Below are positions 1 to 64,000 of a stretch of 64,000 nt of DNA, one piece after another; the first letter of the stretch is position 1, and each line of letters opens with the position of its first letter. The position numbers were made by a program, and so were the translations under genes. Source of the DNA: Rhodosorus marinus CCMP1338 (taxonomy: Eukaryota > Plantae > Rhodophyta). The stretch covers positions 1,922,001 through 1,986,000 of the forward strand of contig JAMWBK010000008.1 of NCBI GenBank assembly GCA_029953675.1, written 5' to 3'. The notes below the pieces were generated by a model. That model had not been told where the DNA came from. It worked only from the letters and a program-made list of their open reading frames with translations, and did not search any database.

Positions 1-241
1 TCAACACTCTGCCGTCCAGAGACAGTTCATATTTCCTATCGCCAGTCGGAGCGAACACTATTGCGCGGAGTTTTCCGTCGTCATCAAGGTCAAGTGTCAC
101 CTTATCCCGCAACCAATCCCCCTTCAGCACTGCCCGTCCCTTCTCCTCACACGAAAACTCACATGCCCACAACCCACTCTTCACACTCTCCTCAAATCGA
201 TCTGTCCCAAGTTCAACCACACCCAATTGCCTCACACTCAT
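1..241 (-). CDS. Probable 5' part of an unknown gene running off the window edge (MSVRQLGVVELGTDRFEESVKSGLWACEF...YELSLDGRVL)
   Basis: My translation gives an open minus-strand frame from ATG at 241 to base 1 with no stop. It is absent from the ORF track because no stop is reached. No family recognised. Confidence 0.45.
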   Translation of the reverse strand, partial: MSVRQLGVVELGTDRFEESVKSGLWACEFSCEEKGRAVLKGDWLRDKVTLDLDDDGKLRAIVFAPTGDRKYELSLDGRVL

Positions 242-1750
242 CCTAATAATCTCCAAAATCCACCCATACACATACCCAAAACGCCGACTACCAGATCACA
301 AGCCCAGCCAAACTCAAAACCTTCATCCCGACACCACTCCCCTCCCTGCTCCCCCACCCCCAACCCCCCAAAAACTCAACTGGTACAGTCACAACCCTTT
401 TATCCTCCTAAATCAACTACTCACTACAGAGACATCCAGCTCAGATACCTCACCAGCCAACTTCACTGACCACTTCCAAACTTCCTTCCCCCACCTCCAC
501 CCCCGCACCTCCACGTCCTCGTTCACCAGCCCAGCTCTTCGGGCAAACCCACCCCAATGAATAGCTCCCTCCTCCTCGAGCTCCTTTACTTCCCACCTAT
601 AAGGGTTTTGCACCAATACCAAAATATCCTAACTTAAGTAAATATTTGACCATAATAATACTCTAAACGGGATTTTTATAGTATTATTGAATAAATATTT
701 AGGACTGAATGTGGATAAGGTAAAGCCGTTACTAAATGTATTTAAAAAATTTAAAACTTTGGACAGCTGTCCTGTTCGAGATATCTTGTTTCCTTTAAGT
801 AGAGAGATCATTGCCCTGATTTAAACGGTGGATGACTGCGACTTTGTGTTTGTGTGGAATGAGTGAGTAAGAGCTGGCTTGGATTTAGGGCAAGACACCG
901 GTAATCTCGTTAGACACTTTACGATGACCCGTACTGATCTGAGTCTAGTTTCCCCTGAAGGCATTGGGGATTTCACTCCGGCACTGATCCCCCCAAGTGG
1001 GGAAGAGCTCGTTTTGCTTTGACAATCGATTCAGTAGGGAAGGTCTTAGGTTGCGTCAGGGGATGCTCGCAACAACTGGCCAACAAGAGAGGGAGAAGGC
1101 TCGAGCTCTCACAAACCGGACTTGGACTGATTCATGGCCTGGACAACTGGGGAACTTTCTCCGGTAAGCCCAGACCAAGGTCCCGTGCGGATCGCAAGGT
1201 GTTCATGATAAGCGATTCATCTGCACCGGAATTGGGGTCGAAACGTCTATGATCGCAGTGGTGTCTCTGTAATCCTTCTCACTACTGCTCCAGTTTTCTG
1301 TAGAGAGACAAGCTTCCCAGAGTTTTGGGGCAGCCTTGATCCGCTTACTCAATTAAGTGTGTCCATTCTTTTGATCATAGTAGTCGTGCAGCGAGATTGC
1401 GGAGGAAACGGTGGAAACCCAATTCTGAGTTTCGGTCCTGCTGCTGACATATCACAGTAGGGGAGTTTTTATCAACTCCGAATGAACAATGTCCTTAGGA
1501 GAAGACCGCAACTTGTTTCAATGAAAGCCATATCTGTTTTCTGTATTAAACTTGAAGAACCATGAGCGTCGACGCATACGCCTGTACGCCCTCGAAAGCA
1601 GTTCATATGCTAGCAGAGCCTTTCTGTGATGATCCACGGGTCGAACAATAAATACTGTGGTGGATCCCCACCGCCGGAATTTGAGACTAGCCTCTCGTGC
1701 GGTGGCTAGATACTGCTTCAGCTATGTCCACCTGGATGTTTCCGATTCAG

Positions 1751-2465
1751 TCACATGTCATCATCCTCAGGCACGGGAGTCGAGAAAATGCAGGAATCCG
1801 CTCCATCGAATATTGTCTGATCTCGAGAAATTTCCCCGCTGTGACCTGACCGATGAAGACCCTCGCCGTCAAAAACTACGGAAAGGTTGGGTCTCGGTTC
1901 TGAGAAATGTGGGTATGGAAGCTTCCATCTGGCTTACCAGCTAGCTTCTGAAATGCGCTCTTCTCGAGTATGCAGCAGATTCGCGTGAGCTGTGGTGCTT
2001 TCATGTCTGTGAAGAAACGGTTCACCATGCAGCGACCCAGCTTCAGCATCATCCGATCATCCACAATCTGCAGGCTAGGGCTAAAGGCTTCCCCGTATTC
2101 ACCCGCGCGCAGCTCGAACACCTTCGTCAACCTTGTTTTCCTGCTCGGATGCAGCGCTGACTCAAGCCAATGAGCAGCCCTGGAGAGCCTGCAGGGTTTC
2201 AAAAACAACGGAGCTAAACTTCAATTCTTCCGATGTCAGCGAAATGGTAGAACCAATTCCAACGCGACACCCCATCTTACCACGCATCTAGAGCTACCTC
2301 TTTATTCGCGGCTCTTTCCAGAATCTCAAGTATTTGCTGGTCATCTCTCGTCGGCTTCAGGCATCTGACAACACATTCGGGAAAAATCGGCCAACGGGAC
2401 CAAGTATTAGTTGCTTTTCCAGCTTGAAAATTTCCAAGTCTTGAATCCGTGGGAACAGAGGACAA
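1751..2465 (-). CDS. Hypothetical 3-exon orphan gene (~186 aa), possibly the 5' part of a pseudogene
   Basis: Exons 2465-2281, 2188-1938 and 1875-1751 are joined in phase by GTAAG...CAG (92 nt) and GTAAG...TAG (62 nt) introns. These link ORFs 2277..2465 and 1876..2208. No homolog recognised. Confidence 0.45.
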
Positions 2466-2747
2466 ACATAGGGAGGCCTGTTCCCCTTCAAGCTACTCCA
2501 AAACTGCCGTACTTACAAATAGCTCGCGTACACCACCGATGCAATCGCCCTGTCGAGTGTGAAATGTAAATGCCATATTAAGTACCTCCAAATTTCATAT
2601 ACTAATTGAATTCGTTAACAGTGAAAGTACATATATCGTATAATAGTCTATAAGTTCACGATAGGCATATCGGTGTGGACGAGGGAGTTGGGAAAGAAGG
2701 CTTACAAGCTGTGTCGAGAAGACGAGTCTACCAGGCGCGTCATGTTG

Positions 2748-3304
2748 TCAGTGAAAGTCCTGTTGGAAAGCACCCGCGATGAGTCGTGTTGTTTTTGGAT
2801 GTTTTGCTGCGGTGGGACTTTGCAGCTGGTTTGGTTTTGTTTTTCTCAAGTATTGTATGGGGTACTTTCTTGAAGAGAGAAAACGTACATTCTGGCGACG
2901 ATTTCAGCATCCTCTTTAAGCTTTCTCTGCTCCTCTGGCTTGAGGCCTTCCATCACCCGTACCAAGAAGTCGTTTCGTTCAACCAGCAACAATTTGTCCT
3001 TCCACAGTTTCCGCCCGTATTCGATCTTCGCAAATTTATCGTTCAATACTTCATCCTTGGTCCGGTCTAGTTCATAGTGCGGAGGGTCTTTTGGGGTATT
3101 AGGTCTGAAATCGTCTGCGATCTGTCGCTCTCGCTCCACCGTTCTAAATAAACCCTTTACCAACTCCTTGTCCTTCGATCCCGACTCCATCCATCTCACA
3201 GGTACGCTGTTAATCAAAGCCCGAGACCCAATCAACCTCAGCCTGCGCTCTCCCAAACATCGAATCATCTTGCCAGCGCAAGGGAACACAACACAGTCAC
3301 GCAA
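2748..3304 (-). CDS. Hypothetical protein with a mitochondrial-presequence-like N-terminus, weakly mL40-like
   Basis: 152-aa ORF with a basic N-terminus (MIRCLGERRLRLIGSRAL). A GTACGT...AAG intron at 2888-2818 gives an in-frame last exon IPTAAKHPKTTRLIAGAFQQDFH*. The family assignment is only an impression. Confidence 0.5.
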
Positions 3305-4460
3305 CCTATGATCCTCGGCGGCTACGTCTCATCTCCAGGTTCCAAACCCCATCATCCCTCGTACCTAATTCATAGGTGGACAACGCAGTCCTTAAACGGC
3401 GTCAGCGAAGAGGTTTGAAGCAGATCAAGCTCATTCAACTAGGTGCACTTCTCCCGTTTCTTAGACCAAAACTCTCTGTTTCAAGAGCTAGGAGCCCATT
3501 CCACCTTCTGCCTCGCTACTTCCCACAAACTTCCGAAATACTATAATCGTAAGTCCAATTCTCCCAGTACTTCCCAACCTTACATCAGTCCAAGTCTTCT
3601 GAACTACTTCCCCAAACTCTTAACCGAAGCCTCGAGATACCCCTCCGCAGCAGCCGGCGTGACCATTTTCATCAAGATGGGAAGACGTCTCCTCCATAGA
3701 TATCCAAATTGGGTAAATTCGAATTGAAGAATGCTTTGCACCAGGGATAAGCAGCCAGTTCTAGTCGCCAGGTAAGGAGTAAGGAGCGGACTAGCATTTC
3801 CCAATCGGCATCCAAGGGTACATGCTAACATGGCATCCTTCGGAAAGTAGTACAATTTCGCCATCGGATGAACGACTAAACGGCCACCGTTGAGCCGCAC
3901 AAACCAGAGAGGGAGAGCTCTTAATGGCTTTTCAGTCTGCAAGTTTGGAACTCGATAAGAATCAAAAGCAGTGGTGTTTTTTTTGTGTGTCTAGCTCTAC
4001 ATTCAAAAGGCTATCCCTAGTCGTTGCAACGACTTGTGAAAGGCTCGAAGTGCGGTACTACTCTGAGGTCAGCCACACTCGACTTGTGGACTCAGCCACG
4101 ACTGCCTTGGGAGGTAAGCAAGAAAAAATATTGTACTGTCCATTGCAACAACGCACTAAAACCCATCCACCGAGGGGACGGCACCCTCGACCTCCAATAA
4201 CGTCCTCGCATGTTTCCTGGTGCTCAGAGCTTCTATTCAAGAGTAGCTCTCTTCGGATCTGATTTCGTTCAGGCTTCTACATCCGTTATTGTGTCTTTTA
4301 TATTACTTGTTGTACAAAGGTAGGCTTGGAATTACCATGCCAACGTATACGGAAAATAAACCTCTAGTTGGGTCCGGCGGATGTCATCAGGAAGGTGGTC
4401 ATGCCTCGGTCGCAACAATCTCGTCTTCCATAAAACCGTTCAGAACAATGACTACCAACG

Positions 4461-5756
4461 TTACGTCGCCGTCGCACTGCGTTGCTGTATCGTCTTCATG
4501 ATTGCTTCATGAGCATCAGCTGCGACAATCTGCGCGGGGTCAGAGGGGTCGTTCCCTTCGCCTTCGAAACAGCCTAAGTTGGTATGGAATTAAGGTTGTG
4601 GGTATCAGAGAATGACTAGGCTACTCTGCAAACGGCAGAGAGTAGCATTACCTGTGCGAACAAGAACGGAAACCCATTTCCCTCCCGCATTGTTGGCTCC
4701 TCTCGCATCAGCTTCAGGATTATCCCCGATCTGTTATAGAGGCGCCCAAGACGTTGGGTTTCGTTTTTAAGGATACTGATAGGGGAAGGAAGCAAACATC
4801 GGATAGGCAAACATCACTGACCCCATAGATCGTATCGAGATCAGCAAATCCCATCGATCTCGCACGTTCGAGTAGAAGCTTCTCGACAAACTCGTACTGC
4901 GATTTTTGCGGCTTGCCGAACATCGTGTAAACTAGTGGGCGTCCAAATCGTCTTAGGAAAACGGCCTCGAGAGCAGTAAGAAACGCTCCTTGCGCGAATC
5001 TTGGAAGGTGATACTCGTTCACGAACACAAAATCTGGATTCGCCACGTACATTGGGACGACCTGGTGAGGATGCAGCGGTCTGTACTCAGATCCATCTGA
5101 ACCCAGGATATCGCAAAGAAGTTGGATATCTCGTCCCCAATTTCTGGAGTCGTGCATGAGGAAGACTCCCGAGACTTTGAGCTCAGTAAGCGATGCGTCG
5201 ATAGGCTCTCCTTCTCCTTCGAGCATTGTGTTCGGAGTCACCTATGCGGATATTATACGCGCCTTTTAGTGAGATCAGTGTGAGCACAGGATCGGGGAAA
5301 ACAAAACAAAAAAACACCAACCAGCGGCTGTTGAATCGCAAAGTCATCAATAAGGATTGCTCGCTTGAAGCCATATCCTCTGGCAACGTGGACACAGGCT
5401 CTTTTTCCCACGCAAACGACGACAGAGTCCTTCGAACTATTATATTCCGCTGCCATTGCTCTCATCGGAGTGTGGCTAAGGACAACCTGATCCGGTGATA
5501 TCTCTATTCCGCAAAGCTTGGATACCTCTTCAGCCTTCTGCGACTCAGTCAGGCCGCCGCTGTTGGTTAGGAACATCACAGGGTACTGAAACTCCCGCGA
5601 GCCAGGCTTCAAGAGCGCCCGAAGCGCGTCACGGCCAGCCGGGATCGGTGTCTTTCCACGTACCAAGACGCCATCTATATCAAATACGTACCCGGGAACA
5701 GATCCACGAAGAGCTGTTGAGAGTCGTCGACAAAGCAAACCACTCAGCGCTCTCAT
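4461..5756 (-). CDS. HDHD5: HAD-superfamily class IIA hydrolase (HDHD5/CECR5-like), 4 exons
   Basis: Motifs FDIDGVL, FLTNSG, GKP and IGDNPEAD (the last after splicing). GT-AG introns include 5321-5242. Last exon GCFEGEGNDPSDPAQIVA...ATAT*, stop at 4461-4463. Confidence 0.9.
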
Positions 5757-5789
5757 CGTTCTAAAAGGTGATCAACGACTGTACCTGTA

Positions 5790-6275
5790 CCCCCCAGCCT
5801 GTCTTTGAATCGATTAGTCTCAACCAGGTCGAGCTATTAAGAGCCAGTTTGGCAGTGCTAAGGGACTTCATCGTGGACGTCACGAATTGCATATTTAGCG
5901 TACCAGAAACTAGAAACGTGGGACTTAATCTTGGCAGGGTCTGTCGGTCAGGTGCCACTCCCGACAGTGTATCCCAGAGATCTGGTTTCCGGTACGGGAA
6001 GGGTCCAGATGTGCCTGGACCCTTCCCGGTCGGTTGGTAGCTCCGTGCGAGGTTGGGATAGCAGATCGGTACCGTCTTGCACTAGGCTTCTTTGTCCAGC
6101 ACCGCAGAGAGCTGCTACCTTAGACGCTCTGTAATATTGCAGAAGAAGGGTTTCACCAGTTGCCATGTCTCCTACTTGAATATCCGTTAAGGATGCTCTC
6201 GATAGCCTCCGCTTGTTTGCGTGTTGTACTTGCCCAGCGCTCTAGGGGTCGATTTTACATCGGCTGGAGCGACAA
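5790..6275 (-). mobile_element. Highly decayed Ty3/gypsy pol relic (RT to RNase H)
   Basis: Broken minus-strand fragments occur in pol order: VAPADVKST..LGKY, VPETRSLGYTVGSG*PTDPAKIK (compare IPETRYLGHLVGSG in the Ty3 piece at ~17040), and LIDSKTGWG (DAS-x-x-GWG-like). Confidence 0.5.
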
Positions 6276-6668
6276 GCTGACTAAATTTCACGTCAAATTC
6301 TCTTTGATCTTGCTCGTTTTCGAAGTCATTCCCTTGCTGCCTGGACCACTGTGGAAGATAATCGCGCCTGAGCTCCAATCTGTAAGCTCAATCATTATAA
6401 ATATCAGTCATTATCATTCGATGCGTTATTTTTGAATTTTAAACTGATATTAAATGTTTATTATTTTTTAGAAGGCGAGTATAGTCTTGCTCTCTCACCT
6501 TGGTCCGGCAGCTGTGCCTGAGCAGATGCGGGTTTGCGCCTCCCCGGAAGATGACATGGAGATGAAACTGGAAAAAAATTTGCAAGGATTGGTGGGTGAG
6601 TGCAGGTGACTACTTAATGTCCTGTGTGATTTTGCTCGTCACCCCTGTCTCCTCCAAGAAGCAGGGAA

Positions 6669-7763
6669 ATGACTGAGAACGTTGTAAAGGAGTTCATTGG
6701 AGAACTGCGGAGGTCTTTGACCTCCACAGCGGAGCGTAGTGAGGCATTGAGAATGTCCGTAACGACGTCATCTATGAACGCAATATATAACCCGAAATTT
6801 GCGCTTGAATCTGCCGGGGAGATTGGGCGTCGAGCTGATCGGCTCCAAGCTGAAGCAACCCGGTTCGCTGTATTCTGCTCAGAGTCGCCGTCAATGGAGA
6901 GTCTGACCAAACTTATTCTGTCTGCCCTTGACGAGGGAGACAAGTTGGTCTCTCAGATGGAGATCGGCTTTTCAGAGTATGGGTATGTACCTCCGCCTTA
7001 CCTAGAAACGGAGAAGCTTCCGAACACTTCAGATAACGAACTCGATGATCTCTTGAGAGTCAATAAAACCTCAGAGACTACTCCTGAAAAAGAAAGCAAG
7101 GGGTTGATTGAAGTTGAAGAGGAACTGAACAAGACCCCGAGCTTGGCCGACTTCGGCATCTCACGGGCCGAAGTGGAGAACCTGGTTAGAGCTACGACGC
7201 AGAAAACCAAGGCCAGGGAACAACCGGATGATTCAGATTCCTCTCAGTTGCTCTCAGATCATGGACTATCCATGCCGTTTGATCCCGAACTGTTGCCAGA
7301 ATTTGACAAGCCTGAGGTCGTCGCCGAAAAAGAGCTTTCCAGAGTGGTCCGGACTACTCTAGACTTCGACGACAGTACGTAGCCCTCTCCTTTCTAATAC
7401 AGCAATTCTCGCAGTTCAGAATTGTGACGAATCTGATCATGAAACGCGTGGCTGAACCTTCCAGGTGAGATCGATGATATCGTCCCGGAAGAACGGTACA
7501 AGACAATGGTATCGGCCTTCACAAGGTCGCGGGCACCGGTGGAGATGATCCGAAGCATCGTGTCCAGACTTAGAAAGAAGTACGGCTCTGATGCATCAGA
7601 GATATTCATCTCTCAAGAAGAGCTCGACAAAGAGTTGAGCGTAGCGAGCACCTCCGTGAAAGCGCTGTCGCTTGCGCTTACGCAGATGAAGCTCGTTGCA
7701 ATCAAGCGAACTCCAACAGAGTGCGGGTATCTTTGGTGTGGAGGTTTTCCTGTCCTCGCGTAA
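6669..7763 (+). CDS. SKA3: Spindle and kinetochore-associated protein 3-like (Ska3), 2 exons
   Basis: N-terminal coiled coil and a TPSLADFGIS motif typical of Ska3. A 90-nt GTACGT...CAG intron (7375-7464) joins ORFs 6669..7382 and 7506..7763 in frame. Confidence 0.55.
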
Positions 7764-8313
7764 GAGGAATGCGGAGATATTGACCACAGCCTTTGAGGGT
7801 GCTGTGCCAAAGCACCAGTTCCTTCTTGCGTTTTTTTTTCTTGCACGTTTTACTCAACCCTGGCTCGCTTTGCTGAGCTGGTCTTCTTCTATGAATGCAC
7901 GAAGCCATGGGCCTTCAGAAGGTAGGCTCGCGCGATACATATGGCTTTTGAAACTCAATTTCGTTGTCCAAGAAATACCTTCCGGGACAAGGCAGGAGAT
8001 CCTTCAAGACGAGAAGAATATTAATAAATGCATATGTAGAGCCGATTCTGTACCAGCCGTGTAGTTAGTACGCTGCAGTTTCCCCGTCAGGCCACCTCGT
8101 GTGGGCCTCTAAATCACGCACCGGGCCGTGGGCAGATTCAATGCGTCCTTAGCCATGAATCTCCCACGGATGGGCTTCTGTGCTTGATAGATAATCTTAC
8201 AGCGCTGAGCTCTTCGCTTTGTCTGCCAAGTTTCGTCAGCTCGTTTGGATAGCGTGCGGGAAGGTTTGCTCCAGTATCAGAGAAAGCAAGGGCTTGATAC
8301 CACCAATAAAGGC

Positions 8314-8365
8314 TATATCAGTGGGGGTAATGAGCTAGTAAAATTCTCATTACCCCACTGATATA
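8314..8365. repeat. Inverted repeat: ~20-bp stem with 11-nt loop
   Basis: TATATCAGTGGGGGTAATGAG / CTCATTACCCCACTGATATA, perfect apart from one extra G. Confidence 0.9.
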
Positions 8366-8452
8366 CAAATGCGGCGACTTTCATACATGGTCTGTTCACC
8401 AACACTTCCTGAGATACAAATTCGGCGACGTTCAATACTAGGTCTGTTCACC
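8363..8452. repeat. Two imperfect ~39-bp direct repeats next to the hairpin
   Basis: ATACAAATGCGGCGACTTTCATACATGGTCTGTTCACC at 8363 and ATACAAATTCGGCGACGTTCAATACTAGGTCTGTTCACC at 8414. Confidence 0.8.
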
Positions 8453-8653
8453 TTGTTTGGGGATAAAATAGTTTACGAAAATTGATATCCATCCATATTT
8501 AAGATTTTTCGAACCTGTGAAATCTTAGATTACTGTCGATAAGGAATGGACATCGGTGAAGCCGTAGCTGGTTGGACCGGGCGCCGAGGTGCTCACGCAG
8601 GATAGCTGGGTCGATGATGTTCGAGGAGACTTCGGCCTTGGATATTTCCAGAA

Positions 8654-10166
8654 ATGTCCCGCTCTTTAATTGTACAGTTTAAGAATAGTGAACATGAGGT
8701 CAGTGGGCCGACGGTCGATGTGCCATTGGACTCGAGCGTGGACCAGCTGACGACGCTACTGAACCAGATTCTGGAGAACGAGGAGAGACTCCCGTATCTT
8801 TTCTATGTGCTAAAGGAGAACAAACAAGAGGTTGAGATCGTTGATGGCATCCATGAAGCTATTTCCTCAGCGTCGCATTCTACGGAAACGGTACTTTCGA
8901 TTCGCTTCGTTCCACAGGCCTTGTTTCGAGTTCGACCGGTAACTAGGTGCACAGCGACGCTTCCCGCACACGCCGAGGCCATCCTCACTGTTCAGTTCTC
9001 CCCAAACGGAGCTGACCTCGCAACTGGCTCTGGAGATACCACAGTTAGGCTTTGGGATGTTTCGTCTCAGACACCACGACGGAAATTGGAGGGTCATAAA
9101 GGCTGGGTTTTGTGTGTCGCCTGGTCACCAGATGCAAACCTCCTTGCTTCTGGATCCATGGACTCGACGGTATAACCTTGCTCTTACACTTGAAATACGA
9201 ATCATTGCCTTGTTGGTTTTACTAAGTATGGTACTTATCACTCTTCCATGTCCACAGGTGATCATTTGGGGTCCCAGGGAAGCAATCCGAAGAACTCACT
9301 TGAAAGGACATAAAAAGTGGATCTCAAGCATCTGTTGGGAGCCTTTACATCGATGTCGAAGTGGCCAAAGTGAACGTCTGGCATCTGGTTCTGAAGATTG
9401 TAAAGTGAGGATCTGGCATGCTCTTAGTGGACGCTGTGAGTTTGTACTCAGTGGTCATACAAAAGCGATAACATGTGTAAGATGGGGAGGAGAAGGTCTG
9501 ATTTATTCGTCATCGCAGGATCGGACGATCAAAGTCTGGAGCGATGCAGATGGAAGTCAGGTTCGGTCGTTACAAGGACATGGGCATTGGGTCAATACAA
9601 TGGCATTGAGCACTGACTATGCCCTAAGATGTGGCGTGTTTGACATCCAGCGGAGAACGGCTCCAAGTACACCTGCGGAGGGCAAGCTGCTGGCCATGGA
9701 GATGTACAATACCGCCAAGCGGGACCGTCCGGAGAAGCTGGTTTCCGGATCGGATGACTTCACCCTGCAACTGTGGGAGCCAGCGACTTCCGGAAAACCT
9801 CTCTCCAGGATGACCGGACATCAGCAGCTCGTGAACATGGTCGCCTTCAGTCCGGATCAGGAGTTTATAGCGAGTTCTTCCTTCGACAAATCTGTTAGGC
9901 TCTGGCATGCATCCACTGGGAACTTCATTACGACCCTGCGTGGCCACGTTGCAGCTGTATATCAAATCGCATGGTCAGCTGATAGCAGGCTTCTACTGAG
10001 CTCCTCAAAAGACAGTACCGTTAAAGTGTGGGAACTGAGGACTAGGAAACTAAAAGTGGACCTCCCTGGCCACGCCGATGAGGTCTATTCCGTTGATTGG
10101 AGCCCCGACGGAACCAAAGTGGCCAGCGGTGGAAAGGACAAGGTTCTGAAACTATGGCAGAACTAG
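8654..10166 (+). CDS. NLE1: Notchless/Rsa4 ribosome assembly factor (NLE domain plus WD40 repeats), 2 exons
   Basis: NLE ubiquitin-like N-terminus, QALFRVRPVTRC motif and tandem WD40 repeats. One 88-nt GT-AG intron at 9170-9257. Confidence 0.95.
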
Positions 10167-10636
10167 GCTGTTTCTTCGCCCTCCTTACCGGTGCAGTTTT
10201 GTTTGCCGCCGTGTAGGAGAACGAATTGGCTGCTGCGGATATCCAAAAGAGTTTTCCAAAACAAGGAGTCGCGAGGGGTAAGAAAGTGGAGGCACGGTGT
10301 TTTGAGAGGATGCGGACTGTTTCCTATCTGCTCTACGGCTATCCTAGAATGGTAGATCGCTCGCCGAGCACATCTCAGCTGTTGCACCCACTGGGTAGGG
10401 AACGGCGCTTGTTGCATTCATGTATGCTTGTTTGGAGTAGAAAGCAGCAGCTTCGCGAGTGCAGGCTGGAAGACAATTTTCGCGTCGACCGGCACTCGGC
10501 TGCAGGGTTGCCGCTGGATAGAAGCAATTTGCTCATAACTTTACACAGACGTAGATATAACAGAAGTCTACAAACGAATAGGCCTGCACAACGAACTACC
10601 CGCTCCTAATTCAATTTCGCCCTCCTACTGCGAGAC

Positions 10637-13198
10637 CTATGACTCGAGATCGTTCAGCTTCTCCAAGCACTCCAAAAGGACTAGTTGCGAGCTCCGTAGT
10701 TTATCCCGCAGCTCATCGATTTGGGATCTTCTGCGCTGCTCCGATGTGGGCTGATCAAAGATCGAGTCCTCGGAATCGCGATCAGTGTCGCCTTCTGCAG
10801 GAATCGACACTTCCTCAGCCAGTTGCGCAAAAAAGGCCTTCAAGCTCTTGCTCTTTTTCCTCTCACGCATTAGGGTAAACGCTCGGCTAGGATCCACTTG
10901 AGATTGCTCCAAACACTTCACAAATCGGTATAGCTCATTGGCGAGATGTAAAAAGTGTGCATGCTCCTGCGCAATTATGACCGCCTGTTTCCAGAGACGC
11001 TGCACCTCTTCATGGACTATAGCATCATACCTGCAAAGGAAAAGTGCACGAGAAAACATTTGTGGGCTCCACTCAGCGAACACGTTCTTTCGGGCTTGTG
11101 GATTTTCAGGACGGGAGTATTGTCTGACTTACTGCCCAGAGCTTTCGAGAGCTTCGAGAACGCGATTTCGCTCAATGAACAGGGTGTTAACGTAGCCATT
11201 GGTTATCGCAGTCGCATCACGTTTTCGTCCCAGAACGACGTTCTCAATTCCAAATACTTCCGCATCATGTGACTCGCCTACTATCCTACCGTTTGCCCCA
11301 AAGTGACTGACACTGCCATGAATGATAACGTAAATGCCTGTGGGTTCATCGCCATCCAGATACACGTGCTCATTCGGCGAAAACGTTCTCTGTTCAACCA
11401 CCGTGCACAGCCTCCCAAGGATGCGATGGTCTATGTCCTTAAACCATTCAACTTTCTGGACTAGAGGTCCGTATACGGCGATCGTCACCTCGCAGCGAAG
11501 CTCAGGTGTCATAGAATCGAGAACAACGTCGTCGCTGGAGACGAGTTGGGAGTTTCTATAAATCTGCTTGAAATATTGCCTAACTTTGAAGTGGATCTGG
11601 GGGTCAAGCTGGCGTGAACTTGCATAGTCTGATAGTTGATCCATGATAAGGCGATACTGGGCTCCTTGTACGTTGAGATCGGATACAAGAGCGTTCACGT
11701 TCGACAAGAGGTACGCAAAGATTGCGGCTCCCATCCTTCGCGTAAGGTCCGCATTATATAGAAAAAATACGTCAGCTACTTCAATATCTCAAGGACTCGC
11801 TCTTCTTCGTGCTTTAGATATAGTGTACTTACAGCATGATGATTGTTGTATAGATCCTCTCAATCGTTGTGTTCGGAGTAACATCTCCGTAACCAATTGT
11901 AGTGATAGTGTACACGGAGAAGTACAGCGAAGCAACGTAAAACTCAAAGTTGTTTGACGCATCAGCTAGATCATCGATCCATGTAACCACGCCTGGTATG
12001 CCGATCTGCCATTGGGAATAGGGAAAAGTGCACATTTTGAAGTACGTAAGCTTCCTAATTCCTGCGCCACACCTTTTGCTTCCCTTGCCTTTGGCGTTCA
12101 CTCACTTGGACAAACGCGAAAAAATAAAACAAGCAGGCCACCCAGTGGGCGACGAAGAGCGCCCCAATGACGAGTAGGCAAATGCGCAAGAGCGCGTACT
12201 GAGCAAAGCGAAGGGCCACGGAGAATAGAGAATATCTCAGTGAAAATCCGATGCAAAAGGACCATATCCCAGCCTGTGGTCAGGCTCCGCGACACGTCTC
12301 GTTTGACAGCCCACCTTGACGCAGAAGAACACTTCCACTCGAACGAGCAGCTTCGAGCTCTCAACCACTCTGACAAGTTTTGACATCTTGAGAAGGCGAA
12401 GAAGACGGAGTAGACGAAGGATCTGAAACACAATGGAGACACAGACGACGGGTTCAGAGTTTGTACCATTTTCCACAGCCAATCGAGCCAGCGCAGTAAA
12501 ACAGACAACGAGCACGAGAGGATTGAACTAGCAGTACCTGCCAATAGCTGGCATCTTCGCCCTCCTGCGTGAACCCAATTATGTCCCACGGTACAGTGGA
12601 AACTACATCGACAGTGCACCAACCGAACAAATAGCGAAGTGCACACTTCCGAAGACTCATCTCCCATGTGCTATCACCCCGCTGGTACGAGGTCAGGAAG
12701 TTCAGAACTATGTCCGTTATCCACACAATGTCTATGCATCTCTCAAGCCAAAACAATGGACTGTCTATCCACAAAATCCCGTAAAAACAGATCTGGACAC
12801 AGAACACAGCAGTCAATTAGCAAACTCTATCGCAACATGCACATGGTTGTCCTCGCGCGGTGCGGCGTGATGCACGCGGAAGGTAAAAGTTGAGCATGGG
12901 ATTTCAAGCCACGTACCACGAAAATAGACACCGTAGCAACATAGAGCAAAATGACACAGACCAACAGGTCCCACCATTTTCTCCATTTTGCATCAACCAT
13001 CAACGGTAACTTGATCCGTCCAATCCTTCTCCCTTGCCAGGTATCGACATCCGCGTCTTCAGTGTCAAGTACTTTACCAGTGTTTTCGGCGAGAACCGCC
13101 ATGACTGCCTCCTCGTGCTTGACATCACTAGCTGTCATGCTCGGGTCGAAAGCCACGGACTTCTTCTCACTTTGCGTTCTCTCCGAAGTCGAATCCAT
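10637..13198 (-). CDS. Voltage-gated K+ channel with cyclic-nucleotide-binding domain (EAG/KCNH or plant Shaker-like), multi-exon
   Basis: S1 WRKWWDLLVCVILLY, S4 LRLLRLLRLLKMSKLVR, pore LYFSVYTITTIGYGDVTP, then C-linker and CNBD (FSPNEHVYLDGDEPTGIYVIIHG...FG). Introns checked are in-phase GT-AG. ATG at 13198 is inferred. Confidence 0.9.
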
Positions 13199-14740
13199 CC
13201 TTGTGGGCAAAGTCCGACACCTAAGTATACGTCGTCCACAAATTCTTGAGCTCCAGGAGAGATCGGAGCCCGTCACGAGTCTCAATAGCACAGGTAATCC
13301 GCGTAACCCACGGAAGCACAACCTCTGACTTTCTAATCCAGAAGGACTCAATCATAAAAGCAAATGGACAGAGGATGCCCGACGAACGTCAGGTGTGTGA
13401 CGCGTCGGCTTGCCGCAGCCACCGGCTTCCCTCCTACCAACCAGGCAACAAATCTGGCACAGGTTCACTCTGCGTTCCTCTTGCCCACTAAACCCTCACT
13501 TTTAGATACCAGTGATCAAATCAAATACTCCATACGAAATCCTGTACTGTGCACCCCTCAACTGTCAACACCTTCAAAAGCTGTGGGGCCTAACTCAAAC
13601 GAAAAACCTGACCCAGCCATCTCAGCAAACAACTAATGATTTTACTAAGTAAAAACAATAATGCTTGTATGCCATGTCATTCAAGACATACCCACTTCAT
13701 CCTCTTCACCACTCCCAACCAAACAGCCCACGACTCCATTACCATACATCGTTTCCCCATCTCATCCCCAGCCCTACATATGAAAAATCCCCACTAACTT
13801 GCCCCACCCCCCCAACCACCAACAACTATGCTCCAAAAACCAGTAAAATATCATTTGCCAAAAGAAAAAGAAGATTGTTTTTGGCTTTCACATTTCATCA
13901 TCCCCTCGAATCAAGTTGTAGTGGTGGGTGTAAAAACGCCATCATGCCCAAGTTCAACACCGTTGAACGTAAAATTTGTTTTCTCACATCGAGAAAACAA
14001 ATAGTGAGCAAGCAGAAATCCCGTCGTGTACTAAGTTCCAAGATAAAACCGGAGAATGCGCCGACAGAAAAACAGTCTTTGCCATGGTGGGTGGGCGAAC
14101 TACGGTGTACGTACTAACAAGATACTACTTAGTACGTATCACGCGAAACACTATGATAAATGGCTTGTTTATGTGTATTATTTGTCTCTTTTTTTTGTGC
14201 CGAGGCTCACATGGCAACGGATCCCGCTATTCTCAATTCTGTGAAATATTCCTGGAGATCCAAACTCGTCTATCCATTTTCGTTCATTTCGAGAATTCTC
14301 AGTCATCATGGGGGATATTGATTGTTTTTCCTAGACAAGATTCCGAATGGATTCTGTTGAAAATGGTTAGTATTTCTTGAGTTAACCGGGCGGATTCGGA
14401 TATATGAATAATCGTACTGTTTTAAAGTATTGTTCGTACCCACCGCTTTTCACTGGCTTCTGCTTTCATATGGTCCTAAAAATCAAATAGCGTGGCGTAG
14501 TTTGCGATATTTGTACTGTTTTTTCATATGATTTATGATTTTTGTAAAATTTAGAAGAAAGAACTGGAGGATTTCATCCAGAAAACGGAAAAGCGACCTT
14601 GATTTACGCTACCCACTATGCGCCTTCTCAAAATTAACTTTTTTCATTATGAAGAAATTTCTCTGAGGGCAAAAAAAATCCATCACGCCCAATCTGGATC
14701 GGATCTAAATTAAGCTTCTTCCTAATTCAGTTGATGAATA

Positions 14741-15069
14741 TTTTTTTCCGTGAGATGATTTGGTCGAAGGCATAGAGCAACTAGCTTTTTTTACGGTTGT
14801 CATAAAACGTTAGATACGGTCGTTTATTATTGAATAAATGAAGAAAGCTCTTTTGGTTTGTCAACAAATATCTTCGAAAAAACTTGTCCGTTTCAGTTTC
14901 TTCCTAGTACAGCCGAGAAGCGTATTTTCGATGAAATGATTTGGCGAAAGTTTCTTACCATTGTCATAAAACGTCAGATAAAAAACAAGGTATGTTTACT
15001 ATTGAATAAATGAAGGCAATTCTCCGGTCCGTTAACAAATATCTTCGAAGACACTTGTCCGTTTTCTTC
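14741..15069. repeat. Degenerate tandem duplication of ~150-180 bp in AT-rich intergenic DNA
   Basis: Blocks GATTTGG(T)CGAA, TTGTCATAAAACGT, TATTGAATAAATGAAG, AACAAATATCTTCGAA and ACTTGTCCGTTT occur twice in the same order. Confidence 0.8.
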
Positions 15070-15319
15070 AAATTCCCACCAATCACATTTTGTGTAAGCT
15101 GTTCATTCAAAATTCCCTAATTTTCTTGCTCTTCGTTTGTTCAATGTTATAATTCTATAGTATTTGTGCCTGCGTTTCTATTGGGTGAACCATAATGTCG
15201 CGTTGTCACCAACACACTACTATTTTTCAAAATAGTGTTGTTCCTTTTTTGAAAACATCTTGATGTTATCAGGCGATGCGTTCTAAAAGTAATTGGAAAT
15301 CTAAGGTTTCGCAGTTATA

Positions 15320-15523
15320 ATGACTGATATAATGACTGATACAATGACTGATGCAATGACTGATGCAATGACTGATACAATGACTGATACAATGACTGAT
15401 ACAATGACTGATACAATGACTGATACAATGACTGATACAATGACTGATATAATGACTGATATAATGACTGATATAATGACTGATATAATGACTGATATAA
15501 TGACTGATATAATGACTGATATA
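15320..15523. repeat. Minisatellite: 17 copies of a 12-bp unit ATGACTGAT(AT/AC/GC)A
   Basis: Counted from the MTDI/MTDT/MTDA translation of ORF 15320..15568. Confidence 0.95.
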
Positions 15524-15600
15524 GGACTAGCTTTCACCTGGTTTGGGTTGAATATTGCACACCGTTGATGAGGTCTTTGTACTGAGCGCAAGCTGAGCGC

Positions 15601-15688
15601 AAGCTCGACCCCGACGACATTCCGAAGACCGCTTTCACCCACACCGTTCGTATTGTACGAATGGCTCGTCATGCCCTTCGGTCTGACA
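15601..15688 (+). pseudogene. Inverted Ty3 RT fragment KLDPDDIPKTAF...LYEWLVMPFGLT
   Basis: Classic RT motifs on the + strand with one frameshift, abutting the minus-strand ...VDLRSGY at 15689. Confidence 0.9.
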
Positions 15689-16320
15689 GTAGCCGCTCCT
15701 GAGGTCGACAACACTGAGGTAAGTTGCCGTGCCGAGTGCATCGAGGCAATCTTCAATTCGCGGCTGGGTTGTCTGATTCGCGATCGTTGATTCAATCGTC
15801 GACAATCAATACATAACCGCTTTCCTCCATCTTTTTTATCCACAAAAAGACAGGGAGATGCGAAAGGAGATGAGCTCGGCCGGATCAGATTCTTCTGCAA
15901 CAAGTTCTGCACCCGCTTCTTAAGTTCCCGTTGGTCTGGGAGGCTCATCCGGTACAGTCCTTGGGTGACTGGTTCTGTTCCTGGTTGTAGTTCGATGTCA
16001 AAATTGACCTCGCGCCATGGTGGTAACGTATCTATATCTTCGGCGAACGCGGTTTTATATTTCGTCGTAACTCATTTGGTTAGACTCTCCGTCTCGCGGT
16101 TTCTTGTTTCGTCAGGTTTTCCTCCGTTGTTGTCGGAGAGATTTTCATACTGGTATTCGTTTTTCTTACTCCCGCATTCTTCGTTGTTATGGGAGAGATT
16201 GTTGTGTTGTAAAATCAAGGTCCGACTTGGTAAGTCAATCTTCGCCTGGTATTTTCTTCAGAAATCCTGCCCCAAATATCCTGGGTTTGCGGCTTCTCGT
16301 ACGACATAGGGTTCCCACTT
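15689..16320 (-). pseudogene. Ty3/gypsy protease C-terminus to RT N-terminus
   Basis: YLGQDFLKKYQAKIDL, FDIELQPGTEPVTQGLYRMS, LIRPSSSPFASPCLFVDKKDGGKRLCID and RIEDCLDALGTATYLSVVDLRSGY, with a stop and a frameshift. Confidence 0.92.
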
Positions 16321-16507
16321 GAATGAGTGGCCTCCCAAGTTTAAAGGTGTCGCACCCAGAATTTCGATAGATGCTCCTGGTGCGGCCGTATCCAATTTCC
16401 CGTGGTTGTGGGATGAATTGGTGTGGCGTCAGGGACCCCTCTCAAGACTGAATGGCTACTGCCAGTGTCAATCAGTAGAGGTACCTGATGATCCGTTTAT
16501 TCAGAGG

Positions 16508-16955
16508 CTAACTACCCTGAGAAGCGAGACGCTGATGACGCGCGTCCACAAACAAAGCAGAATTGGAGCCCCACAGGGTCAAAGAAAGCTCCGTGAGCAG
16601 ACTATCTAAACGCTCTGGGTCGTTGCGAAACAGAGCTCGCAGCCAGCGAGAACCTACACTATCTATCAAGCCAAAGCACTCAATAATGAGGGGGACGAAC
16701 CAGTACATCACCGCCGAATCGCGAAAGTTAGGGTTTGACATCGCTGCCGCGTACTGCGAATCTTTCACTTGCCGCATGGACCGAGCTGCAGCTCCTCGAC
16801 GCCGAGCCGACGCAGGCAGGTACCTGGTCGCCTGAGGACAAGGGATGGAGAGGTCAATGTACTCACTGCGACGCGCATTGAGGTCAGTCACATGAGGTAC
16901 CTCCTGCTGATCATCCCTGTCCCCATCCATTCCTTTTCGAAAGGAATCTTGACGC
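16508..16955 (-). mobile_element. 3' end of a CRE/SLACS-like non-LTR retrotransposon (restriction-like endonuclease domain)
   Basis: YIDLSIPCP...AAARSMRQVKDSQY...FVPLIIECFG...LSLTLWGSNS fits the D...K..Y / FxPxxxExFG / LSxxLxxxN layout of REL domains. AATAAA follows the stop. Confidence 0.7.
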
Positions 16956-17009
16956 CTTTTTCAGCAACGGCGGCGGCGGCTCCTACTGTTGCTCCTCTTT
17001 TACCCGGGT

Positions 17010-17369
17010 TCCACTGCCTACAAGATGTCCTAGGTAGCGCGTCTCTGGTATCCCAAAAGTACGTTTCGATGACTTACTGAAGTTATGTTGGCGTAGTTTG
17101 GTGAAGAGCATGTCCAGGTGCTTTCGGTGCGTCTCCAGGCTCGCGAGTAAATGACAATGTCGTCCAAGAAGATTTTGACAAAGTCATTGAGCTCGTCGAA
17201 GAATATGTTGTTCAGGAGGCGTGTGACCACTGCCGGTGCATTTGTCAGAAGTTGCCGTACCCAGTGCATCGAGGAAATCTTCAATTCGCAGCGGGGTTGT
17301 CTGATTCGCGATCGTTTGTTGATTCAATCGTCGATAATCAATACATAACCGCTTTTCTCCATCTTTTAT
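17010..17369 (-). pseudogene. Second Ty3/gypsy RT fragment with an internal deletion
   Basis: KDGEKRLCIDYRRLN...IEDFLDALGTAT is fused directly to LTNAP...VKIFLDDIVIYS...ETRYLGHLVGSG. About 90% identical by eye to 15720-15835. Confidence 0.92.
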
Positions 17370-17773
17370 AGCGCAAGCTGAGCGCAAGCTCAGTAGAAAG
17401 ACCTGGCCTGGCTTACTGCTTAACATCGGCAATGTGAGAGGCTTTTGTTGGCAGGAGCTCATGATGAATAGAACGTGATGTGGTAGCGTTTGGTGGATCC
17501 TGATTTGTCTCGTTTGTTTGAGAGGGACGGGGGGAGGGTGAACCTGAGCTTGGAGGTCTATTCGCCTGGCTGAATGGGAATCGTCTGGACTAAATTAGGA
17601 GGAGCGCCAGTTTGGTCAGGTGTTGAGAACGAGACTCGGCAACTGTAGCCCCTGCCAAGCGCCACAGGGTGACACAAATTTTAGGATCGCCTCTCCAGCG
17701 AGGTAGTCTCGTTGCAATCTTTTCTCTCAGTGTGTGCGCTTCATTCTTGTTCAAATTGGCTGAGTCGATTTTT

Positions 17774-20468
17774 TCAACCAGAGGCGAATATGTTAGTAGT
17801 TGGACTAATGTTGTACAGCTCGAATCCGTCTCCTTTGAGAGTATCCGATCCATCGTCGGATATTTTCGAGATTGAGCGCTTAGTCGAGTAATCGTACTCT
17901 GGTCGAAGCGAGATTATCTTGTCAAGCTCCTTGTCTGTGATCGACTTCTGCTTGTACCCTATTTCATCAGATATTGGGTTGTACCTGAACGGATCGACAG
18001 AACCCCATTCGAGAGGATCAGTCCCATGTAATAAACGTGACGGCAGAGCAGGCCATGCTCTGTTTTTGACGATGCGACTCTTTCGTACCTTATAATACCT
18101 TCCAGGTCTCCACTCTCAACAATCTCGTCCGGCTCAGGTTCTGCCAGCCTTTGGAAGTTGCCCTTTGCGACCACGATGTGTTCGAGCTTTCTCTTCTCCA
18201 TCGCACGCTTAAGGAGGGCTTCCTCCACCGTTCCAGATGTAATCAACCTATAAACGTGCACCGGCCGGGACTGACCAATCCTGTGACAGCGATCCATGGC
18301 TTGCAGGTCTACCTGAGGGTTGTAGTCGGAATCATAAAATATCACGGTGTCTGCTGCCGTCAGTGTCACTCCAAGACCTGCACATTGAACATTGAACCGG
18401 TTTCAGCTATTGGCAGCCTCTCCAGCCTACCTTCCCACAAATACATTTTTGCGGTTCTGTCCTTACCACCGGCTCGAGTACTGATGAGGAAAATGCTAGT
18501 TTTGCTCCGGTCGTCGTTGAATGAATCCATGTAGGTGGTCCGATTTTCCAAAGTGGTGCTCCCGTCAAGTCTCACATACTCGTATTTGCGAAGATGCATT
18601 ACATCCTCGATAATGTCCAGGATGCGCGTAAACTGCGAGAAGATTAGGATCTTGTGTCCCCGCTTCACCAGCTTGGCGATGAGACGATCCATGACAGATA
18701 TCTTCGAGGCAACTTGAACAAGCCGCTCGGTCGTCGCCAATTCTTCGCCGACAATGCCGTTCTCGTCAGTTTCTTCGAAAAGAAACGGATGTGCACATGC
18801 CTTTCTCATCTGCATCAATCGGTGCTGAAGATTTTGGCTCCCAGCCTTGCGACCGGACGACGAGAGAATTTCGTGAAGACGGTTCTCGCGCGCAGCGTCG
18901 TAATATTTCTAGAGGTCCCCGCAAGCAAAGAGTCAGAATACATCTCCCGTTGGGACTCTGTTAAAACGGCTTGGACATGGAAGATGTGATCGGAATACCT
19001 TCTGCAATGATGTCATCGGAGTGTAGACAACAATCTCCTTCTTGGGCGGAAGAACCTGCTCCACGTCGATCTTCAATCTCCGAAGAAGAAATGGCCGCAT
19101 GATGCTGTGGAGCTTGGTAACGAGCTGGTCCTTCTTCTCCTGTTCTAGTGCGTCTGCGATTCCAGAACGTCGGCAATGGTCAGCGTGGGATAATGACAGA
19201 GACACAGAAGGGTGTCTCACGCGGCTGTTGCACCTCAACTACGAACCAAGACCGACATTCTCCTTTCCGCGAGTCCCAAACTCAAACCATGACTCGAATG
19301 CACTGAGGTCATCGAAGACTTCTGGAAGGAGGAAGTTCAGCAAAGACCACAGCTCTGATAGGTCGTTCTGAAGGGGTGTTCCAGTGAGCAGTAGCCGGTT
19401 CGCCGAGGAGTATTTCTTCAATTCCTTCACAAGCCGGCACTCAAAGTTCTTGATACGTTGCGCCTCGTCCACGACTATGTACTTCCATGGGGCCCGTCCT
19501 AGAACACCCCTGATACAAGGCAGCAGAGGGGCCAGGTTTAAACACAGCATGGATAAAAGTGTCGATATCCAGACTGGAACCTCCTCAAATCGTCGAAACG
19601 CACCTGTCTCGGATTACCATCTCGTACGTCGTACAAACTACTGGGTAGGAAGCATCCATCCTTCCCTGCAACGACCTTCCGATTGTCTTTCTCTCCTTGG
19701 GAAGTCCGTAATAAATTAGACAAGGGACCTGCATCAAACAGTTCAGTTTTCGAAGCTTGGAGATGAGCAAAAGCCGTTATACGTATACTGAGAGAGGGGA
19801 TTGACGCGTACGGATGGCGCAAACTTTGTAAACTCGGACTCCCACGTCTTCAACACGCTCTTCGGGGCTATGACAAGAAACGGACCCATAACTCCGCGCT
19901 GTCTAAGGTAGCAGAAGAAGCTTATCGTCTGACGAACGGCGAGCCAAAAAGACGTAATCTCAGTTGACCGCACACTCAAAGAGGGGAAAGCCTATTCCTT
20001 CACGCAGGGGCTCACCTGCAAGGTCTTCCCAAGGCCCATCTCGTCTGCTAGGATACCGTTTATTCCATTCTCATATAATGAGACCATCCATTCTACTCCG
20101 GCAAGTTGGTAGTCCCGAAGTTTGGCACCAGAAACGAGTTTCGGCTGTTCAAAATTTCTGTTCTGGGTTGCCGTGCGCCGCACATCAAAGTTCTCTGCTT
20201 GGGCGTGGCTAACGACGGAGTTTAGCTTATCTTCCTTTTCCGCTTGTCCGTTTTTTCTTCGCTTCTTCTTGGCCCTGTGGTCAAAGCATCCATGGGTGAG
20301 CTGTCAGATGAATTACGAACGGTCGTCTTCAAGATCTTGTCAATTGAATGCTTGTGCTCACTGAGTTTCATCCGAGCGTTCCTTAAGCCTTCCCACTAGA
20401 AACTGGGAGTACACTGACGTTTTCTCTAGAAGGCTATCTAGTTCTGTGAACTTCGTTTCAACCTCCAT
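17774..20468 (-). CDS. DDM1: DDM1/LSH (HELLS) SNF2-family chromatin remodeller, multi-exon
   Basis: N-terminal [18 protein letters not shown], then [53 protein letters not shown] and [21 protein letters not shown]. Last exon ends ...[17 protein letters not shown]. Confidence 0.92.
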
Positions 20469-22115
20469 TCCCTTCCGTCAAATCGAAACCCAATCTCGCA
20501 GCAGTTTTCTACAAGGTCGAGTTGTCCCCAATCACTACGAAACTTGAGACAGGATCCACTAAAATCACATGGTAAAATCCATATCTCTGGGCCCAGATTT
20601 CAACAGAACTTCTCGAACCAGTGGAAAGAAGGACGATCAAAGCGCCGATCGCTTCTCGGACGCAAAGTGAACGGTCGGATCCAGAGCAAGCAGTGTTATC
20701 CGTGCAGCCTTCAATCACTCCCCAAAAGGATTTCCTCCTTACCTACCACTTGGAATCAGCTCTCTCGCTGAAACAGAAAGAGATTCTCCTTTACCCGGCC
20801 CCAGCTCCTAAATCCAAACCTCCTTCCGGGCGGTGAATCAGAAATATCTCCAACAACCGTTGTCATAAACTCAATAAAAAATATTATGTAATTTTCAATA
20901 TACAATTATCGAATTAAGATGTGTAGCAGAATTTTCAGACGGGTGTTACAACTTCATTGGAGAAAGACTTGAGACCCGTTTGATCATCGCCAATTATAAC
21001 TCTTCCCGCGCATCCAGCTTTCCCCTACTTTTCTGAATGAGCCGCTGAAGTTGCTAAGACGATGTGATGATCGTGCTTTTGTGGTTACCAGTAGCGGGAC
21101 GGCATCTTCCTTTTCATCCTCGTGAGTTAGGTTAGGCATCGCTTTGGGAAGACAATGACGTTCGTGAGCTCTCGCACGCTTGCGGCCTGTTTTTTATCAT
21201 TGTCTAGACTCGTGTGGTTTTAGGAGTCGGCGGGTCTTGATATCAATTCTGCTCTTCACTTCCTCTCATCGGCTTCTTGCTTCAGGGTGGCAACTGCCAT
21301 CTCGCAAACTGCCCCTCGTCATGTAGATGGAAGAAGGGAGAGTGGTTTTTTCCTGCACAGCATAGTCAATCGACGCAGTAGAGATTTCATGAAGTGGCGA
21401 CGGACTCACACTCTAATTTCATCAGCTCGACAGGGGCGCTGTCCCCACCAACGCGTTTGTGCATTCTGGCTCGCTGCAAGCGTCCGACACATCATCGGTT
21501 CTTCCACAGCTCGGTATGTGGGAGAGGAACCTACCTACAGCTCAAAAAAGAGCCAATACAACCAAAGCAGCAAAAGGGAGGAACGGCGCCTCGCTCACAA
21601 TTCCTTTTCGTAACAGCTCCGACGTGTAAAACAAAAAAATCTATTGATTGAAAACAATCAAAATAATACCTTATGGATTGTCCCCAAAGTAGCCGTTTCT
21701 AAATATTTTGTGTTCGAATAAAATAGAATTGTTTCTTCGGGTAAACATTGGGATTTCCTGACATGTGACGCTTAGGCAGACCAGCTTCGAGTTGTCATTA
21801 GAAGGGGGTTGTGGTTCAATGCAGGAGTGGCGAATGTTACATGAAAAACGGATTTTTTTGAAATAATTTTGTGGATACGGGGTGTTTAATAGGGTAATTA
21901 GAAGGGGGGATATGAAGTTAAAGTGTGAACACTAGGGCTTTTTCGTTAAGGGTGAGGAACGGATGCTTGGTTGGGGGTAAGGGGGGAAGGGGGAGAGGGT
22001 GGAGATCTGGTGGATGAAGTACTGGTGAAAGGCATCAAGCTAAGATCCTTTTTTCAAGGTTGCTGTCTGGTATTGTTGTACAGAGGTAAGGTTTTTTACC
22101 TAGTCGTGCGGAAAC

Positions 22116-23476
22116 ATGGCTGGCAGGGTGGAGCCGATGGATGTTGATAGGGAGATTGTCTCGGAAACTTTTGGTAAGTGAACAGTTTTCAGTCTGGCAG
22201 AGGCCGTAGGGTTTTTTTTCTTTACTGTGCATTCTCTGGGTGTCCTCCGATATCCTCTTTTGACACGCTAGTTACGAACGCTTTTGGAAATGGTTGAGTC
22301 AGATGAAGCTGTTGACGAAGACATGGAGGTGTTCAACATGAGCCCGGTTGAGGCTCGAACTATGACACACGTCAATGCACCTATGAGAACATCTCCTCAT
22401 CTGCATTCGGGCGATGTGGTGAAAATTGTCAGGACACCGAAGCGCGGAGGCCAGAGCTCGAGACTGAGGAAGGCTATGGCTGCGCGGAGACGACATCAGG
22501 CCGAATCTGCTCGATCTGAGACAAGGCCGAAGCTGAAAACGCCAGATAGCGCCGAGAATCGTCGAGGCTCGCTTTCCGAGGACTCTCCTCAGTATGGCAC
22601 GTATCCACGAAAGAGCCCGTATGGAGCATATGGGCAAGCAGAAAGTGACGCTGTTCCGTCCTATGCCGATCCTCTGAAGCCCGACTCGAGTGCTGTGGAT
22701 GTGGCTACTAGACATCAGCAAATGATTGTAGTCTTGGCTGGCTACCTACAGCTCGTTTTCAATCTTGTCCTCGTGTCGGTTATTCTCTACTCGTTGATAT
22801 CGTTTGCCATGAGCGTTCGTCAAGACATTCAGCTCAAGGTATGGAAAGCTTTTCATCAACCCCAGGACGGCTGTGTTTTCCTGGAAGCTCGGTCTTAGTT
22901 CTTGGCTCCTTTTATGCTTCTGCTCAGGTGAACGAAGAGATTGCAGATATCAGAACGGATATTGAGCGGTGCCGATTCAACTTTTTTGAAAACCGATGCA
23001 ACGATGAGGATAGAATTGTGCCTCGAATGCGTGAGCAATGTTCAGAGTGGGCATCATGTCTAGGAAGAGACCCCGCAAATGCAGCGTACCAGACGAGGTT
23101 GACTGCAGAACTCATTGCAGAGGTGAGCATAGCAACTGCGTTTGCGCTGGGGATGCTGGGCGCGCTGACTCGGATGTCATTCAATTTACAGGTTGTCAAT
23201 TCATTCATTGAACCAATCTCCTACAAGACGATGGTTTTCACCATTGGGATCACAATTGCGTTCACCGTAATAAGCAACTTGGCATTCTACATGGCCAGAT
23301 CGAAGAGCAGTCCCATTGCCCCCTTGCAAATTGAGCATATTGCAACTAGTGAACGGTTCTCGGAGGCCGCATCAAACCGAACCCCAAAAGCACCGGGGTC
23401 CTCTAGGAAAGAGAGATATGACGGCTTCCATGCTTCTGGAACACCTCGTCGTTTAGAGTTTTATGAGACGAACTAG
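22116..23476 (+). CDS. BRL1: Brl1/Brr6 nuclear-envelope protein
   Basis: Two TM helices flank the four-Cys luminal signature (GYLQLVFN...IERCRFNFFENRC...REQCSEWASCLGRDP...AEVVNSFIEPISYKT). First exon MAGRVEPMDVD is inferred. Confidence 0.85.
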
Positions 23477-24163
23477 TCTTCCGCCTGGGGTGATTTTGAC
23501 TCTTCTATTTTTGTAACTGTATACGTTGTCTAATAGCCCCGTAACTAAAACTATCTTAATTTGCAAGATCACTCCAGCGACAAGAGAGCAACCGAACAGT
23601 TAAGTTTATGGACGCAGGATAGGTCCTCCAATTTTTTGTTAAGCTGAAGAGCATATTTGGGGCCAACCACCTTGTCGCCCTCGATCTACCGGCGTCACCG
23701 TCCACTGTCATGAGCTGTCGCCGTAGTGCGGTTTGAGACTTGACAGTAAAAACAGTATCACTGAGTCTCTGTCGTCTTCTGGTGGCATCTGTCCGTTCCA
23801 CAACAAGTCAACTTTACTTACTATCACACCTTCAAAGACCCAAATAGCATGCCACATCCATGCGACCTAGACACCAACACATATACCCGTATTTCGTCAT
23901 CTACTCTTGCAAGTGCCGACGTTGAGGCACCAACAACCATTCAGTTTCAGAAACCCATCGCCAGGTCGCCAAGGGCTCACTGCTTGAAAACGCAGTTCCC
24001 GAGCAGTAAAACGAAGAAGCTGTGTGCAGAGCCCAGCCCATCGGTCTTGAATCGGCTCGCACCCTCGATACGTCGAGACTGCATCATCGCTGGAGACATC
24101 AAGTTAACAGCTCATCAGCGGGGACCTTGGGCTGGTCAGACATCGGAGGAGCCCGAACATACT

Positions 24164-26463
24164 TCAGGCATTGTCATCGTGAGGGCGACCTTGCCATACA
24201 GATTGTTCGTTGTCTGCGTCATCATAGCTCATCGACAGATCCGCATAGTTAGGTGCGACGACAGCCTGGCACGCCTCATCCTCGACTTCGACGTGCGGAT
24301 ACAGACCTTGTTGCTCGGCTTCAACCTCTTTCGGCGCGACCGCGCCGAATTCAGCCTGCGCTTCTTCAGTTTCTTGAGCAGCATCAACTTCGCCATTTTG
24401 AGGACCAACTTTGTCATCTGCCCAAGCATCTTCGACCAGCTTCTCACCAGACTCCAGGTAGTCGGCCTCATTTCTGATGGGGTACTTGCTAAGAATCAAG
24501 AGAGGCGCCTGAATCTCCCTGTCTCCGCCCTCATAGACGTTAGCCCAGTCGAAGATGCTGATCCCAAAAGTGCAAACAGTGATCAGCACCGTGTACGCTG
24601 TGTAAAAAATTCCCGGGGTTCGAACGTCAGCTTGAGAAGTTTGGATGTTTTCTGTCTTGCAAACGAAAATGGACATACCAGCTGCTACTGTGACTGTGTA
24701 GATGAAAAGAGAATAGCAGAACGCAATCAAGGAGTTGTCGGGACCACAGCCAAGGGAGTACGCAGTCCCGACGACGCCCGCCATGAAACTGCAGTCGACC
24801 GTAAAACCTTCGATAAGACCCTGACCGTTCGGGAATCACGGGCCGCTTTCTCAGTTCGGGACACGTACTTTCACCACGACGCTAGGTTGAGTAAAAGGGA
24901 ATTTGCTTACCGAAATGCACATCACGAGATCAGTTGATATTACTGAAGTGAATCCTGGGATCAAGGTGAGGATTCGAACGATTTGATCCTCGTGCTCCCG
25001 CTGTTTGGATAAGCGGAGGTCCAGGAGACGAGGTCAAGTTAGTTTGGTGCTACCCTCGCTCCAAGCGGTATTGTGGAATGAGATTGTTGGTCAACTAACT
25101 TACCACCTCGCTAAGTATGCTGTTAACGTCATCGGTAATTCCCCAGTTTTGAGGGCAACGTAAGAAGAGCTCGTTGACGATGTCGGGAAATAAACTCGTG
25201 TCAACGTTTGTCTCTGGGATGATTCCCCCATCTGCATACAGACTCCTCGCCACGGCCTCTGCAGTTATGCACACGTCTGAGGAGAGCGTTCCAATTACAG
25301 CCCCCGCACCAGCGACAACCCAGCAAAGGAACAGGAACAGGAAGCAGAAAGTACCGAAAACAAGCTGCGCGAACCACAAAGAGTTGGGTTTTCAGAACAA
25401 CTGAGAGGTTGAAGAAGACCCAAAGGTACATGCCGAATTCCTGGGCGAGAGTTTGTACTTACCGGTCTCCAAATCGATCGTTTCGCTGGGAAAGCCATAA
25501 CCGCAAACAGAGGAGCAAATATTCCCATGAAAATGACAACCACGAGGCAGATGACGACTATCAACGCCGCCGTATTGATGTCTTGAAGGATGTCTTTGTT
25601 GTTGACAACATCGTTTACAACACTTGATACATCTTGCATGGCCGTTTCCACATCAGTAACAATTCGCTCAGCAACTTCGAAGTCTGCGAGCTCTTCCTCT
25701 GATAGACCAGTCCGGTTGATCTCCCTTACGGAATTCAGCGAGTACACAGCTGTATTAAAGAGGAAACTAACCGTATCGTCTACGACATTCAGGGACTGAT
25801 CCACGGTCTGTTGGAAAAAGATAGACAGGGGGTGCTTAGGCTTTCGATTTTTTCCTTGGTTCTGGACAGCATCCTAGATCTTTAAGAGCACGATATATAC
25901 CCATAGTACAACACCAATAGCCTCATGAACAAAGGTGGCAGACGACATTGCCAAACCCGTGCACGCCAGTGCTCCCATATTCAATATCAAGAAGAAAGAG
26001 CTCAACCATACTTTGTAGCGACTTTTTGTGAACGCATATCCCTGATTGATCTTCTCAAAACGTTTCCAGAAAAACAGTCTAGTGATCGTGACTACGAGCA
26101 ACACACAAGAAATAACCAAGCCAACAATCCAGTACGGCGCTCCAGTAAGAATCGCCCCGCGCAAATCTGATGAGATGAACGAAATCAGGTTCGAACATCA
26201 TACAAGGGCAAAACCAGAAGGTCAGAAACAAACTGTGCGACAGCAGGGACTGGCCTCTGCGCAATCGTCTGAACAGGAACGTTTTCCAAACGCTTTTAAC
26301 ATTCATCCAACTTACAATCTTCGCTCACTTCGAACTCACTGGTGCTCCCGAATCGAGTGAAGCTCGAGAGGACACCAACAGCGTGGTGACGTCGCAGGAG
26401 CTCTCTGAGCTGCTCAACACTTGGTGCTAAGCTATGCCCGTTCAGACATTGAATGTTCTCCAT
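24164..26463 (-). CDS. Multi-pass membrane protein with a tweety/prominin-like topology, multi-exon
   Basis: About five hydrophobic helices, large helical loops, the LCWVVAGAGAVIGTLSSDVC segment and an acidic C-terminal tail, spread over ORFs 25874..26164, 25295..25804, 25095..25379 and 24164..24784. Confidence 0.7.
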
Positions 26464-27048
26464 TTCCAATACTCTGTAGCCAGAACACAACCAAACACCT
26501 TTGCTTTCAAAAAAGCACCAGCTCGAACAGCTCCAGTCCTTCACTGCAACTATCAGCTCCCAGGACCTGACCTTCAGTTCACTCGCTTCACACAACGCCC
26601 GGAGCTCTGTGCCTGTGATGAACAGCAAGAAACCTCTACTCAGCTTCCAAAAAACTTCTTCGCCTCAACAAAACAAATTGAGTGTTGGATACAAGACAAA
26701 ACCCCTCAACTACAGTATTAGTATATCGCCCTATCGTGAATTTTTGAATGTTTTTCAATACATTTATCAGGCATTGGATTCGAAATTGCCTTAAAGATAC
26801 TCAATATACGATCTATATCTGACACATCGCTGTTGTTCCTATTACCAGTAGTTTTAGTAGCCGATCATGGGAACTAACCCCATGGCCTTCGTAAAGGGGT
26901 TAGAATTTTTCATATGAAGATAATATTTACGAATATTCAGCTAGTGTTTTGCACAACTAGCAACCCCCTCTGATATCGTTCGAATGGTTGCTTTCCATAG
27001 GGCTTCCCGACCTTCCTGAATTTTGAAAAAGGCGTTGTTCGGTGGAAG

Positions 27049-27295
27049 CGTTGGCCGGGAAGGCCATTCGGGATCATCCCTGGGGGGTACTGCGGTAGTG
27101 GGGCAGTATCGTAGGTAGTTAGTAGATAACCGGTACGTAGTAGCGTAGACGATTGTAACGTGATTGAATTGGATCGTTCATACTCGTCGTAATACGGTGG
27201 GCTACCCTATCGAGTACTTAATGAATTGTAGGTACTCAATAAAGAGGGGGTAACGGTTCTCGGGGAAAAGTTGGGGGGTACAATTTTGTCGAACA
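27049..27295 (+). repeat. 5' LTR of the copia element
   Basis: First 170 bp match 30400-30569 (about 85-88% by eye). Contains AATAAA, ends ...GAACA and is followed directly by a TGG-starting PBS. Confidence 0.8.
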
Positions 27296-27307
27296 TGGTC
27301 TCATCGC
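27296..27307 (+). promoter_or_regulatory. Primer-binding site TGGTCTCATCGC
   Basis: Starts with TGG immediately after the LTR-terminal CA. The same 12-mer follows the gypsy LTR at 63105. Confidence 0.8.
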
Positions 27308-30300
27308 CAAGGCGATGGGTTATTTCTCTTTCTGGGTCGTTATGGCGAGGGAAGAAAGAGAGGGTGGCGGTTTGCCAAGGGGGCTGAGGATGCCTAAACC
27401 CTTCTCGGGAGGAGAAGGGAACAGGTCGTCGTTCGGCCGATGGAAGTTTCAGATGCTCGCGTACCTAAACTTCCACAACTTCGCCCTGTCGAGAGTAACT
27501 TCTTGCTCGACAGCGGCTGCACCGACCACGCTTGTAACCAGCGGAGATATTTCCACGTTTACAAGGAAAGCGAGCAGACCCCAATATACTTAGGGAACAA
27601 CTAGACAAGTCCCGCCGTTGGGAAGGGGGGTTAGCTTCCCCTTGCGCTCAGGCGCGGATCTAGTACTGAAGTACGTTTATTACTACTTTCGGTGAGAACT
27701 TGTCTAGCTAAAGGGGTCCGACTCCATAGATAAGGTCCCAGCAAATTGGTCAGAAGTAAAGGAAACGCCTCAGTTATTACTTGTAAACTCGGAGCTGACG
27801 ACCAGTTTGTCGCGGACATCATTCCTTATAAGTCACCAGTCATAAATGTCGCGGGCAACAGGCGAAAGTCCAGAGAGAGGATGCATCAACGACTAGAGCA
27901 TCCAGGAGAAGAGGCTTTGGACGTCCTAGCCAGACGGGACTAATCGACGTGGAGGAGAGAGGAGCCGGTTGCAGGTATTGCAGAAAGGCCAAAACAACGG
28001 CAGGCACCCTGCAGCAACCTCTCCGGCGTACGGAGAACCCTGGGGATACTGTGCAGACGGATATCGTGGTCCGTTTCCTGCCGGTATGCGAAAGGAGAAA
28101 TACCGGCGGTCTTCGTGGATGAGGGGACTAGCTGGATTTCGCTCTTCGCTCTCACGAAGAAGAGCGAGGTGGATGAGGCAATGAGGGAAGTAATCATTAG
28201 CGTCCAAACCCAGTACGGCTCAAGGGTGATGAAGATTAAGTCAGATCGGGCGAAGGAGTACGAAGGCGCCGAAGTGATGCTGAAAGCCTCGGAATACGCT
28301 GGGATCCCTCCGCTCCACAACTCCAGCGAGTAATGGCATCGCGGAGAGGGCGGTTAGGACAGCAACCGAGGGGCTCCGGGCGTGCGTCCTGGCGAGCGCG
28401 CTACTAACATGCTTCTGGCCCGAAACAGTACCGACAGTAGAGAAGGGCCTGAACCTGACACCGCGTAAGTCCCTAAAGTGGAAAACACGACTTGAGCTCG
28501 TGACGAAGAAGGCTCCGGACGTAAAGGGGATGAGGTTCTTCGGGTGTCCCGTCGAGTATAAGCGTGCGGAAGCTGGCAAGCTAGCCAAACTTGACTCAAG
28601 GATTGACAGCGGCATCCTTCTGCATGTGAGCGAACCGAAGGTCACTAGAGTATACAGACCTGCGCGGAAGGAGTTCGTACACGTTCGACACTTCAACACA
28701 GCTGAGGATCTGAATAAACCTGAAGAGATGAGGATCAATATCCGGCGAGAGCTACGAAAAATGTACATGGCAGTTCCATCGGTGTACATCTAACGAGCAA
28801 AGGAGACTCAATGTACGATGTTGAAATCCCGAAAATTTGGGAGGGAGGCGATGCGTACACCATACACAGAGGATTGGAGAAGAGCTGTCGCGGAAGAGCT
28901 CGTAGCGAGCCGGGAGGAGCTCCGCTCGCTACGATCAAAAAATTGCTTGGAGCCTCATTCGTAGGTCAGTGGTGTAGAGGGGAGAGAAAATTCTACAGTC
29001 GCGGACCGTGTTTTAAGTGAAGCGAGCTCTGGACGGGTCTGTCCGACGCTTCAAGGTGAGAGTAGTTGCCAAGGGCTTCACGCAACGGGAGGGCATCGAC
29101 TACGAGAAACTTTTTTCGCCGACGCTTGAATTCACCAGTATCAGAGCAGTCTACACCATTGCCGCGATCGAGGACCTCGAGATCGAGCAGGCAGATGTGA
29201 AAACTGCAAATCTGAAAGAAGAACTCTACATGCAGCAGCCGCAGGGGTTGGAGGAACCCGGAAGGAACGATATGATTTGTAAACTTAACAATGGCTTGTA
29301 TGGTTTGAAGCAAGCCGGAAGAATTTGGCACGAGACTTTGAAGCGCGACCTCACGAACCATGGGTTCGAGCCTACGAGGTCTGACCGATGCGTTTTCAGG
29401 CGGAACCTTACGATCGTCGCTGTCTACGTGGACGATCTGTTGGTGATCGGTAGGAAGGCTGACGAACCGGGTGCGAAGATGGTGCTCAGCGATCTGTATG
29501 AAATGGAGTTCCTTGGTGAAGTCGATGAATTCTGGCGTCAAGATAGTGAGGGATAGGCCGAGGAAACTTGTCTACCTGAACCAGACCTGGTACTTTGAGG
29601 CATGCGCTAATTCACTCCAATGCCATGTCTGGATGCCGGGAATTTAACACACCGGCGACCAAGGAGCGCGCAGAGACCGTTACAGGGAACCTGATGACGG
29701 ATTTACCTTACCAGGCGCTCGTGGGTTCTCTGGTCTACATTAGCACGAGAAACCGCCCGGACATTGCCTACGCTGTGGGACAGCTGGCGAGGAAGATGAG
29801 TAGTTACAGGGTAGGTGATTGCGAACAGGCGAAAAGAGTCGTCCGTTACCTGCAAGGGACACTTAACCACTCCTCATGTCCGGGGGATATTTCGGAATCT
29901 GGTTACATATCAGAATCTGATCGCATGTACCAGATAATCGGGTACAGCGATTCGGATTGGGCGGCTGATCAGGAGAGCAGACGGAGCACCAGTGGGATAC
30001 CGGTAACTCTGAATGGTTCCGCAGTGAGCTACAGGTCATGGCGGCAACGTTCGGTGGCCCAATCAGCCACAGAGGCCGAGTATCAGCCTCTGGGGGACAT
30101 GATGTCGATGCAACGGTGGTTGCAAGAACTTCTCGCAGAGTTGGGCAGAAACGTCGAGAAACCCTTGTTAGCCTATTCGGACAAAAAATCCTGCATATCT
30201 TGGGCAATAAGGTACGAGCAACAAGATGTCGAGAAATGTGTCCGTGAAGCTACTCTATTCGAAGGAACGATGTGCGTCGGGAGAGGTTAAGTTGTCATTA

Positions 30301-30399
30301 CCTCTGTACGCAGGAAACGGTAGCCGACATTTTTCCAAAACTCTAGCCCGAAGCTAGGTGTGTCCGAAATTAAAGGTAGGGAGTCATCTCGAGGGGGAG

Positions 30400-30569
30400 T
30401 GTTGGCCGGGAAGGCCACTCGGGATAATCTCTGGGGGGGTTACCGCGGTAGTAGAGCAGTATCGTACTAGTTAGTAGATAACCGGTACGTAGTAGCGTAG
30501 ACGATTGTATCATGATTGAACTGGATCGTTCGTCCTCGTCGTTGACGGTGGACAACCCGATCGAGTACA
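30400..30569 (+). repeat. 3' LTR of the copia element (apparently truncated)
   Basis: Begins TGTTGG right after the PPT and aligns with the first 170 bp of the 5' LTR. Confidence 0.85.
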
Positions 30570-31324
30570 GTCAGAAGCAAATTCTTTAATTATTACGTAA
30601 TTTCATGTCTGATAAACTTTCATCGGACGGAAATGACGACCTTTCTATGCTCCTATTGGCCATTGTCGCCAACAGCAGTCTATTGTCCTCTATCTCTGAT
30701 TGCGACGCCGCTTACTTTCTCACATTTTTCTGCTCTAAAACGGAACTACTCTACACCTTGGGAAGGCAGAGTGATTTGGGGGGTTGATAGCGCGAAACCC
30801 GCTAGTGAGGGACAGTATTGACTGATTTCTTCAACATAAATGGATCAATTCTTCCCGGCTGCAATCAATTTTATGGAATTCCTGACTTTTCTTTCGATTT
30901 CGGTTTTACCTTCCAAATATGCACCGTGTGGGAATTTTCGTCAGCACGAATTCAGAAAGATACCCCCTCGTCTTTGACGCACAACAAACCCAGCTCCAAT
31001 CTGGGACAATACGTTTCCTTGTTTGATGTGATATTTTGCGACTACTCGATTGTCCGAACCCTTTTGAAATACCTTCCTCCGTCTTCCAGCCAATGAAAAG
31101 GATTTACTTTCTTGTCACAATCTCACATATGCTGGTTGACGTCTGCTCAATAAACGATTCTTCTAATGTTTTGCAAACACAGAATTTATTACGAACTATG
31201 AATTTCATCCGGGGACAGCTGTCTTTTGTTCGTTCTAGCCATTTTAGTCATAGAGGAATGCGTGTGGTATGTTTCCTTACCGATTTTTTTGGGGATGTGT
31301 CCATGTTTAGGGGGCATCAGTGTA

Positions 31325-31495
31325 AAACAAGGGGTATAAAAAGAGGAGTAAAAAGTGTAAAACACAAGAGTATAAAGAGGAAGTATAAAAAAAAAACTGT
31401 AAAAGTGTAAACAAGAGTACAACGAGGAAGTAAAAGTATTAAAAAAAGTATTGAAAAGTCTGAAAAGTGTAAAAAGTGTAAAAAGTGTAAAGGCG
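31325..31495. repeat. A-rich low-complexity repeats (AAAAGTGT units, duplicated CAAGAGTA..GAGGAAGTA)
   Basis: Directly visible in the sequence. Confidence 0.7.
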
Positions 31496-32335
31496 TTATA
31501 GAGCGTGAAAAAGTCATCGGATTTGGATCATAATATAGTTCACAGCTTCACAATACCAAGATGGAATACACGGGCATTTACGTAAGCTTTTTGAGAATTC
31601 CATATCTTGCTGGCGATTATCAATGGTCCTAACCTACGTTTCAGGGTCGTTGGCAGACTGTCTTCAAATCTGCCATCGGCCGCATTGCTCAGTTCGCTTT
31701 CGGGCAAATTTCTTAGTTGGCATTCACCTACCGGCGGGCAACTTTTCCCTGAACTGCTCATTTTTTGTTGCTGACGCCTGACAAGCATGCCCTCTTTCCT
31801 GGGGTTCGTAGAGTCACAAACGCATCAGGTCTGACTAGAGTTCCTCGTGAAATCTGCAGCGTATTCATGAGCTTCCGGAGCAAGCTCTATGATAAAAACT
31901 CTAATAACACAGTTAGACCCGTCGCTGCGAGTGAGACACAGGGTTTTCTAGTATATGTCCCGGTGCCGATAAGGACATGAGGGAGCATGCTCGCAACCAG
32001 ATATTGGATCGGCGTGAGGGATTGATGCGTTAGAAAATTGCAAGTCAAACCGAGCATCCAACGCATACTCTGCACCGCTGGTCTTCAAAAAAATTATTTT
32101 TGGATGTGATGTGCTATTTAGGTTTTACTGCGAATACCCAGCGGCTGTTCGCTGCTGGATATTCAAGCTGGAGGTTTCCTTTCAGATTCGTGTTCAGTGC
32201 TCAGAGGCTTCCTCTTGAGGAATTCATGGAACCTCCGATAGAATACGAATACCGCACCGCGAGTATCTCACACTATCCTTATTCCGTTTTCGTTCTGCTT
32301 TTCTTGTTTAGTCTTTTTGTTTGGTGGGGTAGCAT

Positions 32336-33402
32336 CTACTGTGTGTTTAGCAGGAAGTTGCCACCTTCAGGAAGGTATGTTACATTTCTAGACCGAGAAA
32401 GGGTGGACGCGATATCCTTCGCAGCCTCGATTCTTCGCAGCTGAATGAGGCCATCTCCAGCTTCAGCCAATGAATCGGAAATCACCTTTGCGGCACCAGA
32501 TTCTCCTTCAGCCCGAATAACAGCGGCGTTCTTCTCCTGTTCAGCCACCATGACAATATACTTGGATCTTTCCGCATCCTGCTGTGCGACCTGCTTGGCC
32601 TCAATTGCTGACGCGAACTCCCTGCCAAATGTCAAGTGGGTCATCGATACATCGTCCAGTTCGATATTAAACGATCTAAAACATCGACATCCAAAAGTCA
32701 GTTTTTTGCGACTATCTCTGTACTCAACAGGTCCGCTAGTGAGAGCAAGAGCTTCCCCTCTCGCGGGGATCAGATGCTAAAGGGTTTAATTTCGAATCGC
32801 TTACCTTGCTCGCTCAGTTAGGGTCTCTCGGATTTGTTTCGAGACCATCTCCCGCTGCGTCAAAAGTTGCTCCGCATTGTACTGGGCAACAATAGATTTC
32901 AAAACCTCATTTGTAATAGAGGGTAGAACTCTTTCATCCCAATCAGACCCCAGTCGCTGATAGATCTGCGGCAAATTATCCCGGTCCGGTCTCGACAGCA
33001 CACGCAGCGAGAGGTTCACCATCTGAAGGTCTTTTGTCCCGGTCATGGAGCTGACCACACGAGGGCGAACCCTAACATCGAACAAAACAGGTCTCTGCAC
33101 CCACGGAATTTTAAAGTGCAAGCCCTGTAACCGAGATTGAAGACAATCGGAGCGGCTCCCGAGTCAGTCTCTCAAGGTGCTACCGCATCTCGTATCTTTC
33201 AACTCATTCCATATTGAGGACGACTTACCTCTCCACGCACTTGCTCTTCAACACCAGTGAACCGATTGAAAACGACCGCTCTCTGTCCTCCATCAACGAC
33301 ATACAGGCTGCTCTGGAGTACCCCAATTGCCGCTCCTGCCGCAATCGAGAACCTGGAGAGATTGAGCAAAGCCTTGGATAAACTATCCGCTCTCGAGCTC
33401 AT
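32336..33402 (-). CDS. PHB1: Prohibitin (PHB1/PHB3 type), 3 exons
   Basis: [50 protein letters not shown] and [10 protein letters not shown]. Two GTAAG...AG introns. Confidence 0.97.
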
Positions 33403-34750
33403 GGCTGTTTTTTGGTCCCTCTTCTCAGATCCTAGAAAATTCCAAGCCCAAGACCGTCAAATACAAGAAGTACCTCTAGTTCTTCCTCACCGATTACTAC
33501 TCCACCCGTCTGCAAAGCACACCTTTCCGACAATCGCCATCCTCGCCACCACAAAGCTCCGCCTTTCAGCATCGCCAATACCAAAACATATTACTTAAAG
33601 TACCACCTTCGAATATTTGGCAATAAGATAGAATAGTATTGGCTTTAATCAGTCCTGTATATGTATTTTATATTATATTTGATCAATATTAAGGATAGGC
33701 TAGATTTTTAAAGAAATTATAGCATAATCTTGGTTAAAAGTCTACAGTTATCAGTAGAATATAAAAGTAAAAAAGAGTTTTTGGCCAGTGGGAAGGGCAA
33801 GAACGCCATTCTATCCATCGCGTGTCGTTCTTGGGCCCCGCCGATGTTCCACTATTCATCATGAAAACGAAAGCAAAATCATTAGTGGGAACCCTCCAAC
33901 GCAAAAGTATTATTAAAAACCCCAAGAAAATACCGCCTTTTGTCGTAAGGGAGGTTCTCAGACTACCAGCAAAGAAGGGTTTTATTCAATGATTATACCG
34001 TTTAAATCTGTAAAGTACAAGGTCGCTTTTTTGTTCGATACCTTTTAACCCCTCGGATTGCGAATCCACATCAAGGAGAAAGGTTGATTTTGTAAAACTT
34101 AAATGAGCTTATGAAGTATTGAAGCGGTCCCATGGCATACGCACTTTTTACGAACCGAATAAAACCTTATTTGGACTAGATATATAAGAAACTCCGGTTC
34201 AGACGATATAATGCAGAGCTTGTACTATCGGTGGCTGCTGTACTAAAACCCAAGGCGATGTAATCCAAGCTTAGTGGAAGCGGTTTGGATGCGTCTTGTC
34301 AGAAGTTGAGACTGTCATCCGAACGGGTTCCATTAATCTGGCAGAGATGTTCCTGCAGGCTCTGTCGGGTTCGCATCAGCCCCCGTTGCTGCTGATGAGG
34401 GTTTGCTCTGCTTGAACGCCCTGCCGCTCCTTTAAGCACAACCTTTACCTAGGGGGCCCGGACTGCTGAGGGGGTCTTCGGTAGTGGTCCATACCTGAAC
34501 TCTTTCCTGCATGTGAAGCTCCAGTCTCAGCACTGGCGTATAGCCCCCGTGATCCATCGACATATGCACAACGCGGGAGGGTCTTAGGTCGTTACTGTTT
34601 CGGGCTCTTCTCGGACAAAGAATCCAGTTGTCAAACGGAATTTCGAACTCACAAACTCCCGTCTCGCAACGTTCGAAACCGGCACGGTCAAAACACGATA
34701 GCGTCAAGGCTAGCGCCCGTAATCAGGCGGGCCATGCAGGTCAGAGGGCG

Positions 34751-34829
34751 ATAGCCAGCGAGAATCGAACCCACAACCTTTCGGTCTCGAAATATGGTTT
34801 GCCAAAGACCAGAGGACGGTCTTGGCTGA
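34751..34829 (-). tRNA. tRNA-like relic with a good 3' half and an atypical 5' half (probable pseudogene)
   Basis: Minus strand reads GACCGAAAGGTTGTGGGTTCGATTCTCGCTGGCT, giving a variable loop, T-stem and B-box. AGCCA/TGGCT acceptor pairing and GACC/GGTC and TTTGG/CCGAA stems are possible, but U8, U33 and the D-loop GG are missing. Confidence 0.35.
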
Positions 34830-34988
34830 AGACAGTTGAGGGTGGGCGGGTTGGGGGTGCAGTTGTGCTTGGGATGGGGGGAGTGATGGCTAGGGGATTG
34901 ACAAGAGTTGATGGAATTGTGTGCGAGTGTTGAAGAGGTATAGAATTTGTGATTCAGAAGAGCAAAGAAAGGATACATTTGTTTAAGG

Positions 34989-35725
34989 ATGGATGAGAAA
35001 GGTAAGAGCGGGATGGAGCGCAGAATAGAGGAATTGAAGCTGAGGTTGAACCAGGCTCGAAACTTGAACACGAAGGAGGTTGAGGCTGAGGTGAAGCGGT
35101 CTGGGATTGATGTCAAAGCGATATCAAAGAAAAAGCGTACGGAGGCTCGTCGGAAGGACAAGGCGGAGAGGAAGGCGTTGAAGGAATCTGGGGCTGTGTT
35201 TGTAGAGCGGAGGGTTTTGTCGGAGAGTGCTGGAGTGTTGGAGGAACGGGAAGAGCGGAAGGGAAAGAAGCGTGCCGCGCCTGAAGGGGAAGTCATATTT
35301 GGGGAGGATAACCTCCGACAAGCCTTCGAAAAGCGCTTGGAAAGCGTACCCGAGTACAGCGCACCAAAGGTCGTTACCAACGGAAGCAGTGACGACCTTG
35401 CGTATGGCCAAGCACCGTCCATTCCAACAGAAAACGTTGACAAAATGGTGCGTGAAGAAGTATTGATGATGCTGTACAGCTATGATTTGTACAACAAAAG
35501 CTAAGAAAAACTCATATCCCTATTGAACAACAGGTCCAGGAGCTGGAGGCAACAACACAAAGGAGGGAGAAGTTCAGTCGGAGACGTGCGTTCCTCGAGG
35601 ACGAAATTGATGTCGATTTCATCAACGAGAGAAACCGCAAATTCAACAACAAAATCTCTCGAGCATTTGACAAATACACCGCAGACGTCAAACAAAGCCT
35701 GGAGCGTGGAACCTCTCTACCATGA
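34989..35725 (+). CDS. SYF2: Pre-mRNA splicing factor SYF2, 2 exons
   Basis: The spliced C-terminus reads VDKM|VQELEATTQRREKFSRRRAFLEDEIDVDFINERNRKFNNKISRAFDKYTADVKQSLERGTSLP*. Confidence 0.92.
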
Positions 35726-36099
35726 GCAGACCCTCCGAGGCTTGCCAACTTCCTCCCCGGAAGAAGTCGCTGGCACCTGGACACGACCCACCTCTTCTTG
35801 TGTACATACATGTATCTTCGCTTTTTTTTTTATTTGTTCGTCTTTATACAACGCGGCGTAGAGAAGACTTGCGGAATACTGGTCTTCTTTTCGGCTTTTC
35901 TTTCCCCCTATAGGTTTGTGCTAATAATAAAATTTCCACGGGTTAGTTAAGTTTAGTATAGTCTTTCTCATCGGGTCTTTCCAGATGAATTGGCTTCTGC
36001 AGTCGTGATCAACAAATGCTTTCCCTCTCATTGATCTGGATGCCAGGTTACTTCAAGGTTCTGCTCGCGTCGCGAAACAGCCCGTTGTATCGTTCCTGG

Positions 36100-39000
36100 T
36101 CACTGATTGTAGTCCGCTTGCGACGTCTTGCAATCGAGCCTGGCACTCCTTTGTGCACGGCTCTGTCGTTGCCGTTGAGTGGCTCCGACGTCTGTCGAAT
36201 CCGATTTTTTCCCTGCACCAAGCAGGGATGACGAATTCACCCCGGCAGATGTGCGTCCTGATCGCACATCCCTGACCTTGAGCTGCGACGATTCTTCCTC
36301 TTCTCCCGCGGGGTTCACTTCAACTTCCCCGCCTTCCGTTGGCTCAGCTGGAGGGTCTTTTGCGCTCCTTCCCTGTTCCACTCCCAGTTCTTTCCCCGGA
36401 GAATCTGTGGTGTTCTCATCCAACACGGCGAAGCGGGCGGAAGACAGCTCGGATTCTGGATCGACCACGGTCAAGTCCTCTGGGTCTTGCTTGTTATAAA
36501 TCAATGGGTCCTCTGAAACCCCAATAGCATTCGGGGTTCTGTCAGCAGGTTGTTCCTGGTGCTCTGACGTCACAGCTCCCAATGATTGACTGCGTATCGC
36601 CATGGCTCTGCGCTTCCTCGGGGTCGTCGAGCGATTTTTCACGGCAGGCTTGATATCGCTTTCTTGCGAGCTTGGTTTCCTTGGAAGGGGCATGTCAATC
36701 CGCTGATCACCTGCGACATACTGCTCCTGTTCGCGTGGCGAGAGTTCTACTGCAATGGCTTCGCCTGTACTGTTAAGCTGGTCTAGATCCGAGGGGGTCG
36801 GGAATCGACTAGAATCAACCTCCGCAGCGTCCGCATGCAGTGTGGCCGTTGCCCGCTCCCTTCTCGGCGGAGTACGTCCGTTCTCGATCCCCGTCCTAGT
36901 CCCTCCTAGCACGTCTGATTCGATCTGTAAATACTCCTGCGCGATGACAGCTTCACTATCCGATTTCTCAGCCAGCCCTCCAGATATTCTCATCTTGCGA
37001 CTTGTGACAGGATCAGCTCCGCTGCGGGTACTCCCTGTTCGTCTCGGATGTGTGTCCAAGTCGGATCGCTTGTCAGATTCCTTGGAAGCCACTTTCCCGT
37101 CTTTCGACTCTCCTATTAACCTCTGAGCCCCTCTCTCTTCTCTGTCAGTTCCACGGTCTTGTGTCTCCTCGCCTTTCGATTTTTGGATCTGCTTCGCGGA
37201 CGATCGCTCCGCGCCACGTTCCTCCTCATGGCCCGATACATTTTCCAATTCGCCAGCATGACTTCGTCTAGTGGGTCTGCTTCGGGGGGGTGCGCCTGCA
37301 TCTTCCAGCAAGCGTCTCTCTGCATCGCTTGGAGCAGCGACAGGTCGTACGGTATGGTTTTCACGTCCTTCTCTGTCGACCGATTCCGCGAAGACCGGCT
37401 TGTCAACTGCTGTAAGTCCAACAATCTCCGGCACCCCGGAAGTTGGCAGTTGGTCTTCGGACTTTTTGTTCTCTTGTCTCTCCGAGGTCTCGAATACAAT
37501 GTTCGGCTCCACAGTTTGATTCTTCGCCCTGCTTTGCCCTCGTGTTTCTTCAGAATTAGTAAGTTTTTCTTGCTTGTCAATGGGCGCATCTGGGTGGACC
37601 GGTTTGGTCGGCTCCTGCACAATCTGCTGGTTTTCCTCAAGGGCTTGCGTATCCTTCATGCCACCGGTTGATCGTTTTGGATTCGTCTTCTCGCCTGCTG
37701 ACTTTCTCGTCTTCACCACCACAGCATCCACTGTACCAGGCTTCTTCGCGTGCTTCGATCTCCTAGATCGACGGCCATTTCCGCTCTCCTTGCTTCGCTT
37801 CTTCGGTTGGGGCGTTTCTCTTGCTTCCAGAGCTTTATCGAGTTGGGTGGATTTCTTGGACTCGGTTTTGGGGTCGACGTCGATATCAACGCTAGTTCCT
37901 GATTCTATCACACCGGCTTCGATACTCCCTGCCGCTAGCTTGACTTCGGTATCCACATTCTCTGCTGATCGCTTGATCTCGATTTTTGGAGTCACGGCGT
38001 ATGACTTGAGCTCTGCTGTGGCCGCTGTTGCGGATTGCTCGACCTCCACTTTAGCGTCCTTCGTAGATTCCGCTTCTACCTCCGGTTCCAATTGGCGCGA
38101 AGATTCCGCTTCTACCTCCGGTTCCAATTGGCGCGAAGATTCCGCTTCTACCTCCGGTTCCAATTGGCGCGAAGATTCCGCTTCTACCTCCGGTTCCAAT
38201 TGGCGCGAAGATTCCCCTTCCGCAGTTTCTCGATCTGCAGCACTGTCCACGACTCGGACTTCGCCTTGCTTCCCTGAACTCTCCCCTTCACGTGGTTCTG
38301 ACATCACGGATGCTGTTTTCCCCGGTTCTCGCTTTTCAATTGATGGAGCTGGTTCTCCTGAAAGGCGTGGTTCTGTTGGCTTGGAATCACTTGCAAGAGT
38401 ACTACCTTGACTCAGTTCGTAGGTGAGTTCCGCATCTGCTTCCGCAGTGGTTCCCGCTGCACGCCTTTCAGGCTTTGCCCCAGCTTTTCTGCCGCGACAT
38501 TGACCGTTCTTCGCTCCCGTCTGTTCGACCTCCATTTCGTCGGTCTTTTCAACGGGAACCTGCTGACGCGACTCGGTGGTCTGTTGCTCCTTAGCACCAG
38601 CTTCCTTGCTTTCCTGAGAAGCGCCTTTAGTGATTTCCTTGCTGGTCGTGGCATCCTCTGGCACCTGAGTCGTCCGCACTGCTTGAACTGAAACTGAAGA
38701 TTGCCTCCCCACCAAGGACGGGGTCTCAGATTTCTCCACAGCTCGGCTTTTACTACCCCTCGGAGTTTTCTTCCGTTCTTTCTTTCGCGACTCTCCCTCG
38801 CTCAGTATGCGACGTTTTCGGGTTGGTTTAACCTTCTCCGCTGGGATTTGTGGAGTGGCGATCGGAGCCTTTCCTGATTCAAGCTCTTCTTCCTCCTCAA
38901 CGTACTCGGAAGAGGCGTTCGCCTTCATCACTGGTTTCTCATTCTTGTTGGATTCACCTGGAGGCTGATCTCGTGTTCTACGTGGCTCTGCACTTGCGGA

Positions 39001-42000
39001 GCTGCCAGCGGGAGTCAATCCTGAAGACGCTCCTGTTGGTTCAGAAGCAATCCTAGCTGGTGCGGGATCCGCCTCCGTCGCCGCAGGGACGGCTCGCGGA
39101 GTTGACTTTTCTGCACTTGCGCTGGTTTGCCTTAGTTCCTTGCCTGCACGACCCGCTTCCCCGTCGTTAGTTCGCTCCCTCTCCTTGGCTCTAGTTGAGC
39201 CCTTGGGCCTTCCCCGCCGTCCACTGGTCGCAGTTGGGGCTGATTTAATAGGTGTTGCCTGAGATCCTGGTGCTTCGTCACCCTGAGGGCCATTTATTGC
39301 TTCAACGGTCAACTTCTTCGATACCGCAGAAGGCTGAGCCGGTGTCTTTGCTTCCTCTTTCCTTTCTACTTGCTGATTAGCATCGTTCGTTTTCTCAGGA
39401 GTCTTTCTGGGCCTGCCCCGAGGCCTTCGTTGAATCTTCACTTCTTCTTCCTCGTAGTCTTCATCATCGTCCTTCTCAGATTCAGATGACTCAAGTTTAG
39501 GGATCGAACCTTGGTCGTTCTCACCCCGCGAAATCATATCAACGTCGCTGTCGAACGAAGTTCCGTCCATTCTTCGGCTAACCCTCGCTTCGAATTTTCT
39601 TTGCTTTGCCAACGCCGCTTCGTTCAAATCTTCTCCAGACTCCAAAAGGTTGGTGATTTCCAGTTCAGTAAGATTATCCGCGTAGCACACTTCCTTCCTC
39701 TTTCTCCGGCCTCGACCCATCTGCTCTTCCTTTTGGACTTCGACAGGTTTGTCCGGAGCCAATACCCAATCCGGAAGGTCATCTTTGGACAAGAGAAGGC
39801 GATCGCTTTCCCACTCCCCACCGGCTTCCTTTCTTGCTGCCTCCAAATCTTCAGCTTGCTTATCCATATCCATAAATGTTTCGAACTCCTCCTCTCCCCT
39901 GGCGATGAGCTTGTTCAGGAGCTCCTCCGTCGGAACGCCCTCCTCCTCTCTGTTGGACTCCTCAGCCTTGTGGTCCCGAAGCATGTTCTTAAGGAGCTCT
40001 CTTCTCTCAGCGTCCGAACTTTTGTTGTCAAACCTTCCGGCCTGAATGATGAGCTGGTCCTTGCGGAGTTTTTGGTTTGCTTGCTCAAGGATCTTCTCCT
40101 CAACCGTGTTCGCCGAGACCAGTCGAAAAACTCGCACTTCATTCTTCTGACCAATTCGCCAAACACGATCTTGCGCTTGTAGATCCATCTGCGGGTTCCA
40201 GTCGCTGTCCAAGAAAATTACAGTATCCGCCGTTTGCAAGTTCAAGCCCAATCCACCAGCGCGGGTGGAGAGAATGAACACTCTGAATTCGTCGGATGAA
40301 TTGAACATGTCCAACATGTCCGGTCGATCATCCGCTTTGGTCCTCCCATCTAATCGTAAGTACTTGACTTTCATATGTTCAAGCAGGGTGCCGAGGTAGT
40401 CGAGTGCTGTAGTCATTTGAGAAAAAATTAGACACTTGTGGTTGAACCGGAACAGCTTTGGCAAGACGCGAGACAAAAACTCGAACTTTCCGCTTGAGCG
40501 CACGAGAAACGAGCTTGGCAATGTCCAGACTTGATCGTCGTCGTAGAAGAGAAACGGATGGTTGCAGATTTTCTTCAGCTGCATGATCATATTGTTGAAC
40601 CTCTGAAACCCCGCTCCATCTCCAAGGGACACAGCAGCTTTGTTCTGTACCTGGCGATACAGGACCTTCTGCCATTCGGATTGCTGGCAACGAATGACGG
40701 TCTCAATTTTATCCGGAAGTTGTGACTCAACTTCCGACTTCAGACGCCGAAGGAGAAACGGTCTCAACACTTGATGTAACCGATTGATAATAAGAAGTTT
40801 TTCCTCTTCGTTCAGACCCTGAGTTTCCCCCGACCCACCAAGACTTTTCTCCTGTCACAATTCAATGGAATGAAAAACAGTTTGAGCAACTAGAACGGGC
40901 TTGCCCGCCAAAGGTCATTAATGGCTTGGTTACGCGCCTCTCCGCGCCAAGTTGGCCTTACCTGAAATGGGGCACTAAACCAGTGCTCAAAATTCTCGGC
41001 GGTCTGGAAGATTTCCGGCAGAAGAAAGTTCAGCAATGCCCACAGCTCCGTCAGGTTGTTCTGGAGGGGTGTTCCCGTCAACAGCAAACGATTATTCGAG
41101 CGATAATGCGTCGCAAGTATTTGGGCTAGCTTCCCGTCAGCGTTCTTCATCCGGTGCCCTTCATCGACAATGACGTGCCTCCACTTTGACTTTCCCAGAA
41201 CTTTCTTGTCGCGCACAACAAACTCGTATGTTGTCAACAACACATTGAGATCGTTGTTGCCCTTTAAGTATTTTAGTTGGAGCGCCTTCCGCGCGTTCGG
41301 GTCTCCTCGATAGACTACTTTTGTAGCGGAAGGTAGCCAGAGGTCCATCTCGCGTACCCAATTCCCCATTGTGGAGAGAGGCACGATGATCAGGAACGGC
41401 CCCTGCACGTCTTTAGATTCCATGAGGTAGGCAATGAGCGAAATGGTCTGTATCGTCTTCCCGAGTCCCATCTCATCTGCGAGGATTCCATTCAGCCGAT
41501 TGTTGAAGAGGGAAACCATCCACTTCAACCCCTCGAGCTGATAGTACTTCAGGGTGCCCCCTACAAGTATGGAAGGCTGCCTAACCTCCTCCTTGATTGT
41601 GTGAGTTATGGAGTAATACTCGTCACGTCGCCGTCGCATTGACTCATACAGGGTATTTCCCCCTTTTTCTTCCTCCTTCTCCTCGATTGCTACGTCCTCC
41701 TCGCCCTCTTTACTATCATCCGCGAGACGCTTCTGCATTTGCACTTGCGCACCTAACTGTTTCATGTACTCACCGGTCTGCTCCAGAAGATGCATAACGC
41801 GATCGCTCTTCGTCTCCTCAAGGAGTTTCATATACTCCTCCTCATTGTTCTCCTTGAGAGCCTTGAACCGGTCCTGCTCGAGTTTCTTCCGCTGTCTCTC
41901 TCGCTCCTTCTCCTTCTGAACGTGGTATTTCTCAGTATCCCTGCACAGCTTCAAGCGTGCCTGATTCCGGTTGTTTTGCCAATCACGGAAGTTGGCGACG

Positions 42001-44600
42001 TGCTCCATGAGAAGGCCCAGGCTACGCTTCCTTTCTTGTCTCTGTCGATCCTCCATATCCCTTCGCTGCTTCATGACTTGCCTCGCAACTCGATTGCGAT
42101 GAATAACTGAGCCGTGAATCGTGTCCTCGTGCTCTCGTCGTCGGGTGGGCATCGCTTTCCCTGACCTTCGGATTGGCGCTACTAGGCTTCTTAGCACGTC
42201 CCTAGTACTAGTTCGGACCTTGCGCTGTAGCTGTAAAAGCCGGATCTTCTTCATTTCTATCACGGCCCGACGTCTAATCTCTTCTGGAAGCTCCAAGGGA
42301 AGGTCGTGGAGTTCTACGAGGCGATTCCCCATCCGATCTATCATTTCCTTCTCACGCATCTCGAGCATAAGACGTGAAACTTGCTGCTTCGACTTTCGGT
42401 GTTTTACTGCCTGCTGAGCGTTTTGGCTCATGAGCTTTCGCCCATTGCCGATTTCATGATCAAAATGCCCGTTCCCTTTGTTCACTTGAGCGGACTTCTC
42501 GCTCTGATGTTCTGGAGACGTCTTCAGGGCCCTTTCCTTTTCCCTTGCCAGCTTTTGCATCGGAAGTCCGTTCTCTGTGTTTTGAATGTTTACCCGCACA
42601 GCACCTTGCCCCTGCCCGAGCGGTTCGGGGTTAACCTTTTTTTCATTCATTCTTTCAGAGCTAGTTAGGCCTTTAGAATTCGACGACGCGGAAAACTGCT
42701 CGACGGTAATGCCCGGCGTGTGAGCTGGTTCTGTCCTCTTCCGTTCCAAGTTAGAATTATGCAGCGTGACATTTCCCTTTGCCGGATCTGGGTCCAGCTC
42801 AACGCCCGCTACTGGTTGCATCAGTGCCTGTCGTCGGTTGAACAGCTCCTCTTTTTGCTCCATTAGCTGTCTGTTGAAGAGCTCTTCCTTTTGCTCCATA
42901 AGTTTCTGCAGTTGGAGCTCGAGTTCCGAAGAGCCATTCGCGGCTTTCCGATCCTTGCGATTGTCTTGTTCATTCGCAAGCGGATTCGCTGCGCCGCCAT
43001 CATTAGCTAAGGAAACTTGCGGCTTGAACGCCTCGCGGGAAGCCTTGTCGGCGACTAAGCCCTCCAGCAGTCCTTCCGCTGTCGCGTCCTGGGCATTCGA
43101 CTGAATCTGGTTCTGCCCCTGAATCAGCGCCTGGATCTGAGGCTGCAAGTTCGTGGCTACTTGAGGTTGAAGCGGAGTCTGGCTCTGTATCTGGGCGTGA
43201 AGTGCTGCTTGAAACTGGGCTTGCATCTGAGCCTGCATTCGCACTTGTTCTTGCATGTGCGCTTGCCTCTGGGACTCCATAGTATTCTGCAGGTGTGTGT
43301 TGACTTGGTCATTCTGCATCTGGGTCTGGCCCTGCGGTTCCTGCATCATGGGGTGCATCTGTCCGTGGAGTTGGGCCGGTCCTCCTTTCATGGCTCGCAT
43401 CTTTTGACTTTTCAGCATCTGTGGGTCGACTTGCCTTTGGAATTGTTGCTTCAGCATCTCTTGCTGTAACCGTTGCTGCATTAAATTCTGGGTTTCCGCC
43501 TGCTGCGTTTGTTGCTGCATATAGATTTGATTCGCCATCTGCACGGACAATTGCGCGTCCTGCTCGTTCATCGGTATTTTTTCAGGCTGGGTTTGTTGCG
43601 TTCGCATGAGCATTTGCATCTGCAGCTGCTTGTCGTCGAATTTCTCCATCGACTCCCTCTGACCTTGCCGTACACCTGACATGAGGAAAGCTTTGTCCTG
43701 ATTCGCGTACTGCCATGCGCTCTCTTTCGCAACGTCACTGCCCGCATTCGATCCGGACTCCACACCGAGCATCGGTCCTGACTGCATTAACGCGTCTTGA
43801 GCTGCCGCAAGCTCGCTTCCATAGGGGAAACCTTGTTCCGGTGCCATTCCGGCCCCTGGTGAGTTGTTCACCGATTGTACCATGTCGTTCATAGCTAGCT
43901 GTCTTGATAGTAGCAACGAAGGATCTTCCCGTTGTAGTTTTGTACGTGGGCTGCTCTTCCTCGCTGAACCTACAGCCATCTGATTGTTATGGCTGTTTGC
44001 CAGGTTAGTATTCACCCCCATCAGCGCTGCGTTTCCCTCAGTCGGATACAGGAGTTCGTCCTAATCAGGTGAAGTTACCAGGCACAGTGAAAAAAAGTTT
44101 AGCAAAGCGGAGCTCCAGATAGAAATAGTTTAGCAAAGCGGAGCTCAAGATAGAAATAGTTTCGTTTGGAACTCATGCGGCAACACCAAGAAACGTTGGC
44201 AGCTTACCGATGCCTGCCCACGTCCTTGATTATCCTGCGGGCGAAGTAAGCCTTCCACACCCGAATCACCATTAAATAAACTCGAACCCATTTGCGACTC
44301 ATCTACAACTCCCAAGTCAAGACCGTTTCCGAACTTCCAGTCGTTTTGGGTCATACTTGGCTCGCCCACAGGAGCCTTGCCACCTATGAGCTCGTCTACG
44401 GCCGCGTCCTTTCCCATTGCCAATGCGAAAGCACCGTCCATGCCCCCGGGCACTCCGTCTCTGTCGTGCGGCTGTCCTTGTAGAAACCTCGACCCCATAG
44501 AAGACTCTCCCAGAAGCTCAGCCATCTGCCCGGGCGGCTGAAGCTCCTGTTTCAACCTCCCCCGCCCATAGAATTCCTCCTCGAACGCTCTCGGGTCCAT
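36100..44600 (-). CDS. SNF2: SNF2/BRM/SYD-type SWI/SNF ATPase with Q-rich N-terminus, HSA, SnAC-like region, AT-hooks and a ~1000-aa disordered tail, 3 exons
   Basis: [70 protein letters not shown] and [13 protein letters not shown]; AT-hooks RPRGRPRK and RRGRPKG. In-phase GT-AG introns at 44207-44061 and ~40960-40852. Confidence 0.95.
38065..38215. repeat. Four perfect 36-bp coding tandem repeats ([12 protein letters not shown])
   Basis: AGATTCCGCTTCTACCTCCGGTTCCAATTGGCGCGA x4 plus a 7-bp partial copy, with no spacers. Confidence 0.97.
44096..44162. repeat. 31-bp tandem duplication in SNF2 intron 1
   Basis: AGTTTAGCAAAGCGGAGCTC(C/A)AGATAGAAAT x2 plus AGTTT. Confidence 0.9.
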
Positions 44601-45835
44601 GTTCCCTTCCAAACTCAATTCGCCTCAACGGACAAAACACACGCTCCCCAAACCGAATCCAATTCACCTCTCACAATACATGAACACAGATACCTTCAAC
44701 CGTTGGAGTTTAATTCTCTCCATGTTGAACATCTCCTACATATATAGATTCAACCAACCCCAGCCGATAAACCAAATGCTTTGCAACTGTGAAGCTTCCT
44801 CCCCATGACCTCATGTTCTCAAAAGTCGGATGGACAACGCGAAGCCTGAGACTGGTTCCCAAAAACAAGTTTTGGGCGATACACTCGGAAATCTCTTGGG
44901 CATGCAGGTATGCATAGAGCCTCGGAAAACGTGTTCACCTTCACATGGAAGATTATCGGGAACCAAAAGAAACGGGATTTCAGAAAGTTAGAATGCGAGC
45001 CGAATGTGCTCTTCTTCTTCGGTCTGAATGACGAGCCCAAAGCGCTTTCCCACAAAGCGCCTCACCAAACTCAATTTTTTCACTGACGTTTTCACCCCCC
45101 TATACCTTGCTCAGGGAGAAAAGCAGTCCTTCAAAAACCTTCCAGAATCTGCTAATATGTCCATTGTATATATTGATAAACCCCCCCCTCAGCGATATCA
45201 AAAATGAACGAACTCCCAGCACAGCCCTTGTATTTTTTTTGGTTGTCCCAACATAAAAATCTTACTAAAGTTTGTATTAGTTCGTCAGAGAGGAGGGGGG
45301 GTAATTTGTTTCCAGAAGGCGATCTAATCCTCCATTTCAGGCTAAACTAGAAGAGTTTGTTTTTAACGCAACGGAATAGCATGGGTACGCTAGTATATTA
45401 ACTGGTAGTATCTACAGAGTAATTTCCGTAGTAGGAGTCCGTCACCTATTGACGAGGGGCACGTGTTCATAGTTGATTTGCTTATGGTTTTTTTTTTGGC
45501 GCGAACGGATCGATGTTGTGGGTCGCATCGCTAAGTGCAGAGTAAGAAAGTGCCCCGTTTCAATTAGACAAGCCCGATTCCTCGGTGACGAAGAAGCTAC
45601 TCAAGCAAAGGCCTATGATCTGAACTCTATCGTCACCTTCAGTCCAGCGGCGCCTTTCGCGTTTGACGTCCGTATTCGTGCAGGTGTTCTGCTTCTGGAA
45701 CTTCTGGCCGGCTCTACGAGTGACGGGCCAGATGAGGCGATGGTCTTGGCGAATCGAGGATTGGATTGTTTGCTTGAATGTGCGGAGGCAGCTCTCTGTT
45801 GACGGAGAAAGTTTGCCGGCGGAGGGAACAGTCCG

Positions 45836-48800
45836 ATGGACTGGAGGATTTTGACAAGATTCGCGCATCGAGTCGACCGCTGTGGTAGGAGATTTATGGG
45901 AAGGTCAGCGTGGCGACCGAAACTGGGAAAAGGAAACGCTAGGACCGAGGAGGAGTGGTTGAATTTGAAGGCTAAAAGGAAATGGGCAACGCGGAATCAC
46001 GAGTTTAAGGAGCTCCTGGACAGGAGGAAGGGCATGAGCAATCTCCCAGCAGATGATGTTTCCGCTTTCCGAAGACCTCCCCCAGTGAGGACCCCAGCAG
46101 GTGACTTCAAAAGGCGCCTGAGAAGCTTGCATGGTGGGACGATTCGGGTGTTTGATAACACTATCAGCATCCAGGATTTTGCCGCAAACCTCTCGGCGCC
46201 GACGGAAGATATTCTGGAGGCAATGAAGTACCTCGGAGAGGCTGACCTGTCTCCTACATCGATGCTATCCAGAGAGGACGCGGAGATTCTCGCATCAGAA
46301 CTTGGATGCAAAATAGTGGAATTCAAACCAAGACTAGATGATCGAACGCGAACGGAAGTGGCAGACGTTGAGGTGCTCAAGTCCCTTCCGTATGCGTTTC
46401 AATCCAGTCCTAGCAACGTTTGCCCTTTGTGTTTGTGTATTTCTGACCCATAATCTCGTGATCCTCCAGGAGACGACCGCCGGTTATTACTGTCATGGGA
46501 CACGTCGACCATGGGAAAACTACCATTATAGACTGGCTGAGAAAGAGTAACATCGTTAAAGGAGAAGTTGGGGGAATCACACAGTCTATAGGTTCCTTCA
46601 AGGTTTCCACAAGGGCTTTTGACGGCAAGAAATCTCATCTCTGCATCATCGACACTCCAGGTAAGCTTCGAGTCGCCTCAGGAGAGCTGCTTACTTCCTC
46701 TGGTCGAGCAACACTCCTTGGGGGGGGGGGGCGCGGGGAGGTTCTCAACCTCGAGTTGTCAAATCTATCTCGCTCGGAAGTGCTTGAGTCGGTGCTCAAT
46801 GCCGTCAAGAGAATTGTTTTGAGGCCGTTGTTTTGCATGTTCTAACCGGGGTTTGACCTTGTCCGTGTAGGTCACGCAGCTTTTCAACAGATGCGAGAAC
46901 GTGGGGCCAACGTTACCGACATTGTCCTACTGGTGGTCGCTGCTGATGATGGCCCTCTTGCAACGACCTTGGAGGCGATCAACCAAGCAAAGCATGCAAC
47001 TATTATAGTTGCGATTAACAAGATTGATTTGCCGAATGCTGACGTCGTTAAGACGAAAAAAAAGTTGGCTGAAGTCGGAGTGCTGGTACGTAGGGTTCCT
47101 CGAAAGCGAGAGTTTCATGCTTAAGAATGAGTGTTTCCAGTTTAGGGACTAGTACCAGCTCCGAGCTGTCCCAAGCTTTCCTGACTGGTTCCTGTCATCA
47201 CCACTAGGTCGAGGAACTTGGAGGTAAAACGCAATGCGTAGAAGTCTCCGCAGTGAAAGGAACCAACATGGAAGTATTGGTTGAGACCATCTCGTTTCAA
47301 GCTGACCTACTCGATCTGCACGCGGATCCGTCGGCTCCTGGCGAGGCGGTTTGCCTTGAAGCCTACGTGGACAAGAAAACTGGTCCAATGGCGAAGGCAA
47401 TCGTAAGGTAGGACGTTGTTCTGGCCCCGGACTTTCGCATATTTTGCGCTTCAAGCGCTGGTTAACAGAGTTTTGCCCTACAGTAGCCTTTTCCGGGCCT
47501 GTGGAACAGTTCCCTGTCCTAGAGAGTAACCGATTTACCAGGGAGTGGAACCGGTTGGATTCGGGCCTGGTCAGTGACTAACTTGCCGGCTTTCGCATGT
47601 TGTCTCCATTTCAATGTGTAAACGTGCTCGTTGTAGGTGGGGAACTTTGCGACCAGGCGATATCATAGTATGCGGAAAGACGCATGGGCGGGTTAAGTTT
47701 CTTAGGGATGAGCACGGGAACAATCTCAAGGATGCGCCCCCATCTACGCCGGCCCTGCTATGCGGGCTCAGAGAATGCCCTGAAGCTGGCTCCGACATTC
47801 TTGTCGTTGAAAGTGAAAGAGAGGTGAACAAGGTACTTCGCTCTAGGGAAGAGATTCAATCGGCGCACGTCGACCTGGGACAAGAGGAAGCCGTTCCCAT
47901 GGAGGAGTACGACAAAACCAAACCACCCTTAGGGAGCGCCAACTTCATGGGGTATTTGCTAACCAGTCATTTTGATCAATTGCGATGGTACCAGACGAAA
48001 CCTTCCAGGGGATCTCTATCAGACAGCCGCCGTGTTTATTATTAAGGCCGTTGACCAGGGCTCGTTGGAGGCAATCCATGTAGCGCTTCAGGGGCTAGAG
48101 AAAAAAGGCGTAAAGATGTACATATTATCATCTTCTGTGGGCGACGTAAAGAGAGGCGAAGCGAACATTGCGTATCGGATGAACGCAACGATCCTTGCCC
48201 TCGGGGTAAAAACTGATCGGGAGGTTCCACCCTTGTTGGCGGAAATGAGGGGCCGTTGGAAAGCTGAAAGAGCCGTTCCGGGGTCCGGAGTACCCGAGCG
48301 GGCTTTTTTCGCGGTAGGAGACTTGCAGCCATAGAATCCAATCACCGTCGGCCTTAGATTGGGCGCTTGGATCGTTTCTGACTCATTGCACCCGTCTCTT
48401 TTCAACCATAGATTCGAAATCACCGGGTCATATACAGACTATTGGAGGACGCGGAGAACATTTGCAAAATGAAAGCGATAACAAAGTATAGGGACGTGGT
48501 GAGAGGAACAGCCACTGTTCTCAAGGTACGACCCGAAAAGTTCCCCCTCCCCCTTTGAGTCTTTGCTCTTTGGCTCATGTAACCCCCAGACTAACATAGC
48601 CTGCATTGGGTCTCCGGGCACTCTGCGCCGCAGGTGTTCAATTTTGGACCGAAGATTGGTCTTATACTCGGCTGCAGGGTTGACGACGGAGAGTTGACCA
48701 TCAAGGCAAAGGCACGCGTCAAGCGAGGTACCGAAACCGTGTTCGAAGGCCCTATATCCAGTTTGAAGATCGTCAAGGACGAAGTTATGAAGGTATCATC

Positions 48801-48921
48801 AGGAACTGAATGCGGGGTGGGCATGACTGGTGCGGAGCTAATTGAAGAGGGAGACGTCATCGAAACTTTCGAAGTGGTCAAGAACGATTTCGAAAGCCTT
48901 CCCACAATTCTTTCCACTTAG
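45836..48921 (+). CDS. infB: Translation initiation factor IF-2, organellar (probably mitochondrial), multi-exon
   Basis: Spliced [30 protein letters not shown]|[38 protein letters not shown] and [19 protein letters not shown]. Confidence 0.93.
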
Positions 48922-49298
48922 CGGCCCTAAATGTGGAGAAACCAGAGATCAGATGGGCTTCCCCAGTGGACAATTTGCTCAGTGGTTGCTTCTGCGCTGG
49001 TTCGTCAATGAACGCGTGCGCTAGTCTTCCCTTTGGGATCAGTAATGCGTAATAATTCTGCAGTGCTCGATTGCCCCCTGCAAGATGACTTCCAGCTTTC
49101 TCGAAGGAAGCGAGGTTCATGTTTCCGTCAATCTGATGGTTCGTACGGAGGCTTTTCCGGGGCGAATATCTGCTTAGTATGCTGGATCCTGATTGATTGG
49201 AAGCCGCTCTTGGCGGTAGGACAAGCCTCTTCGTTTATTTCGTAACTAAGGAATAGAATTTTCAAGCAGAAACAAGACGGACATGTCCTACGGATGCC

Positions 49299-49820
49299 CT
49301 ACTCCATCGCTTCCTCCATCGTTTCCTCCATCGCTTCCTCCATCGCTTCCTCCATCGCTTCCTCCATCGCTTCCTTCAGCGCCTTCTTGCATTTCTTGCA
49401 CTTCTTGCAAACACGCTTACACTTGGACTTCTTTCCCTTCTTCTTCAGGCACTTCAAGCATTTCTTGCAGGCCTTCCTTACCTTTTCAGCTGCCTCTTCG
49501 ACCTCCTCAGGCATCGCCGGCTCGCACTCACCGCAGGTCACCGGGCAAGCCTTCATGACTGCGGAGGATGCGCACTCTTCGACAAGCTCATCCTCGTCAA
49601 ATTCGGCGAGCTCCTTGCAAACCCGCTTGTCCTTGCAAGGCATCTTCTTCTCTTCCTTGACCATTTCGCAGTAATCGGCACATTCCTCCCTGAAATTCTT
49701 GGATCTGCATTTCACCGCTGGGTAGTCCTCGCACACCTTTTCAATCTCTGCGTCCGTCTCACCTGCTTGGACAGCGACAATTGCCGCAGCAACAAATAGA
49801 AAAGCACAAGCAATCTTCAT
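49299..49820 (-). CDS. Secreted ShKT-domain protein, Lys/Glu-rich paralog (173 aa)
   Basis: Signal peptide MKIACAFLFVAAAIVAVQA, a 4-Cys unit, ShKT-type C.D...C...C...MKACPVTCGEC, a Lys-rich 7-Cys block and an (EAME)x6 tail. No intron seen. Confidence 0.85.
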   Translation of the reverse strand: MKIACAFLFVAAAIVAVQAGETDAEIEKVCEDYPAVKCRSKNFREECADYCEMVKEEKKMPCKDKRVCKELAEFDEDELVEECASSAVMKACPVTCGECEPAMPEEVEEAAEKVRKACKKCLKCLKKKGKKSKCKRVCKKCKKCKKALKEAMEEAMEEAMEEAMEETMEEAME

Positions 49821-51093
49821 GTCTGATGTCTGAATGTTCGTCTGTGGTACCTGCTCTGATCCTACAATGCCCTGCCTGCCGAAGTAAGTTCGCTGGAGGT
49901 TGGGTTTGCTCTCCTTCTTATAGTCTGTTGAACAGTACCCCAGCTGGAGGAATTTCTGGAAAGTCACATCACAGGCCTTGCGGTACAAGACATGGCGAAA
50001 GTCTCATTCGCCAACTGTTGACTGAATTTTTGACTTCTCTACTATTCCAAAAAAAAGACGCACAAGAGTCTGTTCATCGAAATAAAATCCTGGCGTTTGC
50101 GTATAGATGAATCCCACAAACCAAAAAGCATATTCTGCTGGTCGATTCCCGCATCCCAAGCCAATGGACTCGTTTCATAATCGTTTCGTCAGGAGGTGGA
50201 TCAATTATTATTGACACGAGCACCAAAAAAAACTCAAAAAACAGTTTGTTGGTTCAGTCGTGAGCCATCCATGCAAAGCTAAGCAGTTCTAGCAAGGGCA
50301 AAATAGGTGAATAGCAAGGGGGCATGTTTTGAGAACAGTCGCGCCGAGTTGTGATTGTACGCTCGCGTGGACAGATCAAGGAGTGGATGGAAGATAAGAA
50401 ATTGCCGGTACGAGTAGCTCAGAGATGAGGAGAAAAAAAGCAGCTGGGATACCTGACAAATGATGGATAGTCTGTCCCTCACCGTGCCCGTACTGGAGGA
50501 GACGGTTGATCAATCAAAGATACCTCTCTGTCATGGGTGTGCTGGTGTGGTGACCTGAGACGCTGAAGCACCGCGTATTTAGTTTTTGGGAGACAAGAGC
50601 CACTAGAACCTTATGATTTGGTTGAGAACGACCATCAACAGGAACAAAATGGTCAGGATCTGGAGACTAGGGGAACTTTTCAATAACGTCGAGTTGTCTG
50701 GTCTGAATCCGATTGATGAATTGCCAGACGGTTGGCGTTTAGTATAGACGAGACTTTCGGAAATATTGGAAGATGATTACAGGAAGACCAAAAAATCAGG
50801 TTAACATCTTCAACTTGCGATGCCGCACCAGAGCAATCTCTCACATGTCCAAGCAATTTGTAGCTTCCATGCATCAGACTATCCCTTGACATGAGCCAAC
50901 CAATATTGTCTCTGCACAAAGTACGTAAATTGAATGAATCCAACAACTGTCGAATGAATTTGTTTCATTGGAGACTGAAAGAAGAAACCCCGAGTGCGGA
51001 AAAAAACAGACTGAGCGCGGCCAAGATCGCGCACGTTCATACGGTGCACAGCAAGAAACTATTAGGGTCGTCATAAGCAATTCGATAATGGCT

Positions 51094-51142
51094 TGGACAA
51101 TTGAACAAGTGCTAGCAGTGCTAGCACTTATTCAATTGTCCA
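51094..51142. repeat. 49-bp near-perfect palindrome (24-bp arms, 1-nt centre)
   Basis: TGGACAATTGAACAAGTGCTAGCA-G-TGCTAGCACTTATTCAATTGTCCA; arms match at 23/24. Confidence 0.95.
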
Positions 51143-51854
51143 GAAAAGTACGGGGTGTCCGATTGAAATTCTTCTAAAAACCCTGTCCGTCCGATAAAAC
51201 GTCCAATATTCATTCAAGGAGAAGCTAGAAGTCAAGCATCTCCGGTTCAGGTATTGAATCATGATTACTTCTCACTTTACCAAGCGGTTATTCTCATGTA
51301 TTGAATAATGGTTACTTATGGATTGGACAGACTGTCATAGACATTTTCAGATGAAGCTGGCGTCCTGAATTTAACCTTAGTGCTGTGATGCAGACCGTTG
51401 GAAGGCCCAGCAAATTCATTCACTCAGCATTCTTGAAAAAGAAAATCCCCTCGGGGTGGACAAAGACGGTTTAAACTCAATCAATATTTGTCATTGATTG
51501 AATAATATCGGACATCAATCGGCTATTATCTGTTCGTTATCCGATGAGGCTTATTTTTGTTTTACAATTCAGGTCTGACTAGCGTATATCGGACAGAGCG
51601 CGAAGCAAAAACGTTATGTTTAACTCGATATTCAGGTATAGTATTCTTATATAGGACTGTCTGGGTTTGAAAAATTCTATGTTTTCACTGACCCATCGGA
51701 TACCAATTTTGTACAATTTCACTCGAATTATTAATTCGAGTCGATCTATCAAGTACAGCAATCCACAAATCCACCAAAGCACTTTTCCGTGCTGAAATTT
51801 AGTCAACTTGGATTGGCTAAAAATTAGAGACAGCATTTTATTGGGCATCCAAAC

Positions 51855-52346
51855 TCACCCGCCGTTTCGTCTGCAGATCGAGATCTGCCTTAGGGTCTCG
51901 TAGGTGGGTAGGTGGGTAGGTAGGTCTCCTTTTTGTAAGGAAACGTAGACGTAGTTCTGGATATTCAAAAAAAGACGGTATGTAGTGTTCTTCGCTCTTT
52001 GGAGTTGAGGGTTTGAGGAATAACTAGGTTTTGAAGCGTAATCCCACCCACCCCAAACCCCAGGCAAAAAACTGTTGAACCGGCCTATACTACGTTTGCT
52101 CGGTTCGGCTCGTGCGTCACGACAAACAGCAGCAAGAGGAAAATGTCTCGGTTCACAATCGACTGGTGAGAGATAGAAATTGATTTCCACATAGAGGTGC
52201 AGCCCGCCATCTGGACTAAAACGAGATACTACTAGAAGATATCCATGATTCGTGTTCATTAAGAAAGAAAACTCTACATCCCGGTTCCGTCCATGTACCT
52301 GTAAAACCCTAAACCCTTGATGGGACTGCGGAATCACTCTGGGCAA
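51855..52346 (-). pseudogene. Possible MATH/TRAF-like domain remnant or orphan ORF
   Basis: 163-aa open frame with no ATG at its start. LVVSRFSPDGGLHLYVEINF...FNSFLPGVWGGWDY resembles a MATH strand pattern. Impression only. Confidence 0.25.
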
Positions 52347-53970
52347 GTGAAAAAAAAGCTAAGCGGCTGGGTCCTTGCATCTTGGCCGCGACGAAAAAAG
52401 GGGAAAACTATTAGCTTCGAGCGCTTCTAGCGTCCTGGCAACATATTCACATCTGAACTCGCCAAAATATTGCTGGCCAGTAAGGAGATGCTACTTTGGT
52501 CGCGACTCTAATTCGATTTTGTTTAACGGAAGGTTTTGCCGGAATGGCACTCCTCAATAGAATTTTTTTTATAGAAAATATTATGCTTTTTGGACGAAAT
52601 TCTCAAGTTGACAAATTGTAACCAGCAAATGGAGCAGTCGATCAACGGACAAGCTTTGTCAATTGAATCTTGAGTTGTGTGACCGCGGAGGCTCGCGGGA
52701 TTTTTTTTGGTTGATTCTATTCGCTTTTGGTTAAGTCTTTGACGGGTTGGTGTGCGTAAATCTGAGCGGTGTGCTCACGACTTTCCATGTACAAGCGGCC
52801 CGTTCATCTTGAAGGCCCACAGGACACGTTGACACTGAATGAGCAGAATCAGAATAAAAACGCACAGTTCCTTAAAAATGGACAGGGTCTCTGCCGTTCG
52901 AATGCTGCCCTGTTGTTGGACGCGCGTCATCATCGTTTCCGCTCCACAGGGTAGATAAACTCTGAATAAATTGTTGCTGCTTACATTGCTCCTGCGGTCC
53001 GGATCTCTTGGGTTTGGCCCAGGGTCCATGGCAAGGTAACCTACGTACCTTTTGTTAAGGCCGTGAGAATCGTGATGACGCTTGTTGTCGCCACCAATTT
53101 CTGGGCTCGTATCATTCCTGAGAGACCTCCGAACGAGATGCCGCACGAATTACATTCTGAGTGAGCATTTGAACCGAATTGGCTACAGTCTGTCGAAGTC
53201 GAATCGGAGCTACCTCGACCAGCGTCGGCTCGCACCCCCCTGATTGCAGACCTCCTGGTTTTTGGGCCAGCCGCCAGACGCTCAGAATGGTCGAACTCGC
53301 CGTCACTTGCCCATTGTTAAGTACCCATGTCCGATCTGCTGCCCTACGCAGGGTTGCACCAGCTGCTATTCTTCGCCGACAGAAGGAGCGCCGGTACACT
53401 GAGAGCATGGCCAATCTCCCCCGAGCTGAGGGCGGGGCGCAAAGTTTTCAGCCCTTCTTGTGGAAAGCTTTGATCTCCTGGATAATTCAATTGTGAGGTT
53501 GTGTCGTAAATGTTTTCACTGACGGTTGACTGTCGCGTTACGGAGATATTCTAGCAGCATGGTAGCCCTGAGGCTCGCCACCTCCGCATTGGTCAGAGCG
53601 CTTTCATCACTGGTTCCTAGTTTGTATTGCACTTTGCGCTTAAGCCTGTTTTAGTAACACCACCGCATGGTCCCCGCGCGAAGTCAAGCTTGCTCTGGTA
53701 GTTTTGGTACCTGAAAATGGACCGAGTGAGAAGGAAATGGTCACAAACAATCCAGACAACAAAATGTGGGTTTCAATTCTGTACTCAATGATAGTTTTGA
53801 GCACAAAACAGGCACCATTGCTCGGGGAAGAAGCAGGGAGCTTGATTGAATGAGTGCGTTTATTCGGAGATCAAAAAAAACCCGAGGGAAAAAAAAAGGA
53901 CTACGAAAGGCGCAAATCATTGTGGCGTTTGTTGCCTGCTCATGGACACAAACTATGAGGTCGTGGCGAG

Positions 53971-53982
53971 CTAATCATCTCT

Positions 53983-54017
<35 letters not shown>

Positions 54018-54121
54018 GACGCCAGCGGCAACGCCTGCAGATCGACCTGCACCTCTTCGGGCGCCTATTCCTCCTGCATCTGTTGCACCTCCTGCGGCAA
54101 CGGCGTCCCCTGCGACGGCCA

Positions 54122-54168
<47 letters not shown>

Positions 54169-54293
54169 ATCATCGTCATCGTCGTCGTCATCGTCGTCGC
54201 GATCCCTTCCACCACGTTCGCGGTCATCATCCTTGTCATCGTCGGCGGCACGAATTGCAGTGCGACAACGCACGTCCTCGTCATCGTCATCAT

Positions 54294-54325
<32 letters not shown>

Positions 54326-54708
54326 TCGTCGTCATCGTCGTCGTCGTCGTCATCGTCGTCATCGTCGTCGACATGAGTTACGGAGAAGTTTTCGAGGTCA
54401 TCATCGTTGTCATCGTCATCGTCATCGTCGTCGTCATCTGGGCAAAGGTCACACATATTGGGACAGCTGCGGGCAAATCTTGCACTTTTTTTGCACCTTC
54501 TTTCTATCTCATCGTCGTCATCTCCACCGAAGCGTCTACTGCACCATCCTTTGTCGACACAGGGCTTTCCGCAGTATCCGGGACATAGCTCTTTGAATGC
54601 CGCTTCATCGCACATCACCATCGGGTAGTCATCGCACTCAACCTCGTCAGCTCTGACCGCTACGGCGAGCAGAGCCAAGGCCAAGAAAGCCACAGACAGC
54701 CTTTTCAT
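53971..54708 (-). CDS. Secreted ShKT-domain protein, Arg/Asp-rich paralog with poly-Asp tracts (245 aa)
   Basis: Signal peptide MKRLSVAFLALALLAVAVRA, the same Cys scaffold as 49299..49820, three long poly-D runs encoded by mixed GAC/GAT, and an Arg-rich 6-Cys block. TATAAA lies ~145 nt upstream. Confidence 0.88.
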
Positions 54709-57700
54709 GGTTCACAGCCCAAAATCCGCGTATTTCCTTGTCTCCTCCAAGTGTTCTTGAAATTCTTTTCCGCGCCTTTGTACTTCCTCTTCCTCCCTTT
54801 GACTCTGGTTACCAACAAACACCCAGCTAACCTGGCGAGTTCGAGGACCTTTATAGCCTCCCCGCGTTGTAGGGAGCTTCAGATTGAAGTATCCAGGAAC
54901 CGCACTGGCAAGGTTGTATCCCGAAGATATGGGTTTAAGTTCAAGCACGAACTGAACGTGGTATACGAGAGATTGCTACCCTTCCGAATTCATCTTGCAT
55001 CGTTGAAAACACACAAACAGATTTGCTGGAAACTAATACACGCTAGCCACTGAATAGTAAAAACGGCAACTGAAACAACTTCGACCTCATCTCGCCACAG
55101 TGGGAAAATCCCTCGCCCCTGTTTGAAATGGAGCACCCCCTTCCGAGCAGAAACAATCTATCATCTTTCTTTTCCCTTCTCTTCAAGAGAACCACCCACA
55201 CAGCCTGGAAACAAGTTTTTCGGGAATGTTTGGGTACTTTGGTTGCCGCAGCAATCCTGGGATATCATTTGGACAAACTTTTTGATATCAACCTTCCGCC
55301 ATTTGATTTTCCGCAATTTTTGAGAGCTTCCAGTTATTTCCGTTGTTTGTAGTTTGTTTTTAGAAACAATTTTAATTTGCAAGGTCAATTTAGATGTAAA
55401 ATTGTTCATCATTCATTTGTTGTTTCCTTGCGTGGACCTGAACCTGTTTTTCCTTCTCTTTTTTGTCGAAGTTTTTTGATTGTTCAGAGGATGACTTTCC
55501 TCAGATTTTTTTTTCGTTTCAAAATTTCTGTTTATTTGGCTCAGCGAAAGTTTGAAAACTAATTGTTTCTAGATTTCTTCATTGCACTGCCTCGGCAAAA
55601 AATTTCCCAATCGATTCAGAACGGATGTGATTTTTAGCATATTTTGGGAAATCTGTGTGCGACCTTTCTATCCACGGTGTCAGCCATTTGGATGTGAAGC
55701 TCAACCTTCATTGGTCAAACGTATTGTAAATAGATGATTTTTCTGGGGTTTCTTTTTAATTCAACGAATTTCCATTGGATTGTTGAGTACATCAATCTGA
55801 ATAAATTCATGTAGAGGATTCCTGGAGATGGCGGCGAATGGGTGGGACCTCGCCCGATGGTGGGAGCTAAACAAAACAAAAGCTGTGTGGGAATCTTTGT
55901 TGTACGTGACTACTGGCGGTGGGATTGGAGATCAGTGCTAGGTACAGAGAGAATTCTTTGTGTTGTTTTACATACAAGGGTCGAATGGTCATTACCCTTA
56001 CAATGGCTCAGACCCCTGTTCCAGGCGTTTCTCTCTGGCTCCGGTTTTTCGTTGGGCTGTAGCTCGTACCGATTAGGGTACGCCACAATAATCGTCTGCA
56101 TATTATGGTCTATTGGACTGAACAGAGTGGATGACATCCTTCCCACGCATTCACCACTCCGTATATTGACCTCTTGTGCTAAGCGCGCAGAGCCCAGCTC
56201 ACGATTTGGACGACTGCATGAAAATTCACGACTTCGGCCGCTGTCTCTCACTTAGTTCTTGATTTTTGGTGACTCCGTAAATCGGAATACCCTTGTCTGG
56301 ATCGTTCATTTAAGCTCCGACTTCCAATTGACCACGAGTCCTACCGGGACGGTTCGCGCTTGAGGCGATAAACTCGAGCAACTCTAGGTGGGTTGCTGGA
56401 TGGGTAGGGTTTGTGACAAGTTATCTTTCTCAAACCAGGGCTACTTTCAGTAGGTCCTCAATCAAATGAACACGTCGAGGCAGGTGTATCGACCAATCAG
56501 TCACGTATCCAAACCAAGATTGCCGATCGGGTGCTTCATTCTGGCGGGAAGCACCTAGAATACTACTGCTTATGATAGGATAGCTCATCGTATGACTTGT
56601 ACAGACGCTTTCCATGATATGTACGTGGCTTTTAACCAGATTCGCCCTCAAATTTTCGCATTTTAGGCGCTGCATTCAACGCACTACGATGACTTGGACC
56701 TATTGAACTTGTGTCCACGGGTTTGAATTGTCAAGGCAGATGCTCCAATATTCTACGTGGTTTCCCACTCCGTTGGCGCAGCACTAATAACTTTGGAAGG
56801 CAATCTACAGCTAATCGGTGGTAAAAGCGTTGTCGGCTGCCTTTTACTCCGCGAAACATCTATTCGGAGCCAAATGAGGGCGCGAACGTGGGACGCAATA
56901 CGGCAGTATAACGGATCTTTTAGTTAGACTCGTATAAAGAGACCATAATATATGCGGATACTTCAAGGAAGTGACTCATATATATGCGCAGTTTTTGGTA
57001 CGAGGACATCAGTGTTTCAACGTTCCTACCCACCCCTGGCCAGATTTCCTTTTTAAACGCGAATAGGGTCACCGTTCCAACAACCCTTGGGATCCATTGA
57101 GGTTAATGAATCGCTGACTTATAAGGGGTACTCGCACCTCCGCTGCAGTTTTCAATACGTGGAAGGACTGCCTAATGCTACGGTGGACGGGGGTAGTTTC
57201 CGTTGTGTATCTAGGCGGTCAATGACGGACAAGGTTTTTGGCCTTTCCCATGACGGACCAGCTCCCTTCATGTCTCCTTCGCTTGGAAAGCGTTACCAGT
57301 TAATCTGATATTTCTCTGAAGCATATAGTGTCATTGAATTCAAGACTTTTACAGTGCGCGTATCCCTTTCACCGATGAATCGCACGGACGTTCTGCAGGT
57401 TCCCATGCGTCGGGATAAGGAATTACGGTCTGTGCGTTCGAGAATTTACGGCTCCACAATGAATGTCCAGCACAATCTGAATTGCTCGATAGTCACTCTG
57501 TGTCCAGTCAAGCTCCGAATAGAAACCTGAGGTTCACTCCATTGTCCCCCCGAAGCTTTTCATATGGCAGTCACAAGGGTTGAACACTATCCAATCTCCT
57601 TTCACGACAAGCTAGGCATGGAAGAATTTCGTCCGTTCGGAATCACAATCAGGGACCTAGTGGTTATGGTGACTTAGCCGCTAAACCAAACACCAGTCAA

Positions 57701-58989
57701 AGGGTTGGCAAACCCACACACCGTAGGAGCTACAACGTGGTTTTAAGGATGGATGGATGAATTGCTTTTAAGAATCTTGCTAAAACTTGTTAATTAGAGC
57801 CAATCCTCGCGTTTAGGAGAGTGCTTATCCAGTAAACTAAGGAGAGGATGAAGATTCCCCAAGGCCGACAAAAATTCTGAAGTCCGCGGGTTGTTTCCCT
57901 TTCGTGGCGGTTTCAAAGATCCATCGCGAAGATCACCGCCACCCATCGCTCAACGATGTTCAAGTCACCATTGATCGTTAATGCGGATCGGTACAGATGC
58001 TTCCTTTTCGTTCGCTTCAGAGGACCGGTAGGACGGTGCACGATAGGAAACGTGGCGCAGGTGAATGATTGGAGTTCGACTTGGCCCTTGCCCGTGCAGC
58101 GTTCTGGTGATTGCATAACATCCTTACAACTTACTTACTCGAGCGTCGATGTGCACCTCTCCGAACGTACAGGTCCGTTTTGTAGTCCTCCACCCCCAAT
58201 TACAGAAACCCCGTTGAGCAATATTTGGCGAGACCCGGCCAGTGGCGTGAGACCCTGTGGATAGCCATTCATCTTCAGTAGATTCCCAGCAAACTCTGAA
58301 TTTTCCCATATGAAATCCGCCAAGCTTAGACCGAAATAAGCGGAGAAAAATGTAACCCGCGGGGCCCAGATACCGAGGCTGCCCCACTACTTTCCCAGGG
58401 ATTCAGTCAGAAAGACCGAGTCCTTGTTGATCAGGTCCCTCATTGGTTCTGCGCCACTCGAAACCCTCCACGAGTTTCACGCAGCTGAGTAAAAACCCTA
58501 AAAACCGTTACTGTAGATTGTTGTAAATTGAGAATATTTTTGGAGTCTGTTGCTTGTGAATGAATGTGTAACTTGTGAAATGCACTGAACGAAAAAAAAA
58601 GTTCTGTTTTTGGTAGTGATAGCCAACGTTGAGGATGTGGAACTGGGTTGCACTGGACTGAGGACGAGATTGCCGGAGCACCCGAGGAGGGGGTTGGGAG
58701 AGCTCTATTCCTGAATGAGTGGAGTAGTCATTGGGAACTACCCTCGCTGCATAAGCACGAAGCTCGAAGCCTGACATGTAGACTACTAGTCCGATGCCGT
58801 AGAAAGTGAAGAAGAGACCCTTTCCCTAAAAGCGGCAGCTAGACAGCCTCAGTATAACCCAGACGTCCCCTCACAAACACGTGGAAATCAACACTGCACA
58901 TGGCTTCCTGTCCGGGAGGGCTTGTGAGAATGCTCTCTCTGTATAAACAGACTTCCAGGCCGGGAAGAACAAGCCAAAACAGGAGACGC

Positions 58990-59622
58990 CCTCTATACAT
59001 TATGCTCTGTGCAAGGCGAGAGGAAACTAATACGCATGCGCTTACACGCAGCCATGGAGGAAGTAGCAAAGCCGGTACTCGCCAAGATGTCTGTCGGGAT
59101 GATGCACTAGTCAAGCCTAGTGCATACTGCCTTTCTTTGCTGACCTGTTATCCCGTGAACTTCGGCCTATAGTACGGCACGCCGGCTTTGAAATCGAGAA
59201 GCCCTGCCTGTTGCAGCCTACTACGTTGATGAACGTCGAGTGGCTGACCTCGTGGTCACCTGTAACGTTAGCCGGCGCGACGTACGTTGATCTTGCTGTT
59301 CCTAATCCTCTGCTAGTCGCTATTTACCGGTTCCGGGAGTGCCGTGGATTGCCGCTGCCAGTATGAGATGTCACGAAGAGTTGAAAAAGTGCGGGGGTCT
59401 TGTCTTCCCCAGGCATACGTGCTTCGGCTCTAGCTCATCGCCTGGTACCTCTGGTAATTTGAGTGCTTTGGGTTTACGGATTCCGTTGGTTCTCGTTGGC
59501 CTGGGGAATTCTTCCACAAACACCCTGATCGTCTGTCCTCGTTGTGTACCCGTTTAAGTTTCTTGCTGTGGCGCATGAACTCTCCTTTGATGTTGGAGGC
59601 GCGATATCTTCGCCGCGCATAG
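58990..59622 (+). mobile_element. Second, more decayed CRE/SLACS-like LINE 3' end (zinc-knuckle remnant plus REL)
   Basis: Across frameshifts: HALTRSHGG...TRQD, RRVADLVV, TYVDLAVPNP, SRYLP...AAASMR, and ECFGFTDSVGSRW...HPDRLSSLCTRLSFLLWRMNS. Collinear with the ORF at 16508..16930. Confidence 0.75.
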
Positions 59623-60933
59623 TCTTTTTTCTTTCAGTCTCCGATTTAACTGAATTCATTCGCTCTTGACCGCAGGGAGCGGCTTGGAAACACACCGAAC
59701 ATAGAACGTTTATCCACCCTGAGGAACCATAGAATTCCCACTCATGCCCTAACGTCTCAGCGTGGTGTAATTCTGAAAACGACAGGAAACGAAGTATATG
59801 CCTGCGCTTCCGCTTCCGAAAGCATTAATTTCTTGCACTCAAAATCGGAATATCGCAGTGTTCTGCATTCGAAGATGTGCGGTCTCATAAACATTGGTGT
59901 GTGTCCCCAGCTCTAGGAGCACGACTGCGTCAGCAGCGTCTTTCCTAGTTGTTAGGACTTCACCATAGGTACGGGATATGGATTCGAAACCAGTAGCGCT
60001 GCCGCGAGCGACGAGAGAAGATGACCTGAGCGTGATTCAAGTACTACCTCATCAAGATTCAACACCTTGGATGGCGGTGACCGTGGTATCCGGAGTAAGA
60101 AGTTCCGGGTCAGCGTCAAAGCTTCTGTGGTGCGGTTCGCGGAGGGGCCATATAGAGCGTAGCAGTCAACCGGCGAGAACCTTTGCCGGGTGAGGAGCTG
60201 AGAAGCCCTTCTTCAGCTATGTTTCGTTCTTCTGGCACAGGGATACTGTCGATGTTATATCGCTTCTGGCTCTCCGTTGTCGGTGCACGTTTTGGAGACT
60301 CTGTCTGATCGCTGATCTACACGTCACCCTGGTCACCGCATGGTCAGTTTGCTCAAGAGCAGCTGTTGATGCTAATTTAAACAGTCTTCTCAACGTGGCT
60401 GGCTCTAAACGCACAGTAGAATTGGGCCTTGACCGACACTAGATACGAAGAAGTGAACTCGTCGCTGTCATGAATAGTTATTCATCGCAAACCTTGAGCG
60501 AAGAAACTCATGATCAGTTAAGCCTTCCTCCCAGTTTGCATCATTACCTGTGCGTAAAGTCACAAGGCAGTGTTTGACCATTCTGTTCTGATTCTCTGAA
60601 TAAGTCGAGTGTATTAATAGCACTTAGCACCTTTGTGTGGTTGGTAAAGTCCCCGCGCTCAGCTTCCAACCCGGCATAATGACGCCCCTTCTGGTTCTTG
60701 GCAGAAATGAAAACCGACCCTATTCGACTTCCCCTAATCGTGAGTGTTCGTACTCTGCAAACGCCGTTCCAAGATCGGTGAAGTTTAGGGAGGTCAAAGC
60801 ACCTTTGCGGAATCGCCGCTCAAGTTTGGAATAGCAAGGACCCTCTCAACCGCTGAAACCATCATCCGTCCACATTCTCATCGGTGTACAAGGTTTAACA
60901 ACGTCAGGGTTGGTCTGGAGTTACGACACAATG

Positions 60934-61595
60934 TCATTCCTGCGTTCCGTCTTCATCCTCCGCGTTGTCCTCAATAACATCCTCGAAAATCTCATGATGA
61001 TCATTTCCTTGAGACTGTTCAAAAATTTCATCCCATCTATTTGCAGCATCTTCACTCCCAGTAAACGCCTCATCGCGCTAAAAGCACAGGAGGAACAAGA
61101 CATCGGATTTTTGAGCAAGGCCATTTGGTTGGGCAGGCCTGTTTTTAGTTTTCAATATACGATACTAACCTCGTCTTCGCTGTGATCGTTCGCAAGAGCT
61201 GAGCAACTACACATGATGTCGAATATGTTCTCCAGAAGAGCAGCAGGGGGTGCAAAGTAGACATCATGAACCTCCTCGTCTTCATCTTCACCATCAATTT
61301 GAAAATAAATACAGGCGCGGTCGAAATATTCGTTCGACATCATTGTTGCAAGCATCGAAATATCAGAGAAGCTATAGCTCTCCTTCAGACTGTCATCCCA
61401 AAAGTAAACGCTGCTCGTGGTGACCACTACTGTAATCATTCTTGGCTCCCCACCGTCCTCAGAGACCCATCCAACTTCCCCTAGACATGCTCTCACTTCT
61501 TCATCGGAAGGGAGATCAAGGCCATCCAAAGCTCTCCTTCCACCTTCTATAAGCGGAACTTCCATCCTCCTCCGTTTCTCTCCGTTTTCAGTCAT
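60934..61595 (-). CDS. CLNS1A: ICln / methylosome subunit (Voldacs domain), 2 exons
   Basis: VVTTSSVYFW...ISMLAT...RACIYFQID-acidic-VYFAPP...LENIFDIMCSCSALAND. An in-phase GT-AG intron leads to an acidic last exon ending EDEDGTQE*. Confidence 0.8.

Positions 61596-64000: not shown

Follow-up and report, generated by a model that had tools for sequence, protein, structure and literature searches.

Features of the locus

The window, meaning the whole stretch of DNA that was analysed, comprises 64 kb of the genome of Rhodosorus marinus CCMP1338. A DDM1/HELLS-like SNF2 gene ends within it, with its last coding exon on the minus strand at 17775..17989 (90 % identical to the C-terminal end of the MMETSP isoform P0126); the homologues retrieved for this gene were MMETSP proteins and distant (~50 %) orthologues, and the R. 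marinus orthologue was not among them. About 370 nt downstream of the stop codon lies a block bounded by two identical 22-mers and by a pair of 17-nt inverted-repeat arms. The cargo between the 22-mers (15607-17369, 1763 bp) is retroelement-derived, and gives a profile match to reverse transcriptase (RT; RVT_1) and a weak match to aspartic protease.

Insertion site

The 22-mer AGCGCAAGCTGAGCGCAAGCTC is present in exactly two copies in the 64-kb window, at 15585-15606 and 17370-17391 (0 expected in shuffled sequences), which confirms the identical repeats that the initial annotation had placed at the borders of the block. The 17-bp inverted repeats described just outside them were likewise recovered: the left arm, AGGTCTTTGTACTGAGC at 15571-15587 on the plus strand, recurs with one mismatch on the minus strand at 17388-17404 (right arm, GCTCAGTAGAAAGACCT), so that 16 of the 17 positions pair. 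The pair is unique, with no third site in the 64-kb window, where the expected count of the 17-mer was 0.15 and a count of 2 was reached in 1 of 100 shuffles. The sequences flanking the arms (..GTTGATG / arm and arm / GGCCTGG..) contain no direct repeat, in agreement with the earlier statement that a target site duplication (TSD) is absent outside the inverted repeats.

Removal of the insert and one 22-mer, by joining 15606 to 17392, regenerates the 49-nt hairpin that had been proposed, a palindrome with 17-bp arms and a 15-nt spacer whose inverted arms fold far better than shuffled sequence (single-stranded DNA fold of -15.6 kcal/mol, z = -4.7). The 22-mer consists of the 11-mer GAGCGCAAGCT twice in tandem, the period-11 identity spanning 24 nt, and a 38-mer retaining a single copy of the 11-mer folds at -16.0 kcal/mol (z = -7.7) into a clean hairpin with a GCAA loop. 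Within the 49-mer sequence the 22-mer spans positions 15-36, with 14 nt to its left and 13 nt to its right, and is centred on the dyad, as would be expected for symmetric nicks. These data support an insertion at the centre of a hairpin-forming site. The reported 22-bp target duplication stands as far as the identity of the two 22-mers is concerned; because each is built of two tandem 11-mers, the length of the duplication is ambiguous and may be 22, 11 or 0 bp.

Five short unique palindromes were seen in 86 kb of Rhodosorus DNA. The intact hairpins noted earlier at 8314 and 51094 in the window both exist and fold with z = -8.7 and z = -9.8, respectively. No Rfam match was obtained in the window, and the hairpins are thus not known RNA genes. 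The hairpin at 51094 was considered as a second case of central tandem duplication (GTGCTAGCA twice); this was dropped since TGCTAGCA is itself palindromic, which makes the structure a plain palindrome with 24-nt arms.

Nested LINE fragment

The cargo is interrupted on the minus strand at 16490..16892 by the 5'-truncated 3' end of a non-LTR retrotransposon with a restriction-enzyme-like (REL) endonuclease, comprising the C-terminal part of the endonuclease (..YIDLSIPCP..K..QY..FVPLIIECFG), a stop codon and the 3' end ...AATAAACGGATC; the truncation falls within the endonuclease domain, at 16892. It is flanked by the 9-bp repeat GAGGTACCT at 16478..16486 and 16894..16902, and a shared word of at least 9 nt arose in 30 of 20000 random flank pairs (p ~0.0015). 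The fragment is 91-94 % identical at the nucleotide level to three copies in R. marinus L003 and shares its 3' nucleotide(s) with them, all four copies ending in ..AATAAA(C/T)GGA(TC) with no poly(A). With its own TSD and a defined 3' end, the fragment is an ordinary target-primed reverse transcription (TPRT) insertion nested in Ty3 sequence, not a loose scrap. Nests of one transposable element (TE) in another involving the same LINE family occur in L003, where RVT_1-positive open reading frames adjoin and interleave with the REL copies and no intact full-length element was seen.

The earlier identification of a LINE piece with a REL endonuclease is therefore upheld for its C-terminal part, and its description as CRE-like is replaced by membership of the REL-endonuclease group (R2/CRE/NeSL-type). 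The relative P0128 shows the full domain (CTLCG..H....C, RRH, ADLVV, VDLSI), and in a phmmer search the H..CP.VQGAR.RRH motif weakly matched the structure of the R2 protein, 9nl2_A (E = 0.024); no Pfam family matched the endonuclease piece. The CCHC plus PD..D..K-type domain of the relatives (P0128) is the likeness to R2, CRE/SLACS/CZAR, NeSL, Utopia, R4 and Hero, and the fragment itself resembles this group in its 5' truncation, its fixed 3' end without poly(A) and its TSD. Most described REL-endonuclease elements are target-specific (PMC4640811), whereas the flanks of the four 3' junctions available here are unrelated, with no common or palindromic target, and do not suggest site specificity.

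Excision of the LINE and one copy of its TSD makes the Arg-rich stretch at 16903..17003 (minus strand) contiguous with the protease (..RKGMDGDRDDQQEVP/LLIDTGSS), and by this contiguity the stretch is probably a gag/NC-protease linker; no reference alignment covers it. Its reading as a continuation of RT (..PPPPLLKKASRFLS..) was unsupported, since alignments from 150 reference proteins stop at 17004. The junction with the adjacent RT segment probably lies at or near the right end of the stretch.

Ty3-derived segments

The remainder of the cargo derives from a Ty3-type element. The best relatives of the stretch from protease to RT are Ty3/chromovirus-like polyproteins (E = 4e-45), and the RT motifs KKDGxxRxCIDYRxLN, GYxQ, DIPKTAF, MPFGLTNAP and F(L/I)DDI can be read in the cargo. 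The leftmost segment, here called c (..DPDDIPKTAF..YEWLVMPFGLT; 15607..15688, reference positions 331-354), is sense on the plus strand and thus inverted relative to the rest of the cargo, and contains one frameshift. It is followed on the minus strand by the segments a and b together with a putative protease (..KKDGGKRLCIDCRRLNQ..YLSVVDLRSGYCQ; 15683..16486, RVT_1 profile 1-80), a degenerate stretch with stops and frameshifts in which the protease motif LLIDTGSS (DTG at 16469-16461) precedes the RT start by ~200 codons on the same strand. The match to Asp_protease_2 (E = 0.0056, 17.8 bits) is below the 24.3-bit Pfam cut-off. The inverted segment c and the minus-strand segments meet at the hexamer CTGACA (15683..15688), which supplies the L-T codons of c on the plus strand and the C-Q codons of GYCQ on the minus strand. 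At the right, segment d (LTNAPAVV..FLDDIVIYS..YLGHLV; 17004..17248, minus strand, RVT_1 profile 124-203, 39.9 bits) begins at the hexamer TGTCAG (17243-17248; CTGACA when the coding strand is read). It is fused directly to segment a' (KDGEKRLCIDYRRLNQQTIANQTTPLRIEDFLDALGTAT; 17249..17369, minus strand), a second copy of a (15721-15838), with b and c absent between them.

When mapped on Ty3 references of ~50 % identity or less, the RT segments tile reference positions ~271-430 without loss, in the order a, b (ending in GYCQ), c (..FGLT) and d (LTNAP), and c starts one codon after b ends in the reference numbering. The apparent deletion in the right-hand RT copy corresponds to b and c, both of which are retained at the left end of the cargo, and the c/b inversion junction and the d/a' junction both fall at CTGACA/TGTCAG. 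The overlaps at the junctions are up to 6 nt between the site and c (AAGCTC), 3-6 nt between c and b (CTGACA), and 0-1 nt at each of the other two, and are typical of microhomology-mediated joining or template switching. AAGCTC forms the last 6 nt of the left 22-mer and had been proposed to be shared with RT codons K-L; this reading is plausible, and the reference RTs have R-V at the aligned position. The block had been presented as four non-collinear scraps: the Ty3 protease and RT parts are indeed non-collinear, one of them is inverted and the REL piece is present, but the disorder was overstated, as the LINE is a nested TPRT insertion and the three RT pieces are complementary with shared breakpoints. 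This complementarity argues for the rearrangement of one Ty3 template, or of two related ones, and not for independent captures. The two copies of a differ by 8 substitutions and a 4-nt indel in ~118 nt (~7 % divergence), which suggests two templates, and could also reflect decay of an in-situ duplication after insertion. Every Ty3 piece carries stops and frameshifts: either the event is old or the templates copied were already dead.

Two known routes to such an arrangement were rejected. L1-style twin priming has the wrong geometry for the inverted piece, because the 3' end of c joins the complement of the 3' end of b, as in a snap-back. DIRS-like elements have a Ty3-related RT and integrate as a circle; an element of this kind was rejected since a protease motif is present and the best matches are chromovirus-like.

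All junction ends of the cargo are internal to RT and none is at an element terminus. No LTRs, RNase H, integrase or 4-6 bp TSD at LTR ends were found in or around the block, and the outer junctions bear neither LTR ends (TG..CA) nor poly(A) nor a LINE 3' end. The block is accordingly Ty3-derived DNA and not a Ty3 insertion, and neither integrase, TPRT from a LINE tail nor a terminal-repeat transposase is indicated. No intact Ty3 of the cargo family was found in the window, in R. marinus L003 or in four Rhodosorus transcript contigs. The searches for further termini covered 64 kb of the CCMP1338 genome and 22.6 kb of its relative L003, and no other copy of the 17-mer or the 22-mer was present in these 86.6 kb. 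A 24-nt degenerate terminal pattern had one match among JGI metagenome/transcriptome contigs, in an unrelated, bacterial-type contig without other similarity.

Origin of the insertion

The reading that we favour, with a probability of about 0.4, is that aberrant Ty3-derived DNA was captured during repair of a staggered break centred on the palindrome. The anatomy and breakpoints of the block, the LINE nested in it together with the 9-bp TSD, and the assignments to families are observed; from them we infer the break and its symmetry, the sequence in which events took place, the kind of donor and the polarity of insertion. The pre-insertion site would have consisted of the 17-nt arms round a GCAA-looped centre that already carried the 11-bp tandem duplication, near the DDM1-like gene. 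A break centred on the dyad, with nicks ~3-4 bp into each arm, would leave the central 22 nt as complementary overhangs on both ends, and fill-in of each overhang would produce the 22-bp direct repeat. The gap would then have been closed with extrachromosomal or ectopic Ty3-derived DNA, with neither integrase nor transposase, and with up to 6 nt of microhomology (AAGCTC) possibly used at the left junction. The patch may have been an aberrant recombinant that drew on a single Ty3 template or on two related ones, degenerate before they were copied. A snap-back between TGTCAG and CTGACA, the inverted hexamers on either side of segment c in the RT gene, would have had c as its loop; this would place c in inverted orientation beside b, a and the protease, and segment d, beginning at the same hexamer, would have been fused to the second copy of a. 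The REL-LINE fragment is a separate, ordinary target-primed insertion into the Ty3 sequence.

End-joining capture usually entails little or no target duplication, and a 22-bp duplication needs a special staggered break, which counts against this reading; the argument from dyad centring would also weaken if the true duplication were 11 or 0 bp. Nor was an empty site, a polymorphism or a donor locus seen in the Rhodosorus DNA searched. Palindromes that break in yeast have arms of hundreds of bp (~300 bp), and attack by Mre11 needs loops of <9 nt (PMC8053094), so that the present site, with 17-bp arms and a 15-nt spacer, falls outside the range of arm and spacer shown to break in vivo. As a hypothesis, a cruciform-break origin of the insertion is plausible.

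The same break could instead have been filled from a single ectopic donor: synthesis-dependent repair would have made one copy of a pre-existing decayed Ty3/LINE mosaic and placed it in the broken palindrome as filler DNA. We regard this as unlikely. All cargo pieces are degenerate, the TSD of the LINE shows at least some of the mosaic to have formed in a separate, conventional event, and the L003 nests offer a precedent, yet the cargo begins within one codon of the native b/c boundary of RT. That boundary doubles as the inversion breakpoint, a match that copying from an arbitrary point would produce only by chance, and no donor locus was found in the little Rhodosorus DNA searched. Improbable, too, is a Pack-type non-autonomous DNA transposon with the 17-nt arms as its terminal inverted repeats and acquired retroelement fragments as its interior. 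Pack elements typically carry host-gene fragments, and although near-perfect 17-nt terminal inverted repeats do bound a non-coding mosaic here, the cargo is retroelement DNA, the 22-mers inside the arms are direct instead of inverted, and the arms, in contrast to a pair of transposon ends, fold with one 22-mer into a compact hairpin. The absence of a TSD outside the arms and of a second copy of the arms in the 86 kb of Rhodosorus DNA, or in the JGI contigs, makes such a transposon less likely than repair capture.

The machinery of the REL-LINE family could also have been responsible, its endonuclease, which has a fold like that of Holliday-junction resolvases, nicking the cruciform-prone site 22 nt apart and its RT jumping across Ty3-derived RNAs to give a chimeric cDNA. 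Template jumping by the R2 RT is established, a long TSD is a hallmark of TPRT, and the family is present in Rhodosorus in several 5'-truncated copies with a defined common 3' end. In addition, R2-type proteins are active on 4-way junctions, and the endonuclease that they carry is similar to junction resolvases (PMC6895275, PMC3636483). We nevertheless hold this origin to be as improbable as the transposon, because the LINE 3' end is at neither outer junction, the LINE piece is internal with a 9-bp TSD that differs from the 22 bp, the DNA abutting the left repeat is sense-strand RT and not cDNA of a sense RNA, and the four LINE 3' junctions lack a common or palindromic target. A TE-derived circle (eccDNA or an aberrant circular Ty3) that recombined at a shared 22 bp would make the block a permuted PR-a-b-(inverted c)-a'-d. 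Read circularly, it could be seen as a single RT region with a', the 22-mer and inverted c standing in place of c between the native TGTCAG/CTGACA, and the order from d to the protease would be that expected of a circle or tandem form; the circle would, however, have to carry the chromosomal 22-mer, neither a recombinase gene nor any other sign of circles was found, and the divergence of a and a' is left unexplained, which together make this origin highly improbable. An assembly artefact, through a chimeric join or a repeat collapsed at the palindrome, has equally slight odds. Palindromes and TE mosaics are error-prone in assemblies, but the junctions on either side are clean, the two 22-mers match exactly and lie symmetrically about the dyad, and the coherent logic of the cargo, with its nested LINE TSD and tiling RT segments, is unlike random misjoins.

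The patching of a break with borrowed retroelement DNA is a known kind of event. Such repair is well documented in yeast and mammalian experiments and has rarely been dissected in wild genomes; we know of no such dissected case in Rhodophyta. If the favoured repair-capture reading is right, the locus is a natural, fully resolved red-algal case of a break healed by aberrant retrotransposon DNA, whose junctions show how the patch was assembled (a 6-nt inverted-repeat snap-back, template switches and a long palindrome-centred duplication). It would also hint that small palindromes may be break-prone in the Rhodosorus lineage, and would have the modest practical value of a PCR-testable insertion polymorphism beside a DDM1-like gene. 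A more speculative extension, which we consider very improbable, is that short unique intergenic palindromes in Rhodosorus are recurrent targets of a structure-specific nuclease, possibly the resolvase-like endonuclease of the REL-LINE, that makes symmetric nicks at the two hairpin tips; central tandem duplications (the 11-mer here) would result where the ends were simply refilled, and insertions with long dyad-centred duplications (the 22-mer) where refilling was accompanied by capture. Were this true, the locus would be a natural record of cruciform cleavage coupled to capture of retroelement DNA.

Comparison with known systems

The capture of yeast Ty1 cDNA at double-strand breaks is classic work. 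There are published cases both of retrotransposon cDNA or other stray DNA captured at breaks and of inverted insertions templated by fold-back (PMC11372161, PMC11724301, PMC1920257). The block resembles break capture (yeast Ty1 cDNA, mitochondrial DNA/NUMT and filler DNA; PMC11372161) in its independence of integrase and transposase, its ends inside coding sequence and its microhomology or blunt junctions, and captured inserts can likewise be rearranged or consist of several parts. It differs in that those events usually lack a long target duplication and have not been reported from the centres of short palindromes, whereas here a 22-bp (or 11-bp) duplication is present at such a centre, with no experimental break. 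Fold-back/MMBIR/FoSTeS-type insertions (PMC11724301) share with it an inverted segment joined at short inverted-repeat microhomology (TGTCAG/CTGACA), several switches in a template of ~1 kb and a flanking duplication; the yeast fold-back insertions are mostly 5-34 bp, in contrast to the segments of 82-900 bp seen here, and the present templates are retroelements, possibly as cDNA. Pack-MULE and Pack-CACTA elements similarly have inverted termini that enclose captured non-collinear fragments, from which the block is set apart by its lack of a TSD outside the termini and of a second copy, its direct 22-mers inside the arms and its retroelement cargo. In palindrome-mediated breakage (long inverted repeats, PATRRs) a dyad-centred break and symmetric processing of hairpin or cruciform tips are expected, as would apply here, but the palindromes known to be fragile exceed in length by an order of magnitude (PMC8053094) the present one, whose 17-bp arms and 15-nt spacer are not of a kind known to be fragile.

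Structure of the insertion site

The block at 15571-17404 holds 1763 bp of retroelement cargo (15607-17369) within a split palindrome, in which identical 22-mers, AGCGCAAGCTGAGCGCAAGCTC (15585-15606 and 17370-17391; chance expectation none), lie inside inverted 17-nt arms (15571-15587 and 17388-17404) that differ by one mismatch. Joining the flanks regenerates the 49-mer of the initial annotation, which folds as a DNA hairpin at -15.6 kcal/mol (z = -4.7), and no direct repeat is present outside the inverted repeats. The earlier observation is confirmed and was sharpened by the structure of the 22-mer, which is an 11-mer duplicated in tandem with period-11 identity across 24 nt; with one 11-mer only, the site folds into a clean hairpin of 38 nt whose loop is GCAA (-16.0 kcal/mol, z = -7.7). 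Because of this tandem structure, the pre-insertion site could have had two, three or four units, and the apparent target-site duplication (TSD) could be 22, 11 or 0 bp long. If 22 bp, it spans nucleotides 15-36 of the 49-mer and so lies on the dyad, flanked by 14 nt on the left and 13 nt on the right. A scan of JGI contigs for the terminal motif returned one match, a chance bacterial one.

Intergenic DNA of Rhodosorus repeatedly contains near-perfect, unique palindromes 34-55 nt long, with three intact in the 64-kb window (5995-6028, 8314-8365 and 51094-51142) and two in L003, a 22.6-kb stretch of R. marinus contig JAMWBK010000013.1 (6081-6120 and 9545-9599). None as stable was found in shuffled sequence, and they differ from one another in sequence and so are not one repeat family.

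Composition of the cargo

The coding sense of the cargo is mostly minus strand. Reverse transcriptase (RT) segment a' (17369 to 17249, minus; KDGEKRLCIDYRRLNQQTIANQTTPLRIEDFLDALGTAT) is fused directly to segment d (17248 to about 17004, minus; LTNAPAVV..FLDDIVIYS..YLGHLV), which matches the RVT_1 profile at 124-203 with 39.9 bits. An Arg-rich minus-strand stretch of about 100 nt, where no reference protein aligns, separates d from a 403-bp LINE fragment (16892 to 16490, minus), followed by protease (LLIDTGSS) and RT segments a and b (16486 to 15683, minus, ending ..YLSVVDLRSGYCQ) and by segment c on the opposite, plus strand (15607-15688; ..DPDDIPKTAF..YEWLVMPFGLT). The Ty3 pieces were assigned to their family by a library search with the 95-residue protease-RT stretch, which gave 27,189 matches, the best (E = 4e-45) being Ty3/chromovirus-like polyproteins.

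The Ty3 pieces were placed on P0230, a chromovirus-type reference polyprotein, where positions about 271-305 are represented in both a and a', b reaches GYxQ (322), c extends from 324 as far as ..FGLT (353), and d from LT(351)NAP to about 430. By this mapping, the gap in the right-hand copy (a'-d) is exactly b + c, kept at the left end as a-b-inverted c. The inverted RT and the REL piece described initially among four non-collinear pieces are present; the Ty3 pieces tile one RT and are parts of it rather than unrelated scraps.

The RT breakpoints coincide: c terminates in CTGACA (15683-15688), which on the opposite strand is the C-Q codons closing b, and d starts with the same hexamer (TGTCAG, 17243-17248, plus strand). 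Segment c would be bounded in the native gene by TGTCAG and CTGACA as a pair of 6-nt inverted repeats, and the geometry of the c/b inversion is that of a snap-back, with the c 3' end joined to the complement of the b 3' end and c as the loop. The microhomology is put at 3-6 nt because the Q codon is conserved and the C is unusual (the norm being GYHQ). At the left outer junction, AAGCTC, the final six bases of the 22-mer, does read as K-L in frame with ..DPDDIPKTAF, as had been proposed; reference RTs have R-V there, so that, judged against those references, as many as 6 nt probably overlap. The d/a' and a'/22-mer junctions overlap by 0-1 nt. Over about 118 nt, segments a and a' are separated by 8 substitutions and a 4-nt indel, a divergence that points to two templates or to considerable age.

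Nested LINE fragment

The LINE fragment is a nested insertion of the conventional kind. It shares its minus-strand 3' end (..CCTCTGAATAAACGGATC, without poly(A)) with three R. marinus copies that have different flanks, and at its 5' end it is truncated within the endonuclease domain: where the window diverges, the R. marinus copies run on upstream (..RVADLV/VTDLNARR). It is flanked by a 9-bp direct repeat, GAGGTACCT (16478-16486 and 16894-16902), a word of that length being shared in 30 of 20,000 random flank pairs, and excision of the LINE with one repeat leaves an unbroken frame, ..RKGMDGDRDDQQEVP/LLIDTGSS. Three copies in L003 have 91-94% DNA identity to window 16489-16892, and the protein relatives found all came from Rhodosorus marinus (NDN08_000224, 54% identity) or from JGI-held culture transcriptomes. 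P0128, a longer protein relative, carries the motifs C..C..H....C, RRH, ADLVV, VDLSI and K..QY and weakly matches the R2 protein structure 9nl2_A (E = 0.024) over the H..CP.VQGAR.RRH motif. RVT_1-positive ORFs are interspersed among the R. marinus LINE copies.

At L003 12146-21548, REL-LINE copies of either orientation are densely nested, with some 5'-truncated 3' ends inserted within RT regions of other copies, and the annotated gene NDN08_000224 in L003 is a LINE endonuclease remnant. Further REL-type relics lie at window 52889-53522 and 59143-59650 (66-86% DNA identity to several L003 copies), 52889-52973 being another LINE 3' end (..CTCTGAATAAATTG). The Rhodosorus transcriptome contig L006 has two adjacent LINE 3' ends in opposite orientation (392-435 and 452-766), another inverted arrangement for the family of the fragment in the block.

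Genomic setting

The window is nuclear DNA of a unicellular red alga of Rhodosorus type. The neighbouring DDM1/HELLS-like SNF2 gene has 90-95% protein identity to MMETSP transcripts, and its last coding exon (minus strand) ends near 17775, which places the block about 370 nt downstream of the stop codon, either within the 3' UTR or immediately past it. This gene (17775-20477, minus; several introns), which adjoins the block, is one of two SNF2-family chromatin remodeller genes in the window; the other, large gene (36100-44021, minus) was read as two long ORFs and has a 36-bp coding tandem repeat in its C-terminal part (38065-38220). Left of the block is a low-GC (0.40) spacer, then the 5' end of a cyclic-nucleotide-binding channel gene; inside the spacer, about 50 bp left of the palindrome, is a 12-bp minisatellite (15319-15521; AATGACTGATAC x 17, 97% matches). 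A Ty1/copia-type RT fragment at 29017-29553 (plus), probably reaching about 30290 (RVT_2, E = 1e-38), is the second LTR-retrotransposon relic of the window and is unrelated to the Ty3 pieces. The hexanucleotide/trinucleotide tract at 53850-54708, (TCATCG)n and (GTC)n, has overlapping ORFs on opposite strands (His/Arg-rich versus Asp/Asp-rich) and is probably a repeat of low complexity, whether coding or non-coding.

Origin of the insertion

An integrase route is not indicated, since LTR ends are lacking and the cargo ends inside RT, nor is LINE TPRT from its own tail, a LINE 3' end or poly(A) being absent at both outer junctions. Cut-and-paste transposition is likewise not indicated because no TSD flanks the arms on the outside and the 22-mers within them repeat in direct orientation, points that also speak against a Pack-type transposon, which we consider improbable. 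What the outer junctions leave is a repair-type insertion, and the preferred reading, given a probability of roughly 40%, is a break at the palindrome dyad patched with aberrant Ty3-derived DNA. Such a break would have left complementary overhangs of ~22 nt, symmetric on the dyad, from nicks 3-4 bp into each arm; these would then have been filled in and the gap bridged with Ty3-derived DNA that had undergone an earlier snap-back at TGTCAG/CTGACA and more template switches, using a pair of related templates of the kind that co-packaged RNAs supply. Against this stand the rarity of long duplications in end-joining capture, the ambiguous length of the duplication, a palindrome far shorter than those with demonstrated fragility (PMC8053094), and the fact that no empty site was seen. 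The initial proposal of retro-DNA capture into a hairpin was borne out in its anatomy and is supported in part as an interpretation.

A pre-formed mosaic copied out of a single ectopic donor is a rather unlikely source of the whole block. TPRT mediated by a REL-LINE, with template jumping on a junction-like target, for which R2 endonuclease and four-way junctions offer a comparison (PMC6895275, PMC3636483), is given little credence, and integration of circular TE-derived DNA and misassembly are both very improbable.

Comparison with known events

Each element of the preferred reading has a precedent: breaks that took up Ty cDNA and mitochondrial DNA (PMC11372161), inverted insertions templated by fold-back (PMC11724301) and endonuclease-independent L1 insertion (PMC1920257). 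Interest in the block is modest unless small palindromes turn out to be recurrent break or insertion sites genome-wide in the Rhodosorus lineage; it is a tidy case of a known event class, in which the palindrome-centred duplication is unusual.

Follow-up and report, generated by a model that had tools for sequence, protein, structure and literature searches.

A Rhodosorus-restricted family of Cys-rich secretory-pathway proteins with a conserved polycationic block

Results

Two neighbouring genes of the red alga Rhodosorus marinus, referred to here as A and B, belong to a Rhodosorus-restricted family of small, Cys-rich proteins of the secretory pathway. Judged from the sequences, this family represents a variant of ShKT-type secreted proteins that is uncharacterised and confined to the genus, and the cationic block near the C-terminus is its sole conserved charged feature, with Lys and Arg exchanged position by position between paralogs.

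The window, i.e., the whole stretch of 64,000 nucleotides that was analysed, derives from R. marinus contig JAMWBK010000008.1, in which both A and B are called as genes. As described in an earlier note on this DNA, the two are single-exon reading frames on the same strand and about 4 kb apart; both were found to be intact and intron-less, with a spacing of 4150 bp (Table 1). The surroundings of the family genes are a gene-poor, repeat-rich stretch. Searches of this genome and of relatives, as the note had advised, identified a third paralog, C, on contig 7, which has approximately 1 kb including flanks in common with gene B, i.e., there are at least three paralogs in R. marinus. Orthologs were present in two further Rhodosorus lineages, some of them on cDNA-derived contigs. 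The syntenic orthologs of A are P0001 (cDNA-derived contig L002) and P0002 (contig L003), and the contig of the A ortholog was recognised as cDNA-derived because the introns of the adjoining IF2 gene are spliced out. An ortholog of paralog C was found in an MMETSP transcriptome. Thus, the transcript check yielded cDNA-derived orthologs of A and C, and none for B itself. The NCBI gene model of paralog C is frame-shifted. Protein, PDB, Pfam and literature searches identified no characterised family with the same architecture, in keeping with the suggestion of an undescribed, secreted-type family.

Table 1. Positions of genes A and B and of their segments within the window.
Feature	Residues	Position	Strand	Basis
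Gene A, K/E-type paralog	173 aa + stop	49299..49820	(-)	Complete single-exon CDS; ORF uninterrupted; ATG at 49820, stop at 49299
A signal-peptide-like N-terminus (MKIACAFLFVAAAIVAVQA)	1-19	49764..49820	(-)	Read from sequence
A unit 1, four-Cys, C-x7-C-x8-C-x3-C	30-51	49668..49733	(-)	Invariant Cys columns
A unit 2, six-Cys ShKT-like, C-x5-C-x14-C-x8-C-x3-C-x2-C	62-99	49524..49637	(-)	Cys spacing, family profile
A short linker, 14 residues, net -5	100-113	49482..49523	(-)	Charge counts
A polycationic Cys block, K13 R2, net +15	114-141	49398..49481	(-)	Alignment, shuffle test, counts
A C-terminal tail with (EEAM)n		49302..49397	(-)	12-nt tandem repeat at 49302-49375
Gene B, R/D-type paralog	245 aa + stop	53971..54708	(-)	Complete single-exon CDS; ORF uninterrupted
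B signal-peptide-like N-terminus (MKRLSVAFLALALLAVAVRA)	1-20	54649..54708	(-)	Read from sequence; aligns with A signal peptide
B unit 1, four-Cys, C-x7-C-x8-C-x3-C	25-46	54571..54636	(-)	BLASTP, family alignment, hhalign
B unit 2, six-Cys ShKT-like	50-89	54442..54561	(-)	BLASTP, alignment, family profile
B poly-Asp linker, 110 residues, D77, net -70, one unpaired Cys	90-199	54112..54441	(-)	GAC/GAT triplet repeats
B polycationic Cys block, R15 K1, net +16	200-227	54028..54111	(-)	Alignment, shuffle test, counts
B acidic tail (RWRR + D11 + RDD)		53974..54027	(-)	GTC triplet repeat, TRF 53983-54016

Both proteins start with a predicted signal peptide which, read by eye, comprises MK or MKR, a hydrophobic core of 15 residues and V-x-A, followed by a charged mature end; in A, the n-region residue is K and V-Q-A precedes G. 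In the A lineage, the signal peptide is identical at 19/19 positions in three lineages despite a dS of about 0.6, when about five changes would be expected by chance (P roughly 0.002 per comparison), whereas the mature protein is 66-72% identical. An invariant signal peptide combined with a faster-evolving mature part is typical of defence-peptide and toxin families, and not of matrix proteins.

The N-terminal domains of A and B are homologous (BLASTP E=1e-8, 36% identity), and alignment of six family proteins revealed 15 invariant Cys columns, comprising 10/10 in the N-terminal domain and 5/6 in the basic block. These findings bear out the shared order of signal-like N-terminus, four-Cys unit, six-Cys unit and basic Cys block that had been put forward for the pair. 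By hhalign, the four-Cys unit matched the family ShKT unit with 74% probability (E=2.9e-5), with C-x8-C-x3-C aligned in both, and it is probably a truncated ShKT-like half. The six-Cys unit exhibits ShKT spacing in both proteins, i.e., C-x5-C-x14/15-C-x8/9-C-x3-C-x2-C. Marine-protist ShKT-like repeat proteins were matched by the family profile (E 1e-8 to 4e-4), and one of them is recognised by Pfam ShK; UniRef lists the close B relatives P0003 and P0004 as “ShKT domain-containing protein”. The Pfam ShK HMM, however, gave no match to A or B at E<=10, and their orthologs scored 16.2 and 11.4 bits, below the cut-off of 20.9. Because the Pfam model fails on A and B, kinship with ShKT domains appears weaker than had been claimed, and is suggested by the Cys spacing, the weak profile matches to protist repeats and the UniRef names. 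The conserved 10-Cys N-terminal module thus consists of a truncated ShKT-like half and a divergent full ShKT-like unit.

The basic blocks, which share the spacing C-x2/3-C-x2-C-x8/9-C-x3-C-x2-C, could be aligned as proposed: their order likeness (score 57) exceeded that of composition-keeping shuffles (37.8 +/- 6.6) and was reached by 34/5000 of these. The K/R ratio was 13/2 in the block of A and 1/15 in that of B (Fisher p=7e-6). Differences in usage extended to the mature proteins as a whole, i.e., K29 R5 E34 D6 in A versus K7 R34 E9 D100 in the 225 residues of B. The reported K/E versus R/D usage is therefore real, but it is not limited to sequence outside the ShKT part; the same preferences in K/R and E/D are seen throughout the conserved N-terminal domain (K/R 10/3, 9/3 and 7/5 versus 5/6, 4/10 and 2/12). 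Across the family, the block carries a net charge of +6 to +16, with a Cys content of 21% and about 55% K/R. The block of B contains one hydrophobic non-Cys residue, with R plus C above 75%, and A has a seventh Cys just after the block at residue 144. No relatives of this C-terminal module were detectable in searches.

AF2 models, built on 5-sequence alignments and of low confidence in the N-terminal domain, predicted a helix-turn-helix for the block in both A (H105-126 / H131-172, pLDDT 80-90) and B (H196-214 / H217-228, pLDDT 70-77), to which Foldseek matched generic helical hairpins alone (E>4). The block Cys residues lie at i, i+3/4 and i+6/7, on one face per predicted helix, so that three disulfides between the helices could hold together a hairpin with an all-Lys (A branch) or all-Arg (B/C branch) exposed surface. 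In these models, the block is plausibly a disulfide-stapled helix-turn-helix. The Cys count of the mature protein is 16 in some family members and 17 in others, and complete intramolecular pairing is therefore not guaranteed.

The acidic segments are not maintained in this manner. Although the linker is acidic in A and B, as reported, it is neutral to basic in the orthologs of A (net -2 and +3). The linker of B is covered by TRF arrays at 54122-54438, and AF2 assigned it pLDDT below 50 and no secondary structure. The acidic tail is likewise present in A and B, but differs among A orthologs (K-rich in P0001) and is absent from paralog C and its ortholog P0003. The A tail repeat has a period of 12, with 6.2 copies and 96% matches. 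In C, the homologous tail is cut off by in-frame stop codons and remains as a 3'-UTR relic; because of this loss, the tail can be regarded as dispensable. Linker and tail together carry net charges of -79, -38, -24, -12, +4 (P0001) and +5 (P0002), and protein net charge varies from +5 to -68 without tracking that of the basic block. By these comparisons, the E-rich and D-rich segments are independent, young, lineage-specific tandem-repeat expansions at non-homologous positions, and are unconserved. The idea of a conserved charge pattern with residues switched wholesale consequently failed, with the cationic block alone being kept.

Substitution rates indicate that the family is under purifying selection. 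Values of dN/dS were 0.36-0.40 for the A orthologs and 0.36-0.45 across mature parts, while B versus C gave 0.21 for the N-terminal domain and 0.04 for the basic block, in which 22/23 residues are identical at a dS of 0.45. Nucleotide identity was 82% in coding sequence versus 71-73% in the flanks. Compared with IF2 beside it, A has changed more quickly (amino acid identity 72% versus about 89%).

Discussion

The closest known proteins are ShKT/SXC proteins (Pfam PF01549, PROSITE PS51670), amongst them secreted proteins with ShKT units on either side of low-complexity sequence, such as nematode ShKT-mucins, and the many marine-protist ShKT-like repeat proteins. The family resembles these in its signal peptide, six-Cys spacing and fusion to low-complexity sequence and, for the protist repeats, in the profile similarity and UniRef names described above. 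It differs in its Pfam ShK scores, the extra four-Cys half-unit ahead of the domain and the C-terminal polycationic six-Cys module.

The main rival explanation of the family's function, which we consider rather unlikely, is that these proteins are precursors of antimicrobial or anti-grazer host-defence peptides, in which the hairpin is the active peptide and targets the anionic envelopes of microbes in a manner like that of protamines or alpha-hairpinins. The signal peptide would direct secretion, the acidic repeats would form an anionic pro-region protecting the producer, and a further bioactive module may be present in the ShKT-like unit. The invariant A signal peptide and the comparatively rapid evolution of the mature parts are consistent with this, as is a small, duplicated, genus-restricted family in a repeat-rich, gene-poor stretch. 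Plant alpha-hairpinins are basic, Cys-stapled helix-loop-helix peptides with intron-less precursors bearing a signal peptide and a C-terminal prodomain (PMC7191063). The predicted module is similarly short, basic, Cys-stapled, intron-less and accompanied by a signal-peptide-like start, with a C-X3-C ... C-X3-C core embedded in B and C. Nevertheless, it has six (or seven) Cys instead of four; helix 1 of A, with C-X2-C-X2-C, departs from the strict motif; charge density is far higher; each precursor has a single module, joined to a ShKT-like domain; and the likeness, between a red alga and land plants, is without demonstrated sequence homology. Defensin-type precursors, in which cationic Cys-rich defence peptides are joined to anionic pro-pieces, share the order of signal peptide, acidic segment and cationic disulfide-rich segment of about 30 residues, together with a conserved signal and a more variable mature part. 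Here, however, acidic and basic charges are unmatched, an anionic pro-region is essentially lacking from the A-branch orthologs, the block is not preceded by a conserved processing site (and is itself full of dibasic sites), a structured ShKT-like domain is additionally present, and the hairpin has almost no hydrophobic face.

An extracellular matrix, adhesive or mineral-binding family in which the alternation of acidic and basic blocks is itself functional (Ca2+/mineral binding, coacervation), whether in K/E or in R/D, is improbable. In its favour, A and B each combine blocks of strong negative and strong positive charge, Lys is genuinely exchanged for Arg along the aligned basic block, and a content of 100 Asp in the 225 mature residues of B is what Ca2+- or mineral-binding proteins typically show. 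The long poly-Asp runs of B, together with the K- or R-rich cationic blocks and the secretory character of the family, also recall poly-Asp and polycation proteins of biomineralisation, i.e., mollusc Aspein/Asprich and diatom silacidin/silaffin pairs. Yet poly-Asp is not kept within the family, the acidic blocks are independent tandem repeats of differing unit length, linker and tail are net basic in P0001 and P0002, stop codons have removed the tail in C, and overall charge drifts widely. Furthermore, homology to these proteins is lacking, and the predicted Cys-stapled cationic part is unlike the Ser/Lys-rich modified peptides of the silaffin type. Rhodosorus is a unicellular red alga that is not known to mineralise, and mineral binding is unlikely. 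That the CxxC-rich block instead binds Zn2+, Cu+ or Cd2+ as a metallothionein or zinc ribbon would might be surmised from its Cys content and its several C-x2-C pairs 8-9 residues apart; we give this very little credence, given a 10-Cys domain of disulfide type in a protein destined for the oxidising secretory pathway, regular helices in AF2 where a knuckle or ribbon would be expected, and no Pfam metallothionein or zinc-finger match on A, B or three relatives scanned. Scarcely credible, finally, is that these are repeat-made, low-complexity ORFs or pseudogenes of no biological consequence. Triplet repeats make up much of B and give rise to long ORFs in several frames of either strand, B itself has no transcript support and the C gene model is frame-shifted, but omega well below 1 at substantial dS, 15 invariant Cys columns over six proteins, cDNA-derived orthologs and coding sequence conserved above its flanks already contradict this for A and C.

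Our best explanation, which we hold tentatively, is that A and B are extracellular polyanion-binding proteins. The secreted, stapled polycationic hairpin would bind polyanionic polymers multivalently, the likeliest target being the alga's own sulfated extracellular polysaccharide; such polysaccharides are secreted by red microalgae (PMC9693049). Because the cationic module has almost no hydrophobic surface, polyanion binding fits better than membrane insertion. The composition of the B block similarly suggests strong polyanion binding, as in protamines, which are Arg- and Cys-rich sperm nuclear proteins without a signal peptide; the family differs from these in its predicted signal peptide and extracellular-type disulfide domain, and shows no homology to them. 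Seawater screens electrostatic interactions, a counterpoint to polyanion binding, and the charge density of the hairpin would have to be, and may be, high enough to withstand that ionic strength. The strict conservation of the signal peptide beside a more rapidly changing mature part is a further counterpoint to a polyanion or matrix role. The ShKT-like module would provide a second, protein-type binding surface, and the acidic repeats may serve as spacers that can be dispensed with, as counter-ion segments loaded with Ca2+/Mg2+ or as shields within the molecule. The K/E branch would tend to form helices and the R/D branch would be disordered and based on Arg; this points to paralogs that prefer different ligands or have different material properties.

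Two constrained genes for putatively secreted proteins

The source contig, JAMWBK010000008.1 (GCA_029953675.1), belongs to the nuclear genome of Rhodosorus marinus, a marine unicellular red alga of the class Stylonematophyceae. As the earlier note had described, the window carries two same-strand genes about 4 kb apart, i.e., the Lys/Glu-type gene A and the Arg/Asp-type gene B; both are intact minus-strand ORFs, separated by 4150 bp in which no gene is called. Read from the sequence, the N-termini of both products fit a classical signal peptide, starting with MK or MKR, continuing with a hydrophobic core of 15 residues and ending in V-x-A directly before the charged mature end. A four-Cys unit, a six-Cys ShKT-like unit, a linker, a basic six-Cys block and a tail follow in this order.

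Coordinates of the features discussed (window positions, unless prefixed by L005, the locus of the third paralog, C)
Feature	Position	Strand	Remarks
Gene A	49820 (ATG) to 49299 (stop)	minus	uninterrupted ORF, 173 aa
Signal peptide of A	49764-49820	minus	extra constraint, seen in the L002 and L003 orthologs too
Gene B	54708-53971	minus	uninterrupted ORF, 245 aa
Long ORF overlapping B	53850-54596	plus	
Long ORF overlapping B	54083-54376	plus	
Long ORF overlapping B	53940-54374	minus	
Translation initiation factor IF-2 gene, 3' end	~47600-48921	plus	convergent with A
IF-2 introns	48314-48410, 48528-48631		absent from the spliced contig L002
SNF2/Brahma-type ATPase gene	36100-44021	minus	with introns
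Dispersed repeat	53048-53522		4 copies in L005
Dispersed repeat	59334-59633		at least 6 copies in L005
Dispersed repeat	50952-51039		2 copies in L005
Uninterrupted ORF of C	L005:8001-8522		retains basic block
NCBI model of C	L005:8001-8586		frame-shifted C-terminus
Tail relic of C	L005:8520-8586		compared with 53971-54030 in B

Two members of the family were traced to transcripts. L002, a contig encoding the A ortholog P0001, matches the window in collinear order over a stretch that starts 140 nt upstream of A, spans this gene and reaches into the convergent IF2 gene. Since it is missing two IF2 introns, which it thereby confirms, L002 represents a cDNA-derived contig of the syntenic A ortholog; as it continues through A, the convergent IF-2 and A transcripts either overlap or were merged in assembly. 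P0003, the ortholog of C, originates from the MMETSP R. marinus transcriptome. A further locus, L003, which carries a second A ortholog (P0002), could be aligned to both flanks of A.

By the Nei-Gojobori method, omega was 0.36-0.40 between A and its orthologs (dS 0.43-0.63), while the comparison of B with C gave 0.21 for the N-terminal domain and, at dS 0.45, 0.04 for the basic block. Between strains, the coding sequence of A was 82% identical at the nucleotide level, as compared with 71-73% for its flanks, and its protein 72% identical, as compared with ~89% for the neighbouring IF2. Sequence comparison thus indicates that these are real, constrained protein-coding genes that evolve faster than their housekeeping neighbour. 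In the A lineage, the signal peptide was identical at 19/19 positions across three lineages, with synonymous sites diverged (dS ~0.6) and mature proteins only 66-72% identical; the signal peptides of B and C were less conserved (14/20).

Few or no genes are called in the 50-60 kb region around A and B (GC 0.43 at 50-52 kb). The dispersed repeats in these surroundings, which have copies in L005 in both orientations at 68-85% identity, are probably transposon-derived. The stop codons of IF-2 and A lie ~380 bp apart. The large SNF2/Brahma-type chromatin-remodelling ATPase gene has DEGH and helicase motifs in its translation, and its Q/K/E-rich coding sequence accounts for a strong AT skew (-0.34) at 36-44 kb. 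The long ORFs overlapping B in other frames or on the other strand, His/Arg-rich, poly-Ser and Met/Thr-rich ones among them, were rejected as independent genes and regarded as by-products of the GAC/GAT triplet repeat.

A divergent ShKT-like unit

The N-terminal domains of A and B were aligned by BLASTP (E=1e-8, 36% identity), and all 10 of their Cys columns are invariant in the six-protein family alignment. The six-Cys unit, which the earlier note had taken for an ShKT domain, fits the ShKT (PF01549 / PS51670) pattern C-x(3-6)-C-x(n)-C-x(6-9)-C-x3-C-x2-C in both A (C62-x5-C68-x14-C83-x8-C92-x3-C96-x2-C99) and B (C50-x5-C56-x15-C72-x9-C82-x3-C86-x2-C89), and its six Cys are conserved in 6/6 members. 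The Pfam ShK model (PF01549; gathering threshold 20.9 bits) did not bear the assignment out: A and B had no match at E<=10, P0003 had none, and the A orthologs P0002 (16.2 bits, E=0.016) and P0001 (11.4 bits) remained below the cut-off. Nothing else credible emerged when A and B were scanned against all Pfam models. What was already known is the name 'ShKT domain-containing protein', placed by automatic annotation (UniRef) on two relatives, i.e., P0003 and P0004, the NCBI protein model of C.

An exhaustive HMMER search of 1.84 billion representative proteins with the N-terminal family profile yielded nine proteins at E<=1e-3, two of them family members and seven others (E 1e-8 to 4e-4). Most of the latter are tandem six-Cys ShKT-like repeat proteins that aligned over the ShKT unit, unlike P0009, which matched the four-Cys unit. 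Only P0012 passed the Pfam ShK threshold (26.9 bits), P0011 being sub-threshold. Two of the seven are traceable to marine sources, namely Phaeocystis antarctica and a metatranscriptome run that we take to be Tara Oceans. The same profile found nothing among PDB sequences, and a Foldseek search of the PDB with the AlphaFold2 (AF2) model of A returned generic helical hairpins only (E>4); the six-Cys unit, in which the ShK fold would require the disulfides C1-C6, C2-C4 and C3-C5, had a pLDDT of 60-75 in A and 47-62 in B. Given that the spacing fits but Pfam scores are sub-threshold and the PDB sequence and fold searches were empty, we refer to the domain as a divergent ShKT-like unit, a candidate for full ShKT membership. 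The four-Cys unit aligned with the C-terminal half of this unit (hhalign probability 74%, E=2.9e-5) and is plausibly a truncated ShKT-like duplicate. The basic block was also considered as a third, compressed ShKT unit, for which hhalign gave no support (E=0.19).

A conserved cationic block between unconserved acidic segments

That the basic blocks of A and B align, as the earlier note had proposed, held up when composition was preserved by shuffling: the observed score of 57 (shuffled, 37.8 +/- 6.6) was reached in only 34/5000 shuffles, indicating similarity in order beyond composition. Five of the six block Cys columns are invariant in the six-protein alignment, the sixth Cys being shifted by one residue, and B and C are identical at 22/23 block positions. 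A search with the 49-column block profile found nothing at E<=10, the block being too short and biased to reveal relatives in so large a database.

Charged residues of the mature proteins and net charge by region
Protein	Description	K	R	E	D	Basic block	Linker and tail
A	K/E-type paralog	29	5	34	6	+15	-12
P0001	A-type relative					+11	+4
P0002	A-type relative					+6	+5
B	R/D-type paralog	7	34	9	100	+16	-79
C	third paralog	4	28	13	42	+15	-38
P0003	R/D-type relative					+11	-24
P0004	NCBI model of C (NDN08_004568, contig 7, JAMWBK010000007.1)						

The block is cationic throughout the family (+6 to +16), whereas the linker and tail range from +5 to -79, with no relation to block charge. The A tail is encoded by 6.2 tandem copies of a 12-nt unit (96% matches), and the poly-Asp region of B consists of GAC/GAT triplet arrays. 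The suggestion of a conserved polyampholyte charge pattern is thus unsupported, as the acidic parts are unconserved and their charge is independent of that of the block. To judge from these sequences, constraint is confined to the cationic block, and the apparent pattern arose from independent repeat expansions. The case illustrates how a seemingly conserved 'charge pattern' can arise in this way.

The contrast between the Lys/Glu and Arg/Asp alphabets itself was upheld: the aligned basic block has 13 Lys and 2 Arg in A, as against 1 Lys and 15 Arg in B (p=7e-6). It had been thought to lie outside the ShKT part; this restriction did not hold, since the conserved N-terminal domain shows the bias as well, in every member of each branch. 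The bias is therefore gene-wide. Base composition was rejected as the cause of Lys-to-Arg and Glu-to-Asp changes, as GC3 (A 0.68, B 0.61, C 0.52) fails to explain them and half of the Arg codons of B are CGY, from which AAG is two to three steps away; this codon usage further argues that the K/R swap is old and not due to a single mutational bias. The alignments indicate that the Lys versus Arg contrast is a true replacement, position by position, and that the Glu versus Asp contrast mostly reflects two independent repeat expansions.

Family members and the gene model of paralog C

Database searches identified only four relatives of A and B among 5.8 billion clustered proteins. Six-frame hmmsearch of the window and the paralog locus with both profiles recovered no copies besides A, B and C, and a scan of JGI metagenome contigs with the family alignment produced 89 pattern matches, none of which was confirmed.

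In the gene model behind P0004, an intron of 61 nt puts the basic block of C out of frame and gives an Ala/Gly/Thr-rich C-terminus. Given that the uninterrupted ORF retains the conserved block RRCRRRCNRC...CRRC and that the transcript-derived P0003 is in the same frame, this gene model is probably wrong. A practical gain is that a probably erroneous gene model in the annotation of R. marinus has come to light. Both C and P0003 terminate directly after the basic block. In C, TGA TAG stands in place of the CGC TGG of B and cuts off the acidic tail, of which a relic with the original end, GAT GAT TAG, is retained in the 3' UTR. As P0003 stops at the same place, this loss appears to predate the strain split.

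Predicted structure and possible function

AF2 models of A and B were based on 5-sequence alignments. For A (mean pLDDT 69), short helices were predicted in the N-terminal domain (60-75) and a helix-turn-helix in the C-terminal part (H105-126 / H131-172, pLDDT 80-90). In the model of B, with a mean pLDDT of 52, the poly-Asp region was unstructured (<50) and the basic block again formed a helix-turn-helix (H196-214 / H217-228, pLDDT 70-77). By sequence, the block Cys fall at i, i+3/4 and i+6/7 in each helix, which would place them on one helix face, so that three inter-helix disulfides could staple the hairpin and leave the other surface all Lys or Arg.

From the conserved secretion signal, the ShKT-like disulfide domain and this polycationic hairpin, we infer an extracellular polyanion-binding protein. 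Once secreted, the stapled hairpin would bind polyanions outside the cell, possibly engaging sulfated polymers multivalently rather than inserting into membranes; at the ionic strength of seawater, such binding would call for the very high charge density of the hairpin. Polymer binding would suit the hairpin better than membrane insertion, as ~55% of its residues are basic and hydrophobic surface is nearly absent. Red microalgae secrete sulfated polymers (PMC9693049).

The main rival is a precursor of defence peptides, in keeping with an invariant signal peptide joined to a faster-evolving mature part, a small, duplicated, genus-restricted family and an alpha-hairpinin-like structure prediction. 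Plant alpha-hairpinins, helix-loop-helix peptides with C-X3-C...C-X3-C in a four-Cys motif (XnC1X3C2XnC3X3C4Xn; PMC7191063), are the nearest known design to the predicted hairpin; AF2, from 5-sequence alignments, predicts a comparable helix-loop-helix in A and B. The Cys motif differs, however: B and C embed it with two extra Cys (C-x3-C-x2-C-x8-C-x3-C-x2-C), and A (C-x2-C-x2-C-x9-C-x3-C-x2-C(-x2-C)) lacks C-X3-C on helix 1. Moreover, whereas an anionic pro-region roughly balances the cationic peptide in defence-peptide precursors, the acidic 'pro-regions' here are missing or unmatched in charge to their blocks, and a processing site is absent.

Mineral binding is less likely than polyanion binding, since poly-Asp biomineralisation proteins have a conserved acidic domain and a mineralising host, whereas the acidic segments of this family are unconserved tandem repeats; R. 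marinus is not known to mineralise. Metal binding and non-functional genes are likewise less likely explanations.

The family was undescribed, as the earlier note had surmised: protein, structure, Pfam and literature searches found no characterised family of the same architecture, the literature queries covering ShKT and red algae, Rhodosorus and secreted proteins, and ShK domains and diatoms. On the whole, what the note had observed was largely upheld and its interpretation partly so. We classify the family, on sequence features, as secreted ShKT-type proteins in which the polycationic Cys module is undescribed and each branch has a charge alphabet of its own. The fuller reading of the models, in which a hairpin stapled by three disulfides, with an all-Lys/Arg surface, forms a previously unseen extracellular module with gene-wide K/E (helix-prone) or R/D (disordered poly-Asp) alphabets, we consider rather doubtful.

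If that reading were true, the two paralog lineages would be an experiment set up by nature, in which the effects of Lys as against Arg, and of Glu as against Asp, could be compared for polyanion binding, self-shielding or antimicrobial action at the salinity of seawater. Having one scaffold in naturally matched Lys-only and Arg-only versions would help to test why the two residues cannot stand in for each other in binding to sulfated polymers or microbial envelopes, or in high-salt phase behaviour. The family could also be the first class of polycationic peptides stabilised by cysteines, for defence or matrix crosslinking, to be described from red algae and, should the structural prediction be correct, a new disulfide-stapled polycationic module would be added to the ShKT-type proteins secreted in this poorly studied lineage of algae.
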